Origin: Candidatus Ozemobacter sibiricus
GTDB lineage: Bacteria; Muiribacteriota; Ozemobacteria; Ozemobacterales; Ozemobacteraceae
Assembly (NCBI GenBank): GCA_003327425.1
Contig: QOQW01000013.1
Coordinates: 61,351 to 125,350 of the forward strand
Direction of reading: 5' to 3'
Length of the DNA: 64,000 nucleotides
Below the pieces are notes generated by a model. The model had not been told where the DNA came from. It did not search any database and was given only the letters and a program-made list of their open reading frames with translations. The position numbers and the translations under genes are program-made. Shown one piece after another: positions 1 through 64,000 of this stretch (its first letter is position 1; every line of letters starts with the position of its first letter).

Positions 1-1
1 G

Positions 2-1093
2 GAGTACCTCCGCCTGCTGTTCGTGCCGCTCGAGCTGTCCCCCGTCTATCCCGTCGCCTGGGTCGGAACCGCGGCCGATCCCCGCTTCTGGGGAAGCCTG
101 ATGGCGGTCATCGCCAGCCTTGTCCTGTTCGTCCACCGCGCCCGCCTGGGAGCCGCCGGCCCGCGCCCCGTCTGGTTCGGGCTGACGACGATGGGGGCCG
201 GCCTCCTGCCCTACCTCCACCTGCGGGCCCTCGCCCCCGAACTCCTCATCCAGGACCGCTACCTCCTGCTGGCTTCCTTCGGATTCTGCCTGCTTCTGGC
301 GTTGGCCATCCGCGGCGCGACGACCCCGACCACCCGGCGTGGGCCAGCCCTGACCATCATCCTAGGCCTCACCCTGGTGTATGGCGCTTTGACCTTCCGC
401 CAGACCCGCTTCTGGCAGGATGATCTGGCGCTGTTCACGCGGGCGGCCGCCATCGCGCCGACCTCGGGCCTGGCCAACCAGAACCTAGGCATGGCGCTGC
501 TGCTGCAGGGCCGGCTCGAGGAAGCCGAAGAGCGGTTCCGGCGCAGCCTCGCCCTGGGACAGCCAGCCGCCGGCCTGGCCGGGCTCGGCGACGTGGCCTT
601 CGCGCGCGGCCAGTTCGCGGCGGCGGTGGAGGCCTATGAACAGGCCCTGGCGAGCTGCTGGAACGCGCCCGCGACCTTGCTGCGCAACCTCGGCCTGGCC
701 TATGTCAGGCTGGGGGAAGACGACCAAGCCCTGCGCACCTTCGATCTGCTGGCCGCTCGCTTTCCCGATCATCCGGGGGGGTTCCTGAACGGGGCCTTGC
801 TGCGATTGAAACGTCAGGAGCCGGCCGCGGCCCTCGAGAAGCTGGCCCGCGCGCGGGCTCTCGCCCCCCACGACCACGTGATTCCCTACTTCATGGGGGA
901 GGCCTATGACGCTCTCGGCGACCGGCGGGCGGCTCGCCAGGCATATCGGGCCGCCCTGCGTCTCGCCCCCGGGTTCGAACGGGCGGCGGCCCGGCTCGCC
1001 GACCTCGACCGGATGGAGACCGAGACGGAAAGCGGCACCGGCACCGGGACCGGGATCGCCCCTGCCCCCGCCACGCTCCCGACCGGGCCCTGA
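2..1093 (+). CDS. TPR-repeat integral membrane protein, C-terminal part (5' end lies outside the window); membrane region resembling PMT_2/DUF1736-type glycosyltransferases followed by TPR repeats
   Basis: The frame stays open back to position 2 (EYLRLLFVPLEL...), and the GTG at 23 is only the first in-window start. There are hydrophobic helices (LMAVIASLVLFV, FGFCLLLALAI) followed by TPR-like repeats (LGMALLLQGRLEEAEERFRRSLAL; AFARGQFAAAVEAYEQAL; GEAYDALGDRRAARQAYRAALRLAP). The amino-acid composition is diverse, unlike the Arg/Pro-rich opposite-strand ORFs. Confidence 0.6.
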   Translation, partial: EYLRLLFVPLELSPVYPVAWVGTAADPRFWGSLMAVIASLVLFVHRARLGAAGPRPVWFGLTTMGAGLLPYLHLRALAPELLIQDRYLLLASFGFCLLLALAIRGATTPTTRRGPALTIILGLTLVYGALTFRQTRFWQDDLALFTRAAAIAPTSGLANQNLGMALLLQGRLEEAEERFRRSLALGQPAAGLAGLGDVAFARGQFAAAVEAYEQALASCWNAPATLLRNLGLAYVRLGEDDQALRTFDLLAARFPDHPGGFLNGALLRLKRQEPAAALEKLARARALAPHDHVIPYFMGEAYDALGDRRAARQAYRAALRLAPGFERAAARLADLDRMETETESGTGTGTGIAPAPATLPTGP

Positions 1094-1153
1094 CGGCGCC
1101 GCCCGCCTTTCCTCAGCAAGCCAGACATGGTAGGCTGAACGAGAGAGGAACCC

Positions 1154-1984
1154 ATGCCCCACTCGTACCATACGCATACGGCCTGGAGCGACGGCGACAC
1201 CTCGCCCCGCGCACTCTGGGAAGAAGCCGTCCGTCGTGGCCTCGACGAACTCGGCATCTCCGACCACCTCGCCCTCCATCCGGCCTATCCCGACCTGGCC
1301 TGGTCGATGACGCCCGACGAACTGCCCGCCTATCTGGCCGAACTGGCTGATTTGCAGGCGCTGACGGCCCAGAGCGGGGCGGCGCCCGCGACCGGCGGCC
1401 CCCCTGGCCCGCCGCTGCGGGTGGGGCTAGAGGTCGATTTCATTCCCGCCACCCACGACCGGCTCGTGCCTCTGCTCGCCGCCCATGCCTTCGATTTCTT
1501 GATCGGCAGCGTCCATTTCGTGGGCGATTTCCCGATCGAGGCCCCGCCGCCGGTCTGGCAGACCCTTTCCGAACCCGCGCGCAACGAGATCTGGCGAGGG
1601 TACTGGCAGGCCATCCGGGGCCTGGCCGAGAGCCGAATGTTCGACATCGTCGGGCACCTCGATTACCCCAAGAAATTCACCCCGCCGCCGACGGTCGATC
1701 TGCGCCACGAGATCGCCGCCGCCCTCGACGCCATCGCGGCGGCTGGCCTGGTCCTCGAGCTCAACACCAACGGCTGGGACAGCCCCGCCGCGGAAGCCTA
1801 CCCGGCGCCCGCCCTGCTGGAAGCGGCCCACCACCGTGGCATTCCGCTGCTCATCTCGGCCGATGCCCATCGCCCCGCCGACCTCACCCGCCATTTCGAG
1901 CGCGCCGGGGCGCTCGCCCGCGCGGCCGGGTATCGCGAGACGGTCCGCTTCGCAGGCCGCCGTCGGCGCGCCGTGCCTCTCTGA
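1154..1984 (+). CDS. PHP-domain phosphoesterase (histidinol-phosphatase HisJ/HisK family-like)
   Basis: The N-terminal MPHSYHTHTAWSDG...GISDHL matches the PHP-domain His cluster. A GAGAGAGGAA RBS lies just upstream of the ATG at 1154. Confidence 0.7.
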   Translation: MPHSYHTHTAWSDGDTSPRALWEEAVRRGLDELGISDHLALHPAYPDLAWSMTPDELPAYLAELADLQALTAQSGAAPATGGPPGPPLRVGLEVDFIPATHDRLVPLLAAHAFDFLIGSVHFVGDFPIEAPPPVWQTLSEPARNEIWRGYWQAIRGLAESRMFDIVGHLDYPKKFTPPPTVDLRHEIAAALDAIAAAGLVLELNTNGWDSPAAEAYPAPALLEAAHHRGIPLLISADAHRPADLTRHFERAGALARAAGYRETVRFAGRRRRAVPL

Positions 1985-2019
1985 CCGCCCCCCGGATCCA
2001 TCGAAAGGAAGGAGCCACC

Positions 2020-2394
2020 ATGGGATTGATCAACATCCAGGCCTTCAACCGCATCGCTGTCTACGTGGACGATCTCGCCCTCGGCCTGCGCTTCTATACC
2101 GAAGTCCTGGGGTTCACCAAGGAGCGCGAGCTGCCGCCTGGCGTGCTCCTGCGCGCCACTCCCGACCTGGTGGTGTACCTCGAAGGCGGCCGGCGGCCGG
2201 TGGCCGAACCCGCCCTGCAGGCCCGTACCAGCCTGTGCTTCCGTACCGGCGAGGGCATCCGCGCGTCCTATCAGCGATTGCGCGAGGCCGGCGTCCGGAT
2301 GATCGGGGAATACCTGGCGCTCGCTCCTGACCTTCACCAGTTCCGCATCGCCGATCCCGCCGGCAACGTCATCGAATTCGCCGGCCGGCCCTGA
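2020..2394 (+). CDS. VOC family protein (glyoxalase/bleomycin-resistance/dioxygenase fold)
   Basis: The ORF is 124 aa. The N-terminus RIAVYVDDLALGLRFYTEVLGFT is the typical first beta-alpha-beta unit of VOC proteins. An AAGGAAGGAG RBS precedes the ATG. Confidence 0.6.
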   Translation: MGLINIQAFNRIAVYVDDLALGLRFYTEVLGFTKERELPPGVLLRATPDLVVYLEGGRRPVAEPALQARTSLCFRTGEGIRASYQRLREAGVRMIGEYLALAPDLHQFRIADPAGNVIEFAGRP

Positions 2395-2534
2395 CCGCCC
2401 GGCCTCGTCCTCGTCCTTTCATCGTCCTTTGGCCATCAGCCATCGGGGTAGCCAGAGAGCCGAGACCACCGGCGCGCGGCCCCCGGCGGCCGGGGTCGAC
2501 CTCAACCTCCCCTTGCCGGGTCACACCGGCCTCG

Positions 2535-2622
2535 GTCACCGCCCAGCTGGTGCGAGGACCCGCCGTTCACGGGCATCAATTTCCGCAGGCTTGCTCTCAC
2601 CGCCCAGCTGGCGCGAGGACCC
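2535..2622. repeat. two copies of a 26-nt direct repeat (1 mismatch) 62 nt apart in an intergenic region
   Basis: TCACCGCCCAGCTGGTGCGAGGACCC (2535-2560) and TCACCGCCCAGCTGGCGCGAGGACCC (2597-2622) lie between the VOC gene and ORF 2800..3498. Confidence 0.5.
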
Positions 2623-2799
2623 TCCCCCTCCTCCTCCTCCGACCCCGGCGCGCGATCGGCTCAGGGCGCCGGGGCGCGACCGGCCTCGGCCAGCCCCTGC
2701 AGGTAGGCCAGGCGACGTTGGTGGTAGGGCCCCCCGTCGGGGCCGAACGGCACATACTCGCTGACCGCTGCCGCCCCGCCGCAGGGGCCCCACGATGTC

Positions 2800-3498
2800 A
2801 TGGCGGTCATCCGCGAGATCTTCGATCGGGTCCGGTTCTTCCTGACGATCGGTACCATCGCGCTCTACCTCAAGAAAGGCAATCGCACCCTCACCGCCGA
2901 TCGCGTCTGCTTTCGCGCCATCCAGCACGGCTTGCTGTCGGTCAACACCTTGCAGCTGCTGCAGGCCCTGGCCCCCGCCTTCCCCGAGCCGGCCGGCACC
3001 GGCGACCTCTTCCCCCTGGTGCTGTCGCGCTTCTGCCGCCTCGACGAAGACGAGGTCGTCTTCGAGCCGTTCCTCTCCCTGCAGGAAGGATGCGCCCTGC
3101 TCGACGACCACCCCGAGGAAGTGGGCAACTTCCTGCCCGCCGCCAGCGACAGCCTGGCCCTGCTGTTGCGGAACCTCGCGCCCGCTCTCGGCCCCAACCG
3201 CCTGCTGGTCAAACGCATGCTCCCCGAAGGGACCAAGGTCTTCGACTTCTTCGCCCCTGTGGCCACCGCCATCGATCCCAAGGCGGTGCCGGCCATTCCC
3301 CTACCGGCCAATTTCGGCGTGCTCGTCAGCCAGGACTCGCTCAACAACATCGTCCTCGGCCCCTTCCTGCGCTACGACGAGACGAAGGCCGCCATGGTGT
3401 TCGGCCTGGTCGAGGAGCAACCGCTGTTCGACTTCCTCAAAAAGTACGAGGCGCACGAGGCGTATCTGTCCTACCTCTCGGAAGCCGGCAACGACTGA
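2800..3498 (+). CDS. hypothetical protein
   Basis: This 232-aa ORF has balanced, non-repetitive composition. The overlapping ORF 2550..3587 is Arg/Pro-rich and looks like an artefact. It is convergent with the 3' end of the giant gene and has no clear RBS. Confidence 0.4.
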   Translation: MAVIREIFDRVRFFLTIGTIALYLKKGNRTLTADRVCFRAIQHGLLSVNTLQLLQALAPAFPEPAGTGDLFPLVLSRFCRLDEDEVVFEPFLSLQEGCALLDDHPEEVGNFLPAASDSLALLLRNLAPALGPNRLLVKRMLPEGTKVFDFFAPVATAIDPKAVPAIPLPANFGVLVSQDSLNNIVLGPFLRYDETKAAMVFGLVEEQPLFDFLKKYEAHEAYLSYLSEAGND

Positions 3499-3529
3499 GA
3501 TCGCTTCGGTCCCAGCGCCCTCCGCTTCT

Positions 3530-6500
3530 TCACTGGCACCGCACGAGGCTGACCCGCGGTTCGGACGGATTGCCGGCCTGGTCGTAGACGATCAGCGAGA
3601 GCAGATGCAGGCTGCCGCGCTCGAGCGGAGCGGGCGGCATCACGGTCAGGTGCAGGCCGGTGCCGTCGGCGGCCACCTGCTCGGGCGAGATCGCGATCGG
3701 GCGACCATCGAGGGTCAGCACCAGCCGGGACAGGTCGATGCCGCTGTCGTCGTCGTGGAAGGCAGCGCTGACCCGGATGGCCATCGGCGGCACCGAGTCG
3801 TCGGTCTCGGGCGACAGCCGGGTGATGACCGGCGGCACCGTATCATCAGAGACCCGCAGGTCGATGACCTGGTCGGCAGTACGATGCCCCTGCCGATCGG
3901 CGACCGAGACGACGACCGTGCGGAAGCCCGCCGCCAGCGGCCCGGTCACGGCGAGGGGCACCTCGAGCCGGGCGACGCGACGGCCGGCCGGGTCTTCCCA
4001 ATGCCAGCGATAGCCGTCGAGGGCCGGCGTGGCCGGGTCGTCGGGCCAGACGCGCCGGCCGTCGATGGTCACCCGGGGCGAGGCCTCGTCGAGCCCGGCC
4101 CCGCCGGGGTCGATCCAGCGCATGACGAGGCGCTCGATGCGCGTGCTGATCACCGCGCGCGGCGGCGGCAGGGCCGAGGCCAGCACCGGCGGCCAGGTAT
4201 CGGGCCGGCAGAAGAAGGTGGTGACGGCCTCGGCCGAACGGTTGCCGGCCCGGTCGAAGACGACCAGGCTGACCAGGTGCTGCTGGTCGGGATCGAGATC
4301 GATGGCGGGGGTCCAGGTCAGAAGACCGGTCGCCGCCTCGAAGGTCAGCTCGGCCTGATCGACCCGCTCGCCGTTGCAGAACAACCGGATGTTCTCCTTG
4401 GCCAGCCCGCTGCCGCCGGTATCGGTCAGGCGGGCGCGCACCACCGGCCGGCGGTCGGTGACGACGGTCTGATCGGCCGGTTCGAGGCTGGCGATGTCCG
4501 GCGGCCGGGTGTCGAGCACCACCTTGAACTTGACGGTGGGCGAGCGCACCGGGTTCCCCTGCTTGTCGCACGCCTCGAACGAGTATGAGTACCAGGCCGT
4601 CTTCTCGTCGAGCGGCTGCACGGGGCTGAACATCACCTGGCCGGTCAGCGGGTTGTACAAGACGACATCGCGCTGGTAGCTCCACCAGTCCCAGTCTTCG
4701 CCGCTGCGGCCGGGAATGTAGTAGGTGACCTGATTGGCCACCTTCTGTCCGTTGAGCCAGAAGCTGATGGTGGTCGGATCGATGCCGGCCTCGGCATCGA
4801 ACAGGCGGCAACTGATCAGGGGATTGGCGGCATAGACCGTCTGCCCGTCGGCCGGCTCGAGGTCGGTGATCTGGGGCGGGCGCCGATCGCGGAAGGGGAT
4901 CTCCTGGCCGGCGGCGTTCCGACCCGGCGGCAGCTTGACCTCGAAGCTGACCGCTCCCGGCGGCGCGGCATTGCCCGCCTGGTCGTAGGCATAGAAGATG
5001 GCGATATGGACGCCTTCCCCCAAAGAGGTGCGCGGCGTGAAGGTGACCCGCCCGGTGACCGGGTCGTAGCTGTCAACCTCGGTGGTCACCTCGTCGATCT
5101 TGAGGCGGATGCCGGCGGTGGCCACGTCGCCTGGGCTGCAGACGATCACCGCCGACAGCTCGGGCAGGCCGGTGGCCAGGCGGGCGCCGTTGGGCGGAGA
5201 AACCTTGGTGATCTGGGGGGCCACGCGGTCGACCATGAGCTGCCCGCGGCGCGCTACCGAGGGCGTGCCATCGAGGTACTCGGCCTCCAGCAGGTAGCGG
5301 TAGGTGCCGTCGGGCAGCGGTTGCCCGCGATCGTCGTTGCCATCCCAAGGCTCGTTGTACAAAGCCGTCCGCACTTCGACGCGATCGAGCAACGTGCGCA
5401 CCGGCTGTCCGCCGCGATCGAAGATCTTCAGCGAGACGAGGCCCGGTTCGGTGACCTGGAAGGTGATGACGGCGGTGTCTTCGATGCCGTCGCCGTTGGG
5501 CGAGAAGACGGCCGGCAAGGCGAAGACCTCCTGGCAGAGGCCGGCGTCGAGCCGCACCTGCTGGCTGATCTGCAGCAGCTCGACATCTTCGATGGCGGCG
5601 AAGACGCGCAGAGTATAGAACCCGTTGCCGACCACATCCTGCCGGTCGTTCTTGCCATCCCAGACCAGGGTGGCCGGCCCGGCCGGGTAGGGAACCCCTT
5701 CGAGCAGGCGGCGCACGACCCGGCCCTGACGGTCGATCACCTCGGCGCGCAGGCGGGCCGGCCGCTCCAGGCGCCAGGCGCAGGTCAGCACGTCGTCGAG
5801 CCCGTCGGCGTCGGGGGTGACCACCGCCGGCTCGCACCGCACCTCCTGCACGATCAGATGGCGCAGCTCGACGTCGAGCGCCGCGCTGGCCGCGGCGCCG
5901 GTCGCGGTTCCGCCCGGGGCGACCGCGGGCAGGCCGATGCGGGTCTCGGGGAAGTAGCCGGGCCGGCTGAACCGCAGATCGAAGGTGCCGGGGGTCAGCC
6001 CGGCGAGCCGGAAGGCGCCGCTGGCGTCGGTCAGGGCGGTGACCGTGGTATCGAGCGCGGTCACCAGCACATCGCCGGCGGTGGTGCGGTTCTGCAACTG
6101 GACCCGCCCGGCCAGCTCGCGATCGGGCTGCCTCGCCACGTGGATCCGGCACTCGCGGGGCGCCGCCGCATGCCCGCCGAAATCGGTCATGGTGGCGCGA
6201 CAGACGTAGGTGCCGTCGGGCACGCGCTGCCCGCGATCGTCGGTCAGATCCCACAGGGTGCGGAAGGTGTTGTTCGAGAATTCGACGTCGGTGGCCAGCC
6301 GGCGGACGACCCGCCCCTGCCCATCGAGAATGAGCACGCTGGCCAGACCGTTCTCACTGGCCCGCAGCGTGATCAGGCTGCGGTCGGCGGCGCCCGCCCC
6401 CAGCGGGTCGGGGCCGTCGTCGAGGCCGGTGATGACCGGCGGGGTCTGGTCGATCATCAGGGCGTAGACCGAGAAGCTGTTCGAGCGGGCGACCGCTTCG

Positions 6501-9500
6501 CCGGTCTGCGGATCGATCGCGGTGCGCAGCGGCACCCAGGCCTGGCTCTCGGCATCCCAGCGTTTGACCACCACCGAGCGGGAACTGATTCCCCCCAGCA
6601 GCTTCTCATCGAAGGCGAAGCGCATCTCGGCCAATGGGGTGAACTTCGTCCCTTCGGGGCCGAAATCGATGGCATGGCCGCCCACCACGGCGTCGCCCGT
6701 CACCCCCGAAGCGATGGCGATCGGCTGCGCCGATACGGCGAGCGGCCCGCCCACCGCCCCGTGCGGAATCACCACCTGGCCGGCCACCCCGGGGCTGGCC
6801 GTGAACGAGGCGGCTCCGCCCGCCGCGGTCACGGTCTGGGTCGGCACCGCGATGCGGAACGCCCCGATCCCCGAGCTGGCGCCGTACCTGGCCCCGACGT
6901 CAGGGAAGGCGGGTGAATCGCACCGCACGCGGAAGTACCAGACGCCGTTGCCGAGCCGATGGTTCAGCTTGGCGGCCTGCTCTGCTTCCGACAGCACCTT
7001 CCCGAAGTCGAATTCGAGCAGGGTGCCGTGCGGAATGGGAATCTCGCGCGCCCCGACGAACTCGATATTGTCGGCGTAGAGCAGGGTGAACTTGAGCTGC
7101 CGATCATCCTCGCCGCCCAGCAGCCCATTGGCATGCCAGCTGATGCGCGGGGCGGCGGTGGTCAGCACCGGCAGCGTCGAGCGCGGCGTCTCGAGCCGGA
7201 TGACCGGCACCAGGCCCAGCGCCAGGAAATCGGACAACTGATCGGCGAACAGCTCGGCCATGACGCTGACCGGCATGTACTTCGGCGAGACGGCATTGAG
7301 AGCGTACGAGCGCAAGTTGGTCAGGAACAGGCTGCCGTAGGTCTCGAACAGCCGCCACATCATCAGCGACCAGGCCAACTCGCAGTTGAGGCCGCGGCCG
7401 GGCTTGTCCTGCAGCTCGTCGAGCCAGCCGTAGGTACCCGAAGCGTCGGCCTCGAGCGTCACCTTCTCGGCATACGAGCGGTAGAGGGCCAGGGGATCGA
7501 GCGGGCGGCGATCGGCGGTCTGCACGTGCGGCAGGGTGGCCGCGCCGCGCACGGCGTAGCTGAAGAAGGTATCCCAGCCCTGGTACCAGGCATCGCGCAG
7601 GCCCAGCGGCGTGCTGCTGTGCCGCTGGTCGAGGCGATACTGGGTAATGCCGGGTTCGAGCTTCTCGAAGATGCGATGGCGAACGAACGCGCCGTAGGCC
7701 CGGAAGAACAGATCGTCGTGCCAGACGTCGGTCCGGTCGACATGCACGCCCAGGCAGGGCGCTCCGCGCTCGGCCTTGTACAAACCATAGTGCGGATAGC
7801 TGACCGGGCGATCACCATGCGCCGGCGAGAAGGGGTAGTAGATCAAGGCGCCGCTGATGTCGACCACCCGGCTGGGCTCGCGCCGCACCGTGCTGCGCCG
7901 CGGCGCGGCCAGGGCCAGGGAGACGGCGGTCTCGACCCGGCGGGCGGCGGCCTGGCGGGCGGCCGCGTCTTCCTCCAGGCGCGCCACCGCTTCTTCGCGG
8001 GCGAGGCGCTCGCGGTACCACGGATCGAACTCCTCAGCCACCTCTTCTTCTTCCGCCGGCGGCTCGACCAGCACTTTCATCTTGGGCGACAGGGGCGTCG
8101 TTTCATAGAAAGCTGGCGGCGGCGGCAGATGCACCCCCATATCGACCGACGAGGGCTCGGCCAGGCCTGACAGGCGACCCCACGGGCTCTGCCCGCGATG
8201 GAGGAAGGCGACCTCGCCGGCTTCCCGCCGGGCGGCCAGGATGTCGCCATCGGGCGTGACATGGAAGGCGGCCAGGCCGGCCAGGGAAACTGGCGGCGGG
8301 GCGGCAGGCGCGCCGAGAGAACCGAGCCCGGCCCCCGAGCCAGGCCCGGCCCCAATCCCGGACCCTGGCCCCGACGGGCCGCCAGGGCGGGCCGCGCCGG
8401 GCACCACCTCCTTCCGGCGCTCACCGTCTTCGCCGAAGCAGAGCAGGCGGCCGCTCTTCTCGCCGACCCACCATTCATCGCTGCCGGCCCGTCGATACAG
8501 ACAGACCGGCTCGCGCAGCCCGTCGGCTTCGCCGAATCGCCGCACGATCTCGCCAGCAGGCGTCACTTCGAGCACCTGCCCCACCGCGCCGTCGAGCACC
8601 AGCGTATGCCCATTGCCGAGGCGCTCGGCGGCCAGCGGCATCTGCACCGGGCTCGAGGCAGCCAGCGTGTCCCCGCCCCACGACCAGATCATGGTCAGAT
8701 CGGTCGTCAGCTCGAGCACGCGCCGGTTGCCGGTGTCGGCCACCAGAATGGTCGGTCCTTCGGCCACGCTCAGCGAGCGCGGGTCACGCAGGCCCGTGAC
8801 CAGACCGTCATCGTCAGGGAACCAATCGGCCGCGGCCTTGACCTGCCCCTCGCGCCCGACCACCAGCATCCGCCGGCGACCGGCATCGAGGATGGCCACC
8901 TCCTCGCCCGGCAGGAAGCGCGCCCCGACCGGCCGGAACGCCTTGTCGTCGGGCGCGTAGGCCCAGTGCTGGCCTTGATCGAGCGTGTAGAGGGCGCGTA
9001 CGCGGGCGGCCCCGGCCTCGGCGATCAACGTCAGACTGCGCGGCCGTTTCTCCTTGGCCGGCGGGGGCGGCGGCACGTTCTCGTCGACCGGCGGGGCGGG
9101 CGGCGGCGGCACCACGGGCGGCGGCCCTGGCGGCGGCGGCTCGCCGTAGACGATGTCGCTGGGCGGGTCCGGCGGCGGCGGGGGCTCGAACGTGCTGGTC
9201 AGGATGGGAATGAACGTACCCTCGGTGGCGAAGCTCGGAATACGCTCGAAGACCCGGATCATCTCGTTGGCGAAGGAATGGGCCTGCACCGCCAGGTCGA
9301 GCAGGTAGAGGGCTTCGGTGCGATTGTGCCAGTAGATGCCGGGCGTGGTGCCGACCACCCCGCTCATCGCAGGATTGCGCACGTTGACCAGATTGCCTTG
9401 CAGGGTGAAAGCGGCGGCGGCATCCATGCCTTCCTGCAGGCGGATGCCGAAGGGGCTGATGAAGCCTCCGGTGCTGAGTTCCCCTTCCCAGGTGATGAGG

Positions 9501-12500
9501 ATGCCCTTCTCGGACCTGGGCCCGCCACCGGCGTAATGGTGATAGGGAATGATCTGATGGGGGGCTTGGTAGACGGTCTGCCCGATCACCTCGCCTTCGA
9601 GGTCGGCTCCCTCTTCGGGAGCGCTGAGGCGGAAGGCCTCGGTGATGCACCGGTACGGCCGTTTGCTGGGCGGGCAGGCGACGGCGGCGATGGCCCGCCG
9701 CACCTCGCGGGCGAGCGGAGTCGGGGCGGCGGGGGCAGCACCGGCCGCGGTGCCGGCCGCGCCGGCCGGCTGGCCTCCGCCCGCGCCCCCCGCCGCTGGA
9801 CCGGTCGGCGGCGCGATCACCTCGCGCACCGTCTCGACGGCCATGGCGTCGGCCACCAGTCGGATGCGCAGCTCGCTCTGGTTGACCAGTTGCACGGGGA
9901 TCCGGTAGAACCCGTTGTCATCGCGGATCTCTCCATACCCGACGAACTGCTCGACGAACTTGGGCATGTCGCCGCCGAAGGTCGGCATTTTGTAGATCTG
10001 GCTGATACGGATCTGGGTGCCGCGCGGCACGGGCCGGGTGCCGGTCTTGCGCCCTGCGGCATCGGCCGTCTCATAGGCGAGGGTGCCCTGCACGACGGTG
10101 GGCCGGGCCGCACCCTCGGCTTGCAGAACCACCGGCACGTTCAGCCGCCGTTCTGTCCACCCTTCGTTCGCCGAAGCGCCGCCAGAGCGGTATCGCAAGG
10201 TGTAGTGCAGGTCCCAGGTTCGGTTCTCTTTCACAAGGCCGACCTGGAATTTCTCTTTCTGCTGGCTCTGCTTCACCCCGACCCGGAAGTCGCCCCGCGC
10301 ATCGGCCCGGGTCTTCCCCTCGACCCCCCGGATGACGATCTTCGGTTCGGTGGCGAGCCTGGTGAGCGGCGCCCCGGCCGGCAGCGGGTGGGGCGTGATC
10401 TCGATATCCGAGATCTCCATGAAGCTGAAGTTGGTGGCGGTGAAGCCAAGATCGAAGGTTTCGCTGCTGGTGAAGGCGATCTTGGCCGGATGGAACGTCG
10501 GCGTGACTCTCAGATCCTGGTAGGAATCGCCAATGAAGAACGTGTGATCGACCCCCATGGCCAGGCCCGCGCCATTGGTGGCCCGCACGGTCAGAATGTA
10601 CAGACCTTCGGGCAGGTCTTTCGGCCCCTGGAAGGTCACCTCGGCCTTGGCGAACGATTCGTCTTTGGCCGAGCTGAACGCCCCCTCGATCCCCTTCCAG
10701 GCGACGCGTTCGGGGTCGTTGCCCCGATAGAGGAACCGCCGATCAGGGTTGTCGGCGGACGAGATGCAGAAGATCAGGTCTTTCTTGCGCACCCGGCTGA
10801 TCGAGTCGCCCACTTCGACCTTGACCTCGAACCCCTGCCCGGCCTTGGCAGCCGGCCGGTCGCTGGGCGGGGAGCGCACTACGACAGTGGGCGGGTCGGG
10901 ATCGTAGCGCAATTTGAAGGTCTTCTCGACGACATTGGAGGCATGCCCGGCCCGGTCGCGGATCCAGCCTTTGATGGTGTGCACCTTGGTCTCCGAGGTG
11001 GGCGGCGGCGGCGGCAGGACGACCTGGACCAGCCCCTGTTTATGCTTGGTTTCCTGGAAATAGTACTCTTCGTAGATTTGCGGAATGAAGCGGAAGGCGG
11101 GCAGGCGCGGGTCGTGGACGAGACGCTTGCCGTCGAGGGCGAACCACCACATCAGCGGGTCGGGGTTGAGCCCGGCATTGGCATCGGAAGCGATGAAGGT
11201 CAGCGGCACCGGCCGATCGTGGTAGAAGAGCATCTCGGCCGGGTCGTCGCTCTGCCAGGCCAGTTCGGGGTCGTCCAGATCCCATTTGCTGATGATGCGG
11301 GCGATGCTCTTGCAGATGCGGCCGAGGCGGCCCAGGTTCTTCTTCCCGACCTTCTTCTCGAGCCACTTGTAGGGCTTGTTGAGCCATTCCTCGTACTTCT
11401 CGTTGATCGAGTATTTCTTGATGAACTTCTGCATCTTCTCGCCGCCCCACAGCTCTTCGAGCTTGTCGAACTTCTTCTGGATCGTCTTGACGAACTCGTT
11501 GAACTGCTCGAAATCGACGAGATCGCGGGCGAAATTGGCCCCCATCGCGGCGAGGGCATCTTGCAGCTCTTTCAACTGGGCGTCGTCGGGCGAGGGCAGG
11601 ACGAAGCTGCCTCCCATCTTGTCGCGGAAGATCGCGTCGAACCTGGCGATGTCCAATCCTTTGATGGCCGAGAGGGCGGCGGCGCAGCGGGCCGGCAAAT
11701 GGCCGAACCCGCCGGTCAGGAAGTTGGTGATCGAGACCTTGAGGTTGTCGATCTCTTCGACGGTCGCCCCCCCGGTGATGATCAGCTTGCGGATGGTGGC
11801 GATGTCGTCCATGCGCGCTTCGAGGGCCTTCTTCAGCTCCAGGAAGCCTTCGGCCACCTGATCGAGCTTTTTGGCCTCCTCGAGGATCCCCTCGAACTGC
11901 TGCTTCTTCTCCTCGTAGTAGTCGCACAGCTTTTCGGCGTCTTCCCAGGCCTTCTCGACCTTGTCGATCCAGGCCGAGGCCTTTTCAGGCGTGAGGTCGA
12001 TGTCGCCGAACACCTTGCTGCCCAGTTCCCGGCCTTTCTTGATCAGATCGGCGATATCCTGGGCGGTCGCGGCCCGCCGGATCATCTGATTGCGGGCCTC
12101 GTAGGTCTCGCCGATCTCCTTCTTGAGGGCCGCGATCTCTTTGTCGATGGCTTGGATCTGCTGCGACAGGTCATCGCGCCGGCGGTTCTCCCCCTCGAGA
12201 TCCTGCGAGGATTCGTCGGCGGCTTCGGCTTTGCGCTCGAGCCGCTCGATATCGCGCCGCACCGCGGCCATCTCGGCTTCGAGGTCCTGGACAGCCGACT
12301 GGGCCTGCCGCAAGCCGAGCTTCTCTTCCTCGACCCGGCGTTTTTCTCGCTGGGCCTTGGCCAGCTCGGCCTCGAGCTGCCGACGGGCCTCGTGGTCGCG
12401 GGCGATTTCCTCGGGAGTGCGGGCGGCCAGCGGCCGGTTGTTCAGCTCATCGAGCCGGGCCTGCGCGGCGGTGAGGCGATCCAGCGCGGCTTCTTCGCGG

Positions 12501-13891
12501 GCCTTGACGTCGGCCACCTTCTGCAGCGGTTCCCACAGCTTCTGGCGCTGCGCCTCCAGGGCTTCGAGCCGCTTCTTCTTTTGCGTCAGCAGCTTGTTGA
12601 TGTCGCGCCCCTTCTTCACCGCCAGGCGGTGCACGTCGCCGAAGGCGGCGTGGCGCTCGAGCTGCTGTTCGAGCTGGTTCTTCTTCCGGTGCAGGTGTTC
12701 GATCTTCTTGCGCAGCGTTCGAATGTCCTTATGCTGCCGGTCGATCTTCTGGCCGAGCTTGTCCTGCTGGGCGGCGTCTTTGAGGGCCGACCGCAGCGAC
12801 GCGGCCATCTCCTTGAGCTTGTCGCGCACCTCTTTCTGCTTGGCCAGCTCGAGCAGGGTCTTGGCGATCGACTGTTCGCCCTTGGTGCGGTAGATCTGGG
12901 CCACCTGCTTGAAGGAGGTGCCGAATTTCCCGAAGAACTGGTCGGCGTGCTTGACGATCATCTTCTCGGCCGGCTTGTTCAGCGCCTTGACCATCTCGTC
13001 GAGCCGTACCTGCATCATCGTCGAAGCCCGGTCGATCCAGTCGACCGGTTCTTTGTCCTTGGGCATGGTCAGGAAATCCTGGATCAGCCCGGCCTCGGAG
13101 GTGAACATGATGCCCTGCACCGGCGAGGCGGCGGCCAGAGCTTCCTGCACCGCCGAGATCAGCGGTTCCCGCAGGATCTCGGCCCAGTAGCCGCGGGTGG
13201 CGTAGATGAGGTCGGCCGTCGCCTTGGCCATGATGTAGGCGTCTTTGGCCAGGGCGGTGGCGCTGGCCAGGCGATCCTCCATCTCTTTCAGCTTGGTCTC
13301 GTAGTCGAAGATGGCTCGGCCGAAGGAGGCGATGTTCTCGCCGACCTGCTCCTTCAGTTCCTGGATCTTGGCCTTGACCTTCTCGCGCGCCAGGGCGGCG
13401 GTCTGCCGGGCCCCCTCGGCCATGCCTTGGGCCAGGGCCTGGCCCAGCCGGCCGCCGGCGTCGAGCAGCGCCTCGGGCACCGCGCCCGCGCCGGCCAGGG
13501 CGGGCATGCCGGCCACTGCCGCGCTCGGAGCGGCCGCAGCCGCCAACGGCGCGGGGGCGGGAGAGGGGGCGGCGGGTGCCCCCCCGCCGGGCGGGTTCAT
13601 GCGGCCGGCGCCGCGGCCCTGGGCCCAGGCCGCCGCCGGGCCGCCGAACCCCGAGCCGGGCCGCCCGGCCGCCGCAGTCGCAGCCGCAGCCGCAGCTTCG
13701 ATCTCGACCTCGACGACCCGAGGCGCCGGTCGACCCGGGCGCGGCCCGGACCCGACCCCGCCGAACGGCACTAGATCGGCGCCGAACAGCGCCAGCAGCA
13801 CCAGCCAGACCACCGCGCGCCGCGGCGACCGGCGCGGCCGGCGCGGCGAGAATGAGTGCAGGATCTTCGTCGCAGGCAGGTTCCGGTTCAT
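3530..13891 (-). CDS. giant multidomain surface protein (3453 aa): N-terminal signal-anchor, Ala/Gly-rich linker, ~360-580 aa coiled-coil, Ig-like domains, Pro-rich linker, NHL/beta-propeller-like repeats, large unassigned domain, C-terminal array of bacterial Ig-like (Big/SbsA-like) domains
   Basis: It is a single uninterrupted minus-strand ORF. The N-terminus MNRNLPATKILHSFSPRRPRRSPRRAVVWLVLLALFGADL is signal-anchor-like. Residues ~340-700 carry K/E/R/Q heptad-rich sequence (EHLHRKKNQLEQQLERH..., LEAELAKAQREKRRVEEEKLGLRQAQSAVQDLEAEMAAVRRDIERLERKAEAADE). There is a PPPPPDPPSDIVYGEPPPPGPPPVVPPPPAPP linker and NHL-like ILVADTGNRRVLEL repeats. The C-terminal repeats are of the form PP-IT-L-PA-G....P.I.......D..GID......L.LDG (e.g. 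TVPPVITRLSPETDDSVPPMAIRVSAAFHDDDSGIDLSRLVLTLDGRPIAI). The start ATG overlaps the upstream stop as ATGA (13888-13891). The opposite-strand ORFs here are low-complexity R/G/P-rich. Confidence 0.85.
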   Translation of the reverse strand: MNRNLPATKILHSFSPRRPRRSPRRAVVWLVLLALFGADLVPFGGVGSGPRPGRPAPRVVEVEIEAAAAAATAAAGRPGSGFGGPAAAWAQGRGAGRMNPPGGGAPAAPSPAPAPLAAAAAPSAAVAGMPALAGAGAVPEALLDAGGRLGQALAQGMAEGARQTAALAREKVKAKIQELKEQVGENIASFGRAIFDYETKLKEMEDRLASATALAKDAYIMAKATADLIYATRGYWAEILREPLISAVQEALAAASPVQGIMFTSEAGLIQDFLTMPKDKEPVDWIDRASTMMQVRLDEMVKALNKPAEKMIVKHADQFFGKFGTSFKQVAQIYRTKGEQSIAKTLLELAKQKEVRDKLKEMAASLRSALKDAAQQDKLGQKIDRQHKDIRTLRKKIEHLHRKKNQLEQQLERHAAFGDVHRLAVKKGRDINKLLTQKKKRLEALEAQRQKLWEPLQKVADVKAREEAALDRLTAAQARLDELNNRPLAARTPEEIARDHEARRQLEAELAKAQREKRRVEEEKLGLRQAQSAVQDLEAEMAAVRRDIERLERKAEAADESSQDLEGENRRRDDLSQQIQAIDKEIAALKKEIGETYEARNQMIRRAATAQDIADLIKKGRELGSKVFGDIDLTPEKASAWIDKVEKAWEDAEKLCDYYEEKKQQFEGILEEAKKLDQVAEGFLELKKALEARMDDIATIRKLIITGGATVEEIDNLKVSITNFLTGGFGHLPARCAAALSAIKGLDIARFDAIFRDKMGGSFVLPSPDDAQLKELQDALAAMGANFARDLVDFEQFNEFVKTIQKKFDKLEELWGGEKMQKFIKKYSINEKYEEWLNKPYKWLEKKVGKKNLGRLGRICKSIARIISKWDLDDPELAWQSDDPAEMLFYHDRPVPLTFIASDANAGLNPDPLMWWFALDGKRLVHDPRLPAFRFIPQIYEEYYFQETKHKQGLVQVVLPPPPPTSETKVHTIKGWIRDRAGHASNVVEKTFKLRYDPDPPTVVVRSPPSDRPAAKAGQGFEVKVEVGDSISRVRKKDLIFCISSADNPDRRFLYRGNDPERVAWKGIEGAFSSAKDESFAKAEVTFQGPKDLPEGLYILTVRATNGAGLAMGVDHTFFIGDSYQDLRVTPTFHPAKIAFTSSETFDLGFTATNFSFMEISDIEITPHPLPAGAPLTRLATEPKIVIRGVEGKTRADARGDFRVGVKQSQQKEKFQVGLVKENRTWDLHYTLRYRSGGASANEGWTERRLNVPVVLQAEGAARPTVVQGTLAYETADAAGRKTGTRPVPRGTQIRISQIYKMPTFGGDMPKFVEQFVGYGEIRDDNGFYRIPVQLVNQSELRIRLVADAMAVETVREVIAPPTGPAAGGAGGGQPAGAAGTAAGAAPAAPTPLAREVRRAIAAVACPPSKRPYRCITEAFRLSAPEEGADLEGEVIGQTVYQAPHQIIPYHHYAGGGPRSEKGILITWEGELSTGGFISPFGIRLQEGMDAAAAFTLQGNLVNVRNPAMSGVVGTTPGIYWHNRTEALYLLDLAVQAHSFANEMIRVFERIPSFATEGTFIPILTSTFEPPPPPDPPSDIVYGEPPPPGPPPVVPPPPAPPVDENVPPPPPAKEKRPRSLTLIAEAGAARVRALYTLDQGQHWAYAPDDKAFRPVGARFLPGEEVAILDAGRRRMLVVGREGQVKAAADWFPDDDGLVTGLRDPRSLSVAEGPTILVADTGNRRVLELTTDLTMIWSWGGDTLAASSPVQMPLAAERLGNGHTLVLDGAVGQVLEVTPAGEIVRRFGEADGLREPVCLYRRAGSDEWWVGEKSGRLLCFGEDGERRKEVVPGAARPGGPSGPGSGIGAGPGSGAGLGSLGAPAAPPPVSLAGLAAFHVTPDGDILAARREAGEVAFLHRGQSPWGRLSGLAEPSSVDMGVHLPPPPAFYETTPLSPKMKVLVEPPAEEEEVAEEFDPWYRERLAREEAVARLEEDAAARQAAARRVETAVSLALAAPRRSTVRREPSRVVDISGALIYYPFSPAHGDRPVSYPHYGLYKAERGAPCLGVHVDRTDVWHDDLFFRAYGAFVRHRIFEKLEPGITQYRLDQRHSSTPLGLRDAWYQGWDTFFSYAVRGAATLPHVQTADRRPLDPLALYRSYAEKVTLEADASGTYGWLDELQDKPGRGLNCELAWSLMMWRLFETYGSLFLTNLRSYALNAVSPKYMPVSVMAELFADQLSDFLALGLVPVIRLETPRSTLPVLTTAAPRISWHANGLLGGEDDRQLKFTLLYADNIEFVGAREIPIPHGTLLEFDFGKVLSEAEQAAKLNHRLGNGVWYFRVRCDSPAFPDVGARYGASSGIGAFRIAVPTQTVTAAGGAASFTASPGVAGQVVIPHGAVGGPLAVSAQPIAIASGVTGDAVVGGHAIDFGPEGTKFTPLAEMRFAFDEKLLGGISSRSVVVKRWDAESQAWVPLRTAIDPQTGEAVARSNSFSVYALMIDQTPPVITGLDDGPDPLGAGAADRSLITLRASENGLASVLILDGQGRVVRRLATDVEFSNNTFRTLWDLTDDRGQRVPDGTYVCRATMTDFGGHAAAPRECRIHVARQPDRELAGRVQLQNRTTAGDVLVTALDTTVTALTDASGAFRLAGLTPGTFDLRFSRPGYFPETRIGLPAVAPGGTATGAAASAALDVELRHLIVQEVRCEPAVVTPDADGLDDVLTCAWRLERPARLRAEVIDRQGRVVRRLLEGVPYPAGPATLVWDGKNDRQDVVGNGFYTLRVFAAIEDVELLQISQQVRLDAGLCQEVFALPAVFSPNGDGIEDTAVITFQVTEPGLVSLKIFDRGGQPVRTLLDRVEVRTALYNEPWDGNDDRGQPLPDGTYRYLLEAEYLDGTPSVARRGQLMVDRVAPQITKVSPPNGARLATGLPELSAVIVCSPGDVATAGIRLKIDEVTTEVDSYDPVTGRVTFTPRTSLGEGVHIAIFYAYDQAGNAAPPGAVSFEVKLPPGRNAAGQEIPFRDRRPPQITDLEPADGQTVYAANPLISCRLFDAEAGIDPTTISFWLNGQKVANQVTYYIPGRSGEDWDWWSYQRDVVLYNPLTGQVMFSPVQPLDEKTAWYSYSFEACDKQGNPVRSPTVKFKVVLDTRPPDIASLEPADQTVVTDRRPVVRARLTDTGGSGLAKENIRLFCNGERVDQAELTFEAATGLLTWTPAIDLDPDQQHLVSLVVFDRAGNRSAEAVTTFFCRPDTWPPVLASALPPPRAVISTRIERLVMRWIDPGGAGLDEASPRVTIDGRRVWPDDPATPALDGYRWHWEDPAGRRVARLEVPLAVTGPLAAGFRTVVVSVADRQGHRTADQVIDLRVSDDTVPPVITRLSPETDDSVPPMAIRVSAAFHDDDSGIDLSRLVLTLDGRPIAISPEQVAADGTGLHLTVMPPAPLERGSLHLLSLIVYDQAGNPSEPRVSLVRCQ

Positions 13892-16179
13892 CGCGTGCCC
13901 TCCTGATCGCCGGCGGCGGCCCGGCGGCTCAGGCGTTGCCAGAGGTGGCGCGCCAGGGCGGCGGTGCCGGTCGTGTACTCCCGCCGGAACAGGCGTTCGA
14001 ACAGCTCGCGAGCTTTGGCGGTGTCGCCCTTGTCGAGGGCGAACCGGGCGTTGACGAACAGCACGGTCGGGTCTTCGGCCTTGCGGGCCAGGGCCCGCTG
14101 CCAGTGCAGCCGCGCCAGCTCGGGCTGCTTGAGGGCGTCATGGAGGCGAGCGCACAGCACGTCGGGCAGCGGGTCGGGGAAGCTCTCCGCCAGCGGGGTC
14201 AGCGCCGTCACCATCAGTCGGGCCTTGGCATCGTCGAGCGGGCGCTGGGCATACTCGGCCTCACGGAACCGCGCCAGGTGCAAGAGCCACTCCACGGCGG
14301 GGCTCGCCCCCGCCCGCTGCTGGGCCTCCCGAGCGTACCGAGCCGCCAGCTCGAACTGGAAGAGGCTGAAGGCTACCGCCGCGGCCGTACGCCAGGGCGC
14401 TGCATCTTCCGGATCGGCGGCCGCCGTCTCGAGGGCGGCGTACAACGAGCGAGCGAACAGATCGGCCAGCGCCTGGAAGACCTCGGGCGCCGCCGTCCGC
14501 CAGCGCGCCACCGCATGGTACCCCTGCGGCAGGGTGGTCCAGGCGGACAGGGCCAGGAACTCGTCGAAGGCGGCGCCGTGCTTCCCCTGCTCGAGCCTGG
14601 CCATCACCAGCTTCCAGCGGGCCGCCATCAACAGGGGATCGGCTTCGAGCGCCTGCCGGTAGAAGTCGGCGGCCGCCGCCGGCCCGCCCGCCGGAACCGC
14701 CGGAGCGCTGACGGTGGCCCCGGGCGGCCCCGCCGACGGCGCGCCCGATCCGGCAGAGGTACCGGCAGCGCCTGGCGGGGTGTTCGCGGGGGCGCTGGCC
14801 GGAGCGCCGCTCGGAGCAGCCGCCGTGGGCGCCGCGCCGGTTGGGGCACCGCCGGCAGCGGGCGGGCGGGCCGCCTCGGCGCCGGTGAGCCAGGCCAGGT
14901 CGCCCAGGGCCTCCCGCGCCAGGCCGACCCCCGCCCCGGTGACCCCAGCCAACCAAGACCGCGCCGCCGCCAGCCGGGCGGTCGGACGATCGACCCCGGC
15001 CCGTCGCACGATATCGGCCGGCCTGACGGCGAACCACTCGTCGGCTCGCCCATCGGGCCGATCGGTCAGGCTGCCGCCCCCGCTGGGAGTACCCGCTGCC
15101 AGTCCTCCTTCCAGCCTGGGCCGCGGTTGGTCGCCCCACAGCACATCGGCTGCTACCTGCTCCCGGTAGGCTTCCTCGGGGCGGTTCAAGTTTTGGCTGA
15201 CCGACACGTAGGTCTGCGACACCCGCGGATGCTTCGCCCCCAGATTGATGGCCAGGGCCAAAGCGCCTCGTGCCTGCTCGAGGCGGCCGAGCCGGATCAA
15301 CGTCAGCGCCAGCGGGAAGTAGAAGCGCGGATCTTTCTCCAGGCGCGCCAGGTAGCGATCGGCCTGCCGCACCACCTCGCCATCTTCGCGCAGCAAGTAC
15401 AAGCCATGCAGCAGATCGACGATCTCGTCGGCCGTCAGGGCCGCCCCGCCCGCCGCCCGTTGCAGCCGGGCCGTCACCACGTCGCGCAGGGCGGTCTCGG
15501 GGTGCTGCCAGGCCCGCACCTGGGCTCGTCCGGCCCACAGCCGCGCCAGATTCCCCAGTTCGCCCGGCTGCCCGGCCAGGCCGCCGAACCGCGTGGCCGC
15601 CTCGTCATACCGCTGCTCGACGAAGGCGAGCAACCCTGCCTGCCATTCGGTCATCGGCCCGGCCGGCGCCGTGGCCAGGGCCTGCCGTGCCACCTCCCAT
15701 TCGCCCTTCAGCAGAGCCACCGAGACCGGCTTGCCCACCGGTTCGCCCGGCTCGCGGTAGAGGCCGTCGAGGAAGAACAGATGCCGCTGCAACCAGCGCA
15801 CCTCTTCATCGGCTGTCACCACGAACACCTTGTCGCGCAGGCCGCGCAGGGTCGCCAGCACCGAGGCCGCCCCCGCTGGCGGCGCCTCCGGCACCCAGGC
15901 CTGGCCGAACACCGCGGTCGCCCACAGTCCGGCCATCAAAAGAACCGCCACCGGCCAACGCCCTTTCCAAGGAAGCGCGACGGGCGTCACGGCTGGGGCA
16001 CCCATCCATTTCGCCGCCTCGCGCGCGGCTCGAAGAGCCGGACCGCCCCCCCGTTGGGCCCCTTGGCCAGGGGCCGCCGGCCCCGACGCCGCCGGCGGCA
16101 TCACGTGGTGCGAGCCAGTGCGACCGACGCGAGGAAGAGGGTCTGAGCGAAAGCGAAGATGCGAACGGCAACAGGTCAT
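13888..16179 (-). CDS. secreted TPR-repeat protein (start at 16179 overlapping the upstream stop as ATGA; alternative start at 16005 would put a signal peptide at the N-terminus)
   Basis: The ORF is long and helical-repeat rich (pairs of A/L/R-rich helices such as ARLHDALKQPELARLHWQRALARKAEDP, FALDKGDTAKARELFERLFRRE). The candidate signal peptide is MGAPAVTPVALPWKGRWPVAVLLMAGLWATAVFGQAWVP. The track ORF start at 16530 would overlap the upstream giant gene by 355 nt and translates to R/P/G-rich junk before residue 118, so I shortened it. The ATG at 16179-16177 overlaps the TGA at 16178-16176. Confidence 0.7.
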   Translation of the reverse strand: MTCCRSHLRFRSDPLPRVGRTGSHHVMPPAASGPAAPGQGAQRGGGPALRAAREAAKWMGAPAVTPVALPWKGRWPVAVLLMAGLWATAVFGQAWVPEAPPAGAASVLATLRGLRDKVFVVTADEEVRWLQRHLFFLDGLYREPGEPVGKPVSVALLKGEWEVARQALATAPAGPMTEWQAGLLAFVEQRYDEAATRFGGLAGQPGELGNLARLWAGRAQVRAWQHPETALRDVVTARLQRAAGGAALTADEIVDLLHGLYLLREDGEVVRQADRYLARLEKDPRFYFPLALTLIRLGRLEQARGALALAINLGAKHPRVSQTYVSVSQNLNRPEEAYREQVAADVLWGDQPRPRLEGGLAAGTPSGGGSLTDRPDGRADEWFAVRPADIVRRAGVDRPTARLAAARSWLAGVTGAGVGLAREALGDLAWLTGAEAARPPAAGGAPTGAAPTAAAPSGAPASAPANTPPGAAGTSAGSGAPSAGPPGATVSAPAVPAGGPAAAADFYRQALEADPLLMAARWKLVMARLEQGKHGAAFDEFLALSAWTTLPQGYHAVARWRTAAPEVFQALADLFARSLYAALETAAADPEDAAPWRTAAAVAFSLFQFELAARYAREAQQRAGASPAVEWLLHLARFREAEYAQRPLDDAKARLMVTALTPLAESFPDPLPDVLCARLHDALKQPELARLHWQRALARKAEDPTVLFVNARFALDKGDTAKARELFERLFRREYTTGTAALARHLWQRLSRRAAAGDQEGTR

Positions 16180-19100
16180 GGCTTCAACCTCGCAGCGAAG
16201 GGCGGGAAGGGTGGTCGCCACCACAGACAGTAGGCGGCGGCGACGAGCATGCCGATGAGCGTGCTCCACCAGATCAGGGCCTGCCACCAGGCCAGGAGGC
16301 GTCCCCGCTTGACCGAGAACTTCCCAGAGGTCGGGTCGATCCGGCTGACGGCGGTGAACCCGGCGGCATCGACCAGGGTCACCTCGAGCGACCCGGCCGC
16401 GGTAGCGGGCGGCAGCAGCACCAGCATCCCCGACCAGGGATCGTAGCGGTAGGGCACCGCCGTCTGGATCTGCAACCCCGGGCTCTCTTCCTGAACCTGG
16501 AGGGTGACGGCGCCGGCCGGCACCTGCCAATCGGGGCCGGGCGCCCGCCAGGTCACCTGCGGCGGGGTGACATCGACCGCGAAGGTGGCCACCGCCACCT
16601 GGACATGGCCGAACCGGTCCTCGGCACAGAGCAGCACCCGGTGCGGCCCGGGCCGGAAGCCGCCGGCCGGCTGCACGCGCACCTGGCCGAGCACCGGATC
16701 GTAGGAGAAGACATCGGTCACTTCGAGGTCGCGGCTCGGGCCCAGCAGATGACCATCGAGATCGAGCAGCAGCCGGCGCGGGTCGAGACCGGTGCCCCGG
16801 TCTTGCACGCCCAGGATCAGCGGTTGGTCGATCCGGTCGAGGGCGCGGCCGGGGGCCGGCTGTACCAGCCTGATCTCGGGCGGTTCGACATCGGTGCGGA
16901 AATCCCAGGTCTGAGCGACCTTCTTTCCGCCACGATCTTCGAGCTGCACCTGCACGCGATGCACCCCCGACGGCAGGCGGCGTGGCGGGTGGGCCACCAG
17001 CCGCCCGGCGACCGGATCGAACCGCACGGTCAAGCTGGCGCCGTCGAGGGTCAGGTGCGTCCGCTCGGGGTCGATCCCGCCGCCCTCGTCGGCCGCGACT
17101 ACGCTGATGACCGGGCGGCCCACCCCGAGGGCGGTACCCGACGCCGGCAGCACCGAGGTGATGCGGGGCGGCTCGTTGTCGATGACGAACCGCCAGCGCC
17201 GCACGCTCTCGTTCTCGACCACATCTTGCACCCGCAAGGTGACGATATGCGCGCCGGGCGTCAGATCGGCCGGCGGGGTGTAGGTGAGCGTAACCTCGGT
17301 CGGATCCTCGGTCGAGAGTTTGAGGTGGGCCCGATCGGCCGGCATGCCGTCGATGTGCAGGGCGATCGGGTTCTCGGCGCCCTGGGCGATGCCGGTGCCT
17401 TTGTCGATGAGCCGGGCCTGGATGACCGGCCGGAAGGTCTTGACCGTGCTGTCGGGAGCGGGCGACAGATCGCAGATGGTGGGTGGCGTCCGCTCGGAGA
17501 CCACAACGTAGGTGGTGATGTCGCGGGCGGGGGCGATGATTTCCCCCGTGCCGGTGCTGATCTCGATATCCTCGACGATCTCCCAGCGCCCGCGCTTGCC
17601 GGTCGGGGTCCGGCCCTCGGCCTCATCGCGGGTGGCAGGCACCCATTTGACCACCTTGAGGCGCGAGGCGAGGTAATCGACGTCGGCCACCGCCTCGGAG
17701 CCCAGCTCGGGCACTTTCAGACGCAGTTTGGGTGCAAGTTCCTTCAACTGGCTGAGATCGGCCTGGGTGGCGCCGGCTTTCAGCGACAATGGCTTCTCGG
17801 TGTTGACGTTGAGTTCGATGCGGTAGGGCGTGCCGATCACCTCGAGCGAGGGCGGCAAGGGGTCGGGTTCGCGCGGGTCGACCGGCGCCGTGGCCGCGGC
17901 CGGCCGCGGCCGGTCGGGGATGTTCTCATAGCGGATGAAGAAGAGGTTCTGGTAGCCGCCCACCCGTTGGAATTCGCCCGGCCCCTTGGGCACCACGGGC
18001 ACCAGCCCGGCCGGGATCTCGAGCTGCACGAGCTGGTCGGCGCTCTCGACGCGGCCGCCGGTCTCGACCGCGACCGGCTTCGCCTCGAGGCTGGTGAGCT
18101 GCTGCACCTCGTTGCCCGCCGGGTCGGGCGAATGGACGACGATCTCGACCCGGCCATCGAACTGCCGCAGAATCTGGGGCAGCACCCGCCCCCGCCGCGG
18201 CGGTCCGCCGCCCGGCATCTGGATCTCCTGCAACTGGCCGGAACTGCCCCCGAGATCGACCTCCATCGTCTTGCCGCCCGGGAAGCGCAGTTCGATCCGC
18301 ATCTCGGGCGGGGCCTCCTCATCGGCCAGGATGATGAAATCATCGCCGCTGGGCACCGCGGTGATCTTCAGCTCGGGCTTGATGCTGTCGATGAAGATCG
18401 ACTTCGTTTCGGAAACCTCGCTCTCGTTGCCCGCCAGATCGAGCTGGGTGACGGCGTAGAACCAGTTGCCGTCGACCGGCGGGTCATCGACGATGATCGG
18501 AGCGTAGATGCCAGTCTTGACGGGGATCAGCCCTTCGCGGGTGGTGATCGGCGTCAGCGAGCGGTACAAATTGAAGCTGCGCGGGTCGCCAGGCCCTTCG
18601 GTCCATTTGATGACGGCGATGCCGAGCTTCTTCTGCTCGACCTGCAACCCGATGGGCGGCTCCGGCGGCACGCTGTCGATGGTGAAGACCCCGCCCGTGG
18701 TGGCATAGGATTCGAGGGTGCGGGCGATCTCGCCTTCTTCATCGAGCTTGCGCTCATATTTGCGCGGTTCGATGGCGGTGCTGACGTTGCCGATGCGATC
18801 GACCCCGCGGTAGCGGAAGCGCGCCGAGGCGCTGGCGATGCCATGGGGGATCTCCATCCAGCCCGACCAGAAGGCGCCGAACCCCCGCAGCGTGATGGGC
18901 TGCCAGTCGTCGCGGCCGTCGATGGCCCAGGCCAGCTCGGGCGGCTGGGCCAGCTCGCCGAGCGTCTCGACCGTCACCTCGATCGGCCCGCCGCGCACCG
19001 GCGCCACCACCACCTGGTTGGCGAGAGCATCGATCCGCATCGTATTGATGCTGGGAATGCGGATGCGCGCTTCGGGCCCGACCGTATCGATCCAGAAGGT

Positions 19101-22100
19101 GCGGCCGGCGGTGATGAAGGTGCCCACGGTGCCGTCGCGGCCGACCGCGCGCGCTTCGAAGGCGGCCTCGACCTCGCGGCCGGCCGCCTGGTCGATGACC
19201 AGGCGCCCTTCCCAGAGCAGGCCCGCCTCGGAAGCCGGCCCGCCCGCCCGTTCGGTCATCGGCACGGCCGTGCGGCTGGCCACCACCCCGGCCAGCTTCT
19301 CGTCGCGGGTGACCTCGTACCAGTGCAGCGTCAACGAGGCCAGCGGCTGCGACGAGCGAACCTCGACCCGGCACGGGCCACCCCCGATCCGGTCGACGGG
19401 CACCGGCCCGCCCACTTCGGTGAACAGGCGCACCACCAGGCGGGGCACCTTGGTCGACGACACCACCGAGACGACAGCCGACGGCGAACTCTCGTTTCCG
19501 GCCAGATCGCCAGAGGTCACGCAATAGTACCAGGTGCCGTCGTGCGGGGGCACATCGTGGTGGATGTATTCATCCATGTTCTCATACTGCACGCGCACGA
19601 CCTGCACCGGCGCCTGCCCGGCCAGGCTGGCCATCGGCCGTTCGGAGCGGTAGATCCGGTAGAGGTGGGGCACCTCGGTCGGCCGGTCGGGCAATTTGGG
19701 CAAGTTCCACGTCAGGCGCACCGCCCCCGGCGTGTTGGCATCGTCGGGCACCACCTTCAGATGGCTGGGCGGCAGGGGGGCGGTGCGATCGATATGGAAC
19801 AGCGGCCCACGCGAGATCTCGCGCCCCACGGTGTTGCCTTCCCCCTTGCCGGTGAACAGGAAGCCGCAGGTGCCCTCGGGAAGCTGATCATCGATGGTGA
19901 GCGTGGCCCGCCAGCGGCTGCCGGCGCCCGCGAACCGCAGCGGGAAGACGAGGCCCTTCTCGTGCTTGACCTCGACCAGCGGCGGCTCGACCAGCGGTTT
20001 CGAGGTGGTCAGATCGACCTCGTAGCGCCCGTTGCGCAGCCAGATGTCGGGATGGATGGTGAAGCTGGCGATCGGCAGCGTGCGCCGGTAGTCGACCTCG
20101 ACGCTTTCGGAAGGCGCGCTCTCGTTGAGCGTGGCGTCGACGGCGGTCACCGCGAAATAGTAGCGCCCGTCGTCGTTGGGCGTGCCGTAGAGGTAGGTGA
20201 AGGGCACGCCGCGCGCATTGGGGGTCAGCCCCGCCGTCGAGACGATGGGGAAGGTCTCGAGGTAGACGTTGTAGAACGTAGGAGCAGGCCCAGGCGGCGG
20301 TTCCCAACTGACCTTGACCACGCCGGTCTCGGTGATGGCGGCCTTGACATGGCGCGGCGGCGGAGGCGGCTCGCGATCGATCGTGGTCATCACCGACAGG
20401 CTGACCGGGCCTTCGTTGCCGGCCTCGTCGACCGCGACGACAGCGTAGTAGACCTCGCGCGCCCCCTTGGGCTCGTCGAAGGTGCCGAGCGTGCGAGCGA
20501 CCGACTGGATGGGCGTCAGCCCGCGCACATCGAGGATCTCCTGCGACGAACGATAGAGGCGGAACCGGTTGGCGCTGGCGTCGGGCCGGCCGGTCGCGGT
20601 CAGTGGCGGCGTCCAGTCGAGTCGCACCCGGCCGCCCGGGAAGGCCACCGCCCGCAGCCGGGCCACCCGCCCGGGCGGGGTGGTGTCGACCACCACGGTG
20701 CCGCCCTCGGCCAGGCTCGTGCCCTGGTTCCCCGCCGCGTCGACCGCCTGCAGGAAGAACTGGCCCACTCCGTCGCCGGTGGCACCATCGATCAGCAGAA
20801 CCCCCTCCCAGCGGCGATCGGTCTGACGCGTCAGAGGCAGGTTCACCCGCTTGCCCGACGCGCTTTCGAAAGCCAGGGTGGGCGGACGGGCCGGCGGTTC
20901 GTCGAGCTCGAGGACGAACGGGTAGCGCCCGGCCCGCAAGATGGCCTGCCGATCGCGCCGCGGCAGATCAGGAGCGGTGAAGAGGAGGCGGCCCTCGGGG
21001 CCGGCCCGGTCGATGGCGAAGCTGGCGGGCCCGAGGAACTCGGTGCCGGTGTAGGTCTTGCCAGCGACCGTCACCTGGCCACGCCAGGCGAAATCGATCC
21101 GCCGCAGCGACGGCGCCTCGGGCAGGACGAACCGGCCCTGCCAGGTGGTGCCGCTGCCCTGCAGGACGATGGCGGTGGCCGACGCCCCGGGTTCGCCGAG
21201 ATCGTCGAACCACTGCCAGGTGAGCTGCGGGGTAGCCGCCAGGGCGCGAGTCGTTTCCAGCGTGACCGCGACCGACCCGGTCGCCCAGGGCGGCGGCGGC
21301 CGGAAGGCCAGGGTGGCGGCGGGCGCCTGCCGCTCGTAGTGCACCAGGGTCGGCGGGGAAAAGGCCGAGGCGTGATCGAGGTGATCGAGGGCCCGCACCC
21401 GATACGAGAAATCGCCGCCGCGCAAGGGGCGGTGCAACGCCCGGCCGCCGGTGGCGGGCCCCCAGACCTTTTCTTCGACGGTCTGCCGGGTCACCGGATC
21501 GTGCCACGACACCCACACCTCGTAGCGATCAGGCGGCGTGCCCGCGGCCGGCGCCGGGTCATGCCAGGTCAGGGTGACGCCCTCGTCGCCAGGTACCGCG
21601 GTGGGGGCGGCGGGAACGGGAGGCGGCCTGCGATCGGCGAGGCCCGCCACCCAGGAGCTTGGGAGGCTCTCCCATCCGGCCTGGTCGACGGCGGTGACGG
21701 CGAAATACCAGGTGCCATCGCGCGGAATACCGCCATCTTCGAACGCGGGCCCGACCGCTTCGCCGGCCCGCACCGCGGCTGCGGTAGCGACCCCGGGGCG
21801 GTCGGCCCGATAGATGCGCCAGCGGCGAACATCGTCGGGCCCCGACCGTGCCTGGAAAGGAGCGGGCTGCCAGGTCAGGAAGACGCGGCCGTGCGGCCGA
21901 GCGACGGCCCGCAGATCGATCGGCGGCCGGGGCGGATGGTTGTCGATGAAGACCCGATCGGGGTCGGCCCGCGTGCCGACGTTCCCCGCCAGATCGCGGG
22001 CCGAGACGCGCAGGAAGGCCTGCCCATCGGGCAGGGTGGCGGGCAGGGTGAACGACCCGACGTAGACCAGGGGCGCCGCCCCCTCGCCCGCGCCGGCCGG

Positions 22101-25100
22101 GGCGGGCGGAGCAGCAGCCAGCGGCTGCAGGGCCACCGGCAACGGTGAACCGCCCTGCGGCGCGATGAGCACCTCGGGTGGCGCCGCTAGCAATTCATTG
22201 GGAGTGACCCGCACCGTCACCGGCCCGGTGCGCAGAGGCGCGGGCGGGTCGAAGGCCAGGCTCAGCCAGGGCGGCGTGGTATCGACGGTCAGGGTGGCCC
22301 CTTCGGTGATGACCGTTCCCGGCAGCCCTTCTTCAGAAAGGCCGCGGAACAGGAACCGCCCGACCCCGTCGCCGGTCTTCTCGTCGACCGCCAGAGCGCC
22401 GGTGAACCGGCTCTTGGAGCCGGCCTCGAGCGTCAACGCCACCGCCAGGGGAGCCCGCCCGGCCGGTTCGAACCAGAGACTGGGCGGTTCGCGCAGGGGC
22501 ACCGTCGTCTCGACCCGCACCCGGCAAGCGCCGCGTGCCGGGCCGGGCGGTTCGACCCGCACCCTGGCCGCGGGAATCTTCGCCCCGATCGTCAGCGGCG
22601 CGATGGCCGGCGAGTCGCTGACGTTCCCGGCCGCATCGACCGCCACCACCGCGAGATGGATGGCCGGCCAGGGCTGCGGCACGAAGGAGCAGCGCGGTTC
22701 GGTCAGGCCGTCGGCGATCAGGGTCACGCCGGGGGTGGTCGACCCCGCCCCGGCCGGAATCGGCTCCGGCGAGGCCAGCACCCGCCAGGTGACCGGCTCG
22801 CCCGCCGGCTGCCCGGCCAGCGGGGCGACGGCGGCCGCGGCCGGCGCCGAGCCGCCGCCAACCGTGCCGGCGCCCGGCACCCAGGTCAGCTCGACCGTCG
22901 CGCCGACCTTGACTTCGACGCCGGTCGGGGCGGCAGGCGGCACCGCGTCGGTCACCACCGCCACGGCGGGCGTCAGCGAGCCGATATGTCCGGCCCGGTC
23001 GCGGGCCGTGGCGGCATAGTACCAGGTGCCGTCGCGCGGCGGCCGGTCGGTGAACGCGGCGTCTTTCAGGTCGGCGGCCACGAGCTGGGCGCTTTCCGAG
23101 GCGGTGAACGGCCGCTCGCTGCGGAAGACCAGGTACCGGGGTTCGCCTTCCGGCTCGGTGGCGGGCGGCGCCCAGGTCACCCGCACGACGCCGCCCGGGC
23201 CGGGCACGGCGGTCAGCCGGTTGAGCGGCGCGGGCGGCGTCGAGTCGAGCAGCAGTTCGGCCTCGGCGCCCAAGGGGCCAGCCGCATTGCCGGCCAGATC
23301 GGCCGCTTGCAGGCCGAACCGCACGTCGAGGTCGGCCCCGAGATGCGAGGGCAGATCGAGGCTTCCCTCGAAGAGCGTCGGCCCCCGGCGAGTCAACGGA
23401 ACGGGACGCGGCACCTCATCGGCTTCGAGACGCCAGGTGAGCCCCACGTCGTCGCGCACCGGTTCGTCGAACTCGAGCGTGAGGCTGAGCCGGCCCGGGC
23501 GCACCACTTCGCCCAGATCGCGCCAGGTCACGCTCATCAGACCGTAGATGGGAATCATCCGGCGGCCGAACGTCGGCGCGAACCTGATCTTCGCCACCGG
23601 CGGCGTCAGGTCGTACGACAGCGTCGCGGTGCGCGCCGGCGGGCTTTCGTTGGCGGCGGCATCGAGGGCGTGCACGGCGTACACGAGGTCGCCGGTCAGA
23701 CGCGGCAGGTCGTCGACTTCCCGCAGCGGCCCTTCGTAGATCTGGTCGAGCTGGCGGCGACCATCGCGCAACCGAGCTTCGCGCACCACCCGGTACCGAT
23801 CGACCGCTTCGAGGCGCGGCTTCTGCCAGGCGATGCGCACCTGCCCGCCCGGCAGCAGGGTCGCCTTGACCTCTTCGGGCGGCGGCGGCGGGGTGGTATC
23901 GCTCGAGCCGGTGCGTGGCTGGCAGGCCACTCCTTCATTGCCGGCCAGATCGGTGGCGCTGACCCGGTAGGCGAACTCGCTGCCCAACGCTTCCCGATCA
24001 TGGTACTGCACGTCGCGCACCTCGGTGGCGAGGCGGGCCGCCGGGGTCTGCGGCACCGCATCGGAGGCCCCCCGGTAGACCGAATAGAAGGCGGGGCTTT
24101 CTTCGAGCGGGGGCTTCCAGCGCAGCAAAATGCCTCCGCCCGGGCCCGGCCCGACCACCAGATCAAGGGGAGGGCCGGGCGGCACGCCGTCTTTGAAGAA
24201 CCGCTCGCCCTCGCGGATGCGCGTGCCCTCGCGCCCGAACAGATCGCGGCCCGTCACCGCGAATGTGACCTCGCCATCGGGGGTATCGGTGGCCAGGAAC
24301 AGCACGCCCCGCCAGGCATTGTTGCGATAATCGAACGTCAGAGAAGCCAGCACCTGGGGCTGCCCGCCGGGCGGAGTCCAGGTCAGGCGGGGGGCCTCGG
24401 GCAGCGGCTCGTCGGCCTGCACGAAGACAGTGACCGTGCCGATCGCGCTGGCATGGGGCGGGTCGCGCCAGATCTTCCAGGTGGGCGAGGCGGTATCGAG
24501 CACGTATGAGGAATAGTGCAACGTCAAGCCGGCGTTCCCTTCGAGGTCGATCGCCTCCCCCCGGAACTGCAGGAACCCGTCGGCCGCGGTGGCCGGCACC
24601 CGGAACGCCGCCGTGAAGAAGAGAGAGCCCGAAGCCCACTCTACCGCCCCGGTGGCGGTGGAACCATCGGCCAGCACCAGCGTCAGCGACGGCGGGCCGG
24701 CCAGCCGTTCGCTCAGGGTGGCCAGCACGGTGAAGGCGCCGGGCGGCAGCCGCCCTTCGACCGGGGCGGTGGCCGGCACCGGCGGCAGCGGCTCGGGGCG
24801 CAGATCGGCGATGACCAGCGCGGCCCGGGCCGGCGTGGTATCGACGACGATCCGGGTCGTGGCCAGGGGCCCGCGGTTGCCGGCCCGGTCGCGAGCCGCC
24901 ACCCGATAGTCGTAGACGCCGTCGCCCGGCGCATCATCCGCCCGCCGCACGGAGGCGGAAACGGTGGTGAGCGGGCGGGCCCCGACCGGCAGTTCCTGGC
25001 CGGCCGGCGTCCGGAAGACCTCGTAGCCTGCCACATCGGCCTCGGCCACGGGTTCCCACCGCAGCGTCACCGTGCCACCCCGTCGCGTGGCCGCCAGGTT

Positions 25101-28100
25101 GCCTGGCGCCGCCGCGGGCGGGGTGCGGTCGGTGTCGACCGTCACCGGCGGCGACCAGGGCCCCTGGTTGCCGGCCGCATCGAGGAAGGCGAGGCGGTAT
25201 TCCCAGGCGCCCTCGGTGGGCGGCTGATCGACATGGGCGAGCTGGTCGACCCGCGTCAGCCGGGCGACTTCCGAGGCGGGGCCGCCGGGCGCCGCCCGTC
25301 CCAGCACGTACCCGGCCACCCCGGCCTCGGCCGGCGGCGCCGCCCACCCCACCTCGACCCGGCCCTGATCGCGGGCCTGGGCGATCGGCGGAGCGCGCGG
25401 CGCCGGAGGCGGCACGGTGTCGACGGTGAACGGCACGGGCGGCGCCGCGGTCCCATCGGCGCCGGTGGCTTCGAGCCGGGCCGGCCCCTGCGGGGCCCCG
25501 GCTGCGATGCTCAGCTCGCCAGACCAGGTCTGCGGGCCGGCTGCCTGCAGGGCGATCTCCTCGCGCCGCCCGTCGGCCCAGACCACCGTCAGCCGCGGCG
25601 GGCCGACCGCCGGGCCGCTGACCAGCACGCGCTGCCGCCCCGCTCCCAGCGCCCCCGTCCGCTCGAGGAGGATGGTCAGCCGGGCGGTCTGCAGCCGGGT
25701 CGTGCCGATCACGAAGGAGGTCTCGGCAGCGGCAGCCACCGGCTGGCCCCGCCGATCCTGCACGAATTCCGGCGCGAAGCGCACGGTCACGGTTTCCCCA
25801 TCGGCGAACGGACGCTCCGGCCGCAGCACCAGGGCATACCCATCGGGCTCGGCCGCCGCCTGACACGGCACCGCGCCGCTCTGGCTGCCTCGCACCTCGA
25901 TCCCGCCCGGGCGATAGGAAGCGGCCTCGATCATTCGCGTGAAATTCAGGCGAATGGTCGTGGTCGGATGCACACCCATCTGCCCCGACCAGGGCTGCAC
26001 GCCCGTCAGCCGCAACGGCCATCGATCGGCCCCAGCCGGGAAGGTGGCGACCAGCGAGTAGGCACCGACAGCGCCCACCCCATCGGCAGCCGAGACCCGG
26101 ATCTGATACTGGCCGGCGGGCAGGGTCAGACGCTGCCGTTCGGGGAACCCGGGCCCGCCCCCACAGGTGGAATCGATCGCGATTCCGCGCTGGCGCGGCA
26201 GATCGAGCAGGGCGAAGACCTTCCAGAGCAGGGCGTCCTGGGCCTTCCCGCCAGGATTCTGCATATCGACGGCCAGCGTCCCCTGGCCCCAGCGCCGGAA
26301 GACCGTCAAGGCCCGCGTCGTCGTCGCCGCCTGGTGCAGCACCACCGGCGCGAACCCGGCCGCCGCCCAGTCTTCGATCCAGCCGCTGGCATCAAGCCAC
26401 GGCAGCCCCTGCAACGGGCCGCCGGTCGGATCAGGCATCCCCGCCGCCGCGATGGCGGCCGGCACGGCCTGATTGGCCTCCCAGAGCTGGCAGAGACGCA
26501 GCCCGAACCAGCGCTTCTCGGAATCGGCGGTCAGCGCCTCGATCTCGCCGAGCTGCACTTCGCTGCCGTGCCCGTAATTCGAGGTGACCACCACTCGCAG
26601 CGCCCGCAGTGCGGTCGGCATGATCGGAATCACATGCGGGCCATCGGCCGCCGGCAGCGTCAGGCTGGCCAGCAGCGTGAACGGGCCATGCTCGCCAACC
26701 GTCGAGCCGTACAACTGCACATCTCGGGCCCGGGCCTCGCGCGTCTGGGACGTCGCATGCACCACCAGCCGATCGATCGGCCCCGGCACTCTGTCAGGGA
26801 AGACCAGGACGATCTCCTGCGGAGTCGCCACGCCGCCCGAGACGCAGCACCAGCCGCGCGCCCCATTGTAATGCTCGTTGCCGGCCATGCTCAGGCCGTC
26901 GATCAGGCGGTCAGGCTTCCAGGTATCGCTATACTGACTGGTGAAACTGGCGACCCGACCGCCACGCGCCTGGCGCAATTCGCTGAACGACACCGACGGC
27001 GCGGTCAGCAGCACCCGGCCCCCACCCTCGACATACTTCTGGATCTTCGCCTGCACGGCGTTCGAGAACAGATCGAACTGGTCGGGATCGGTCACCCCAT
27101 CGATGATGACCGCCACGTAGTCATCGAGGCCATCCCAGACGGTGGCGGCCCGCGACGCGGTCCAGGTCACCCGCTCGACCTCGAAAGGCAGGCCGATCCG
27201 CTCGTGGAGGTTGTGGAAGTCGGCCAGGCCTCCGACCAGATACAGCACCCGGGCCCGCCCGCCCCGCGTCGGATGTTCCGGAATGACATGCACCTGCGCA
27301 TCGAGATCTTCGGTCCCGACCGGATCCAAGGTCAGATCGAGGGTGCCCGTGCCCATCTCGACCACGAAATGATCGACATCGCCGTCAGGAAACACGCCGC
27401 CGGTCACCGGCACCCCGCTCTCCAGGCGGACCGCATCGCCGGGGCGGTCGTCGGGCTCATGCTGCACCGGCAAGGGAACGCGTTGCAGGGCCAACCGATA
27501 GGGAACGGTCGCCTGGTTCGGCGGGAAGGCATCGGCCACCCCCAGCCAGTACAGCCCGGTCGTGGTGGCCAGGGAATGACCGGCTTCGACCCCACCGAAG
27601 CCGACACGGCGCGAGCCGTCGAACGTTCGCGGCAAAGCCTGCTCATCGGCTTGGGATTTCACCGACAGCGAAGGATCGAGCGTGTAGGTCAGGGGCTCCA
27701 GCCACAGCCCGAGCCGGGTGGGCCGGTCGACCGCCACCCGCCACCAATCACGATCGCCGGCCGGGAACAGCTCGCCCTCGACGGTATCGCCGACCGGCAG
27801 CGGCACCGCCGCGCCGGGCGTCTGGTTGGGCTCGGCCGTGGACGTGGCCGCCCAGAAGGTCGGTCGCAGCACGAATGGCGCCGACGCCCACCGCCCTTCG
27901 GCCGCGGGCCGCACGGTCAGGCGATACCGACCGGCGGCCGACGCCCGGAACCATCCCCCGCCGCGCAGCGTCTGCAACTGGGCAGGGGGTACATCAAGGA
28001 GGTTGGCGATCTTCCAGGCGGCGGGCCGGACATTGTCGCGATACCCCAGCTCCTGCGTTTCCAGGATCAGGGTTCCCCGGCCCAAGGTTCGGCGCACCGT

Positions 28101-31100
28101 AATGCCGAGCTGCTCGGGATCGGCCGCATCGACGTAGGCCGCGGTGAAGCCGGCCTCCCGCCACCCCACCCAGCACCCGTTGCTCTCCGAGACCGGCCAG
28201 CCATTGGGATTGCCCCGCGCCCGCCCTGAAACGAGAGGGTCGCTGTCGCTGACCGCCTGCACGGTGTCATTGCGCCATTGCGACTGGTGGAAGACCCCGA
28301 ACCATCCGGTCGGTGCATCGGGGCCATAGAACTCGCAGTCGCCCAGCCGGACCGCCTGGTTGCCGACGCTGGCCAGCACGGTCAGGCGAACGAACCGCGC
28401 CGCCACCGCCGGGAAGCGGGCTTCGGTCATCCGGCGCCCGGGCCTCGCCTCGAACTCGCCCACCGGCTGGAACGGCCCGTCGGGCCCGGCCATCGTTACC
28501 TCGACCCGGAACCGGCGCACCTGCGCCGCCGGGTCGGGGCTCGCCGTCTGCACCACGATCCGATCGAGCACCACCGGCCAGCTGCCGGGCAGGCCGAACA
28601 CCACCGCGTGCGGCGGCGGCGCGCCGGCATAGGCCCCCTGCGAACCTTCGATCTCATAGCGCCCATCGAGCAGCTCCGGCAATCCGGTCCACGCCGGGCT
28701 GCCAGAGGCGATCCAGCCACCCCGGACGGCCGCGTTCAGTGCGAACGTGAAGAATTGAGGACAGACCACGACCACCCGCTTGCCCTGCTCGACCAGCGCT
28801 TGCAGCGCTCGATGGGTCTCGGGACGGTCGAGGAAGAACTGGCAGGGATGCGTGATCCCCTCGATGATGATGGTGTCGAACCGAGCAGCTTGCGAAGCCG
28901 CCCAGGAGACGGCGGGGGACGTCAGCACCGGCAGCCGCAGGGTCTGGGTGCCGGTCCAGGCTTCGAAGTCGACCGCGCCCAGCAAAACGTTCCATGAGGT
29001 TTCGAGTTCGACCAGCAGCGGCGCCCCCGCCGCCAGATCGGGCACCGGCCACGCCCAGTCGCTCCATTCCTCCCATGAGCGCAGTCGCCAGCCGGTCACC
29101 GCCTCCCCGTTCACCTTCACTTTCAGAGAGCGCTCATCGAGCGAAAGACCGCGCATGATCAACCGCCCTTCGCGAGTGGCGACGGGAACGGTCAGACGCG
29201 CCGACCAGGTGGCGCCGACCGGCGGCGGGAAGTCCCGCCGAGGAGAAGCGCCGAGATGCAGGCACGATTGCAACCAGAGCGGTGCATCTTCTTGCAGGCG
29301 CAGCGAGACCAGATGCTCGTTGGGCACCGCGAACAGATCGTAATCGCGCCGGCCGCCGACCAGACACAGCACCCGGCTCGGAGAAGCGACCTGCTCATGC
29401 CAGGTCAAAGCCAGATCGAGCCGATCGGGCGTGCCCCCTTCCAGGCCCAGCAAGCCGGCCCCCGGAACATCGATGGTGTACGCGGCCCATGCTCCTGCCG
29501 GCACCAACGGCGACGACAGCGGCGTCGCCACATCGACCACCGGCTCCGACGTCGTGGCGACGGTCGGTTGCCACCTGGCCCAGGCCGCCGCCAGCCAGTC
29601 GGGGGGCCCAGCGGCCTCCGGCTTCGCCCCGGCCTCGGCCACCGACCACTGCACGCCCGGGCCCGACCAGGCATGCAGACGGAAGACGGCTTGCAACGGC
29701 GCGCGGGCCGCCCGGTCGCCGCCCGACCGCACGACCGCATAGTATCGTGCTCGCCGGGGGAGCACCACCCGGCCCGCCTCGCGCGAGCGATTCGTCTGGT
29801 CGCAAACCTTCAGCGGCGCGGCCGCCGCATCCGTGCCGGCCTCCCTGATCTCGACGATGGGGTCGGTGTGGCCGTCGAGGGCGGTCAGATCGAGTTCGAG
29901 CAGCCCCGGCCCGATGTCGCCCAGGTCGATCCATTCACGATCGCCCTCGGGGTAGAGATGGAAAGCGAAGCTGGCGGGCAGGCTCACCGTGCGGGCCTGC
30001 GTGGCCGCCGCGTGGTCGAACGAAGGCAGGCCGACCGTCGCCGTTTCGGGCCAAAGCCCAACGGTACGCACGATCGCCTGGTAGGGCGTCATCGACTCGG
30101 CATTGTGGAATTGGTAGCCATAGCCGTTCTCGTTGATCCCATGGCCGCCATCCATGACCCGGAAGACGAACGACGCCGGTGCCTGCACCGTGAAACGCCC
30201 CACCAGAGGATCGTCGACCGGCGCGGTGAAGGTCTCGATGGGGTTGCCGTTGGCATCGAGCACCTCGAGCCGGGGGGCCACGGGCCCGGCCAGATCGGGA
30301 ATCTCGATCTCGAGCATGGTCGGACCGCTTCCTGGCACCTCGACCCGGAAATGATCGATATCTCCCGCCGGGAAGATGGTGTCGGCCACGGGCTGGCCCA
30401 ACGTCACCAGGAACGCCTGATCAGGACTGCCATGGGGAGCGGTCGGGGTGACGACGGGCGTATAGGTCACCCGCAGGGAATACGGCCCCGCCCGGTTGTT
30501 GTAGTGATAACTGTAGTTTTGCTCACCGGTTCCGGTTCCCCCATCAATCACTTCGAGCCAGTAGCGGCCGGGCTCTTTGAGCGACGCTTCGAGCCTGACC
30601 ACATTGCTTTCGGGCCCCATGGCCGAGCCGATCTCCTGTTGCTGGGGATTGAACAGGCGCAACCGGGGGCAGGTCGGGCCCAGAACGGCATCGCATTCGA
30701 TCTGCAGCCGCCCCCGGCCCGGCGTGGGCACTTCGAAGGTGAACCAGTCGTTGTCGCCAACCGGGAAGAGGTGCGCCATCATACGTTCGCCCAAGGTCAG
30801 CGACGTCGCCGAAGCCATGGTGTCGTTGGGCTCGCCCGGATCGGGCACCTCCTCGAACCGCACGAACCCTCGATATTCGAGCGGGGAACAGACGTTGTTG
30901 TAGTGGTAGGCGTAGCCCTGCTCCCCTTTCCCGCGCCCGCCGTCGATGACCCGCAGCCGGTAGGCGCCCGAAGCCACCGCCGCCACGAGCACTCCGGGCT
31001 CGCCCCGCGGATGATCGGCCGCTTCGAGATCGCGGCCGCTTTCGTCGCGCAACAGCAGATGAAGGGCGATCATTTCCGAGGGGTGGTCGACGCGAATCGT

Positions 31101-31748
31101 GACCCACCCTCGTTTCCCGGCCGGAATGGTGAAGCGGTACCAATCCTCGTCAGCCGTGGGGACCAGTCGCCCCGTGAAGGCGCGGTTCAGCTCGATCGGG
31201 CTGGCCGCGTCTGGCGACCCATTTGGCTCGTGCTCATCGGGCAGGGGGGTAACCTTCACGGTCAAACGATAGGGGGCCGTGGCCTCCTGGTTGTTGTAGT
31301 GATAGGCGTATCCTGCTTCGCCGATCCCGTGCGGGCCATCCTGCAAAAGAATGGTGAGACTGGCCGGGTCGCCGAGCCAGGCTCGATACCAGAACGGCTG
31401 CCCCGGCGGCGCTTCGTGGGTGAAAATGGTCTGGCCTTTGGCATCGTACCCGACAAGGCGGGGGTTGATATTGGAAGCCACTTCGTCGGCAGTCACCTCG
31501 ACGGCGATCGGCACCCCGTTGCCCGGGACGGGAATGCGGTAGTAATCGTGATCTCCGACGGGGAAGATCGTTCCGATGATGGGAACGCCCGAAGCGACCA
31601 CCGCGGCCTTTTCGAGAGCGTCGTTCGGCTCGAACTGGTCGGGGGCAGCTGGCAGCGGGCCACACAGGCCACCGACCAGCGCCAACAGCAGGCCCAGGAA
31701 CAGCCGCAGTCCCTGTCTGGCAACCATTCCCATGACTCGTCGCCGCAT
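16176..31748 (-). CDS. giant multidomain surface protein (~5190 aa): signal peptide, 7 PPC (pre-peptidase C-terminal)-like domains, two [GATase1/ThuA-like + F5/8 type C discoidin + ~90-aa] modules, long array of fibronectin type III domains, three C-terminal bacterial Ig-like domains and a C-terminal transmembrane anchor
   Basis: Five tandem repeats starting at residue ~48 have EPND...G.IFP.GD.D.Y.F.VP ... DGG.G.GE.GY.YHYNN...PY.L.V signatures (e.g. FEPNDALEKAAVVASGVPIIGTIFPVGDHDYYRIPVP, GEPNDTMASATSLTLGERMMAHLFPVGDNDWFTFEVP), with two more at residues ~1315-1500. The discoidin-type endings are ARFVRLTVLASVGNQAVRLGDCEFYG and ALRVVVTSNYGHGSEVQLGEIEA. There are many fn3-like units (PPAAAPGNLAATRRGGTVTLRWEPVAEADVAGYEVFR...). 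The C-terminal Ig-like repeats are homologous to those of the 3453-aa protein. The last residues ALIWWSTLIGMLVAAAYCLWW form a TM helix. The ATG at 31748 (MRRRVMGMVARQGLRLFLGLLLALVGG, signal peptide) is preferred over the TTG at 31781; ATG 31733 is also possible. Confidence 0.85.
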   Translation of the reverse strand: MRRRVMGMVARQGLRLFLGLLLALVGGLCGPLPAAPDQFEPNDALEKAAVVASGVPIIGTIFPVGDHDYYRIPVPGNGVPIAVEVTADEVASNINPRLVGYDAKGQTIFTHEAPPGQPFWYRAWLGDPASLTILLQDGPHGIGEAGYAYHYNNQEATAPYRLTVKVTPLPDEHEPNGSPDAASPIELNRAFTGRLVPTADEDWYRFTIPAGKRGWVTIRVDHPSEMIALHLLLRDESGRDLEAADHPRGEPGVLVAAVASGAYRLRVIDGGRGKGEQGYAYHYNNVCSPLEYRGFVRFEEVPDPGEPNDTMASATSLTLGERMMAHLFPVGDNDWFTFEVPTPGRGRLQIECDAVLGPTCPRLRLFNPQQQEIGSAMGPESNVVRLEASLKEPGRYWLEVIDGGTGTGEQNYSYHYNNRAGPYSLRVTYTPVVTPTAPHGSPDQAFLVTLGQPVADTIFPAGDIDHFRVEVPGSGPTMLEIEIPDLAGPVAPRLEVLDANGNPIETFTAPVDDPLVGRFTVQAPASFVFRVMDGGHGINENGYGYQFHNAESMTPYQAIVRTVGLWPETATVGLPSFDHAAATQARTVSLPASFAFHLYPEGDREWIDLGDIGPGLLELDLTALDGHTDPIVEIREAGTDAAAAPLKVCDQTNRSREAGRVVLPRRARYYAVVRSGGDRAARAPLQAVFRLHAWSGPGVQWSVAEAGAKPEAAGPPDWLAAAWARWQPTVATTSEPVVDVATPLSSPLVPAGAWAAYTIDVPGAGLLGLEGGTPDRLDLALTWHEQVASPSRVLCLVGGRRDYDLFAVPNEHLVSLRLQEDAPLWLQSCLHLGASPRRDFPPPVGATWSARLTVPVATREGRLIMRGLSLDERSLKVKVNGEAVTGWRLRSWEEWSDWAWPVPDLAAGAPLLVELETSWNVLLGAVDFEAWTGTQTLRLPVLTSPAVSWAASQAARFDTIIIEGITHPCQFFLDRPETHRALQALVEQGKRVVVVCPQFFTFALNAAVRGGWIASGSPAWTGLPELLDGRYEIEGSQGAYAGAPPPHAVVFGLPGSWPVVLDRIVVQTASPDPAAQVRRFRVEVTMAGPDGPFQPVGEFEARPGRRMTEARFPAVAARFVRLTVLASVGNQAVRLGDCEFYGPDAPTGWFGVFHQSQWRNDTVQAVSDSDPLVSGRARGNPNGWPVSESNGCWVGWREAGFTAAYVDAADPEQLGITVRRTLGRGTLILETQELGYRDNVRPAAWKIANLLDVPPAQLQTLRGGGWFRASAAGRYRLTVRPAAEGRWASAPFVLRPTFWAATSTAEPNQTPGAAVPLPVGDTVEGELFPAGDRDWWRVAVDRPTRLGLWLEPLTYTLDPSLSVKSQADEQALPRTFDGSRRVGFGGVEAGHSLATTTGLYWLGVADAFPPNQATVPYRLALQRVPLPVQHEPDDRPGDAVRLESGVPVTGGVFPDGDVDHFVVEMGTGTLDLTLDPVGTEDLDAQVHVIPEHPTRGGRARVLYLVGGLADFHNLHERIGLPFEVERVTWTASRAATVWDGLDDYVAVIIDGVTDPDQFDLFSNAVQAKIQKYVEGGGRVLLTAPSVSFSELRQARGGRVASFTSQYSDTWKPDRLIDGLSMAGNEHYNGARGWCCVSGGVATPQEIVLVFPDRVPGPIDRLVVHATSQTREARARDVQLYGSTVGEHGPFTLLASLTLPAADGPHVIPIMPTALRALRVVVTSNYGHGSEVQLGEIEALTADSEKRWFGLRLCQLWEANQAVPAAIAAAGMPDPTGGPLQGLPWLDASGWIEDWAAAGFAPVVLHQAATTTRALTVFRRWGQGTLAVDMQNPGGKAQDALLWKVFALLDLPRQRGIAIDSTCGGGPGFPERQRLTLPAGQYQIRVSAADGVGAVGAYSLVATFPAGADRWPLRLTGVQPWSGQMGVHPTTTIRLNFTRMIEAASYRPGGIEVRGSQSGAVPCQAAAEPDGYALVLRPERPFADGETVTVRFAPEFVQDRRGQPVAAAAETSFVIGTTRLQTARLTILLERTGALGAGRQRVLVSGPAVGPPRLTVVWADGRREEIALQAAGPQTWSGELSIAAGAPQGPARLEATGADGTAAPPVPFTVDTVPPPAPRAPPIAQARDQGRVEVGWAAPPAEAGVAGYVLGRAAPGGPASEVARLTRVDQLAHVDQPPTEGAWEYRLAFLDAAGNQGPWSPPVTVDTDRTPPAAAPGNLAATRRGGTVTLRWEPVAEADVAGYEVFRTPAGQELPVGARPLTTVSASVRRADDAPGDGVYDYRVAARDRAGNRGPLATTRIVVDTTPARAALVIADLRPEPLPPVPATAPVEGRLPPGAFTVLATLSERLAGPPSLTLVLADGSTATGAVEWASGSLFFTAAFRVPATAADGFLQFRGEAIDLEGNAGLTLHYSSYVLDTASPTWKIWRDPPHASAIGTVTVFVQADEPLPEAPRLTWTPPGGQPQVLASLTFDYRNNAWRGVLFLATDTPDGEVTFAVTGRDLFGREGTRIREGERFFKDGVPPGPPLDLVVGPGPGGGILLRWKPPLEESPAFYSVYRGASDAVPQTPAARLATEVRDVQYHDREALGSEFAYRVSATDLAGNEGVACQPRTGSSDTTPPPPPEEVKATLLPGGQVRIAWQKPRLEAVDRYRVVREARLRDGRRQLDQIYEGPLREVDDLPRLTGDLVYAVHALDAAANESPPARTATLSYDLTPPVAKIRFAPTFGRRMIPIYGLMSVTWRDLGEVVRPGRLSLTLEFDEPVRDDVGLTWRLEADEVPRPVPLTRRGPTLFEGSLDLPSHLGADLDVRFGLQAADLAGNAAGPLGAEAELLLDSTPPAPLNRLTAVPGPGGVVRVTWAPPATEPEGEPRYLVFRSERPFTASESAQLVAADLKDAAFTDRPPRDGTWYYAATARDRAGHIGSLTPAVAVVTDAVPPAAPTGVEVKVGATVELTWVPGAGTVGGGSAPAAAAVAPLAGQPAGEPVTWRVLASPEPIPAGAGSTTPGVTLIADGLTEPRCSFVPQPWPAIHLAVVAVDAAGNVSDSPAIAPLTIGAKIPAARVRVEPPGPARGACRVRVETTVPLREPPSLWFEPAGRAPLAVALTLEAGSKSRFTGALAVDEKTGDGVGRFLFRGLSEEGLPGTVITEGATLTVDTTPPWLSLAFDPPAPLRTGPVTVRVTPNELLAAPPEVLIAPQGGSPLPVALQPLAAAPPAPAGAGEGAAPLVYVGSFTLPATLPDGQAFLRVSARDLAGNVGTRADPDRVFIDNHPPRPPIDLRAVARPHGRVFLTWQPAPFQARSGPDDVRRWRIYRADRPGVATAAAVRAGEAVGPAFEDGGIPRDGTWYFAVTAVDQAGWESLPSSWVAGLADRRPPPVPAAPTAVPGDEGVTLTWHDPAPAAGTPPDRYEVWVSWHDPVTRQTVEEKVWGPATGGRALHRPLRGGDFSYRVRALDHLDHASAFSPPTLVHYERQAPAATLAFRPPPPWATGSVAVTLETTRALAATPQLTWQWFDDLGEPGASATAIVLQGSGTTWQGRFVLPEAPSLRRIDFAWRGQVTVAGKTYTGTEFLGPASFAIDRAGPEGRLLFTAPDLPRRDRQAILRAGRYPFVLELDEPPARPPTLAFESASGKRVNLPLTRQTDRRWEGVLLIDGATGDGVGQFFLQAVDAAGNQGTSLAEGGTVVVDTTPPGRVARLRAVAFPGGRVRLDWTPPLTATGRPDASANRFRLYRSSQEILDVRGLTPIQSVARTLGTFDEPKGAREVYYAVVAVDEAGNEGPVSLSVMTTIDREPPPPPRHVKAAITETGVVKVSWEPPPGPAPTFYNVYLETFPIVSTAGLTPNARGVPFTYLYGTPNDDGRYYFAVTAVDATLNESAPSESVEVDYRRTLPIASFTIHPDIWLRNGRYEVDLTTSKPLVEPPLVEVKHEKGLVFPLRFAGAGSRWRATLTIDDQLPEGTCGFLFTGKGEGNTVGREISRGPLFHIDRTAPLPPSHLKVVPDDANTPGAVRLTWNLPKLPDRPTEVPHLYRIYRSERPMASLAGQAPVQVVRVQYENMDEYIHHDVPPHDGTWYYCVTSGDLAGNESSPSAVVSVVSSTKVPRLVVRLFTEVGGPVPVDRIGGGPCRVEVRSSQPLASLTLHWYEVTRDEKLAGVVASRTAVPMTERAGGPASEAGLLWEGRLVIDQAAGREVEAAFEARAVGRDGTVGTFITAGRTFWIDTVGPEARIRIPSINTMRIDALANQVVVAPVRGGPIEVTVETLGELAQPPELAWAIDGRDDWQPITLRGFGAFWSGWMEIPHGIASASARFRYRGVDRIGNVSTAIEPRKYERKLDEEGEIARTLESYATTGGVFTIDSVPPEPPIGLQVEQKKLGIAVIKWTEGPGDPRSFNLYRSLTPITTREGLIPVKTGIYAPIIVDDPPVDGNWFYAVTQLDLAGNESEVSETKSIFIDSIKPELKITAVPSGDDFIILADEEAPPEMRIELRFPGGKTMEVDLGGSSGQLQEIQMPGGGPPRRGRVLPQILRQFDGRVEIVVHSPDPAGNEVQQLTSLEAKPVAVETGGRVESADQLVQLEIPAGLVPVVPKGPGEFQRVGGYQNLFFIRYENIPDRPRPAAATAPVDPREPDPLPPSLEVIGTPYRIELNVNTEKPLSLKAGATQADLSQLKELAPKLRLKVPELGSEAVADVDYLASRLKVVKWVPATRDEAEGRTPTGKRGRWEIVEDIEISTGTGEIIAPARDITTYVVVSERTPPTICDLSPAPDSTVKTFRPVIQARLIDKGTGIAQGAENPIALHIDGMPADRAHLKLSTEDPTEVTLTYTPPADLTPGAHIVTLRVQDVVENESVRRWRFVIDNEPPRITSVLPASGTALGVGRPVISVVAADEGGGIDPERTHLTLDGASLTVRFDPVAGRLVAHPPRRLPSGVHRVQVQLEDRGGKKVAQTWDFRTDVEPPEIRLVQPAPGRALDRIDQPLILGVQDRGTGLDPRRLLLDLDGHLLGPSRDLEVTDVFSYDPVLGQVRVQPAGGFRPGPHRVLLCAEDRFGHVQVAVATFAVDVTPPQVTWRAPGPDWQVPAGAVTLQVQEESPGLQIQTAVPYRYDPWSGMLVLLPPATAAGSLEVTLVDAAGFTAVSRIDPTSGKFSVKRGRLLAWWQALIWWSTLIGMLVAAAYCLWWRPPFPPFAARLKP

Positions 31749-31897
31749 CGAAGGACCCTTTGTGAAATCAGACTGCGCCAAACATCATCACGAAGCCCTG
31801 AATGCCATCCCAGCGATGGCCTCGGTACTATCGCGCTTATTTTCGCCCGAAAAGCGCCTCAATGCAATAGCGGGTCCCAGCCGACCGGGCCCCCCCT

Positions 31898-31969
31898 GAA
31901 GACCCCATAAAAACAACTGGGGGAGCGACAGCCTGTCCGAAGCCCCCACCAGGGGCCAGCGGCCCCTGG
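31898..31969 (-). terminator. putative rho-independent terminator downstream of the Fe-S protein gene / upstream of the giant operon
   Basis: There is a perfect 9-bp inverted repeat CCAGGGGCC-AGC-GGCCCCTGG (31949-31969). On the minus strand a second GC-rich imperfect hairpin (GACAG-G-CTGTC core) and an AGTTGTTTTTAT tract follow. The geometry is not canonical. Confidence 0.4.
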
Positions 31970-32059
31970 ACCCCTTCTCACCGCCAGCCGAACGCGATGC
32001 GTCCGGCTGGAGAAGCGGCCGCTTCGCGGGCTAGAGCAGCCGTTCAGGCGATCAGCCGA

Positions 32060-32875
32060 TCACCAGTCTTCGGCGACTTCGGCCAGGCCCCGTCGGTCGC
32101 GCAGGGCGATGGCATCCTTGGGGCAGACGGCCCGGCAGACGCCGCATCCGACGCATTGTTGCGGGGCGATCACCGCTTGGCCGGCCTCGCGGTCGAAGGC
32201 GAGCGCATCGTAGAAACAGCGACGCAGGCAGGCCCGGCACCCGATACAGCGCTCGGGATCGACCATCGCCACGTATTCGGCCTTCCACATCACCTTGACC
32301 GCCTGCTCCTTGAACTGGGTGCGCCAGGCCATGCAGTCGCGGTCGCAATTGCAGATGGCCCCGATGTACGGCGTGCCGAAGGTCCAGATGCTGTGAACGC
32401 ACCCTGCCTGGTCGAGGTGCCGCACCAGAGTCGTCGCCTCGACCGGCGAAATGCGATCGAAATCCCGGAAGTCGGGCGCCTCACGCAGCACGTGGGTCAG
32501 ATCCATGCCGATGCCGAGGCAATACCGCAGCTCCTTGCCGGTGGTCACCCGACGGCAGATGCAGGGCAGGCGCACGACCATGGTGAACCGCTCCAGGATG
32601 CGCTCGACATCTTCGAGCGGCACGATCTGCCCGAAATGGGCGCTCTTGAAATACCGGGTGGCCAGCGGCCAGGCCAGGAAGCGGTAGATCTTCGGATACC
32701 GACGCCGCCAGGCCATGGCCCGTGGCAGACTCTCGCGCAGCACACCCGGAAACTCCTGCAGGAAGGCCTTCAGTTTCTCTTCCGAAGAGACCTGCCGAAA
32801 GACTTCTTCCGTGTAGTTCCGGGCGTTCTCGTACCACTTGCCGCCCTCGCCATGCTTTGTACAAAACTCACACAT
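32060..32875 (-). CDS. Cys-rich iron-sulfur protein with two 4Fe-4S ferredoxin-type motifs
   Basis: The C-terminal CIGCRACLRRC...CVGCGVCRAVCP matches two CxxCxxCxxxC(P) clusters. There are additional Cys clusters (CEFC, PCIC, CNCDRDC). It is co-directional with and immediately upstream of the giant operon. Confidence 0.6.
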   Translation of the reverse strand: MCEFCTKHGEGGKWYENARNYTEEVFRQVSSEEKLKAFLQEFPGVLRESLPRAMAWRRRYPKIYRFLAWPLATRYFKSAHFGQIVPLEDVERILERFTMVVRLPCICRRVTTGKELRYCLGIGMDLTHVLREAPDFRDFDRISPVEATTLVRHLDQAGCVHSIWTFGTPYIGAICNCDRDCMAWRTQFKEQAVKVMWKAEYVAMVDPERCIGCRACLRRCFYDALAFDREAGQAVIAPQQCVGCGVCRAVCPKDAIALRDRRGLAEVAEDW

Positions 32876-33068
32876 GTGTCACTGCCTGGCTCGTGTCGTT
32901 GCAGGCATCCTACCGGAAAACGAGGTATTCGGCAAATGGGGCCGCACACCCCGGCTTGTTCTCGGTCAGGCGCGACGCGGCCAACGCCGCCGACCGGCGG
33001 GCGGGAAAAGGCACCACGGGTTCGAGCGCGCTCTGACCGGGCAGCGAAGATCCCTGATGCTCGATCGC

Positions 33069-34472
33069 TCAGAAGGCGCTCCCGACCTGGGCGTTGATGA
33101 ACGCCATCGTCTCGGGAATCTTGCCCTGGGTCAGGCCATGGATCCGTTCGAGGTTGGGATAGGCGCGCAGCCAGCGGTCCGGTGTCTCCAACAGGTGGGT
33201 TTCATATTCCACCAATCGGGTGAGGGAGGGATTGCGCCCCACCGCGCTGTCTTTGATCCGGCGCAAGAACGCGCGGAACTCATCCTTCCCTTGCGGGCGG
33301 GTCGGGAGAACCGCTCCGATCCGGTAGAGGTCAATGAGTTTCAAAATCGTCTGCAGCTGGACCTTCCCGCCTTTGTAGCGAGCCAGATCTCTCTGGAGCA
33401 GGCTGTAATAGTAATACCGCGCCTGGATGAGCGAACCGACGAAGTATTCGTAGATGATGCGGAACATGCCAAAATCCTGGAGAATCGCACCACCCAACTG
33501 CGCCATGCTCTGCGGATTGGCCGCCAACCGACCTTGCTGTCGCAGCACGTCGAACTGCGGCACGAGATACGCCACCACCTGAAAGCAGGTCTTGGCCAGA
33601 TCGTACCAGGCCTTGGCCACTTCCAATCGCTTCTCGTACTGGCGGGCCAGATCGATCGACGGGACCCGGCTCAACTCCGTGCGCAACTGACGGATCTTCT
33701 CTTCCTGGGTACGGAAATAGTCGGATGACACGAAACCGCGAAGCACCAGCGCAATGCGGCCCAACGCCCGCAGGGTTTCCACATTTTCGCCCAGGTCGGC
33801 GGCGATCTGGGCCAAGCTGGCGCCAGCCCGCCCCAGAGCGGCAGGAATCTGCGCATCGATGGCCGCTTCATCGACCGTATAGGCCAGATTGATTTTCCTG
33901 GGAGCGGCCGGCGAGAACAACAACAGCGAGGTCTGGGCTTCGCCCTGGCCGGTCTGAGCCGGCCACTGGAAGGTCAACCCGCAGTTGACCAGATTGCGCA
34001 GCTCGGAATCGCCCGAAGCCGCCAGCCGTTCGCCAGCCAACCGGAAGCGGAAGCGACGGATGGATTCATACAAGGGTTTCATCGATGGATCGAGCGTGCC
34101 ATCGACATTCGGATCGATCACCCCCCAGGGGGGGCGGCGATCTTCGACCATGGAGAAGAAGACCGACCGTCCATCGGTGACATCCTGCCACCCGCCGGAG
34201 GAAGAGGTGTCGACTCCCAGGGTTTCTATGCCGTAGGGGTTGATCATCAGCTCTTCGATCAGATCTTCGGATACCTTCTGGGATAGGATGACCGCCTGAA
34301 GGTGTTCCGAGGTGAAGGTCACCTCTTTGCGGCCAGAGCGGATGAACGTCAGCAAGGTCGTCCCGATCAACGCGCAGAGCCCCACCGCCACCAGGATCTC
34401 GACCAGGGTGACCGCCCGGCCGCGACCAGGAATTCGTTTGGCCCTGGAATTACCAGTCGGGATTCCCATCAT
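33069..34472 (-). CDS. pseudopilin/minor-pilin-like protein (467 aa) with N-terminal prepilin-type hydrophobic segment (GspK-like size)
   Basis: The N-terminus MMGIPTGNSRAKRIPGRGRAVTLVEILVAVGLCALIGTTLL resembles the prepilin class-III G-(F)TL(I/V)E motif. Its start overlaps the upstream stop as ATGA (34469-34472). Confidence 0.5.
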   Translation of the reverse strand: MMGIPTGNSRAKRIPGRGRAVTLVEILVAVGLCALIGTTLLTFIRSGRKEVTFTSEHLQAVILSQKVSEDLIEELMINPYGIETLGVDTSSSGGWQDVTDGRSVFFSMVEDRRPPWGVIDPNVDGTLDPSMKPLYESIRRFRFRLAGERLAASGDSELRNLVNCGLTFQWPAQTGQGEAQTSLLLFSPAAPRKINLAYTVDEAAIDAQIPAALGRAGASLAQIAADLGENVETLRALGRIALVLRGFVSSDYFRTQEEKIRQLRTELSRVPSIDLARQYEKRLEVAKAWYDLAKTCFQVVAYLVPQFDVLRQQGRLAANPQSMAQLGGAILQDFGMFRIIYEYFVGSLIQARYYYYSLLQRDLARYKGGKVQLQTILKLIDLYRIGAVLPTRPQGKDEFRAFLRRIKDSAVGRNPSLTRLVEYETHLLETPDRWLRAYPNLERIHGLTQGKIPETMAFINAQVGSAF

Positions 34473-35074
34473 CGGAGTCCTCCCAGGTTCATCAACCCGA
34501 TGTGGCCAAGGAATTGGAACTCGTTCCGATCTTGAACCACGGTCACATTCACCTGCACGGAATTTGGCGACAGACTGGTGAAGGAGAGAGAGCGCACCGA
34601 TTCGAGCAGGACCTTCTCGTTGGACGCATTGTACGCCCCGGAATAATCGGTACGATAGGCCAGCAGGCGATACACCGGAACCTTCAGCCGTTGGGCCAGA
34701 GGATCGTTCGGCTCGAGGTAGAGGATGGTCACCCGATTGGTGATGTCTTTGAAAATCAAGTAGGGAAGGGTTTCCCCCAGCACGGGGCGAACGAGGTCGG
34801 TGCCCTCGCGAATGAGGGCCATGGTCTGGTCGAAGGCGCGACGGGCTTCCAATTGCAACTGGACCTGCTGGCTGAACGTCCGTTGGGAGAGGCTGAGATG
34901 CTGGATCAATCGAACCCCCACCGCCCCCAGGATCATCATGATGGCCAGCCCCACCATGACCTCCACCAGGGTCCAGCCCTGGGAAGGAGGTAGGTTGCAG
35001 CCCAAGGGCCGCCTTTCATGCCCATGCGCCCAAGACCAGAGAAGCGAGCGCTGAGACCACGGCGGCCGCTTCAT
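34469..35074 (-). CDS. prepilin-type N-terminal cleavage/methylation domain protein (type II secretion / type IV pilus pseudopilin-like)
   Basis: The SQG|WTLVEVMVGLAIMMILGAVGV segment fits the prepilin peptidase site (G at -1, E at +5) followed by a hydrophobic helix. The ATGA overlap with the upstream gene is at 35071-35074. Confidence 0.6.
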   Translation of the reverse strand: MKRPPWSQRSLLWSWAHGHERRPLGCNLPPSQGWTLVEVMVGLAIMMILGAVGVRLIQHLSLSQRTFSQQVQLQLEARRAFDQTMALIREGTDLVRPVLGETLPYLIFKDITNRVTILYLEPNDPLAQRLKVPVYRLLAYRTDYSGAYNASNEKVLLESVRSLSFTSLSPNSVQVNVTVVQDRNEFQFLGHIGLMNLGGLR

Positions 35075-36570
35075 GGCGTGGTGCCGGGCGGGGTCGTCAG
35101 GGGCGGCATCTGATTGGCCAGACGCGCCTCTTCTTCGGCTTTGAGCTCTTCATACCTGGCCTGAGCGAGAGAAATGGCCCGTCTCACCAACGGAGGAAGG
35201 GACGCCAGGATCTGCTGGGCGGCAGCCAGAGCAGCCTGGGTGGCCGGCGTCATCGCATAGTCGGCGATCGAGCTCATGATGCCATTCATGGTGTTGATTT
35301 CGGCCAGGAGATCGGTGAGGGCCCGGGTCCAGATGTCGACCACATTTTTGGCCGCATCTGATGTCGACAGCCCAGCCACGATATCCGCGGCATTGCGAAA
35401 GTGGGCGTATTTCCGTTCCAGGCTGTCGACGAGATTCTTGTACCCGCTCACCATGGTGGCGCTGACGGTTTCCTGGATCGATCTGGCGGCCTCCTCGCTG
35501 GGAGCGTTGCGCACCCGCTCGCCAGCCGCTGCCACCACCTCGTTCATCGCCCGATAGGTGGCGACCCGTGCTTGCGCATCCGCTTCCAGAGCGGCACGAA
35601 CCACCGGGTCATCCCAGGAACGGTTGCCGAGTTCCACGGCGTCCATTCCTTCCTGGGCTCTAGCCAAGGATATTCGCGAATTCCGCAGAACCTCGTTCAT
35701 CAGGTCGTCGAGACTGGACGTTGGGTTGCTACTTCCACCCGAGGTCGGGGGCAACCCCGGAAACCCCTCGGCAGGGGGAGTGGAGGACTGGCCGCCGGTT
35801 CCGGTGGTGGGGGGGGCGAACACGGGATTCGGCCCCGGGCCACCGGCGGTCGGCAGCTCCCCGTTCTGTGGCGGGAGGATGACGGGAGGCGAGGCCGCGG
35901 GGTTGGTCGGCCCGGACACGCCATCGGGCGGGATGTTCACCAACCCTGGCGAAAACGACCTTGGCCGACGCGCGTGCATTTTGTCGAGGATGCTGGGAAG
36001 GTCGCTCAACCCGACGAGTTCCCATCCCAGGTCATCGCTGCGCTTCTGGTTGGCCTCCCGCTCCTGCAGGAGGCGATCGACATGCTGCGAAAACCGGCTG
36101 GGGCCGGCCGCCGTGGGAAAATCAACAGGATCGCCCTGGCAGAAGAAATTGATGGAGATGCGATTGGAGATTTCCAGGAGATCGTCCTCGAAGGCCACCC
36201 GCCAGAAAAAAAGGCGGGTCTGCCCGCTGAGATGCGTGCGCACATAGATATCGGCCTGACGCTCCCGCCCAGGCGTGTTTTCGACGAACAGATCGTAGAT
36301 ACCGCCTTGCAGGGGAACATTGTTCTCGCGGTACGGGGCATGCGCGAACGGCCGGTCTGGCCATGGGAGGGAGTAGACACGGGCATGAAGTTTCGCCATG
36401 GCGGAATACGCCATCAGGAACGCCCAATGATTGGTAGTGGTGTGGTAGATCTGCGATTTGGCCCCTTGCTGCAAGGTGGCCACCGAGATGACCACGCCTG
36501 CCAGCATGATGAGCCCTACCAGCACCAGGGGAAGGGCCAGACCCGTGCGCCGCCCAAGGGAGGTACACAT
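35071..36570 (-). CDS. membrane-anchored Pro-rich protein, first gene of the pseudopilin-like tricistron (pilus/secretion accessory candidate)
   Basis: The start is set at ATG 36570 (MCTSLGRRTGLALPLVLVGLIMLAGVVISVATL), which is preceded by a strong AGGAGG RBS at a 7-8 nt spacing. The track start at 36693 lacks an RBS. The protein has an N-terminal TM helix, a central proline-rich region (PPVILPPQNGELPTAGGPGPNPVFAPPTTGTGG) and a helical C-terminus. Confidence 0.5.
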   Translation of the reverse strand: MCTSLGRRTGLALPLVLVGLIMLAGVVISVATLQQGAKSQIYHTTTNHWAFLMAYSAMAKLHARVYSLPWPDRPFAHAPYRENNVPLQGGIYDLFVENTPGRERQADIYVRTHLSGQTRLFFWRVAFEDDLLEISNRISINFFCQGDPVDFPTAAGPSRFSQHVDRLLQEREANQKRSDDLGWELVGLSDLPSILDKMHARRPRSFSPGLVNIPPDGVSGPTNPAASPPVILPPQNGELPTAGGPGPNPVFAPPTTGTGGQSSTPPAEGFPGLPPTSGGSSNPTSSLDDLMNEVLRNSRISLARAQEGMDAVELGNRSWDDPVVRAALEADAQARVATYRAMNEVVAAAGERVRNAPSEEAARSIQETVSATMVSGYKNLVDSLERKYAHFRNAADIVAGLSTSDAAKNVVDIWTRALTDLLAEINTMNGIMSSIADYAMTPATQAALAAAQQILASLPPLVRRAISLAQARYEELKAEEEARLANQMPPLTTPPGTTP

Positions 36571-36910
36571 TATTTTGACCTCCTGCTTAGTAAACCAGGG
36601 GGAAGGTCTGGAAGTATCCTCAGTTAAGACATAGCACGAAAAATCCCTTACTGGGAAGACCGATCGCCAACTTCCTCCAGTCATTCTGAGCATTGAAACC
36701 CCCTTTTGGTGTCAGTTCTTGCCCAGGGTGACAGCTCGCTTCGGGTTTTTGTGACCAGGGCGGGAAAAAGCCCGTCGTCGGGCCGGTTGTACGCGAGGCT
36801 GGTCCGCCCTGGCCATGCCGCCGCAGGGTGCGCGGGGGAGGAACGCCCGCGGCTGGTCGATCGGATGCCCAGCGGCAACCGGGTTCGCAGGCTCCTGGCC
36901 TCCTCGCCCA

Positions 36911-38143
36911 TCAGGGTCGCGCCTGGACCGCCCGCGCCACGGTCTCTTCGTACTGCCGGGCGCACCGACGATTGTGACGGCTCCAGGCTCGCGTGAGCCG
37001 GTGGTCGCGCCAGATCAGATCGGTAATACGGGAGCGCTCGGGACCACCATCTCCGAGGTAGGCGTAATTCATCAGGGCATGGATCGCCAGGCACCGGTAA
37101 TAGATATACGCCGCCGGCTGGGCGGCATACCCGAGCACGCTCGGCACCAGCAATTTGCACATGACATACGGGAAGGTATCGTACTGGCTGACAAAGGCGA
37201 GATTCCAGGAGGTGTACAAGTCGGACCAGGCTCGCGGGCAGGCCGTGCGCAGCAGGATGGCCCGCCGATCGGCCGTCCAGATGCTCGGGCCTTCGCCGGT
37301 CGCCGGATTCTCGCGTGGCGCCCCGGGCGGATATCGGGCCAGAGTCAGGCCGGCGCGGGCATTGCCGGGGTAGCCTTCCACGATCTCCCAGGCCACCGCC
37401 TCCAGGATATTGAGAGGCAGCAGCACCCTCATGAAATCGGGCGGCACGACGCCCCGCCGGTGGCATTCGACGAACCGGGCGTTCAAATGCTCGATCGACA
37501 GCAGTTTGACATGATCGAACAGCCGGAAGTTCTTGCTGCCCCAGATGAACCGCCGCCCCTGCCGCCAGTGGTCCAGGGTAAATGCCAGGAACCGCCAGTC
37601 TTCGGCCATCAGGCGGGTCAGGGCCTCCAACGCCCAGGCGAAGGTCACCACATCGGGCAGCACCCGCGTCCCTTCCGTAGCCAGGCGGGCCGCCAGCACG
37701 GGGAAGCGGAGACTCCAGGCCCTGACCGACCGCGCACCGCCCGCTTGGCAGAACGGAGGTCGATCACCGGCGGCCTCCGCCCCGCCCCCGGGTCCGTCCT
37801 CCCCTGGTGGCGCCCCGCGGGGCGATTCCGATTCCTCATCGACCCTGTCGGCGCCGACCACCTGATCGAGGAACCCTGCCAGATAGGGATTGGCCGCGGC
37901 CAGGCGGGCCACCGCATCGACGAACCGTTCGAGAGCGGCCCGGTCGAGCCCGGGGGGGCGCAGCCGGTCTTCGGCCTTCGTCAGGGCGGCGGTCACCCAT
38001 CGCCCCGCCCCGTCCAGCAGCCGCCATTCCCGATAATGGCGGACCAGCATCGCCTCGATCGCGGCCGGATCGAGCCCGGCCAGGGCGGCTTTGACCGCCG
38101 CCGCCACCCGCCCGACTCCCGCTCCCGCCGCCAGCGCCGTCAT
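36911..38143 (-). CDS. hypothetical protein (410 aa)
   Basis: This is a long ORF with complex composition in its C-terminal 250 aa (FIWGSKNFRLFDHVKLLSIEHLNARFVECHRRG...). The opposite-strand ORF 36815..39511 is Arg/Pro-rich junk. Confidence 0.45.
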   Translation of the reverse strand: MTALAAGAGVGRVAAAVKAALAGLDPAAIEAMLVRHYREWRLLDGAGRWVTAALTKAEDRLRPPGLDRAALERFVDAVARLAAANPYLAGFLDQVVGADRVDEESESPRGAPPGEDGPGGGAEAAGDRPPFCQAGGARSVRAWSLRFPVLAARLATEGTRVLPDVVTFAWALEALTRLMAEDWRFLAFTLDHWRQGRRFIWGSKNFRLFDHVKLLSIEHLNARFVECHRRGVVPPDFMRVLLPLNILEAVAWEIVEGYPGNARAGLTLARYPPGAPRENPATGEGPSIWTADRRAILLRTACPRAWSDLYTSWNLAFVSQYDTFPYVMCKLLVPSVLGYAAQPAAYIYYRCLAIHALMNYAYLGDGGPERSRITDLIWRDHRLTRAWSRHNRRCARQYEETVARAVQARP

Positions 38144-38167
38144 TCGCGCAACCGAGCCATGGTCGGC

Positions 38168-39268
38168 CTACCAGTTCCCCCAGGAACCACCACCGCCGGA
38201 GCTGGACCACCCGCCGCCGCCCCGGGAATCCCCCCCGCTGCCCCACGACCCCGAACTGCCGCCGTACCAGCGATGGCGACGGCGGCGAGAGCTGGAGGTC
38301 ATGATGATGAGCAGCACCATCATGACCTTGACGAAAGAATCCACGAGCAGATACCCCCAACCCCCTTCGCCCGTCGTGGCGAGGGAATGCCCCAACGCCC
38401 CGAGAAAGGCCACCACCACGACGAACAGCACGGGCTTGAACCACGGCCGTTCGGTGAGAGGAATCGGCCGTTCGAGTTCGGCCGCGATTTCGCGCGCCCC
38501 GGCCAGCACCGCCACCGCCAGACGCCCGCTGCGCAGATGGTTCCCCACCGCGCGCTCGACCGCCTGCCGCAGCGCTGCCGCCCGCGACGGCTTCCACCCT
38601 TCGCCGAGGGCCAGCACGGCCCGGACATCATCACGACTGACCAGGAACAGCACCCCGTTGCGCGGCTTGGGATGGCCGATGCCCCAGACGAACAGGAAGT
38701 CCTCGGCCAGCTCCTGGGGATGCTTCGCCCCGTGCGCCGCAGCGCTCTTGACGGTCACCGCCGCCACCTCCACCCCCGTGCGGGCCTCGACGCCACGCAA
38801 AATCTGCCGCAACCGGCTCAGGTCCTCGGCCGACAGGATCCCAGCCAGGTCGTTGGCATGCGGGTCATCAGGGAAAGGCAGATTGAAGCGGGCCAGGCGC
38901 AGCCGTTTCCAGACCTCTTTGGCTTCGTAGCGGGCGAGCACCGGCCGCCCCGGCGGCAGGCCCAGCCTGTGGGCCAGCGGCTCCGGCCAGGGCACCCACC
39001 CGACCACCGCCAGCAGAACGCCCAGCAGCCACGGCCCGCACCGCGCCCGCGCCTGGCGCGGTACCCGGGCCACGGGGACGGGGCATCGCTCGATCTCTCC
39101 GGCCTCGGCCACCGGCGGGCCGTCCAGGCCGTCCCGGCCGCCCATGAGCCCCGCCATTGCGGGGCCGTCGGTGCGCTCCGTGACGCCGTCGGAAAAGCCG
39201 CCGACCGTTTCCCGCCGACCGCGACCGGTCCAGGTCGCGGGCCCAGTTCGCTCGCTCTGGCTCATCAT
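38168..39268 (-). CDS. TPM-domain (TLP18.3/Psb32/MOLO-1 phosphatase-like) membrane protein with Gly/Ser/Trp-rich C-terminal tail
   Basis: TPM-like core (DLAGILSAEDLSRLRQILRGVEARTGVEVAAVTVKS...NGVLFLVSRDDVRAVLALGEGW), then a TM helix (VLFVVVVAFLGALG) and a GGSSGSWGSGGDSRGGGGW tail. Its ATG overlaps the upstream stop (TGATG at 39266-39270). Confidence 0.55.
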   Translation of the reverse strand: MMSQSERTGPATWTGRGRRETVGGFSDGVTERTDGPAMAGLMGGRDGLDGPPVAEAGEIERCPVPVARVPRQARARCGPWLLGVLLAVVGWVPWPEPLAHRLGLPPGRPVLARYEAKEVWKRLRLARFNLPFPDDPHANDLAGILSAEDLSRLRQILRGVEARTGVEVAAVTVKSAAAHGAKHPQELAEDFLFVWGIGHPKPRNGVLFLVSRDDVRAVLALGEGWKPSRAAALRQAVERAVGNHLRSGRLAVAVLAGAREIAAELERPIPLTERPWFKPVLFVVVVAFLGALGHSLATTGEGGWGYLLVDSFVKVMMVLLIIMTSSSRRRRHRWYGGSSGSWGSGGDSRGGGGWSSSGGGGSWGNW

Positions 39269-39708
39269 CAGCGTTCTCCGAAACTGATCGTATCGGACAG
39301 CTCGTTGCGATCATCGGCCTGCCGGGGGAACCAGGCGGCAAGCTGCTCGCCGGCAGCACGCACGCCAGCCAGCAGACCATCCTTGAAACGGCCCTCCCGG
39401 AATTCGGCGATCGCTTTGTCCCTGATGCTATCCCAGAAGCCGGGGGGCACCTTGAGGTTGATGCCCTCGTCGGCCAGAATGGCAAAGGCGCGGCTGCCGA
39501 CGGCCAGATAGAACAGCACCCCATTGCGCTGGGCGGTCTCTCCCATGCGCAGGTAGGCGAACACGATCTTGGCCCGTTCGAACGGATCGCCGGGGCAGGT
39601 GTCCTCGATGTGGATGCGGATCTCGCCCGAGGTCTTGCCTTCCGCTTCGCGAATGGCAGCTTCCAGTTCCTGACGCTCGGTTTCCCCGAATATGGACCGT
39701 GGATCCAT
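39268..39708 (-). CDS. TPM-domain protein (146 aa, soluble)
   Basis: The ATG at 39708 begins MDPRSIFGETERQELEAAIREAEGKTSGEIRIHIEDT...NGVLFYLAVGSRAFAILADEGI, the TPM/DUF477-type motif. The longer track ORF 39268..40476 would overlap the epimerase gene and is R/P-rich upstream of this Met. Confidence 0.55.
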   Translation of the reverse strand: MDPRSIFGETERQELEAAIREAEGKTSGEIRIHIEDTCPGDPFERAKIVFAYLRMGETAQRNGVLFYLAVGSRAFAILADEGINLKVPPGFWDSIRDKAIAEFREGRFKDGLLAGVRAAGEQLAAWFPRQADDRNELSDTISFGER

Positions 39709-39847
39709 GCATGAGCCTCCTTGCCGCGAGCAAATCGCTCGCTTCATCGCTCTCAGAGGGGAGCTGGTCGGCAGCGCCCCGCACGATCGGCCGACGACCG
39801 ACCTCGATCTGCTTCGAGGGTACGCCCCCGTCACCGTCGAGTCAAGA

Positions 39848-40906
39848 TCAGCCCGGGGCCGTTCCGGCCTTTTTGACGTCGGCCCGCACCCGCTGGAAAG
39901 AGGGCAGGCGGTCCCATTCTTCTTCGAGCCGGCCCGGACGAAACCCCAGGGCAAACGCCAGACGACTATCAAGGGACACATCGGGCGGCCGGGGCGCCGC
40001 CATCGGCAGATCGGCCTGCCGCACCGGCACGAGGCCGGTGGCCGGCACCCCCAGCCAGGCCGCCAGCCGCCGGCCCAGGTCGAAGCGCGACACCCGTTCG
40101 GGCCCGCCCAGGTGCAGCAGCGCGGGGGCCGACCGCTGGGGAGCCGGCCCGGGGGCGGCGGTCGGTCCTTCGCCGCGGTCGGGGCGGCAACCGCCAGCAG
40201 GCGGCGCCGGCCGCTCGCCAGGCGGCCAGGGCGGGGACCACGGCCGCCCCAGAGCCAGATGCAGCGCCAGGGCCAGCCCTTCCGCGGCCGCCATGGTGCT
40301 GATGGGCGTGCGGAACTCATCGATGAACAGACGGGCCGGCGGGCCACCCGCCAGCGCGGCCAGCACCGCGGCCAGGGTGTGGCGCCCCGCCGGACTGGGA
40401 TCGCCATACATGAGGGGCAGACGACAGACCGTGGCGGCATCACCCAGCACCTCGTGCACGAGGCGTTCGGCCTCATGCTTCAAGGCGGCATACCGGCTGA
40501 CCGGCCGCGGTTCGGCTGCCTCGGCGTAGGGCGGGTGGCGACCGTCGAAGACGAGGTCGGTCGAGGCGAAGACCAGCCGGGCGCCGAACCGCTGGCAGAG
40601 CATGGCCAGGCGGCGCGGCAGCTCGACGTTGAGCGCTCGCGCTTCGACAGGATGCTCTTCGCACCAGTTGGGATCGGCCGCCGCCGCCAGATGGATCAGG
40701 CCCGCCGGCGGCCGGGCGGCGAATTCCCGCTCCAGCCCGACGGCATCGGTCAGATCGAGGGGAAGCGGCTCCACCCCCGGCCAGCCCGGCCAGGAACCGA
40801 GCTGGCGGACCGTGGCCACCACTTCATCCCCAGGGAAGAGTCGCCCCGCCGCCCGCATCACCTGCTGGCCGACGAAGCCCGTTCCTCCCGTCACCCAGAT
40901 CCGCAT
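39848..40906 (-). CDS. NAD(P)-dependent epimerase/dehydratase family protein (RmlD/dTDP-4-dehydrorhamnose-reductase-like SDR)
   Basis: The ATG at 40906 gives MRIWVTGGTGFVGQQV (Rossmann GxxGxxG), followed by an extended-SDR-like body (~352 aa). The track ORF start at 41185 adds an R/G-rich leader with no support. Confidence 0.65.
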   Translation of the reverse strand: MRIWVTGGTGFVGQQVMRAAGRLFPGDEVVATVRQLGSWPGWPGVEPLPLDLTDAVGLEREFAARPPAGLIHLAAAADPNWCEEHPVEARALNVELPRRLAMLCQRFGARLVFASTDLVFDGRHPPYAEAAEPRPVSRYAALKHEAERLVHEVLGDAATVCRLPLMYGDPSPAGRHTLAAVLAALAGGPPARLFIDEFRTPISTMAAAEGLALALHLALGRPWSPPWPPGERPAPPAGGCRPDRGEGPTAAPGPAPQRSAPALLHLGGPERVSRFDLGRRLAAWLGVPATGLVPVRQADLPMAAPRPPDVSLDSRLAFALGFRPGRLEEEWDRLPSFQRVRADVKKAGTAPG

Positions 40907-41300
40907 GCCGACCGCCTTTCCGTTCTCGACGGTAGCACGCCATCCCGCGTCCCGGCAACCGGCCCGATCGATCTCGGAAGTTCTTCTTCCAACGGCCCAG
41001 CCCAGGCAGGGTCCCCCTCCTCCCGCGAGCCGGACTCGCTCGCACCGGGCTCCGCCATGGAGGGCCGCGTCCAGCCGGGCTGGTCGGAGGCGCCTCTCGC
41101 GGGAAGCGCGCGCCATCCACCGTCGCCCGCGAATGCGAGGGAAAGCGACCAGAGATAGGGAGTTCGACGAGCCCACCACCGTCACCTGCTCCAGACCGCT
41201 GAGCGAGAAGGTCTGGCCCGCTGGGTCAGGTTTGCCAAACCCCCTGGAGATGGTCTAGCCTGGAAGTCTGCAGGTTCCTTCCAGGAGAATCGCCCCCAGC

Positions 41301-43781
41301 ATGTCGCGCCCTTCCCTGCCCGCCGCCCCCCTGCCGGAAGCCTCCCCGTCGGGAACCCTGCGGTCGCGGCCATCGACCGCCTTCCGCCCCGGGATCTGGC
41401 TCCTGCAGGCGCTGGCGTTCATCGGCATCCCCCTGCTGCTCGGTCTGGCCGCGCTGGAACTGCTGGCCAGGCAGGCGACCGCCGAGGCCCAGCACGCCGA
41501 GATCCAGCTCCTGCGCGAGATCTTGACCCAGACGGCGGCCCGCGGCCACCTGCCGACCGCGCTCACCGCGCTGTTCGAACGGCTGTCGTCCCTGCCCTGG
41601 ACCCCCGCTCGGTTCGCCCGGCAGGCGAGCGCTCTGCTGCGCCGCCAGCCCGGCGTCTTCGATCTCTTCCTGTTCGACGCTCAGGGCCGGCGGGTGTCCA
41701 TCCCCGGCGTCCCCGACACCCTGGTCTTCGCCTCCCAGAAATTCCTCGAAGCCCTGCGGCGCGAGGACGCCCGCGTGCCCGCCAAGCTCATCCAGGGATT
41801 CGCCGGCAACCCGCGGGTCCCCGCCCGGCTGCGGGCCTCCCCCGGCCTGCTGGTCGACCTGCTCAACGGCGATCGCCGCACCTGGGGCGGCTGGTGGACC
41901 CTGCGCGACCGCCACGGCAAGGTGACAGGCCATCTCATCGTCTTCGCCCATCGGGCTGCCAGTCCCCCCGACCAGACGCTCGAGCAGGCGGTGGCGCGAG
42001 CGGCCAGCCAGGTCGCCAGCCGATTCCATCTCGGGTGGTACGACCCGCTCGACCCGGGCATCCTGCGCCCGCTCGGGGCCAGTTTCCCCGCCGATCTGGT
42101 CAGCACCCTGCCACGGCTCTCGCCGGCCCGGCCGGTGACCGAGGTCGATGGCCGCCCCCTGGCCGTGCACCTGACCGAGACGGGGACGGTGCTGTTCGGC
42201 CTCGCCCGCCACCCTCCTCGGCCGGTCACCGACTGGCGTCGCGGGCAAGGTCTGCTGCTCGTCGGTGGGCTCCTGGCGCTGGTCCTGTCCTGGGCCTGGT
42301 CACCGCTGCGATCGCTGCGCACCCGGCTGATCCTCCAGTTCCTGGTCGGGGGCGGTATTCCCCTGGCGGTCTTCCTCGGCACCGTTCTCGCCGACCGCGA
42401 TCTGCGCGAGCGGCTGCTCGTCGCCCGCCTGCAAGACACCAACCTGGAGATCCTCATCCGCCTCGACCAGGATCTGCCCACCGTCTACACCCCGCTGCTG
42501 CGCCGGTATCGCGCTACCATGGCCGCCCTGCACCGCACCCCCCTGGCCAGCGCCACTGGGCATCTGGAGCGTCTGGCCGACTGGGCCAGCCGCCAGCGCG
42601 GCCTGGCCGTCTCGACCGGCCTGCCGCAGCACCGGGTGACCCGGGTCGGCGGGCGGCTCTATCTGGTCAGCGCCAGCCGCGGCACGTTCCTCGACGGCTA
42701 CGTGCTGTTCGTCGCGCGGCCCTATGCCACGATCCAGGCGGCCGCTCGCGAACTCACCGGACAGGCGGCCCTCCTCGCCGGCCTGATGCTGGTGGTGTCC
42801 GGGCTGGTGGCTGCCGGCACCTCGCGCTTCCTGCTGGGTCCCATCACGAACCTGCAGCGCGGCCTGGAAGCGCTCCGCCAGCGCGATTTCCGGCACTTCG
42901 CCCCGCCGGGGCACCTGGCCGATCTCGCGGTGGTGACCGATCGGTTCAACCAGATCATGGCGCGCCTGGGCGAGCTGCAGGTGGCCCGCTCCATCCAGGA
43001 AGCCCTCTGGCCGCGGGCCGGCCTGGCCGGCCCCGGCTGGCGCGTCGCCGGCGCCTGCCGAACCGCCACCCACCTGGGCGGGGACCATCACGACTGGTTC
43101 CGCTGCCCGGACGGGTCGGTCTTGCTGGCGATCGGCGATGTCGCTGGGCACGGCATCCCCTCCGCCCTGGTGGGCGCCGCGGCCAAAGCGCTGCTGGCCC
43201 TGACCGCCCCCCTCGGCGACCCCGCCGCCATCCTGGCGGCGATGAATCGGGGATTCCTCGATCAGGCCGGACGGGCCAAACCCATGTCATTCTGGGTCGG
43301 CCTGTTCGACCCCACCACCCGCCGCCTGCGCTTCGCCAATGCCGGCCACAATTTCCCGCTGGCCGTCCGGCCCACGGGCGAGCTGGTCACGGCCGGCACG
43401 CCCGGCTACCCGCTGGGCACCCGGCGGCATCCCACCTACACCGCCGGCCTCCTCGATCTGACGACCGGCGGCCGCCTCCACCTGTATTCCGACGGGTTGA
43501 TCGAAGCGCATGACCGCACCGACCAGCCCTACGGCTACGACCGGTTCGCCGACACCGCCAGCGACCTCCTCCCTCCCGGCCTCGACCGCCCCCGCGCCGA
43601 GCCGTTCGCTCACCAGGCCGCCCAGACCGGCGAACCGCTGCGACGGGCGGATGGCTCGCTGGTGGTCGTCTTGACCACGGCGGGCCCCCATGTCCTGCTC
43701 GGGCAGGTGCCGCCGCCCTCTCCCACCTTGCCGGTCGGCGCACTCGCCGCCTGGCTGCTCACCGCCAACCTCGCCCTGGTC
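41301..43781 (+). CDS. membrane sensor - HAMP - PP2C (SpoIIE/RsbU-type) serine phosphatase, module 1; no stop codon before module 2 (in-frame continuation)
   Basis: TM helices (IWLLQALAFIGIPLLLGLAALELL; GLLLVGGLLALVLSWAW) and a HAMP-like linker (LLGPITNLQRGLEALRQRDFRHF...FNQIMARLGELQ). The PP2C signatures are GGDHHDWF...LLAIGDVAGHGIPSAL, ANAGHNFPL and LHLYSDGLIEAHD. The phosphatase domain ends near residue 797 (~43690), but the frame stays open. Confidence 0.6.
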
Positions 43782-45862
43782 ATGCCTGCGCCGGGACGCT
43801 GGCCCCGCCCCGCGCTGGCCGCCTTCCTCATCGCCTCGCTCGGGGTGGCCGCCGGTCTGCCCATCCTCGTCACCGCCCTGTTCTGGATGCGCTTCACCAC
43901 CACCTTGACCGCCACCGCGGAAGCCGAAGAGCTGGCCCGCCTCGGCGAGGCCCTGGTCCAGATCGACAACCGCTTCCCCATCCTGTTGCGGCGGCGGCAA
44001 CGCGAGTTCCGCGCTCTCCTGCGGGAGTTCGAACGCACCCAGGCCCTCGGCCCTCTCCTCGATCGCCTGGCGATCATGGAACTCGGCTGCGAGTTCGACA
44101 ACGGCTTCCTGATCAGTTCGGCGGGCGCCATGCTTCGGCAGTATTCCCGCATGGCGACGCACCATCGCCCCTTCGTGCTGCTGCCGAAAGACCGACGCCG
44201 ACAGGCCCTGCAGGACCAGTTGAATGCCGGCCTCCGACCTCATCCGGCCGAGGTGGAGCTGATGCTCGAGATCGACCTGGCCACCGCCTCGCTGCTCCGC
44301 ACCTGGAATTTCCACCTCAAGGACACGGAGGCCGTCAGCCATTTGATGGGAACCCTGGGCAAAGTGCTGATCACCGGCTACAACCAGGAGGTGCTCGGGC
44401 TCGCGCCTACGGCCCCCGATCAGCCGGAAGATCCCGCTTCCGTGCTCTACGGCGGTCTGTTCGAATCCTCGGCCGCCGACCTGAAATCGCAGCTGCTGGC
44501 CAACCTTGGCACGTTCGTGCGGGCCGGCAGCGGGCCCAGCATCCTCCACCTCTACTTCGACATCTTGCGCGACGCCCTCGGACATGGGGCCTACGCCCTC
44601 TACTCGTCCATCACACGCTCGGGGCCGAGATGGCCTTCCTGCGCGACCTGTTCCGGGAGGCGCCGCTGGTCGACGAGGGGGTCCGGTTCTACGCCCAGAG
44701 CGCCGCCGTCGGGTTCGCCTTCCCCCCCGGCGAGCGGCCTCCCCTGCTGGCGTCGTGGGCCAATCGCCTCGAACCGCCCCGCCGGCTGCGCGGCGAAGTC
44801 GCCACCCTGGACGGCGAGCGGGTGCTGGTCGCCGCGTTCGCCTGTCGCCACCTTCCCAACTACCGACTGTTCGCCGTCCGCCCCTATGCGCCGCTGGCGG
44901 CTCGTCTGCACCAGACGCGGGTTCTGATGGGAAGCGGGTTGTTGCTGGTGTTCCTGCTGGTCGGCACGATCGGCTGGCGGCTGCGCGAAGGGGTGTGGCG
45001 TCCGACCCGCGCCCTCCTGGCCGGAGTCCAGGCCATGGCCACCCGCGCCTTCGATCACCGCATCACGGTCGCCACCGGCGACGAATGGGACGACCTCCCC
45101 GCCGCCTTCAACCAGACCCTGGCGACCATGGAAGAACTCGAGGTGGCCAGCGTCATCCAGGCCAGGTTGTTCCCCGCCGGGCCGGTCACCACCCCGGCCG
45201 GCACCTTCCTGGGCCGCAGCCGCACCACGCAGGAGGTGGGCGGCGACTATTTCGACGCCCTGCCCGGCCCCGACGGCACGCTGTTCTTCCTGATGGGCGA
45301 CGTCACCGGACACGGCGTCTCGGCAGCTCTGGTCGTGGCCATGGCCAAATCGGCCTTCGGCTACCTGGTCCGGACCGGCCCGCCCTCCCCGGCCGCCATT
45401 CTGGACCGGATGAGCGCTCTCTTCCGCGAGCAGCTCGGCCGCACCCTCGCCATGACCTGCCAGATCGGCTGCCTCCACCCTGATGGCACACTGCGCTTCG
45501 CCAACGCCGGGCACCTCTTTCCCTTCCTGCTGCAGCCGGGGCAGCCGATTCGCCGCCTCGAGCAGCCGAGCGTGCCGCTGGGTATGCGCGCTCGCCGCCC
45601 CTACGTCGATCTGGTGATCGACCTGCCGAGCGACGCTCGCCTCCTCTTCTGCACCGACGGCATCATCGAAGCGACCGACCCCGCCGGAAAGATGTTCGGG
45701 TTCACGGGGCTGACCGCTTTGCTCGCCGCGCTGCCGCCGGCGCCCCCTGCCGCGACCATCGAGGCCGTGTTCGCCGCCCTCGCCGCGCACACACGGGAAG
45801 TGCCCTGGGCCGATGACGTCACCGTGGCCATCCTGTGCCGGTCGGCAGGAGAGACGGCCTGA
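43782..45862 (+). CDS. membrane sensor - HAMP - PP2C (SpoIIE/RsbU-type) serine phosphatase, module 2; requires a -1 frame change near 44619-44632 (GGGG run), so either a frameshifted gene/pseudogene, a sequencing error, or part of one tandem-module protein
   Basis: An in-frame ATG at 43782 (MPAPGRWPRPALAAFLIASLGVAAGLPILVTALFW, a TM helix) is followed by a sensor region in frame 0 up to ...ILRDALGHGAYALYSSI. The plausible protein then continues in frame +2 from ~44621 (…LGAEMAFLRDLFREAPLVDEG...LLLVFLLVGTIGWRL TM, HAMP, then GGDYFDALPGPDGTLFFLMGDVTGHGVSAAL, ANAGHLFPFL, LLFCTDGIIEA) to the stop at 45862. Frame 0 beyond 44630 and frame 2 before 44590 are both Arg/Pro/Ser-rich junk. Confidence 0.5.
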
Positions 45863-45981
45863 CCCCGCGCGGCGAAGACCAAACCCTCTGAGCGAGGGCA
45901 TCCGAGCTGGGCCCCGAACCCGTTGAAGGGCGGCCAGATCTGCGGTACACTCCCCACAGCCTCCCGACGAAAGGAACCACC

Positions 45982-46512
45982 ATGCGTCCCTCTTTCCCCT
46001 TCATAACGCTGATCCTGGTGGGGCTGGCGGCCCTGTTCACCTGGCTGGGGGCCGGCCATCCCGCGGCGGCCAATGTGACCCGCTCCGTCTTTCCGGTAAA
46101 CATCGCGCTGTCGGTGACCCCGCTCGGGCCCTGGTCGCCTGACCAGGGCGGCATCCTCAAAGCCCAGATCACTTCCCGGCTCGGCACCTTGCGACATCTT
46201 GAGATCTCCTTCGCCGCCTCGCCCGACCTGACCGTGCATCCGCTGACCAGCCAGGTGGCCGAGCTGGCAGAAGGGGCCAGCGAGAATATCCCCCTGCGGG
46301 TGGCTAGAGGGCCCGGCTTGCCCGACGAGATGGGCTCCTGGGTCCGGATGCGGGTCCAGTATCTGCCCGACTACGAACGGATCGCCCAGGCCGTCCGCGC
46401 CCCGGCCTCCTACCCGAATCCAGCCGAGCGGCAACGCCTGCTCGCGATCGTCGAACGCAACGCCCACCGCGCCGAGCGCTACACCGCCGCCTGCCGCTTC
46501 TTCGCCCGCTGA
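45982..46512 (+). CDS. secreted hypothetical protein (176 aa)
   Basis: Signal-peptide-like N-terminus MRPSFPFITLILVGLAALFTWLGAGHPAAA. An AAAGGAA RBS precedes it. The antisense ORF 45601..46467 is low-complexity. Confidence 0.5.
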   Translation: MRPSFPFITLILVGLAALFTWLGAGHPAAANVTRSVFPVNIALSVTPLGPWSPDQGGILKAQITSRLGTLRHLEISFAASPDLTVHPLTSQVAELAEGASENIPLRVARGPGLPDEMGSWVRMRVQYLPDYERIAQAVRAPASYPNPAERQRLLAIVERNAHRAERYTAACRFFAR

Positions 46513-46726
46513 CTACCGCGCGCACGCCGCAAGTCGCGAGGTTCTTCGTGACGCTCTTCGCTCGCGGCAGCGGCAAGCGCCCGCGCCTCTCCCCCCCGCT
46601 CTACCGATCTTCCTCGCCTGCCCTGATCGGGCGCCCCTCTCTCGCACGTGCGACAGAAGCCCCTCTGAGCAACTTCTCGGCTCCCAGGGCATGGCGCATG
46701 GCCATGGGCGCTCCGCCCGAGATGCC

Positions 46727-46766
46727 CCTGACAAAACAATAACCCCCACCCGAGTTCAGGTGGGGG
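46727..46766 (-). terminator. rho-independent terminator of gene 46821..47282
   Basis: An 8-bp stem CCCCCACC/GGTGGGGG (46743-46766, 8-nt loop) is followed on the minus strand by TTATTGTTTTGT. Confidence 0.55.
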
Positions 46767-46820
46767 CCAGGAGGAATCACCGAAAGGCCCTGGCCGACTG
46801 GGCGATCGGCGGGAGGCCGC

Positions 46821-47282
46821 TCAGTTCTTCTTCAATTCTTCTTCGATCTTCTCGATCGAATAGCGGAATCCCATGCCCAGCGTCTTGTTCGTGCCGGCTT
46901 CGAGCGGCCACAGGCCCTGGATCCCGTTGAGGAGAACCTTCTGCCCATCTTTTTCCACCAGGAAGAGCACGGCCTTCTTGCCTTTGGGCGGGAAGATGGG
47001 GGAGTCTTCAAGGTATTTCTCCTCGGTCCCGTAGGAAGTGAAAGACAGAGTGTCCTTCTCCTTCAGCGCCCCTTTGAGGACCCGTTCGACCTCGACGGTC
47101 GTATCGACCTTGGGATAGTCTTTCCCGGGAACGGGGCTCTGGGTCTGTTCCGTCACCGTGACGATGGCAATGATTTCGGCCTGCCTGACCAGTTCGGGGA
47201 AAGGAAGGGTGCGAATCATCGCGGAAGCGGACAGCCCCATGACCAGAACGAACACGAACACCATCGAAAGACGCAACATCAT
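46821..47282 (-). CDS. small secreted protein (153 aa) in lower-GC patch
   Basis: N-terminal signal peptide MMLRLSMVFVFVLVMGLSASA. An AAGGAG RBS lies directly upstream. Codon usage is AT-richer than the surroundings. A rho-independent terminator follows at 46727..46766. Confidence 0.55.
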   Translation of the reverse strand: MMLRLSMVFVFVLVMGLSASAMIRTLPFPELVRQAEIIAIVTVTEQTQSPVPGKDYPKVDTTVEVERVLKGALKEKDTLSFTSYGTEEKYLEDSPIFPPKGKKAVLFLVEKDGQKVLLNGIQGLWPLEAGTNKTLGMGFRYSIEKIEEELKKN

Positions 47283-47438
47283 GTGATCTCCTTGCTTCCA
47301 GGTTTATCCAGGGCATCAAGGCCAACGGCATTATACTCCGTCGGATTGCTTTTTTCATGTCGGACTGAATGCCAGGCGAGACGGAACGGCCGCCCTTGCC
47401 GGGGCGGCCGTCCTATCGGGAATGAGGTTGATCGCCGG

Positions 47439-47825
47439 TTACTGTTGGGTAGTCAAGAACTTCTCACGCTCGTTGAGCATGTACTCGAGCTGGTAGCCCA
47501 CATCGCGATAGATCCCGCCAGCCATTTTATAGGTGTCGGCAATGGCCCGGGCTTGAGCCATCTCTTCCTTGGTCTGGATCGAGGCGACCTCTTTGCGGAT
47601 GGTATCCTGGGCCTCGTGAAGCTGCTTGATCTTGTCAGGAAGCTGGGGGTTGGTCCAGGGCTTGGGCATGCCTGGATGCATGACCATGTTCATCCATTCG
47701 GACGCCGCCGCATATTGATTGAGGGCCTTTTCCAACTTGCCGACGTCGAGGGCGAACGTCGAAGGGGTCACGAGCGCCAGCAGAGCCGCCACCAGAAGGA
47801 CCATCAGGGTCTTGTTCATTTTCAT
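47439..47825 (-). CDS. small secreted protein (~128 aa) in lower-GC patch
   Basis: The start is set at ATG 47825/47819 (MKMNKTLMVLLVAALLALVTPSTFA signal peptide) with a GGAGA RBS. The longer track start at 47915 lacks support. The mature part is helical and K/E-rich. Confidence 0.5.
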   Translation of the reverse strand: MKMNKTLMVLLVAALLALVTPSTFALDVGKLEKALNQYAAASEWMNMVMHPGMPKPWTNPQLPDKIKQLHEAQDTIRKEVASIQTKEEMAQARAIADTYKMAGGIYRDVGYQLEYMLNEREKFLTTQQ

Positions 47826-47964
47826 TCTCCGTTTCGTGAATTGGTTTGTGTTCGCCTGTTCCGCAAGGACTGTGCCACCTTGTGGACTAGATGAAAACCC
47901 TGACCCCCAGGGCACTTTCCCGGCGCTCTTCGACAGCGCAGGCGGACCCAGACCTCCCGCTTGA

Positions 47965-47994
47965 TGAATTTCCGGCGGGGGTCTGCCGGAAATT
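47965..47994. promoter_or_regulatory. palindromic operator-like site in divergent promoter region
   Basis: AATTTCCGGC-N8-GCCGGAAATT is a perfect 10-bp inverted repeat. It lies between divergently transcribed small secreted-protein genes (47439..47825 on minus, 48238..48573 on plus). Confidence 0.4.
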
Positions 47995-48237
47995 GCCCAC
48001 CCTCCATCCGGTCACCCCAAAACGTATGGTCCGAGGCCTTCCGATGCCTCCCAGCCAGACAGGATGGTGGCGAAAGATGACCGGCCTTTCCTCTCGCCCT
48101 CAGTCGTGATCGACACGTTAAGAGCCCTCTGCTCCCCAGCCTTCAGCGAGGGGCACAGCCTGCCTCGCATCTTCCTCTTTGAATGGCACGAGATTTGCTA
48201 CAAGCAGCGGGACGTATTCATCACCGAGGAGGAAGAA

Positions 48238-48573
48238 ATGTTTCGATTGAGTTCCCTGCTCCTGGCTCTGACCGTGATCGCGCTTCTGGCGCAAGCCCCA
48301 ACGGCTTTTGCCAACAAGGGGTATGGTCATGATTCGACGTCGATCACCGCCTTCGCGCATGGTTACCAGATTCTGGCCAAGAACAAAGACAAGAACACCG
48401 GCACGATGCCCGACTACCCGCCTGACACCGATGACCCCGACGGGACCGACAGCGGCTCGGGCGGCCACGACAGCGGACCCGATTCGACCGATGACGGCGG
48501 CGGCTGCGGCGGTTCGGGCGGCGGCGATTGGGGCGGCGGACCCGACGGCAGCGGCAGCGGCGTCGACTTCTGA
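48238..48573 (+). CDS. small secreted Asp/Gly/Ser-rich protein (111 aa)
   Basis: The ATG at 48238 is preceded by a GAGGAGGAAGAA RBS. It has a signal peptide MFRLSSLLLALTVIALLAQAPTAFA followed by a DTDDPDGTDSGSGGHDSGPDSTDDGGGCGGSGGGDWGGG tail. Confidence 0.45.
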   Translation: MFRLSSLLLALTVIALLAQAPTAFANKGYGHDSTSITAFAHGYQILAKNKDKNTGTMPDYPPDTDDPDGTDSGSGGHDSGPDSTDDGGGCGGSGGGDWGGGPDGSGSGVDF

Positions 48574-48754
48574 TCTGATCCTTCCCACACCCCCCTGGCG
48601 GGGGTGGTTCGTTTTAGGGGAAACCTTTTCCAGAAAACGCAGTAGAATGTGTTACAGGCAGCACCCTGAAAAGCGTATAGACGATAGGATCAGGGTTTGA
48701 TACCCTGAAGACAGACTTCCCTTGCTAGATCGAGAGACGCATCAGGAGGTATTC

Positions 48755-50221
48755 ATGCGATTCCCCACTCGCATCGTCCTGGCCGCCTTGTCCGTGGTCG
48801 TGGCCCTGGCCCCCGCTGTTTCGGCCGGCAGCCCCTTCACCGACGAAGAAATCAGCATTCCGGGCATCTCCAACCTCGACACCACCGAGAGCACGCCCAC
48901 CGCCCCGGCCGTCCAGCCCACCTCCCCCGTTCCCCCGCTCCAGGGCGATCCGGTCGGGATGGGCCAGCCCACCGCCCGTGATGTGCGCACCAGCATCAAA
49001 CTGATCAACGGCTACCTGTCGGCCGGCGACCTCGATGCCGCCATCGCCCGCGTCAAGAAGATGCGCGAGCAGGCCAAGGGCGTCAACGACCTGACCCAGG
49101 TCGACCGCTGGGACATGGACCTCGCCGAGAAACAGGTGATCGTCGGCATCACCACCCGCATCGTCGAGCGGCTGGCCCAGCTCGAGACCCAGGCGAAGAA
49201 CCTCACCACCCCGACCAGCGAGCTGGTGGCCGCCATCGCCGAGCTGCGCAAGCTGCTGCAGGCGCTGCGCGACCTCGCGGGCAACAGCTACGATGCGTTC
49301 CTGGTCGTCATTCAGACCAGGCTCGACCAGATCGCCAGTTCGTTCACCTACCAGCGCGACCTCGCCCTGCTCGACCAGCAGATCAATCAGGCCCGCTGGG
49401 AAGAAGCCGAACGCACCCTGCGCCATCTGAAAGGCATCGTCGCCGCCAACCCCAATCTCAGCTCTCTGAATGACCAGGTCAAGCTCTACGAAACCCGCAT
49501 CGTGCGGGCCATCGTTGGCGAGATCCGCACCGGGCTCGACGAGGTCGAGCGCCTGCGGCAGGGCGGCGATGTCCGACGGCTGGCCGCCGCCATCCAGAAG
49601 GTCGAGAAGTGGCTCCTGGTCCTCGAGCGCATGGATCTCCCCGCCTACCGCGACTTCGTGAAGCAGGCCCGCGAACAGCTCAACAAAGGCAAGAACGACC
49701 TCCAGGTCGACGCCAACCAGGTCAACATCCCCTACCTCAGCATGCACAACAATTCCTGGGTTCCCGACAGCTCCTGCCAGAACACCTGCCTGGGCATGAT
49801 GTTCGCCGCCTACGGCATCAAGATCTCCCCCGACTATCTCTCGCAATGGGTCGGCTTCCGCCAGACCGCCACCCCGATGGGGGCGGCCGAGGTCTTCAAC
49901 CATCACGCCGAGAGAAGCAAAGTGCCGGTGCGCGCCCGCGGCCAGATCGTCAAATTCGCCGAATTCGAACGCCTGGTCAAAGAAGGCAAACAGATGATCG
50001 TCTACGGCAACTTCGCCCCCAATCATGCCGTGATCATCAACCGTTTCGACGGCAAGGCCTACGACGTCATGGACCCGGGCGGCAAATGGAACCAGCAGGT
50101 CAACGGCACCCATGACAAGAATGTCTCCGGGGCTCACCAGAAGTACGACAAGGCGGCCTTCGACCGGGCCATCAATCGCGACGGCGAAGTCTGGGTCGTC
50201 ACCTTCGAAAAGAGCAACTGA
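48755..50221 (+). CDS. secreted protein with helical N-terminal region and C-terminal papain-like cysteine peptidase domain (peptidase C39-like, putative)
   Basis: The ATG at 48755 has an AGGAGG RBS 6 nt upstream. The signal peptide is MRFPTRIVLAALSVVVALAPAVSA. The C-terminal SSCQNTCLGMMFAAYGI ... NHAVIINRFDGKAYDVMDPGG resembles the C39-like Cys...His...(DP) pattern. A strong terminator follows at 50250..50285. Confidence 0.5.
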   Translation: MRFPTRIVLAALSVVVALAPAVSAGSPFTDEEISIPGISNLDTTESTPTAPAVQPTSPVPPLQGDPVGMGQPTARDVRTSIKLINGYLSAGDLDAAIARVKKMREQAKGVNDLTQVDRWDMDLAEKQVIVGITTRIVERLAQLETQAKNLTTPTSELVAAIAELRKLLQALRDLAGNSYDAFLVVIQTRLDQIASSFTYQRDLALLDQQINQARWEEAERTLRHLKGIVAANPNLSSLNDQVKLYETRIVRAIVGEIRTGLDEVERLRQGGDVRRLAAAIQKVEKWLLVLERMDLPAYRDFVKQAREQLNKGKNDLQVDANQVNIPYLSMHNNSWVPDSSCQNTCLGMMFAAYGIKISPDYLSQWVGFRQTATPMGAAEVFNHHAERSKVPVRARGQIVKFAEFERLVKEGKQMIVYGNFAPNHAVIINRFDGKAYDVMDPGGKWNQQVNGTHDKNVSGAHQKYDKAAFDRAINRDGEVWVVTFEKSN

Positions 50222-50249
50222 CCACATTCTTCGACTGACCGATCCGACG

Positions 50250-50285
50250 CCTCCCCCAGCCCCCTGGGGGAGGCTTGGTTTTTCC
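50250..50285 (+). terminator. rho-independent terminator of gene 48755..50221
   Basis: A perfect 10-bp stem CCTCCCCCAG-CCCC-CTGGGGGAGG is followed by CTTGGTTTTTCC. Confidence 0.7.
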
Positions 50286-50462
50286 GAAGGGATGCGCCAC
50301 CGGCTCGAACTCCCGCCCAGGGAAGCCCCCCCCCCGTGGCCAGCCACTATCGCCAGCAAGGACCACCGGCACCCACCGGCCTGCCGCTTTACGAAGCGCC
50401 CAGGTTCAGGCAGAATCAGGGGGAGTGATCCCGACTCACGAAATGAACCCGGAGCATGAATC

Positions 50463-51302
50463 ATGGGCATGGTCAACCGCCTCGCTGGCTTCAAGAATCT
50501 GCTGTGGAAGTTCCTCGGCCAGGATTTCTGGACCCTTCTGCGCAAACCGCCCCGCGACCCGCGCCGACGCTTGCGCCACGAGGAGGTCCGCTTCGTCCTC
50601 GTCCAGGCCAGGGACGACACGCCCGAAGACGCCGAACGGGGGGTCACCGCGCTGCTGCGGGCGGCGACCGCGCGCGGTCTCAGCGTCGAATACGTATTGT
50701 CGTCGCTCCTGTTCCTGACCCTGCCACGGGAAGACCCGCCCGCTCTCGCCGACCGACTCTGCCGCGACCTGATCCAGGCCTGTGCCGGTCGGGCTCGGGC
50801 GCTGTTCGGCCGCCTGCCTGCGCGCCGCGGGCTGTTCGGCAGTGCGAACCGGCTGCAGGCGGGATCGCTGATTCCCCGACTCCACCTCCCGCTCACGGCG
50901 CTGTTTTCTCTCGATTGGGGAACGGCGAGCGCCTGGGCGCCCCCGACCGCCGACGCCACGGCCGCCGCTGACGCCACGGCCCAGCCCCCCGCCCACCACG
51001 CGACGGCGGCCCCCCTCGCCGCCAGCGAGACGGCCCCTCCGCCAGCGCCCTCGCCCGCTCCTGCTCAGCTTTCGATTCAAACCAGCGGTCAGGAATGGTT
51101 CGTGGTCTGGGATGCCATCGGCGACGGCCAATTGGTCGGCATCTTCCAAGACCGCCGCACGGCCGAAGCCTTGGCCAACGTCAATCCCTGGTACTACAAG
51201 GTCATTCCCGCCCCGGCCAACCTGGTCCGGCGTTCCGCCCTCGAGTGGCTCGACCCGCGCCTGCAGGCCACCATCCGCCAGATCGCCGCGGTCACCCCTT
51301 GA
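50463..51302 (+). CDS. hypothetical protein (279 aa) with Ala/Pro-rich central linker
   Basis: The composition is complex, whereas the antisense ORF is junk. A GGAG sits 7 nt upstream of the ATG. There is no recognisable motif. Confidence 0.4.
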   Translation: MGMVNRLAGFKNLLWKFLGQDFWTLLRKPPRDPRRRLRHEEVRFVLVQARDDTPEDAERGVTALLRAATARGLSVEYVLSSLLFLTLPREDPPALADRLCRDLIQACAGRARALFGRLPARRGLFGSANRLQAGSLIPRLHLPLTALFSLDWGTASAWAPPTADATAAADATAQPPAHHATAAPLAASETAPPPAPSPAPAQLSIQTSGQEWFVVWDAIGDGQLVGIFQDRRTAEALANVNPWYYKVIPAPANLVRRSALEWLDPRLQATIRQIAAVTP

Positions 51303-51549
51303 GGATCGATCCATCCCGAACGAACCACGCGTCCGTCGCCCAGCCCCCTGGATGGAGCCCGGGCTCTGGCCCCGAACCTTCCGCCTGGGGGCCGGCAGGT
51401 CGCCCTGGAAGCGGCGACCTGCCCTTGACACGTGGGGCCAGACCGCGACGCGCCGCTGTTCGATTCTGACCCACCGGCCGGTTGCGTTCGCCACCGCGAC
51501 ATATTACAGTGCGAGCATCAGCCACCTCGAGGAAAGGAAGAACGTTCGC

Positions 51550-52698
51550 ATGCCACAGCAGAAAACCATCGTCGTGTTGGGGGCCGGGATGGTCGGCGCC
51601 GTCATGGCCGAAGATCTGGCCCGAGAAAAGACCTTCGCGGTCACGGTCGTCGACCGCGATGCCGAGGCGTTGCAGTCCCTGGCCCGGCGCGTCCCGGTCA
51701 AGACCGTGGTAGCCGACCTCGCCAGGACCGCCACCGTCAAGCGGCTGATCGCGCCCGCCGACCTCGTGGTCGGCGCGGTGCCGGGGTTCCTGGGCTTCCA
51801 GACTTTGAAGACGGTCATCGAGGCCGGGAAGAATTTCGCCGACATCGCCTTCATGCCCGAAGACAGCCTCGAACTCGACGGCCTGGCCCGCCGGCACCGG
51901 GTCACCGCCGTGGTCGATTGCGGGGTGGCCCCAGGCCTGTCGAACGCGCTGCTGGGCAAGTACAACGCCGAATTCGACACCTTCGAGGAAGCCCTGATCC
52001 TGGTCGGCGGCCTGCCCCGGATCCGCACCTGGCCCTATGAATACAAGGCTCCCTTCTCGCCCATCGATGTGCTCGAGGAGTACACCCGCCCGGCCCGCTA
52101 CGTACGCAACGGCAAGGTCGTGACCATGCCCGCCCTCTCAGAGCCCGAGCTGGTCGACCTGCCCGGCGTGGGCACCCTCGAGGCGTTCAACACCGACGGC
52201 CTGCGTTCCCTGATCAAGACGATCAACTGCCCCGATATGAAGGAGAAGACGCTGCGGTACCCCGGTCACATCGCATTGATGCGGGTGCTCCGCGAAACCG
52301 GCTTTTTCTCGCCGCACCCCATCGAGGTCAAAGGCGTCAAGGTGGCTCCGCTCGATGTGACCACCAGGCTGCTCTTCCCGATGTGGAAGCTGCAACCGGG
52401 CGAGGAGGAATTCACCGTCATGCGCGTGCAATGCACGGGGGTGAAAGGGAAGAACCGGCTCCGCCACACCTGGGACCTCCTCGACCGCACCGACCCGACC
52501 ACGGGCTACAGTTCGATGGCCCGCACCACCGGCTTCCCCAACGTCATCATGGCACGGCTCATCCTGGACGGCACCTTCCGCGAGCATGGGGTCTTCCCGC
52601 CCGAACGGTTCGGCAGCGACCCCGCCATCTTCAAGGCGCTCGTCGCGGGGTTGAAACAGCGCGGAGTCACTTTCACCCACCGCGAAGAACGGCTCTGA
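51550..52698 (+). CDS. saccharopine dehydrogenase family NAD(P)-binding protein
   Basis: The ATG at 51550 is preceded by GAGGAAAGGAAG. The N-terminus KTIVVLGAGMVGAVMAEDLA is a Rossmann motif. The ~380-aa length and the central AVVDCGVAPGLSN are typical of the Sacchrp_dh_NADP/C family. A terminator follows at 52717..52761. Confidence 0.65.
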   Translation: MPQQKTIVVLGAGMVGAVMAEDLAREKTFAVTVVDRDAEALQSLARRVPVKTVVADLARTATVKRLIAPADLVVGAVPGFLGFQTLKTVIEAGKNFADIAFMPEDSLELDGLARRHRVTAVVDCGVAPGLSNALLGKYNAEFDTFEEALILVGGLPRIRTWPYEYKAPFSPIDVLEEYTRPARYVRNGKVVTMPALSEPELVDLPGVGTLEAFNTDGLRSLIKTINCPDMKEKTLRYPGHIALMRVLRETGFFSPHPIEVKGVKVAPLDVTTRLLFPMWKLQPGEEEFTVMRVQCTGVKGKNRLRHTWDLLDRTDPTTGYSSMARTTGFPNVIMARLILDGTFREHGVFPPERFGSDPAIFKALVAGLKQRGVTFTHREERL

Positions 52699-52716
52699 CC
52701 GCTGCGCTTCGCCCAC

Positions 52717-52761
52717 CTCCGGCCGGGGTCGCCCCGGGCGACCCGGCCGGAGCTGTTTTCC
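52717..52761 (+). terminator. rho-independent terminator of saccharopine-DH-family gene
   Basis: An 11-bp stem CTCCGGCCGGG...CCCGGCCGGAG (with an internally palindromic loop GTCGCCCCGGGCGAC) is followed by CTGTTTTCC. Confidence 0.6.
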
Positions 52762-52981
52762 GGCCTGCGGCAACCGAGCCCCGCGATCCACATCGGCCAG
52801 CCGGGCGAGGTTCCGCCCGCCGGTACGTCAATCGATGTTTCCCGGGAATCTCCGCGGGATGCGCCTCGGCGGCCGGCGCGCCAGGCCTCGCCCGGGATTT
52901 GTCCGAATCACCACTTGCGGACAGATCGGTCCGCAAGTGGTCATTGGCACCGAAGAACCGCCAACGGCACCCCGGGGCTGG

Positions 52982-54424
52982 TCAGGGCGCGTCGGGGGCG
53001 TTCAGGAAATCGAACATCCAGTCTCCAGAGCTCTCCCAGGCCTGGCCTTGAGGGCCGGTCCAGGTGTGGTCGGTGGTGAGCAGTCCGCCCTCGACCTGCC
53101 GGTCGGCCTGGTGGGTCACGGTCTTCCCGCGGTCGGTCGTCCAGGCAGAGTTGACCGAGCCCCCGTCGACCGTGGTCTGGCCGGTGACATGGCGCGTCTG
53201 GCCATCCGGCGTAGTATAGGTCTTGTCGGACGTGAAGGTCGAGCCGTTTTTGACGGTGGTACCGGTCACCGTGGTGGTCCGACCCTGGGGCCCCGTCCAG
53301 GAGCGGTCATAGGCGGCCTGGTTGCCGTCAACGGTGGTCTGGCCCTGGAAAGAGGCGGTCTTCCCGCCTTCGCCCCTCCAGGTCTTGTGCGTGGTCGTGG
53401 TCGAACCCTCACGGGTACGGGTTCCCTGCACCTCGACCGTCTGGCCGCCTGGGCCGGTCCAGGTGCCTTGCTGCTGCCAGGTCTGTCCGCGATGGGTCAC
53501 CGTGCCATCGTAGGTCTGGGTGCGTCCCTGCGGCCCGGTATGGGTGCCCGTGGTCCACCATGTCCCCTCGCGAGCGCCGCCCGGGCCTTGGCTCTGGCCA
53601 CTCACCGCTCCCTGCCATTGGGACGCGCGGCCGGCCGGCCCGACGAGGGCGCCCTGAGCGGCCAGGCCGCGAGGGCCGCCGGCCAACTGGTTCATCCGTT
53701 CGGCCAGCTGGGGGAAATCCCTCTGGAGGGCGCCGAGCTGGTCGGGGCTCATCTGGCTCCAGTGCTGACGCAACTCCTGGAGACGGGCTTGCCACGCCTG
53801 CGGATCGCCGCTGCCGCGAGCGGCCATGAACGCTTTGATCTTCTCCTGCAAAGCCCCCATCTGGGGATTGCCCTGGACTCGTTCCTGCCACTTCTGGCGA
53901 AACTGCTCCCAGCCCTGACCGCCATGGGGATCGCCCCAGCGGGCCCGCATCCGCTCCTGCCAGGCCTGCCAGCGCTCGCCGCCCCCCTGACCGGCTTGCA
54001 TCCGTTCCTTCCACTTCTGCAGGAAGCCCGCGCCCGGCCCGCCCTCCTGGTTCCTCTCCCGCATTCGCTCTGGCCAGCGCTCCCGTAGGCGCTCCACCCC
54101 GGGCGGCAAGCGGTCGGCGCCTTCTCCCCCCGGGCCACCTCCTTGCTGCCGTCGCTCCTTCCACTGCTGGAACCGATCGGCCGTGGCCCCGCCTTCCTCA
54201 CCGGCCTGGCCGCCCGCCCGGCGCTGCTGCCATCGCTCCTTCCAGGCGGCCCCCGCGCCCGCCCCCGTTCCGCCCGCCTCCTGCCCGGCCGGACGATTCT
54301 GCCAGCGGGCCCCGGCGCCCCCGGCACCGCCCTGCCCCTGGCCCCATCTGCCTTGGGCCGCCACCGCGACCGTCATGCCGAATAGCATCACCCCGCAACC
54401 CATTCCCACTAGCCAAGCACGCAT
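52982..54424 (-). CDS. secreted repetitive protein: N-terminal half of ~17-aa W-x-E-R/Q-rich repeats ending in Gly runs, C-terminal half Thr/Gly-rich beta-type repeats
   Basis: An AAGGAG RBS sits 7 nt upstream of ATG 54424. The signal peptide is MRAWLVGMGCGVMLFGMTVAVAAQG. The repeats include AAWKERWQQRRAGGQ, FQQWKERRQQGGG, FLQKWKERMQAGQGGG, RWQAWQERMRARWGDPHGG and WEQFRQKWQERVQGNP, followed by GTWTGPGGQTVEVQGTRTREG...TGPQGRTTTVTGTTV. Confidence 0.55.
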   Translation of the reverse strand: MRAWLVGMGCGVMLFGMTVAVAAQGRWGQGQGGAGGAGARWQNRPAGQEAGGTGAGAGAAWKERWQQRRAGGQAGEEGGATADRFQQWKERRQQGGGPGGEGADRLPPGVERLRERWPERMRERNQEGGPGAGFLQKWKERMQAGQGGGERWQAWQERMRARWGDPHGGQGWEQFRQKWQERVQGNPQMGALQEKIKAFMAARGSGDPQAWQARLQELRQHWSQMSPDQLGALQRDFPQLAERMNQLAGGPRGLAAQGALVGPAGRASQWQGAVSGQSQGPGGAREGTWWTTGTHTGPQGRTQTYDGTVTHRGQTWQQQGTWTGPGGQTVEVQGTRTREGSTTTTHKTWRGEGGKTASFQGQTTVDGNQAAYDRSWTGPQGRTTTVTGTTVKNGSTFTSDKTYTTPDGQTRHVTGQTTVDGGSVNSAWTTDRGKTVTHQADRQVEGGLLTTDHTWTGPQGQAWESSGDWMFDFLNAPDAP

Positions 54425-54478
54425 CGATACTCTCCTTTTTTCCGACGATAGGGCCGCCTGGCAACCCAGGCCAGCGCC

Positions 54479-57157
54479 TCATTTTTCTTCTTCCATCTTT
54501 TGAATGGCTTTTTCTGCTTCTTCGAAATCCAACAATGATGGCCCGATCAATTCGGGCGACAATTCCAACGTGTTCAAGTCGGTGTTATATTCCACGCTGG
54601 GCAGAAGGTTGGCATTTCCCTTGATTTTCTGGTCGCTATATTCCTTCTTGGATTTGACCTTCTGAGCCCCATCAAACGCCGTTTTGGCGAATTTAACGGC
54701 TTTTTGCTGCCTGGGCGTCAATTTCCGAAACACTTCCGGCGTTTCCAGATGATCCAGCCATTTCCCGCCCAGATAGTTGTTCAGATCGTAGAGCAGACCT
54801 TCGTAGTCGGATTTCCCCAATTTCGCCAGAAGACCAAGCACCGTCAAAAACTCATCGACAAATTTCCCATAGACCGGAACTTTCTTGAGAAACTCCAGCA
54901 TCAAGAATTGATCGGGCGTTTGCGCTTCCAGCGAGGAAACCAGGCTGACCAGGAAATGCTCAGGACTCTCCTTGGAAATGATGGCCAGGGCGTCAGATTG
55001 CACCAATTGTTCATCGATGCGTCCCAGATCTTTTCCGTCCTGGTCGGTCAGCAGCAACTCGCCGACGATCCGATAGCTATGGAACCCCTCGCTCATCATC
55101 TTTACGGCTGGGTAGGCGTATTTGGTGATGTTATAGACGGTCTCTTCGCCAGAAGTATAGGAAAGGACCGTCAGAACGTTGGTATCCCCCGCGCCCTGCC
55201 TGACCGGCGTGATTTTCGTGATCCCTTGAAATGCCTTGTCTGGAGGGAGATTGCCCGGTTTGTTCACCCATTCGAGGGAGAGCTTGATGCCGAGGGTTCT
55301 ACCGTCCCAGACTTTTCGGCTGGCACTGCTGAAATACACCCCCAGATTCAATTTGGGGAAATGTCTGCTGACCAAGGAAAGCGTGAACGGATGGCGATCG
55401 CCATACGCGCCCTTGATGGCTTTGATTCTGTGAAAAGCCAGACCCAACCCCACATGGATGGTGACAGCATCTTTTTCTTCGCCCACACTGCACTTGACTT
55501 CATACTTGCGAGGCTGATCGAGTCGGCCGCCCGAATAATAGAATAAAGCCTTGGCCATGCCTTTGGCGTCGGCCTCGACCTGGACGGTCGTCCCGCTGGC
55601 GTTGCCGGCCACCAGATACGCGTCGGGCGGGCTTTTCGCGATCGCGAACGTGACCAAGGCGCGCGGCTGGGTCTGGGCCATGATGCACGCCGGCAGTTGG
55701 TTGGTGGCCGGCAGATACGCCACATGCCATTCATCGCCCAGGGCTGACGGCAACGCTGAAGCGGTAAGGGAGACTTTTTCGGCCGGCGGGCGCGCTTTCA
55801 TCTCTTTCTTGCTCACCACCGCCTGCGACGCCTTGATATTGCCCAGAATGGCGTCGCGCAATTCTTTCAACATTGCCATATCGGGACCGGACAAATGCCC
55901 ATACAGATTCCCGAAATGGAATTTCAGGTGAGCATTTCCGGCCTGGTCTTTCGCCCTTGTCAGATAGGAATATTCCGGAACGCCGAAATGATCCCTCAGC
56001 TCGTAATAGACCGTCCTTTCGGGGACAACGATACCGGTTTTTATTTTTTCAACGACTTCGGAAGCAATGTTCGTTTCATAATCCGTTATCTTATATTCGC
56101 ACAGGAACCGATATAGCTCTTGCAGGACTTCACGATAGGCTTTGGTCTGAGAAATAAGTTTATTCTCGGCGACCATGCCGTCTCTGGCCAGGATCGCCGG
56201 GTCTTCTTTTTCTTCGAAGCGCCAGAATTCCGCCCGATACTCGCGGTTGTTGATAACGAAATGGTAGCTCAGCGAGCCGAAATGCTTTTGATCGACGGAA
56301 GATGCCAATTCCTGCTTTTCCTTGGGCAAGAGCGCATTTTTGTCATATTGCCGCAAATACAGGTTGTCTTCGATGACTTTCGGCACAAACGAAGGCGTGA
56401 AATCATAGATGGGCTTATCGAAGTAGGACAGACTCGTTGGCCTGACCGGCGACGCCTCCACCTTTTTGATGGCTCCAGCGTCAGGCGATATTTTCTGCGC
56501 GGCGTTGGTTCCGACTTTTCTGACCCACGCCAGATCGGGCGCTTCGATCTCCACCAGGATATTTCCCAGCCCCCAAGCCCCGCGAAAGACCTTATTCCCC
56601 GTGAAATTCTGCTCATTGATCGCGTAATAAATGCCGTTCACATCAGAATTCTGAACGGCATCGAGGTCAAAGGCGGCCCCAAACATGCGGTACAAGTCAG
56701 GGATGTTCGATTCAACCAGCTTGACTTCTTTGGGATACGTTTTCTCCATTTTGGAAAAGTCAACAATTCTTCCAAAAATGTATTTTTCGTATGGAATGCT
56801 CTTCCCAGTTTCTCGCTTTATGTCATCCAGGAAGAATTGCCGGTATTCGATTCGCCCAACGACCTCAGGCTTGTCGTTGGCAAAAACAAATTGATAATAC
56901 AAGGGCATGTCAGGCCTTGCTTCCTTGTCGATTTTCAACCCTGTCACCGTAAGCCCTTCAACTGCGCAGTTCGAAAATCGATCATTCGATTCCGGCAATT
57001 TCTGGAATGTGAGCGCCTCGGCCGGAATAAAGTCGGAGAAATAGAGATGCGGCGGATCGTAGGCATCAAGGGGCTTATCGAAATATCTGGCCGATTGCCC
57101 ACTGGCTGAAAAAACTGACAAGAAAAGGAATCCGAATATGAGCAGCAACTTCTTCAT
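54479..57157 (-). CDS. large secreted protein (892 aa) of unknown function encoded in a low-GC island
   Basis: It is an uninterrupted ORF with AT-rich codon usage (aaa/gaa/ttt/att frequent), in sharp contrast to the ~70% GC context. A GGAGG RBS sits 9 nt upstream of the ATG. The signal peptide is MKKLLLIFGFLFLSVFSASGQ (Bacteroidota-like). No catalytic motif was recognised. Confidence 0.7.
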   Translation of the reverse strand: MKKLLLIFGFLFLSVFSASGQSARYFDKPLDAYDPPHLYFSDFIPAEALTFQKLPESNDRFSNCAVEGLTVTGLKIDKEARPDMPLYYQFVFANDKPEVVGRIEYRQFFLDDIKRETGKSIPYEKYIFGRIVDFSKMEKTYPKEVKLVESNIPDLYRMFGAAFDLDAVQNSDVNGIYYAINEQNFTGNKVFRGAWGLGNILVEIEAPDLAWVRKVGTNAAQKISPDAGAIKKVEASPVRPTSLSYFDKPIYDFTPSFVPKVIEDNLYLRQYDKNALLPKEKQELASSVDQKHFGSLSYHFVINNREYRAEFWRFEEKEDPAILARDGMVAENKLISQTKAYREVLQELYRFLCEYKITDYETNIASEVVEKIKTGIVVPERTVYYELRDHFGVPEYSYLTRAKDQAGNAHLKFHFGNLYGHLSGPDMAMLKELRDAILGNIKASQAVVSKKEMKARPPAEKVSLTASALPSALGDEWHVAYLPATNQLPACIMAQTQPRALVTFAIAKSPPDAYLVAGNASGTTVQVEADAKGMAKALFYYSGGRLDQPRKYEVKCSVGEEKDAVTIHVGLGLAFHRIKAIKGAYGDRHPFTLSLVSRHFPKLNLGVYFSSASRKVWDGRTLGIKLSLEWVNKPGNLPPDKAFQGITKITPVRQGAGDTNVLTVLSYTSGEETVYNITKYAYPAVKMMSEGFHSYRIVGELLLTDQDGKDLGRIDEQLVQSDALAIISKESPEHFLVSLVSSLEAQTPDQFLMLEFLKKVPVYGKFVDEFLTVLGLLAKLGKSDYEGLLYDLNNYLGGKWLDHLETPEVFRKLTPRQQKAVKFAKTAFDGAQKVKSKKEYSDQKIKGNANLLPSVEYNTDLNTLELSPELIGPSLLDFEEAEKAIQKMEEEK

Positions 57158-57606
57158 TGTCTATCAGCCTCCGTTTGAATGTCTTGCTCGACATCGAATA
57201 CCCGAGGGAGACGATCTCACCTCGTTCACTTCAGGGGCGTAGCTCAGGCGAGCCCCCAGAAGATCGTCATCGACCTGGCCATGCCGGCCATATGGCGCGG
57301 CCAACGGCTCTGGGAGCGCAAACACGATCGATCTTCGCCACCATTCCAAAATGGATGAAATCGAGGTATCCTGATTCCTGGTGGAGCCTCCATTGGCTCC
57401 GAGGGCCGATCGGCGATTTGATCGTCCCGCGAGAAAGGCATACGGCATGGGCATTCAGATGCTTTTGCAGGCGATCCGTGCGAGAAACCCTGTCGCGATA
57501 TGACTGACCGGTTTCCCTCCCCCAAAGGTACCGCTGACTGGTTGGTCAATCAAGCCCATGCCGAAGGCTTCCGCCCCTACCCCTGATTCGAGGAGGATCC
57601 TGCCCC

Positions 57607-58728
57607 ATGCCTATTTTCCAACCCTTGTCGCGGCTGGCCCTGGCGGTCGTTCTGATCGCCGGCCTTCGGTGGCCCCCCGCGGCCCGCGCGGAAGAACTGA
57701 TCGCCCGCTTGCCGGCGAGCGGGTCGGTGGTCATCTCGATCGATGCCGCCCGTTTGCTGGCCAACCCCGCCTGGAAGAACCTGATCGACGATCTGACAGG
57801 CTCGGCCAGCCAGGCCCTGGCGCCGATCATGGCCGAATTCGACGCCACCTGCAAGACCCTGGAGGTCAACCCTCGCCAGGACCTGCGCGACCTCGCGTTC
57901 CTCCTGCCCTTCCCACGGCCAGGCGGCCAGATGGAAGAGGGCCTGCTCCTCCTCCGGGGCACCTTCCAGAAAGAGGCCATGGTCGCCGCCCTCGAGAAAG
58001 ACGAGTCGTTCAAGATCGACGGGAAGATCGACACCTTCGAGGGGCTGACCGCCATTCGGGCCGTCGGCAAACCCGATTTCACGGTGTTCCTGGCGTCTGA
58101 TCTGCTGGCGGTCGGCAATGAATCCTGGCTGCGGGAAGCCATCGCCGTGCAGAACGGGAAAGGCCCCGCCTTGTCGACCTCACCCGGTTTCAGCGACCTG
58201 GTGAAGCGCGTCCCGGCCGGCACCCCAGTCTGGATCGGCGCCGTCCTGACCCCTGAGTCGCAGCAACAGATCGCGCAGGCCGCCTCCGACACTCCCTACG
58301 CCGCGTTCAGCCGGATGGTCGATCTGCTCCTCACCATCGATGTCACCACCGCCATCGAGGCTCGGCTGCAGGTGCGCGCCGAAACTCCCGAGGCGGCCGG
58401 TGTCATCGGCAGCACCATCGAAGGCACCATCGCCCAGGCCCGTCTCAACGCCACCGGCGCTCCAGCCGAATGGGTCAAGCTGCTCAACGGCTTCACCTTC
58501 AAATCCGAGGGAGCGATGGCCATCGTCAACCTGAGCTATCCACTGGCCGACGTCAAAGTCCTGGTGCAACGCTTCCAGGAAACCACGTCTCCGGGCGGGC
58601 CCGCGCCCGCCTCGGATGATGATCGCCTCGACCCGGGCCTGCCACCTGGCGAGAGCGAGCCTGAGGGGCCTCCGGACAGCGGCGCCACCGACGACCCTCC
58701 GCAAGAAACGAACGAACCCGGCTCCTGA
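57607..58728 (+). CDS. secreted hypothetical protein (373 aa) with acidic Pro-rich C-terminus
   Basis: A GAGGAGGA RBS precedes the ATG. The signal peptide is MPIFQPLSRLALAVVLIAGLRWPPAARAEE. The antisense ORF is R/S-rich junk. Confidence 0.5.
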   Translation: MPIFQPLSRLALAVVLIAGLRWPPAARAEELIARLPASGSVVISIDAARLLANPAWKNLIDDLTGSASQALAPIMAEFDATCKTLEVNPRQDLRDLAFLLPFPRPGGQMEEGLLLLRGTFQKEAMVAALEKDESFKIDGKIDTFEGLTAIRAVGKPDFTVFLASDLLAVGNESWLREAIAVQNGKGPALSTSPGFSDLVKRVPAGTPVWIGAVLTPESQQQIAQAASDTPYAAFSRMVDLLLTIDVTTAIEARLQVRAETPEAAGVIGSTIEGTIAQARLNATGAPAEWVKLLNGFTFKSEGAMAIVNLSYPLADVKVLVQRFQETTSPGGPAPASDDDRLDPGLPPGESEPEGPPDSGATDDPPQETNEPGS

Positions 58729-58765
58729 ACAAGCCTTCTTCGCTCCCTTCCCTGGGCCCGGCCCG

Positions 58766-59197
58766 TCATTGGCCCCCCGGGGGCCGCGTTCCTCCGAACC
58801 GTCGCGCGAGAGCGGACCCCAGCAGCACGAGGCCGATCACGAGCTGGACGCCGATCAGGAACTCCGTCCGCCAGGCGGGCGGGGTCGGTTGGCCTCTGGC
58901 CAGCCAGGCCTCATAGGGCACCAGAATGTTCAGCCGATCGAGCGCCAGAGGCAGGCTCACGCCGGCCACGCCGGTCCACCACAGCCACCCGGCGCCCAGG
59001 CCGGTCACCGGCGACTGGTTCGCCAGGCGAGGATAGAGAAGCCATGTCACGATCAGCAACCCCGCATAAGCTGCCGCGACGAGCCCGAGGGGCAACGCGG
59101 TATGCCCCGCCGGATTCAGCCAGGCATAGATGAGAAGGCCGTCCACGCCTGTCATGGCGGCCATGAGCACTCCCCAGACCAGAACGGTCACTCCCAT
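58766..59197 (-). CDS. small integral membrane protein (4 predicted TM helices)
   Basis: Hydrophobic segments VTVLVWGVLMAAMTGV, LPLGLVAAAYAGLLIVTWLL, GLGAGWLWWTGVAGVSLPLAL and FLIGVQLVIGLVLLGSALA. Confidence 0.4.
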   Translation of the reverse strand: MGVTVLVWGVLMAAMTGVDGLLIYAWLNPAGHTALPLGLVAAAYAGLLIVTWLLYPRLANQSPVTGLGAGWLWWTGVAGVSLPLALDRLNILVPYEAWLARGQPTPPAWRTEFLIGVQLVIGLVLLGSALARRFGGTRPPGGQ

Positions 59198-59233
59198 GCC
59201 TTCCTCTTTGTCCTTCCCGAGGTGTTCACCTCC

Positions 59234-62053
59234 TCACCGGCCGCCCTTCCCTTGCAGAACGGCCGCCACGTGCGCGGCCAGATCCTGGGGAGTGAGCGGC
59301 TTGTGCAGGAGGATCCCCTGCTCGGGGGTCAGGCCCTGCTGGGAGAAGATGTCTTCGGTATACCCAGACATGAAGATCACTTTCATTTCGGGACGGCTTC
59401 CCTTCAACGCCTCGGCCAGTTGTTTGCCATTCATGCCAGGCATGATGACATCGGTCAGCAGCACGTCGATGGACCCGGCATGGCGCGCGCTCAGGTCGAG
59501 GGCCTCCTGGACGGTCGTGGCCACCAGAAGCTGGTACCCCAGCGGCTGCAGGGTGTCGCGAATCAGATTACCGATCGTGGGTTCGTCATCGACCACGAGA
59601 ATCGTCCCCTGCCCTCGGAGAGCATCCGCCGGGACCGCCATCGGTCCTGGCACCGCTTCTTCGGTTACCGGGAAGAACACGTCGAAGGTGGTGCCCTGGC
59701 CTGGCTCGCTGGTGAATCGGACATGGCCGCCGTGCTGCTTGACGATGCCATAGACCATGGCCAGGCCCAATCCCGTGCCTTTTCCGGTTTCCTTGGTGGT
59801 GAAGAAGGGTTCGAAGATCTTGCCCCTGATTTCGGGAGGAATGCCCACCCCGGTATCGGTAACACTGATCACTACGTATTCTCCCGGCTGATCGAGACCC
59901 AGTTCCGACACCTGGCCCGGCGACACGTTCTGCAACCGCGTCGCGATGGTCAAACGGCCACCGTTGGGCATGGCATCGCGGGCATTGACCACGAGGTTCA
60001 TCAGGATCTGCTCGACCTGGTTGTGGTCGGCCCGCACGTTCTTCATGGGCCCCTCTTCGATCATCTGCAAATCGATGTCCTCTCGCAACAACCGGCGGAA
60101 GATGCCATGCAGCCCTCGGACCACCTCGCGCAGGTCGAGGGGTCTCACCTGCAGGGCCTGTTTCCGGCTGAAGGCCAGCAGTTGCCGGGTCAGCAGGGCG
60201 GCCTTCTCGCCGGCCGTCTTGATGTTGACGAGATAGCGCCGGGCTGGCGCTCCCTCGGGCAGTTGCTTGGCCGCCAGTTCGGCATAGCCGATGATGCTGG
60301 TCAGGATGTTGTTGAAATCGTGGGCGATCCCACCGGCCAGGAACCCGATCGATTCCATTTTCTGGGCCTGGGCCAGTTCCTCGTGCAACCGCTGCTGAAT
60401 GCGCTCGGCCTGGCGGCGTGCCGTCAGGTCATGGGCGGTGACCAGCAGGGCGGGGCCATCGCCCAGATCGAGGGGGGAACAGACCATCTCGACGGGAATC
60501 TCCGACCCGTCCTGGCGACGCAGCGTCGTTTCCAGCACCGTCCGACCCGCCGTCAAGGATGCGAGCAGGCGCTCCTGCACGGTTCGCCCGGGGTCGCCGC
60601 CAGCGCTTTCCGGCCCGCGATCCGGCCCGACGAACGTTGCCAGCGAGCGCCCGACCAAGCCGCCGGCCGGCATGCCCAGACAGCTCTCGGCCTGGAGGTT
60701 GGCTTGCAGGATCGTGCCGTCCGCGCCAAGCACGAACACCAGATCGACGGCCGTCTCGAAGAGCTTGCGAAACCGGCGTTCCGATCGGCCCAGCGCGTCC
60801 TCGGCCATCTTGCGACCGACGATGGTCAGCCCCAGAAGCAGGATGCCGAGCATCAGGAGGGCGATCACGGCGGCCGTGCCGATCACGAACTCCCGATGGG
60901 TCTCCAGCATCGATTGCGGCCGGTTCAGAATGATGCTGTCGGGCGGCAGCCGGCTGGGGTCGATCCCGAACCGGCGCAGCACCAGATGGTCGAACAGCCA
61001 GAAGGTCGATCCGGACAGATCGACGGGCAGACTGGCCACCGGCGTTCCGCCCAGGATGTCGAGCGCCATCTGGGCCATCCGCACGCCCTGGGCCTCCCCG
61101 CCGACGACCCGGCCGCCGACGACCCCGTACCCGACCCGCTCGGCGTGCACGACGTAGACGGGCACCGGCGCATGCCGGCCCAGCAGGCTGGCGATTCGGC
61201 GATGGTCGAAGATGGTGCCATCCCGATCCATGCTGAACGAGATCGCCAGCACGATCGTATCGGACGCCAGCATTTCCAGGGTATGCAGCAGCTCATCCAT
61301 GGCGAGGTTGGGCGCGAACCGGATCCGGACGTGCCGCGCCATCCGCGCCAGTTGCGCCGCCGTCTCCCGCCGCGACGAGAGCCCCGTGATGGAATAGTCA
61401 TGGACCACCAGCACCTCCCGGGTTCCGGGATGGAGACGCAAGGCCAGATCGAGGGTGCGGCCGGCATCGAGGATCTCGGCCACGCCCGTCACGTCACGGT
61501 GCCCCTCCAGGCGGGTCGGGTCGAATCCGTTGATCCCACCGAAGACGATGGGCACATTCGGAAACAGGTCAGCCCGGTGATCGAGGGCGAACTCGAGGGC
61601 CGGATTGTCGGCCGCCACCACCAACGCGATCTCCTTGCCGGCATACTTCGCCCGGAAGAGATCGATCAGGCGCGGAAAGTGCTCCATGCCCGGAAAGCGC
61701 TTGCAATCGAGATACTCGATGATCGGCTCGAGATAGGGCGCCCGATGGCGGAAGGTCTCGACCAGTCCCGCCATCTCGTTGTCCGACCAGGAATACCCGG
61801 GGTGGTAGGAATTCAGGATCAGCACCTTCCGCTTCGCCCCGGCCTTCATCGATTCCGCCTGGAACGGCGGATAGTCGAGACCGACGGCCCGCTCGAGCTG
61901 CGGTTCATAGAAGACCTGGGACAGCAGGGCCGCCAGCAGCCCTGACACCACCAGGACGAATCCCACGATGCCCAGGATCGCCAGGCGGGACACCCCTCGC
62001 CCGAACAACGACGGTCGAGCTACCAGGGACGGGTGGACCAATCGCAGGCTCAA
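59234..62053 (-). CDS. hybrid sensor histidine kinase/response regulator with N-terminal periplasmic-binding-protein-like sensor domain, PAS, HisKA, HATPase_c and C-terminal REC domain
   Basis: TM helix 1 is [22 protein letters not shown]. The periplasmic domain has [17 protein letters not shown], and a second TM is [19 protein letters not shown]. The PAS-like region is followed by the H-box [10 protein letters not shown]-boxes [10 protein letters not shown] / GTGLGLAMV, and the receiver [18 protein letters not shown]...[13 protein letters not shown]...KPL. The start codon is uncertain (TTG at 62053 or a downstream TTG/GTG). Confidence 0.85.
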
Positions 62054-62203
62054 GGCTCCTCTCCAGATTCTATCTGAGCCTTATGGTACCCCACCCTGAG
62101 GGAGGTGTCAAAATAGGCTCGGGAGGGCATGTCTCGCCTCCTGGCAAAATGGTACCATGCCCCCGCGAAGTCCAAGCCCGACGAAACCCGTCGACGGGAA
62201 GGG

Positions 62204-64000
62204 TCAAGGGGTCAGGAAGAAGCGCAGGCCTGAGGTTCTGGTCACACCATTCGAAGTGGTGGCCTTGATCTGGAAGAAGTAGGTGGTCGCCGAGGGCAGC
62301 GGGGCCCCATCGAGGAACAGGGTGACGGTGTGCGAGGACGTGCCAGGGGCGCCGACGCCAGGCACGTTGTCTTCCGCGATGCCTGCGTTGGTGGGCGGAT
62401 TGGTACGGCCATGGGCGATCTCGCAGGTCGCCGGCACCGAGGTCTCCCACAGCAATGACGCCTGGGTGGCGGTGACGGCGAGCAACTGCACGTTCTGGAT
62501 GAGCAGGAGAGCCGGCGTGGTGAAGCTGTAGTTGCCCGAGATCACCTCGTTGCCAGCCGCATCCTTCGAGCGCACGCGGAACTGGTAGGTAGTGAGAGGC
62601 GTCAGACCGTCGATGACCAACCGATGACTCGTGGTCAGGGCATCGGTGATCTGCATGACGCTGCCATAGGCGGTGGTCTTGCCGTACTCGATCCGCGAGG
62701 TGGCGGGCTCGTCGGTCGTCCATTCGATCGTGGCCGATTCTTCCAGGATGGTGGTGGCCGCCGGCGCCACCGTGATCACCGGCGGCGTGCGATCGAGCGT
62801 CTTGAAGGTGTACACCCCCGCCTGCGCGGTGTTGCCCGAGGCATCGGTCGACACCACCTTGAAGTAGTAGGTCTGATTGCCGGTCAGGAACGACAAGGCC
62901 AGCGCGTGGTCGCGGGTCAACTGGCCGCGGCTGACCGTCGTGCCCAGCGCCATGGTGGTGCCGTATTCCACGACGGTATCAGACAACTCGTCGGTGCGCC
63001 AGACGATGGTCGCGGCGTTCTCGGCGATAGACGTGACGGTCACCCCGCTGATCAGCGGCGGCAACGTGTCGAGGCTGGTGAAGGTATAATCGCGGGTCAG
63101 CGCGACATTGCCGGCCAGATCGGTGGCCCGCAGCCGGAACTTGTAGGTGGTGCCCGGCACGAGGCCATCGAGCAGCACGGTATGCGAGGTGCCCGTAGGT
63201 GCGGGCAGCAGGGGTCGGGTGGTCCCGTAGGCGGTGGTCAGGCCGTAATCGACCTGCGGCACCGCCGGCTCATCGGTGGTGAAGGTGATGGTGGCCACGG
63301 TGCCGGCCACCGCCACGACCGCGACGTTCGAGATGACCGGCGGCGTGCGATCGAGCGTCGAGAAGACGCCGATCGCGCTGGTCGAGGCGTTGTTGAACCG
63401 GTCTTTCGACTGGGCATAGAAGGAATACGTCGTGCTGGCCGACAAGCCGACCAGCGTCACCGAATGGGTGCGACCGAGCACGGTTCCCAGCGGGGTCGAC
63501 TGGACCGGGTTGGAGCCCGTCCAGTAGAAGACCTGGCGATCGGCGTTCTCATCGGTCTTCCAGATGACGGTGGCGGTGGTCGTCCCGATGCCGATGACCT
63601 GCACTTCGGTGATGACCGGACCAGTGGTATCCTGCGTCGTGAAGGTCTCGACGGGGGAAACGCTCTCCAGGCCGGTGTCGGGGTGACGCGACCGCACCCG
63701 GTACTGATAGGCGGTCCCGCCCAGCAGGTTGGTGAGCGCCACCGCATGGGTGGTCGTGGCCGCGGTGCTGAGCGGGGTCTGGATGCCCAACAGACTGGTG
63801 GTGCCATACTCGACCTGCGAGGTGCAGGCCACATCGGTCAGCCAGTAGATGGTCGCCGAGGTGTCGGTCTGATTCACCGCACGCACCGAGGAGATGACCG
63901 GCGCCGGAACGCCGGGGGTCTGGAAGATCCGCTCGGTGGAGGTCGCTTCCCGCCCCTGGGCGTCGGTCGAGCGCGCGATGTAGTAGTAGGTGCGCCCGCC
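62204..64000 (-). CDS. fibronectin type III-like repeat protein (at least 6 tandem ~95-aa repeats); 5' end outside window
   Basis: The repeat consensus is PPVI..V.V..I....A.I.W.TDE......V(E)YG.T...G.........H.V.L.GL...T.Y.F.V.S.D..GN......Y.F.T.D. The frame stays open upstream of the GTG at 63886 to the window end (…GGRTYYYIARSTDAQGREATSTERIFQTPGVPAPVISSVRAVNQ). Confidence 0.7.
   Translation of the reverse strand, partial: GGRTYYYIARSTDAQGREATSTERIFQTPGVPAPVISSVRAVNQTDTSATIYWLTDVACTSQVEYGTTSLLGIQTPLSTAATTTHAVALTNLLGGTAYQYRVRSRHPDTGLESVSPVETFTTQDTTGPVITEVQVIGIGTTTATVIWKTDENADRQVFYWTGSNPVQSTPLGTVLGRTHSVTLVGLSASTTYSFYAQSKDRFNNASTSAIGVFSTLDRTPPVISNVAVVAVAGTVATITFTTDEPAVPQVDYGLTTAYGTTRPLLPAPTGTSHTVLLDGLVPGTTYKFRLRATDLAGNVALTRDYTFTSLDTLPPLISGVTVTSIAENAATIVWRTDELSDTVVEYGTTMALGTTVSRGQLTRDHALALSFLTGNQTYYFKVVSTDASGNTAQAGVYTFKTLDRTPPVITVAPAATTILEESATIEWTTDEPATSRIEYGKTTAYGSVMQITDALTTSHRLVIDGLTPLTTYQFRVRSKDAAGNEVISGNYSFTTPALLLIQNVQLLAVTATQASLLWETSVPATCEIAHGRTNPPTNAGIAEDNVPGVGAPGTSSHTVTLFLDGAPLPSATTYFFQIKATTSNGVTRTSGLRFFLTP

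Follow-up and report, generated by a model that had tools for sequence, protein, structure and literature searches.

In the RsbU/SpoIIE family of phosphatases of partner-switching cascades (PF07228), which is marked by Mn2+/Mg2+-dependent phospho-Ser/Thr phosphatase activity, RsbU and Rv1364c are soluble proteins with different N-terminal regulatory domains, and SpoIIE has ten transmembrane (TM) helices and no HAMP domain. Closer in layout to the proteins discussed here is SiaA from Pseudomonas aeruginosa (PA0172), in which two membrane spans flank an extracytoplasmic part that is followed by a HAMP domain and, at the C-terminus, a phosphatase of the PP2C type (PMC7647112). Among the residues of the SiaA active site that are strictly conserved is D653, located ten residues from the C-terminus (PMC7647112).

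The locus described here lies in a stretch of 64,000 nucleotides (the window) from a metagenome-assembled genome of Candidatus Ozemobacter sibiricus (Riflebacteria). Two PP2C domains are encoded, of which the second (PP2C-2) has the PP2C domain of SiaA as its best solved match (6K4E, E = 4.7e-13); the Rv1364c structure 3KE6 was also matched.

Open reading frame and phosphatase domains

An initial annotation, made from the letters of the window, had described a frame that is open from 41301 to 44927 with no stop between two phosphatase units, an in-frame ATG at 43782, and a -1 frame change after which the protein continues to 45862. Translation confirmed an open frame of 1208 amino acids (41301-44927, + strand) that has no in-frame stop between the units and includes ATG 43782 in frame. 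The frame change was borne out by the GC content at third codon positions (GC3), which follows one coding frame unbroken from ~41300 to ~44600, then shifts by -1 and continues up to the stop codon ending at 45862. RCK79424.1, named 'Serine phosphatase RsbU', is the database entry for the 1208-aa frame and is also a cluster representative. Scans for tRNAs and Rfam families gave no matches.

Of the two sensor-HAMP-PP2C modules proposed initially, the phosphatase parts stand and the HAMP parts are less clear. Both modules pass the gathering cut-off of 25 bits for the Pfam SpoIIE profile (PF07228), module 1 with 111.7 and module 2 with 142.1 bits. HAMP gave only a weak match in module 2 (17 bits, cut-off 25), at a place homologous to that where the orthologue P0006 scores 26.2 bits; the HAMP profile (PF00672) found no match in module 1, whose orthologue P0003 scores 19 bits against the same cut-off. 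PP2C-2 aligns with positions 1-191 of the 192 in the SpoIIE profile (E = 2.6e-41), carries the conserved Asp/Gly motifs GGDxxD, GDVxGHG, xDG and DDxT, and is complete up to the terminal β-strand with the conserved Asp, having the motif WADDVTVAIL. Module 1 is not the complete unit ending near 43690 that had been claimed: its PP2C match (PP2C-1, aa 603-756, nt 43107-43568) breaks off at 43568 and spans only positions 1-156 of the 192 in the profile, as compared to positions 1-190 or 1-191 and 138-139 bits in the orthologues. Module 1 also lacks ~288 codons of its second periplasmic domain, a loss absent from the initial annotation.

The intact gene pair in relatives and three lesions

At the same place, seven related loci (L002+L010, L003/L004, L005-L007 (=L012), L008/L009, L011, L013 and L014) harbor two separate genes, g1 and g2, each encoding ~950-1080 amino acids. 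Where the junction was read (L002, L003, L005/L006 and L008), the g1 stop overlaps the g2 start by 4-20 nt; L011, L013 and L014 have the same tandem layout, seen in stop-to-stop frames. L011 and L014 also suggest that relatives may have paralogous g1/g2 pairs. Each intact gene encodes a TM helix, a periplasmic domain A, two TM helices, a periplasmic domain B, another TM helix, HAMP and PP2C, and domains A and B of these Riflebacteria proteins have no Pfam match. The g1/g2 pair is conserved across Riflebacteria and translationally coupled.

These loci do not support the suggestion that the window encodes a natural two-module phosphatase, nor does a search of 1.84 billion representatives: the best 150 of the family were all of 1076 amino acids or less, and none of these 150 had a fused g1-g2 architecture. 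With the repaired fusion of 1520 amino acids as query, at least five homologues were obtained, and a query with module 2 alone led to the g2 orthologue P0006. Separate genes with a stop after module 1, for which the initial annotation proposed to look in orthologous loci, were thus found. Its further statement, that such a stop would imply a local mis-assembly, does not hold, since a genuine deletion in the window is the best explanation of the difference.

Comparison with the intact orthologues mapped three disabling lesions in the window copy: two large in-frame deletions, D1 and D2, and the loss of a single nucleotide (Table 1).

Table 1. Features of the g1/g2 locus in the window. Domains A1 and B1 belong to g1, A2 and B2 to g2; TM segments of window proteins are from a Kyte-Doolittle scan.
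Feature	Position	Strand	Description
g1 5' part	41301..42605	+	Start codon with GGAG ~14 nt upstream; TM1 (aa 34-52), domain A1, TM2 (aa 318-336), TM3 (aa 344-362), ~first 70 aa of B1
D1 junction	42588..42608	+	..SRQRGL/AVSTGLPQH..; in-frame loss of ~288 codons, centre of domain B1
g1 3' part	42606..43568	+	End of B1, TM4 (aa 489-512), HAMP-like linker, C-terminally truncated PP2C-1
D2 junction	43566..43571	+	Break 43568/43569, ..FADTASDL/LPPGLDRPRAE..; in-frame loss of ~297 codons (~0.9 kb); predicted junction-crossing peptide DTASDLLPPGLDR
g2 remnant, first part	43569..44603	+	In g1 frame; last ~50 aa of A2, TM2' (aa 810-828), TM3' (aa 839-857), first ~245 aa of B2
Internal ATG	43782		In short loop between TM2' and TM3'; in frame, no Shine-Dalgarno
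Frameshift site	44603..44604	+	One base missing between TAC (44601-03, Y) and TCG (44604-06); repaired reading GHGAYALY-LVHHTLGAEMAFLRDLF; predicted trans-frame peptide GAYALYLVHHTLGAEM
Out-of-frame tail of 1208-aa ORF	44604..44927	+	108 codons, no homology; TGA 44925-44927
g2 remnant, second part	44603..45862	+	-1 frame; rest of B2, TM4' (~44921-44977), HAMP (44993-45130), complete PP2C-2 (45269-45841); stop 45860-45862

In g1, window residues 15-441 align with L008_g1 residues 2-425 (59% identity), and window residues 431-756 resume at L008_g1 residue 714; this alignment gap and a codon-level comparison define D1. The 3' part of g1 is 71% identical to L008_g1 residues 714-1039. In the relatives, the ends of D1 are imperfect 18-nt direct repeats encoding RRQRHL and RRLRDL; apart from this repeat, sequences at the endpoints of the deletions have hardly any identity there, or none.

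BLASTP with window residues 701-900 gave a match to L008_g1 up to residue 1039 and then to L008_g2 from residue 258. The residues past 43568 are collinear with g2 residues 258-401 of the relative (51% identity over 144 aa, no gaps). The loss of the first stop, proposed in the initial annotation, is real, but it came about through the ~0.9 kb deletion D2, which also took the end of PP2C-1 and the beginning of g2. From g1 the last 40 codons are missing, and with them the stop codon and the final PP2C strand, in which the EDDQT motif contains a conserved Asp; from g2 the first ~257 codons are missing, with the start, TM1 and most of domain A2. In module 1 the terminal β-strand with the conserved Asp is replaced by g2-derived sequence, and the lost EDDQT motif is the counterpart of the D653 region of SiaA. 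A g1/g2 junction at ~43690 was considered and rejected: the 40 residues preceding it are 50% identical to g2 residues 258-297 (own count from the BLASTP alignment) and ~27% identical to the g1 C-terminus (estimated from a gapped alignment).

The whole g2 remnant (repaired residues 757-1512) is 58.5% identical to L008_g2 residues 258-1019. DNA alignment with L008, L010 and L003 gave a single 1-nt gap at 44603/44604, where the GC3 Viterbi path switches independently; this places the break upstream of the GGGG run (44621-24) to which it had been assigned. The -1 change, with both frames open across the site, would suit a programmed -1 ribosomal frameshift or transcriptional slippage yielding a natural two-module protein of 1520 amino acids. 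We regard this as extremely improbable: the sequence CTC TAC TCG TCC contains no slippery heptamer (X XXY YYZ) or A/T run, the three orthologues read through in one frame, hence no frameshift is conserved, and the upstream fusion is itself a derived deletion. Inspection of the sequences upstream of the internal ATG codons at 43782, 44630 and 44927 revealed no Shine-Dalgarno sequence, unlike most other start codons checked in the window, which are preceded by AGGAG-like sites.

Recurrence of the lesions in other assemblies

Contigs of JGI metagenome 3300038964 (L042 and L017) and a Logan contig (L043), which are labelled as a different dataset and were built by different assemblers, reproduce D1 and the frameshift with 100% identity. 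The D1 junction was matched in L042 and L043, and the frameshift sequence is identical in L017. This identity excludes read errors as the origin of D1 and the frameshift. The homopolymer sequencing error offered as an explanation in the initial annotation is not supported either, the missing base lying outside the GGGG run and the sequence recurring unchanged in the JGI metagenome contig.

Coverage by the JGI and Logan contigs ends at 43310 and resumes at 43626, so that 315 nt around D2 fall between them. D2 itself is found on two NCBI assemblies only, whose read sets may be shared; both carry the exact 1208-aa product, which spans the junction. A metagenome scan with a 120-aa query around D2 gave, among the matches listed, unrelated PP2C genes with DGLIEAHD-like peptides and none from this organism. 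That the contigs break at 43310 and 43626 because of an internal repeat was considered and rejected, as the region contains no repeat of at least 16 nt and only one shared 14-mer.

An assembly or sequencing artefact could still underlie at least one lesion, D2 being the most plausible case; the true genome would then have two ordinary genes. The metagenomic origin of the sequence and the stretch around D2 left unconfirmed by the broken contigs fit such an explanation, and the related low-coverage genome behind L002 and L044 has probable frameshift splits. We nevertheless consider an artefact quite unlikely. Besides the recurrence of D1 and the frameshift in the differently labelled contigs and the intact 1208-aa frame across D2 on two NCBI assemblies, the lost base does not lie in a homopolymer of at least three bases, and the absence of repeats leaves nothing of at least 16 nt in the region that would make an assembler skip 0.9 kb. 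Furthermore, the parts of the window called coding by the GC3 model show no second frame switch that lacks an explanation, and these parts include 26 kb of giant ORFs; those of 3453 and 5201 amino acids are intact.

Probable gene decay, functional alternatives and known systems

Modules 1 and 2 are 36% identical over 235 amino acids (HAMP-PP2C) and have no common 16-mer, and for each the identity to its orthologue (58-71%) exceeds that between the modules. The two are old paralogues. The initial annotation had considered that the locus arose by recent tandem duplication, the first stop being lost and the second copy frameshifted. The appearance of an incipient pseudogene is retained from this proposal, but the duplication was not recent, as the modules are only 36% identical.

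The locus is in our view probably a recently inactivated remnant, i.e. a pseudogene, of the conserved and translationally coupled g1/g2 pair of sensor phosphatases, and it most likely represents ordinary gene decay rather than a new two-module enzyme. In the intact proteins, by analogy with SiaA and RsbU, a periplasmic signal would act through HAMP on a phosphatase that dephosphorylates a partner-switching protein; the expected substrate would be a phosphorylated STAS-type antagonist. During decay, D1 would have removed the core of domain B from g1, and D2 the last strand of PP2C-1 with its catalytic Asp, the g1 stop, the g2 start, TM1 of g2 and most of its domain A, welding the two genes in frame; the 1-nt deletion would have split domain B of g2. 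The predicted 1208-aa product would consist of a truncated phosphatase, membrane helices of g2, half a sensor domain and 108 out-of-frame residues. According to the TM map, the g2 helices following the cytoplasmic PP2C domain would have to insert opposite to their original orientation, and the intact PP2C-2 would be left with no start codon that has a ribosome-binding site. The two-module appearance would be a by-product of deletions in a GC-rich genome with rare off-frame stops: because both large deletions are in frame, the wreck reads as one long ORF, which is deposited as a normal protein.

Tajima relative-rate tests with L003 as outgroup counted 43 sites against 58 in g1 and 68 against 60 in g2, differences that are not significant in a test whose power is low since the lineages are 35-40% diverged. 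Within that power there is no excess of amino-acid change on the window lineage, and the codon-position GC bias is undiminished; the decay must therefore be of recent date, unless constraint still acts on the parts that remain. The chance that both large deletions keep the reading frame is ~1 in 9, and their doing so could hint at selection for a translatable product.

This last point, together with the missing rate acceleration, speaks for the possibility that the locus was remodelled by in-frame deletions into working proteins. One candidate would be a g1 derivative with its PP2C fold completed by the A2-derived strand ADGSLVVVL, and another a sensor-less, membrane-anchored PP2C-2 of 410 amino acids translated from ATG 44630. 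The completeness of PP2C-2 agrees with such a function, as does the A2-derived tail RRADGSLVVVL, which is similar in sequence and in spacing to the lost PP2C motif EDDQTLVLL. We consider the remodelled-locus explanation unlikely, in view of several observations. In place of the D-D-x-T of PP2C the tail has D-G-S, and the Pfam match stops short of the tail. An AlphaFold2 model of the chimeric PP2C-1 region, based on a four-sequence alignment, has a mean pLDDT of 49 with values below 50 for residues 179-263 and for the tail, a confidence too low to decide whether the fold is completed by the borrowed strand. The inverted topology that the g2 helices would need, the internal ATG codons without ribosome-binding sites and the absence of the architecture from the best 150 of the family representatives also speak against function. 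A more specific variant is that the in-frame deletions were selected to give a single-chain signalling protein, in which the g1 sensor and HAMP drive a PP2C-like domain with a borrowed g2 strand (ADGSLVVVL standing in for DDQTLVLL), tethered to the membrane and sensor module of g2, the 1-nt loss being very recent or strain-level. This variant seems to us very unlikely; if true, a coupled gene pair would here have given rise to a new domain architecture through deletion and fusion.

For the decayed pair that we favor, one of the closest described systems is SiaA. Similar to SiaA, the Riflebacteria proteins are membrane proteins whose extracytoplasmic part precedes HAMP and then PP2C at the C-terminus. 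Unlike SiaA, they contain two large periplasmic domains along with four TM helices and are encoded in translationally coupled pairs, and the copy in the window is disrupted. The gene list shows no partner genes resembling siaBCD beside the locus. Paired sensor phosphatases with four TM helices and two periplasmic domains emerge from the comparison as a family specific to Riflebacteria, the intact form of which may merit study. As compared to other members of the RsbU/SpoIIE family, PP2C-1 of the window lacks the last ~36 profile positions.

The main value of the locus lies in caution with annotation, as RCK79424.1 appears to be a chimera of two decayed genes with 108 out-of-frame residues added. 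Deletions in GC-rich genomes can weld neighbouring genes into long and convincing ORFs, and orthologous loci resolve such cases quickly. With the fused and split pseudogenes that deletions form in bacteria, the locus shares several independent lesions, a retained codon bias and a lack of rescue signals; it differs from them in that both large deletions are in frame.

Reading frames and domains of the locus

The locus lies in GC-rich surroundings (GC 0.69-0.73). As the initial annotation stated, an open frame runs from a first phosphatase unit into a second without an in-frame stop between them; this frame encodes 1208 aa. A GC3 of 0.83-0.93 marks a single coding frame from ca. 41300 to ca. 44600 and then the -1 frame up to 45862. 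Viterbi segmentation with seven states, using codon-position GC as input and disallowing stops, placed the frame change at 44603/44604. The three other direct same-strand switches (ca. 1982, 13899 and 38300) are ordinary stop/start boundaries or fall within a single ORF according to the ORF list, and segmentation and ORF list revealed no further unexplained frame switch in the window. The second PP2C domain is complete, and a HAMP domain in the same part of the locus gave a weak Pfam match.

Features of the fused phosphatase locus
Feature	Position	Description
First open frame	nt 41301-44927	1208 aa
D1 junction (in-frame loss within g1)	nt 42588-42608	SRQRGL/AVSTGLPQH
PP2C-1 (SpoIIE)	aa 603-756, ends nt 43568	Pfam, profile positions 1-156/192 only
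Second open frame	from nt 44506 or 44630 to 45862	
PP2C-2 (SpoIIE)	second part of locus	Pfam, profile positions 1-191/192

Elsewhere in the window, two giant ORFs (3453 and 5201 aa), both uninterrupted and on the minus strand, occupy 3530-13891 and 16176-31781; the larger has PPC, fn3, Big_5 and Big_13 matches in the precomputed gene table, and they probably encode surface or adhesin-like proteins. The GC content is 0.62-0.65 at 30001-38000 and 0.54-0.58 at 54001-58000, as compared to ca. 0.70 elsewhere in the window, and these stretches may be acquired DNA or hold genes under different constraints. No tRNA genes or Rfam matches were found in the whole window.

The gene pair in related Riflebacteria

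Homologue searches led to three orthologues of the upstream gene g1 (P0002, P0003 and P0004; P0002 is 71% identical in the best local alignment) and one of the downstream gene g2 (P0006, 60% identical). Their contigs and a scan of GTDB species genomes provided seven Riflebacteria loci (L002+L010, L003/L004, L005-L007 (=L012), L008/L009, L011, L013 and L014), and in all seven a SpoIIE gene encoding 950-1080 aa is directly followed by a second such gene. The g1 stop and g2 start overlap by 4-20 nt at the junctions that were read (L002, L003, L005/L006 and L008), in the form of ATGA in L002 and L008. The proposal of a natural two-module fusion is rejected because all related loci carry two genes and none of the best 150 representatives exceeds 1076 aa. 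A recent tandem duplication, also proposed initially, is rejected as well, since each module is less similar to the other (36% identity) than to its own orthologue.

Both proteins share the layout TM1, periplasmic domain A, TM2, TM3, periplasmic domain B, TM4, HAMP and PP2C, with no Pfam match for domains A and B. The invariable association of the two genes points to joint action of their products, perhaps in a heterodimer. Riflebacteria contain several such pairs of paralogous, translationally coupled genes for four-TM phosphatases of ca. 1000 aa, which have two large periplasmic domains lacking Pfam matches ahead of HAMP and PP2C (L003 10001-15771; L005 10001-15884; L008 6765-13114; L011, L013, L014 and L044), and each of the MAGs AS27yjCOA_28 and binchicken_co135_42 has at least two or three of them. 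In the latter MAG, the closest relative, the g1 orthologue has its own frame break (L002, ca. 2560-3100; contig coverage ca. 3x), where tblastn frames switch between residues 152 and 158 of L008_g1, the g1 of relative L008, and which shortens the predicted P0002 by 175 aa; a g2 paralogue is split into genes of 211 and 765 aa (L044, 3058-5987). Unlike the lesions in the window, these breaks are probably low-coverage errors.

Synteny around the pair is not kept (window 39848-46512 versus L008 3700-14611). Upstream, L002 and L008 carry a histidine kinase and a PALP enzyme and the window a divergent epimerase; downstream, L008 carries pyrB and pyrI and the window a 176-aa gene of unknown function. 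Rearrangement has therefore affected the locus in the window lineage as well.

Two in-frame losses and a frameshift

Window aa 15-441 correspond to residues 2-425 of L008_g1 and window aa 431-756 to residues 714-1039; since the alignment resumes at 714, ca. 288 codons of domain B1 are gone from the window (lesion D1). In L008 the ends of this segment are the imperfect direct repeats CGACGCCAGCGGCACCTG and CGCCGGCTGCGCGACCTG, encoding RRQRHL and RRLRDL. Imperfect direct repeats are a classic setting of slippage or illegitimate recombination.

In BLASTP, window aa 701-900 match L008_g1 up to residue 1039 (..GYDRFAQAARDL) and then L008_g2 from residue 258 (LPAGLS..) over 144 ungapped aa with 51% identity, which places the junction of the second loss, D2, at 43568/43569. 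Lost from g1 are its final 40 codons with EDDQTLVLLD and the stop; lost from g2 are its first ca. 257 codons, which contain the start, TM1 and the greater part of domain A2. The segment RRADGSLVVVLTTAGP, initially read as the end of PP2C-1, is actually the end of g2 domain A. The g2-derived RRADGSLVVVL (43641-43670), ca. 26 residues past the junction, is similar to EDDQTLVLL, the PP2C terminal motif lost in the deletion and located ca. 29 residues past the same point in the orthologues, and this likeness misled both the initial annotation and MAFFT. It may be a coincidence, or a reason why D2 was tolerated.

At the frameshift the proteins align as GAYALY/LVHHTLGAEMAFLRDLF in the window, GAYGLYGVQHMMGVEMAFLRDLF in L008 and GAYVLFLVQHILGMQLSYLRELS in L003. 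A four-way DNA alignment showed that exactly one base is absent between TAC (44601-03) and TCG (44604-06), 18 nt upstream of the GGGG run in which the break had been placed. The suggested homopolymer error is not supported, as the missing base lies outside any homopolymer of at least 3 bases and JGI contig L017 carries the identical frameshift. No slippery site was found at the frame change.

The 1208-aa product, deposited for Candidatus Ozemobacter sibiricus as RCK79424.1 under the name 'Serine phosphatase RsbU', is encoded on two NCBI contigs (159,523 and 70,937 bp), and L001 (GCA_020725785.1) is identical to the window across 23.6 kb. Contigs with 100% identity cover 43626-46555 including the frameshift (L017, JGI metagenome 3300038964), and 38609-43310 (L042, JGI) and 39477-43310 (L043, Logan, SRR12784215), both including D1. 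Such contigs come under the labels JGI 3300038964, Logan SRR12784215 and Logan DRR318519 and span 38609-43310, 43626-46555 and 45598-46659; a single strain thus seems to carry several dataset labels. Both the JGI and the Logan contig end at 43310 and the next begins at 43626, which leaves 315 nt around D2 uncovered, so that support for D2 comes only from the two NCBI assemblies, which may share reads. The region contains no repeat of at least 16 nt able to make an assembler skip 0.9 kb, and no repeat accounts for the gap at 43310-43626. Neither of the two giant ORFs (3453 and 5201 aa) is interrupted. D1 and the frameshift are concluded to be genuine, and D2 very probably so.

Consequences and relation to known phosphatases

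The solved relative matched by the locus is SiaA (6K4E), in which D457, D474, G477, D600, G601 and D653, of 663 residues, are strictly conserved in the active site (PMC7647112). The equivalent of D653, in the DDxT motif, falls inside D2; PP2C-1 therefore lacks one conserved catalytic residue and the terminal strand. Helices TM2' and TM3' of g2 now follow a cytoplasmic domain, and judging from the TM map their insertion would need to be reversed relative to the original for B2 to be periplasmic and PP2C-2 cytoplasmic. Past 44603 the ORF continues out of frame for a further 108 codons. None of the candidate starts (43782, 44630 and 44927) is preceded by an AGGAG-like site; such sites lie 6-14 nt before most other start codons checked in the window.

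That the locus was functionally remodelled and still works is unlikely, even though D1 and D2 are both in frame, relative-rate tests gave no acceleration and the borrowed g2 tail imitates the lost PP2C motif; the Pfam match stops short of that tail. An AlphaFold2 model of the chimeric PP2C-1 region with the borrowed tail was of poor quality. The locus is probably a recently decayed, fused remnant of a conserved sensor phosphatase gene pair. The feature itself is real, evolutionarily ordinary and chiefly useful as a warning for annotation. The intact paired family of Riflebacteria is uncharacterised but falls among the HAMP-PP2C sensor phosphatases, a known type of system that includes SiaA.
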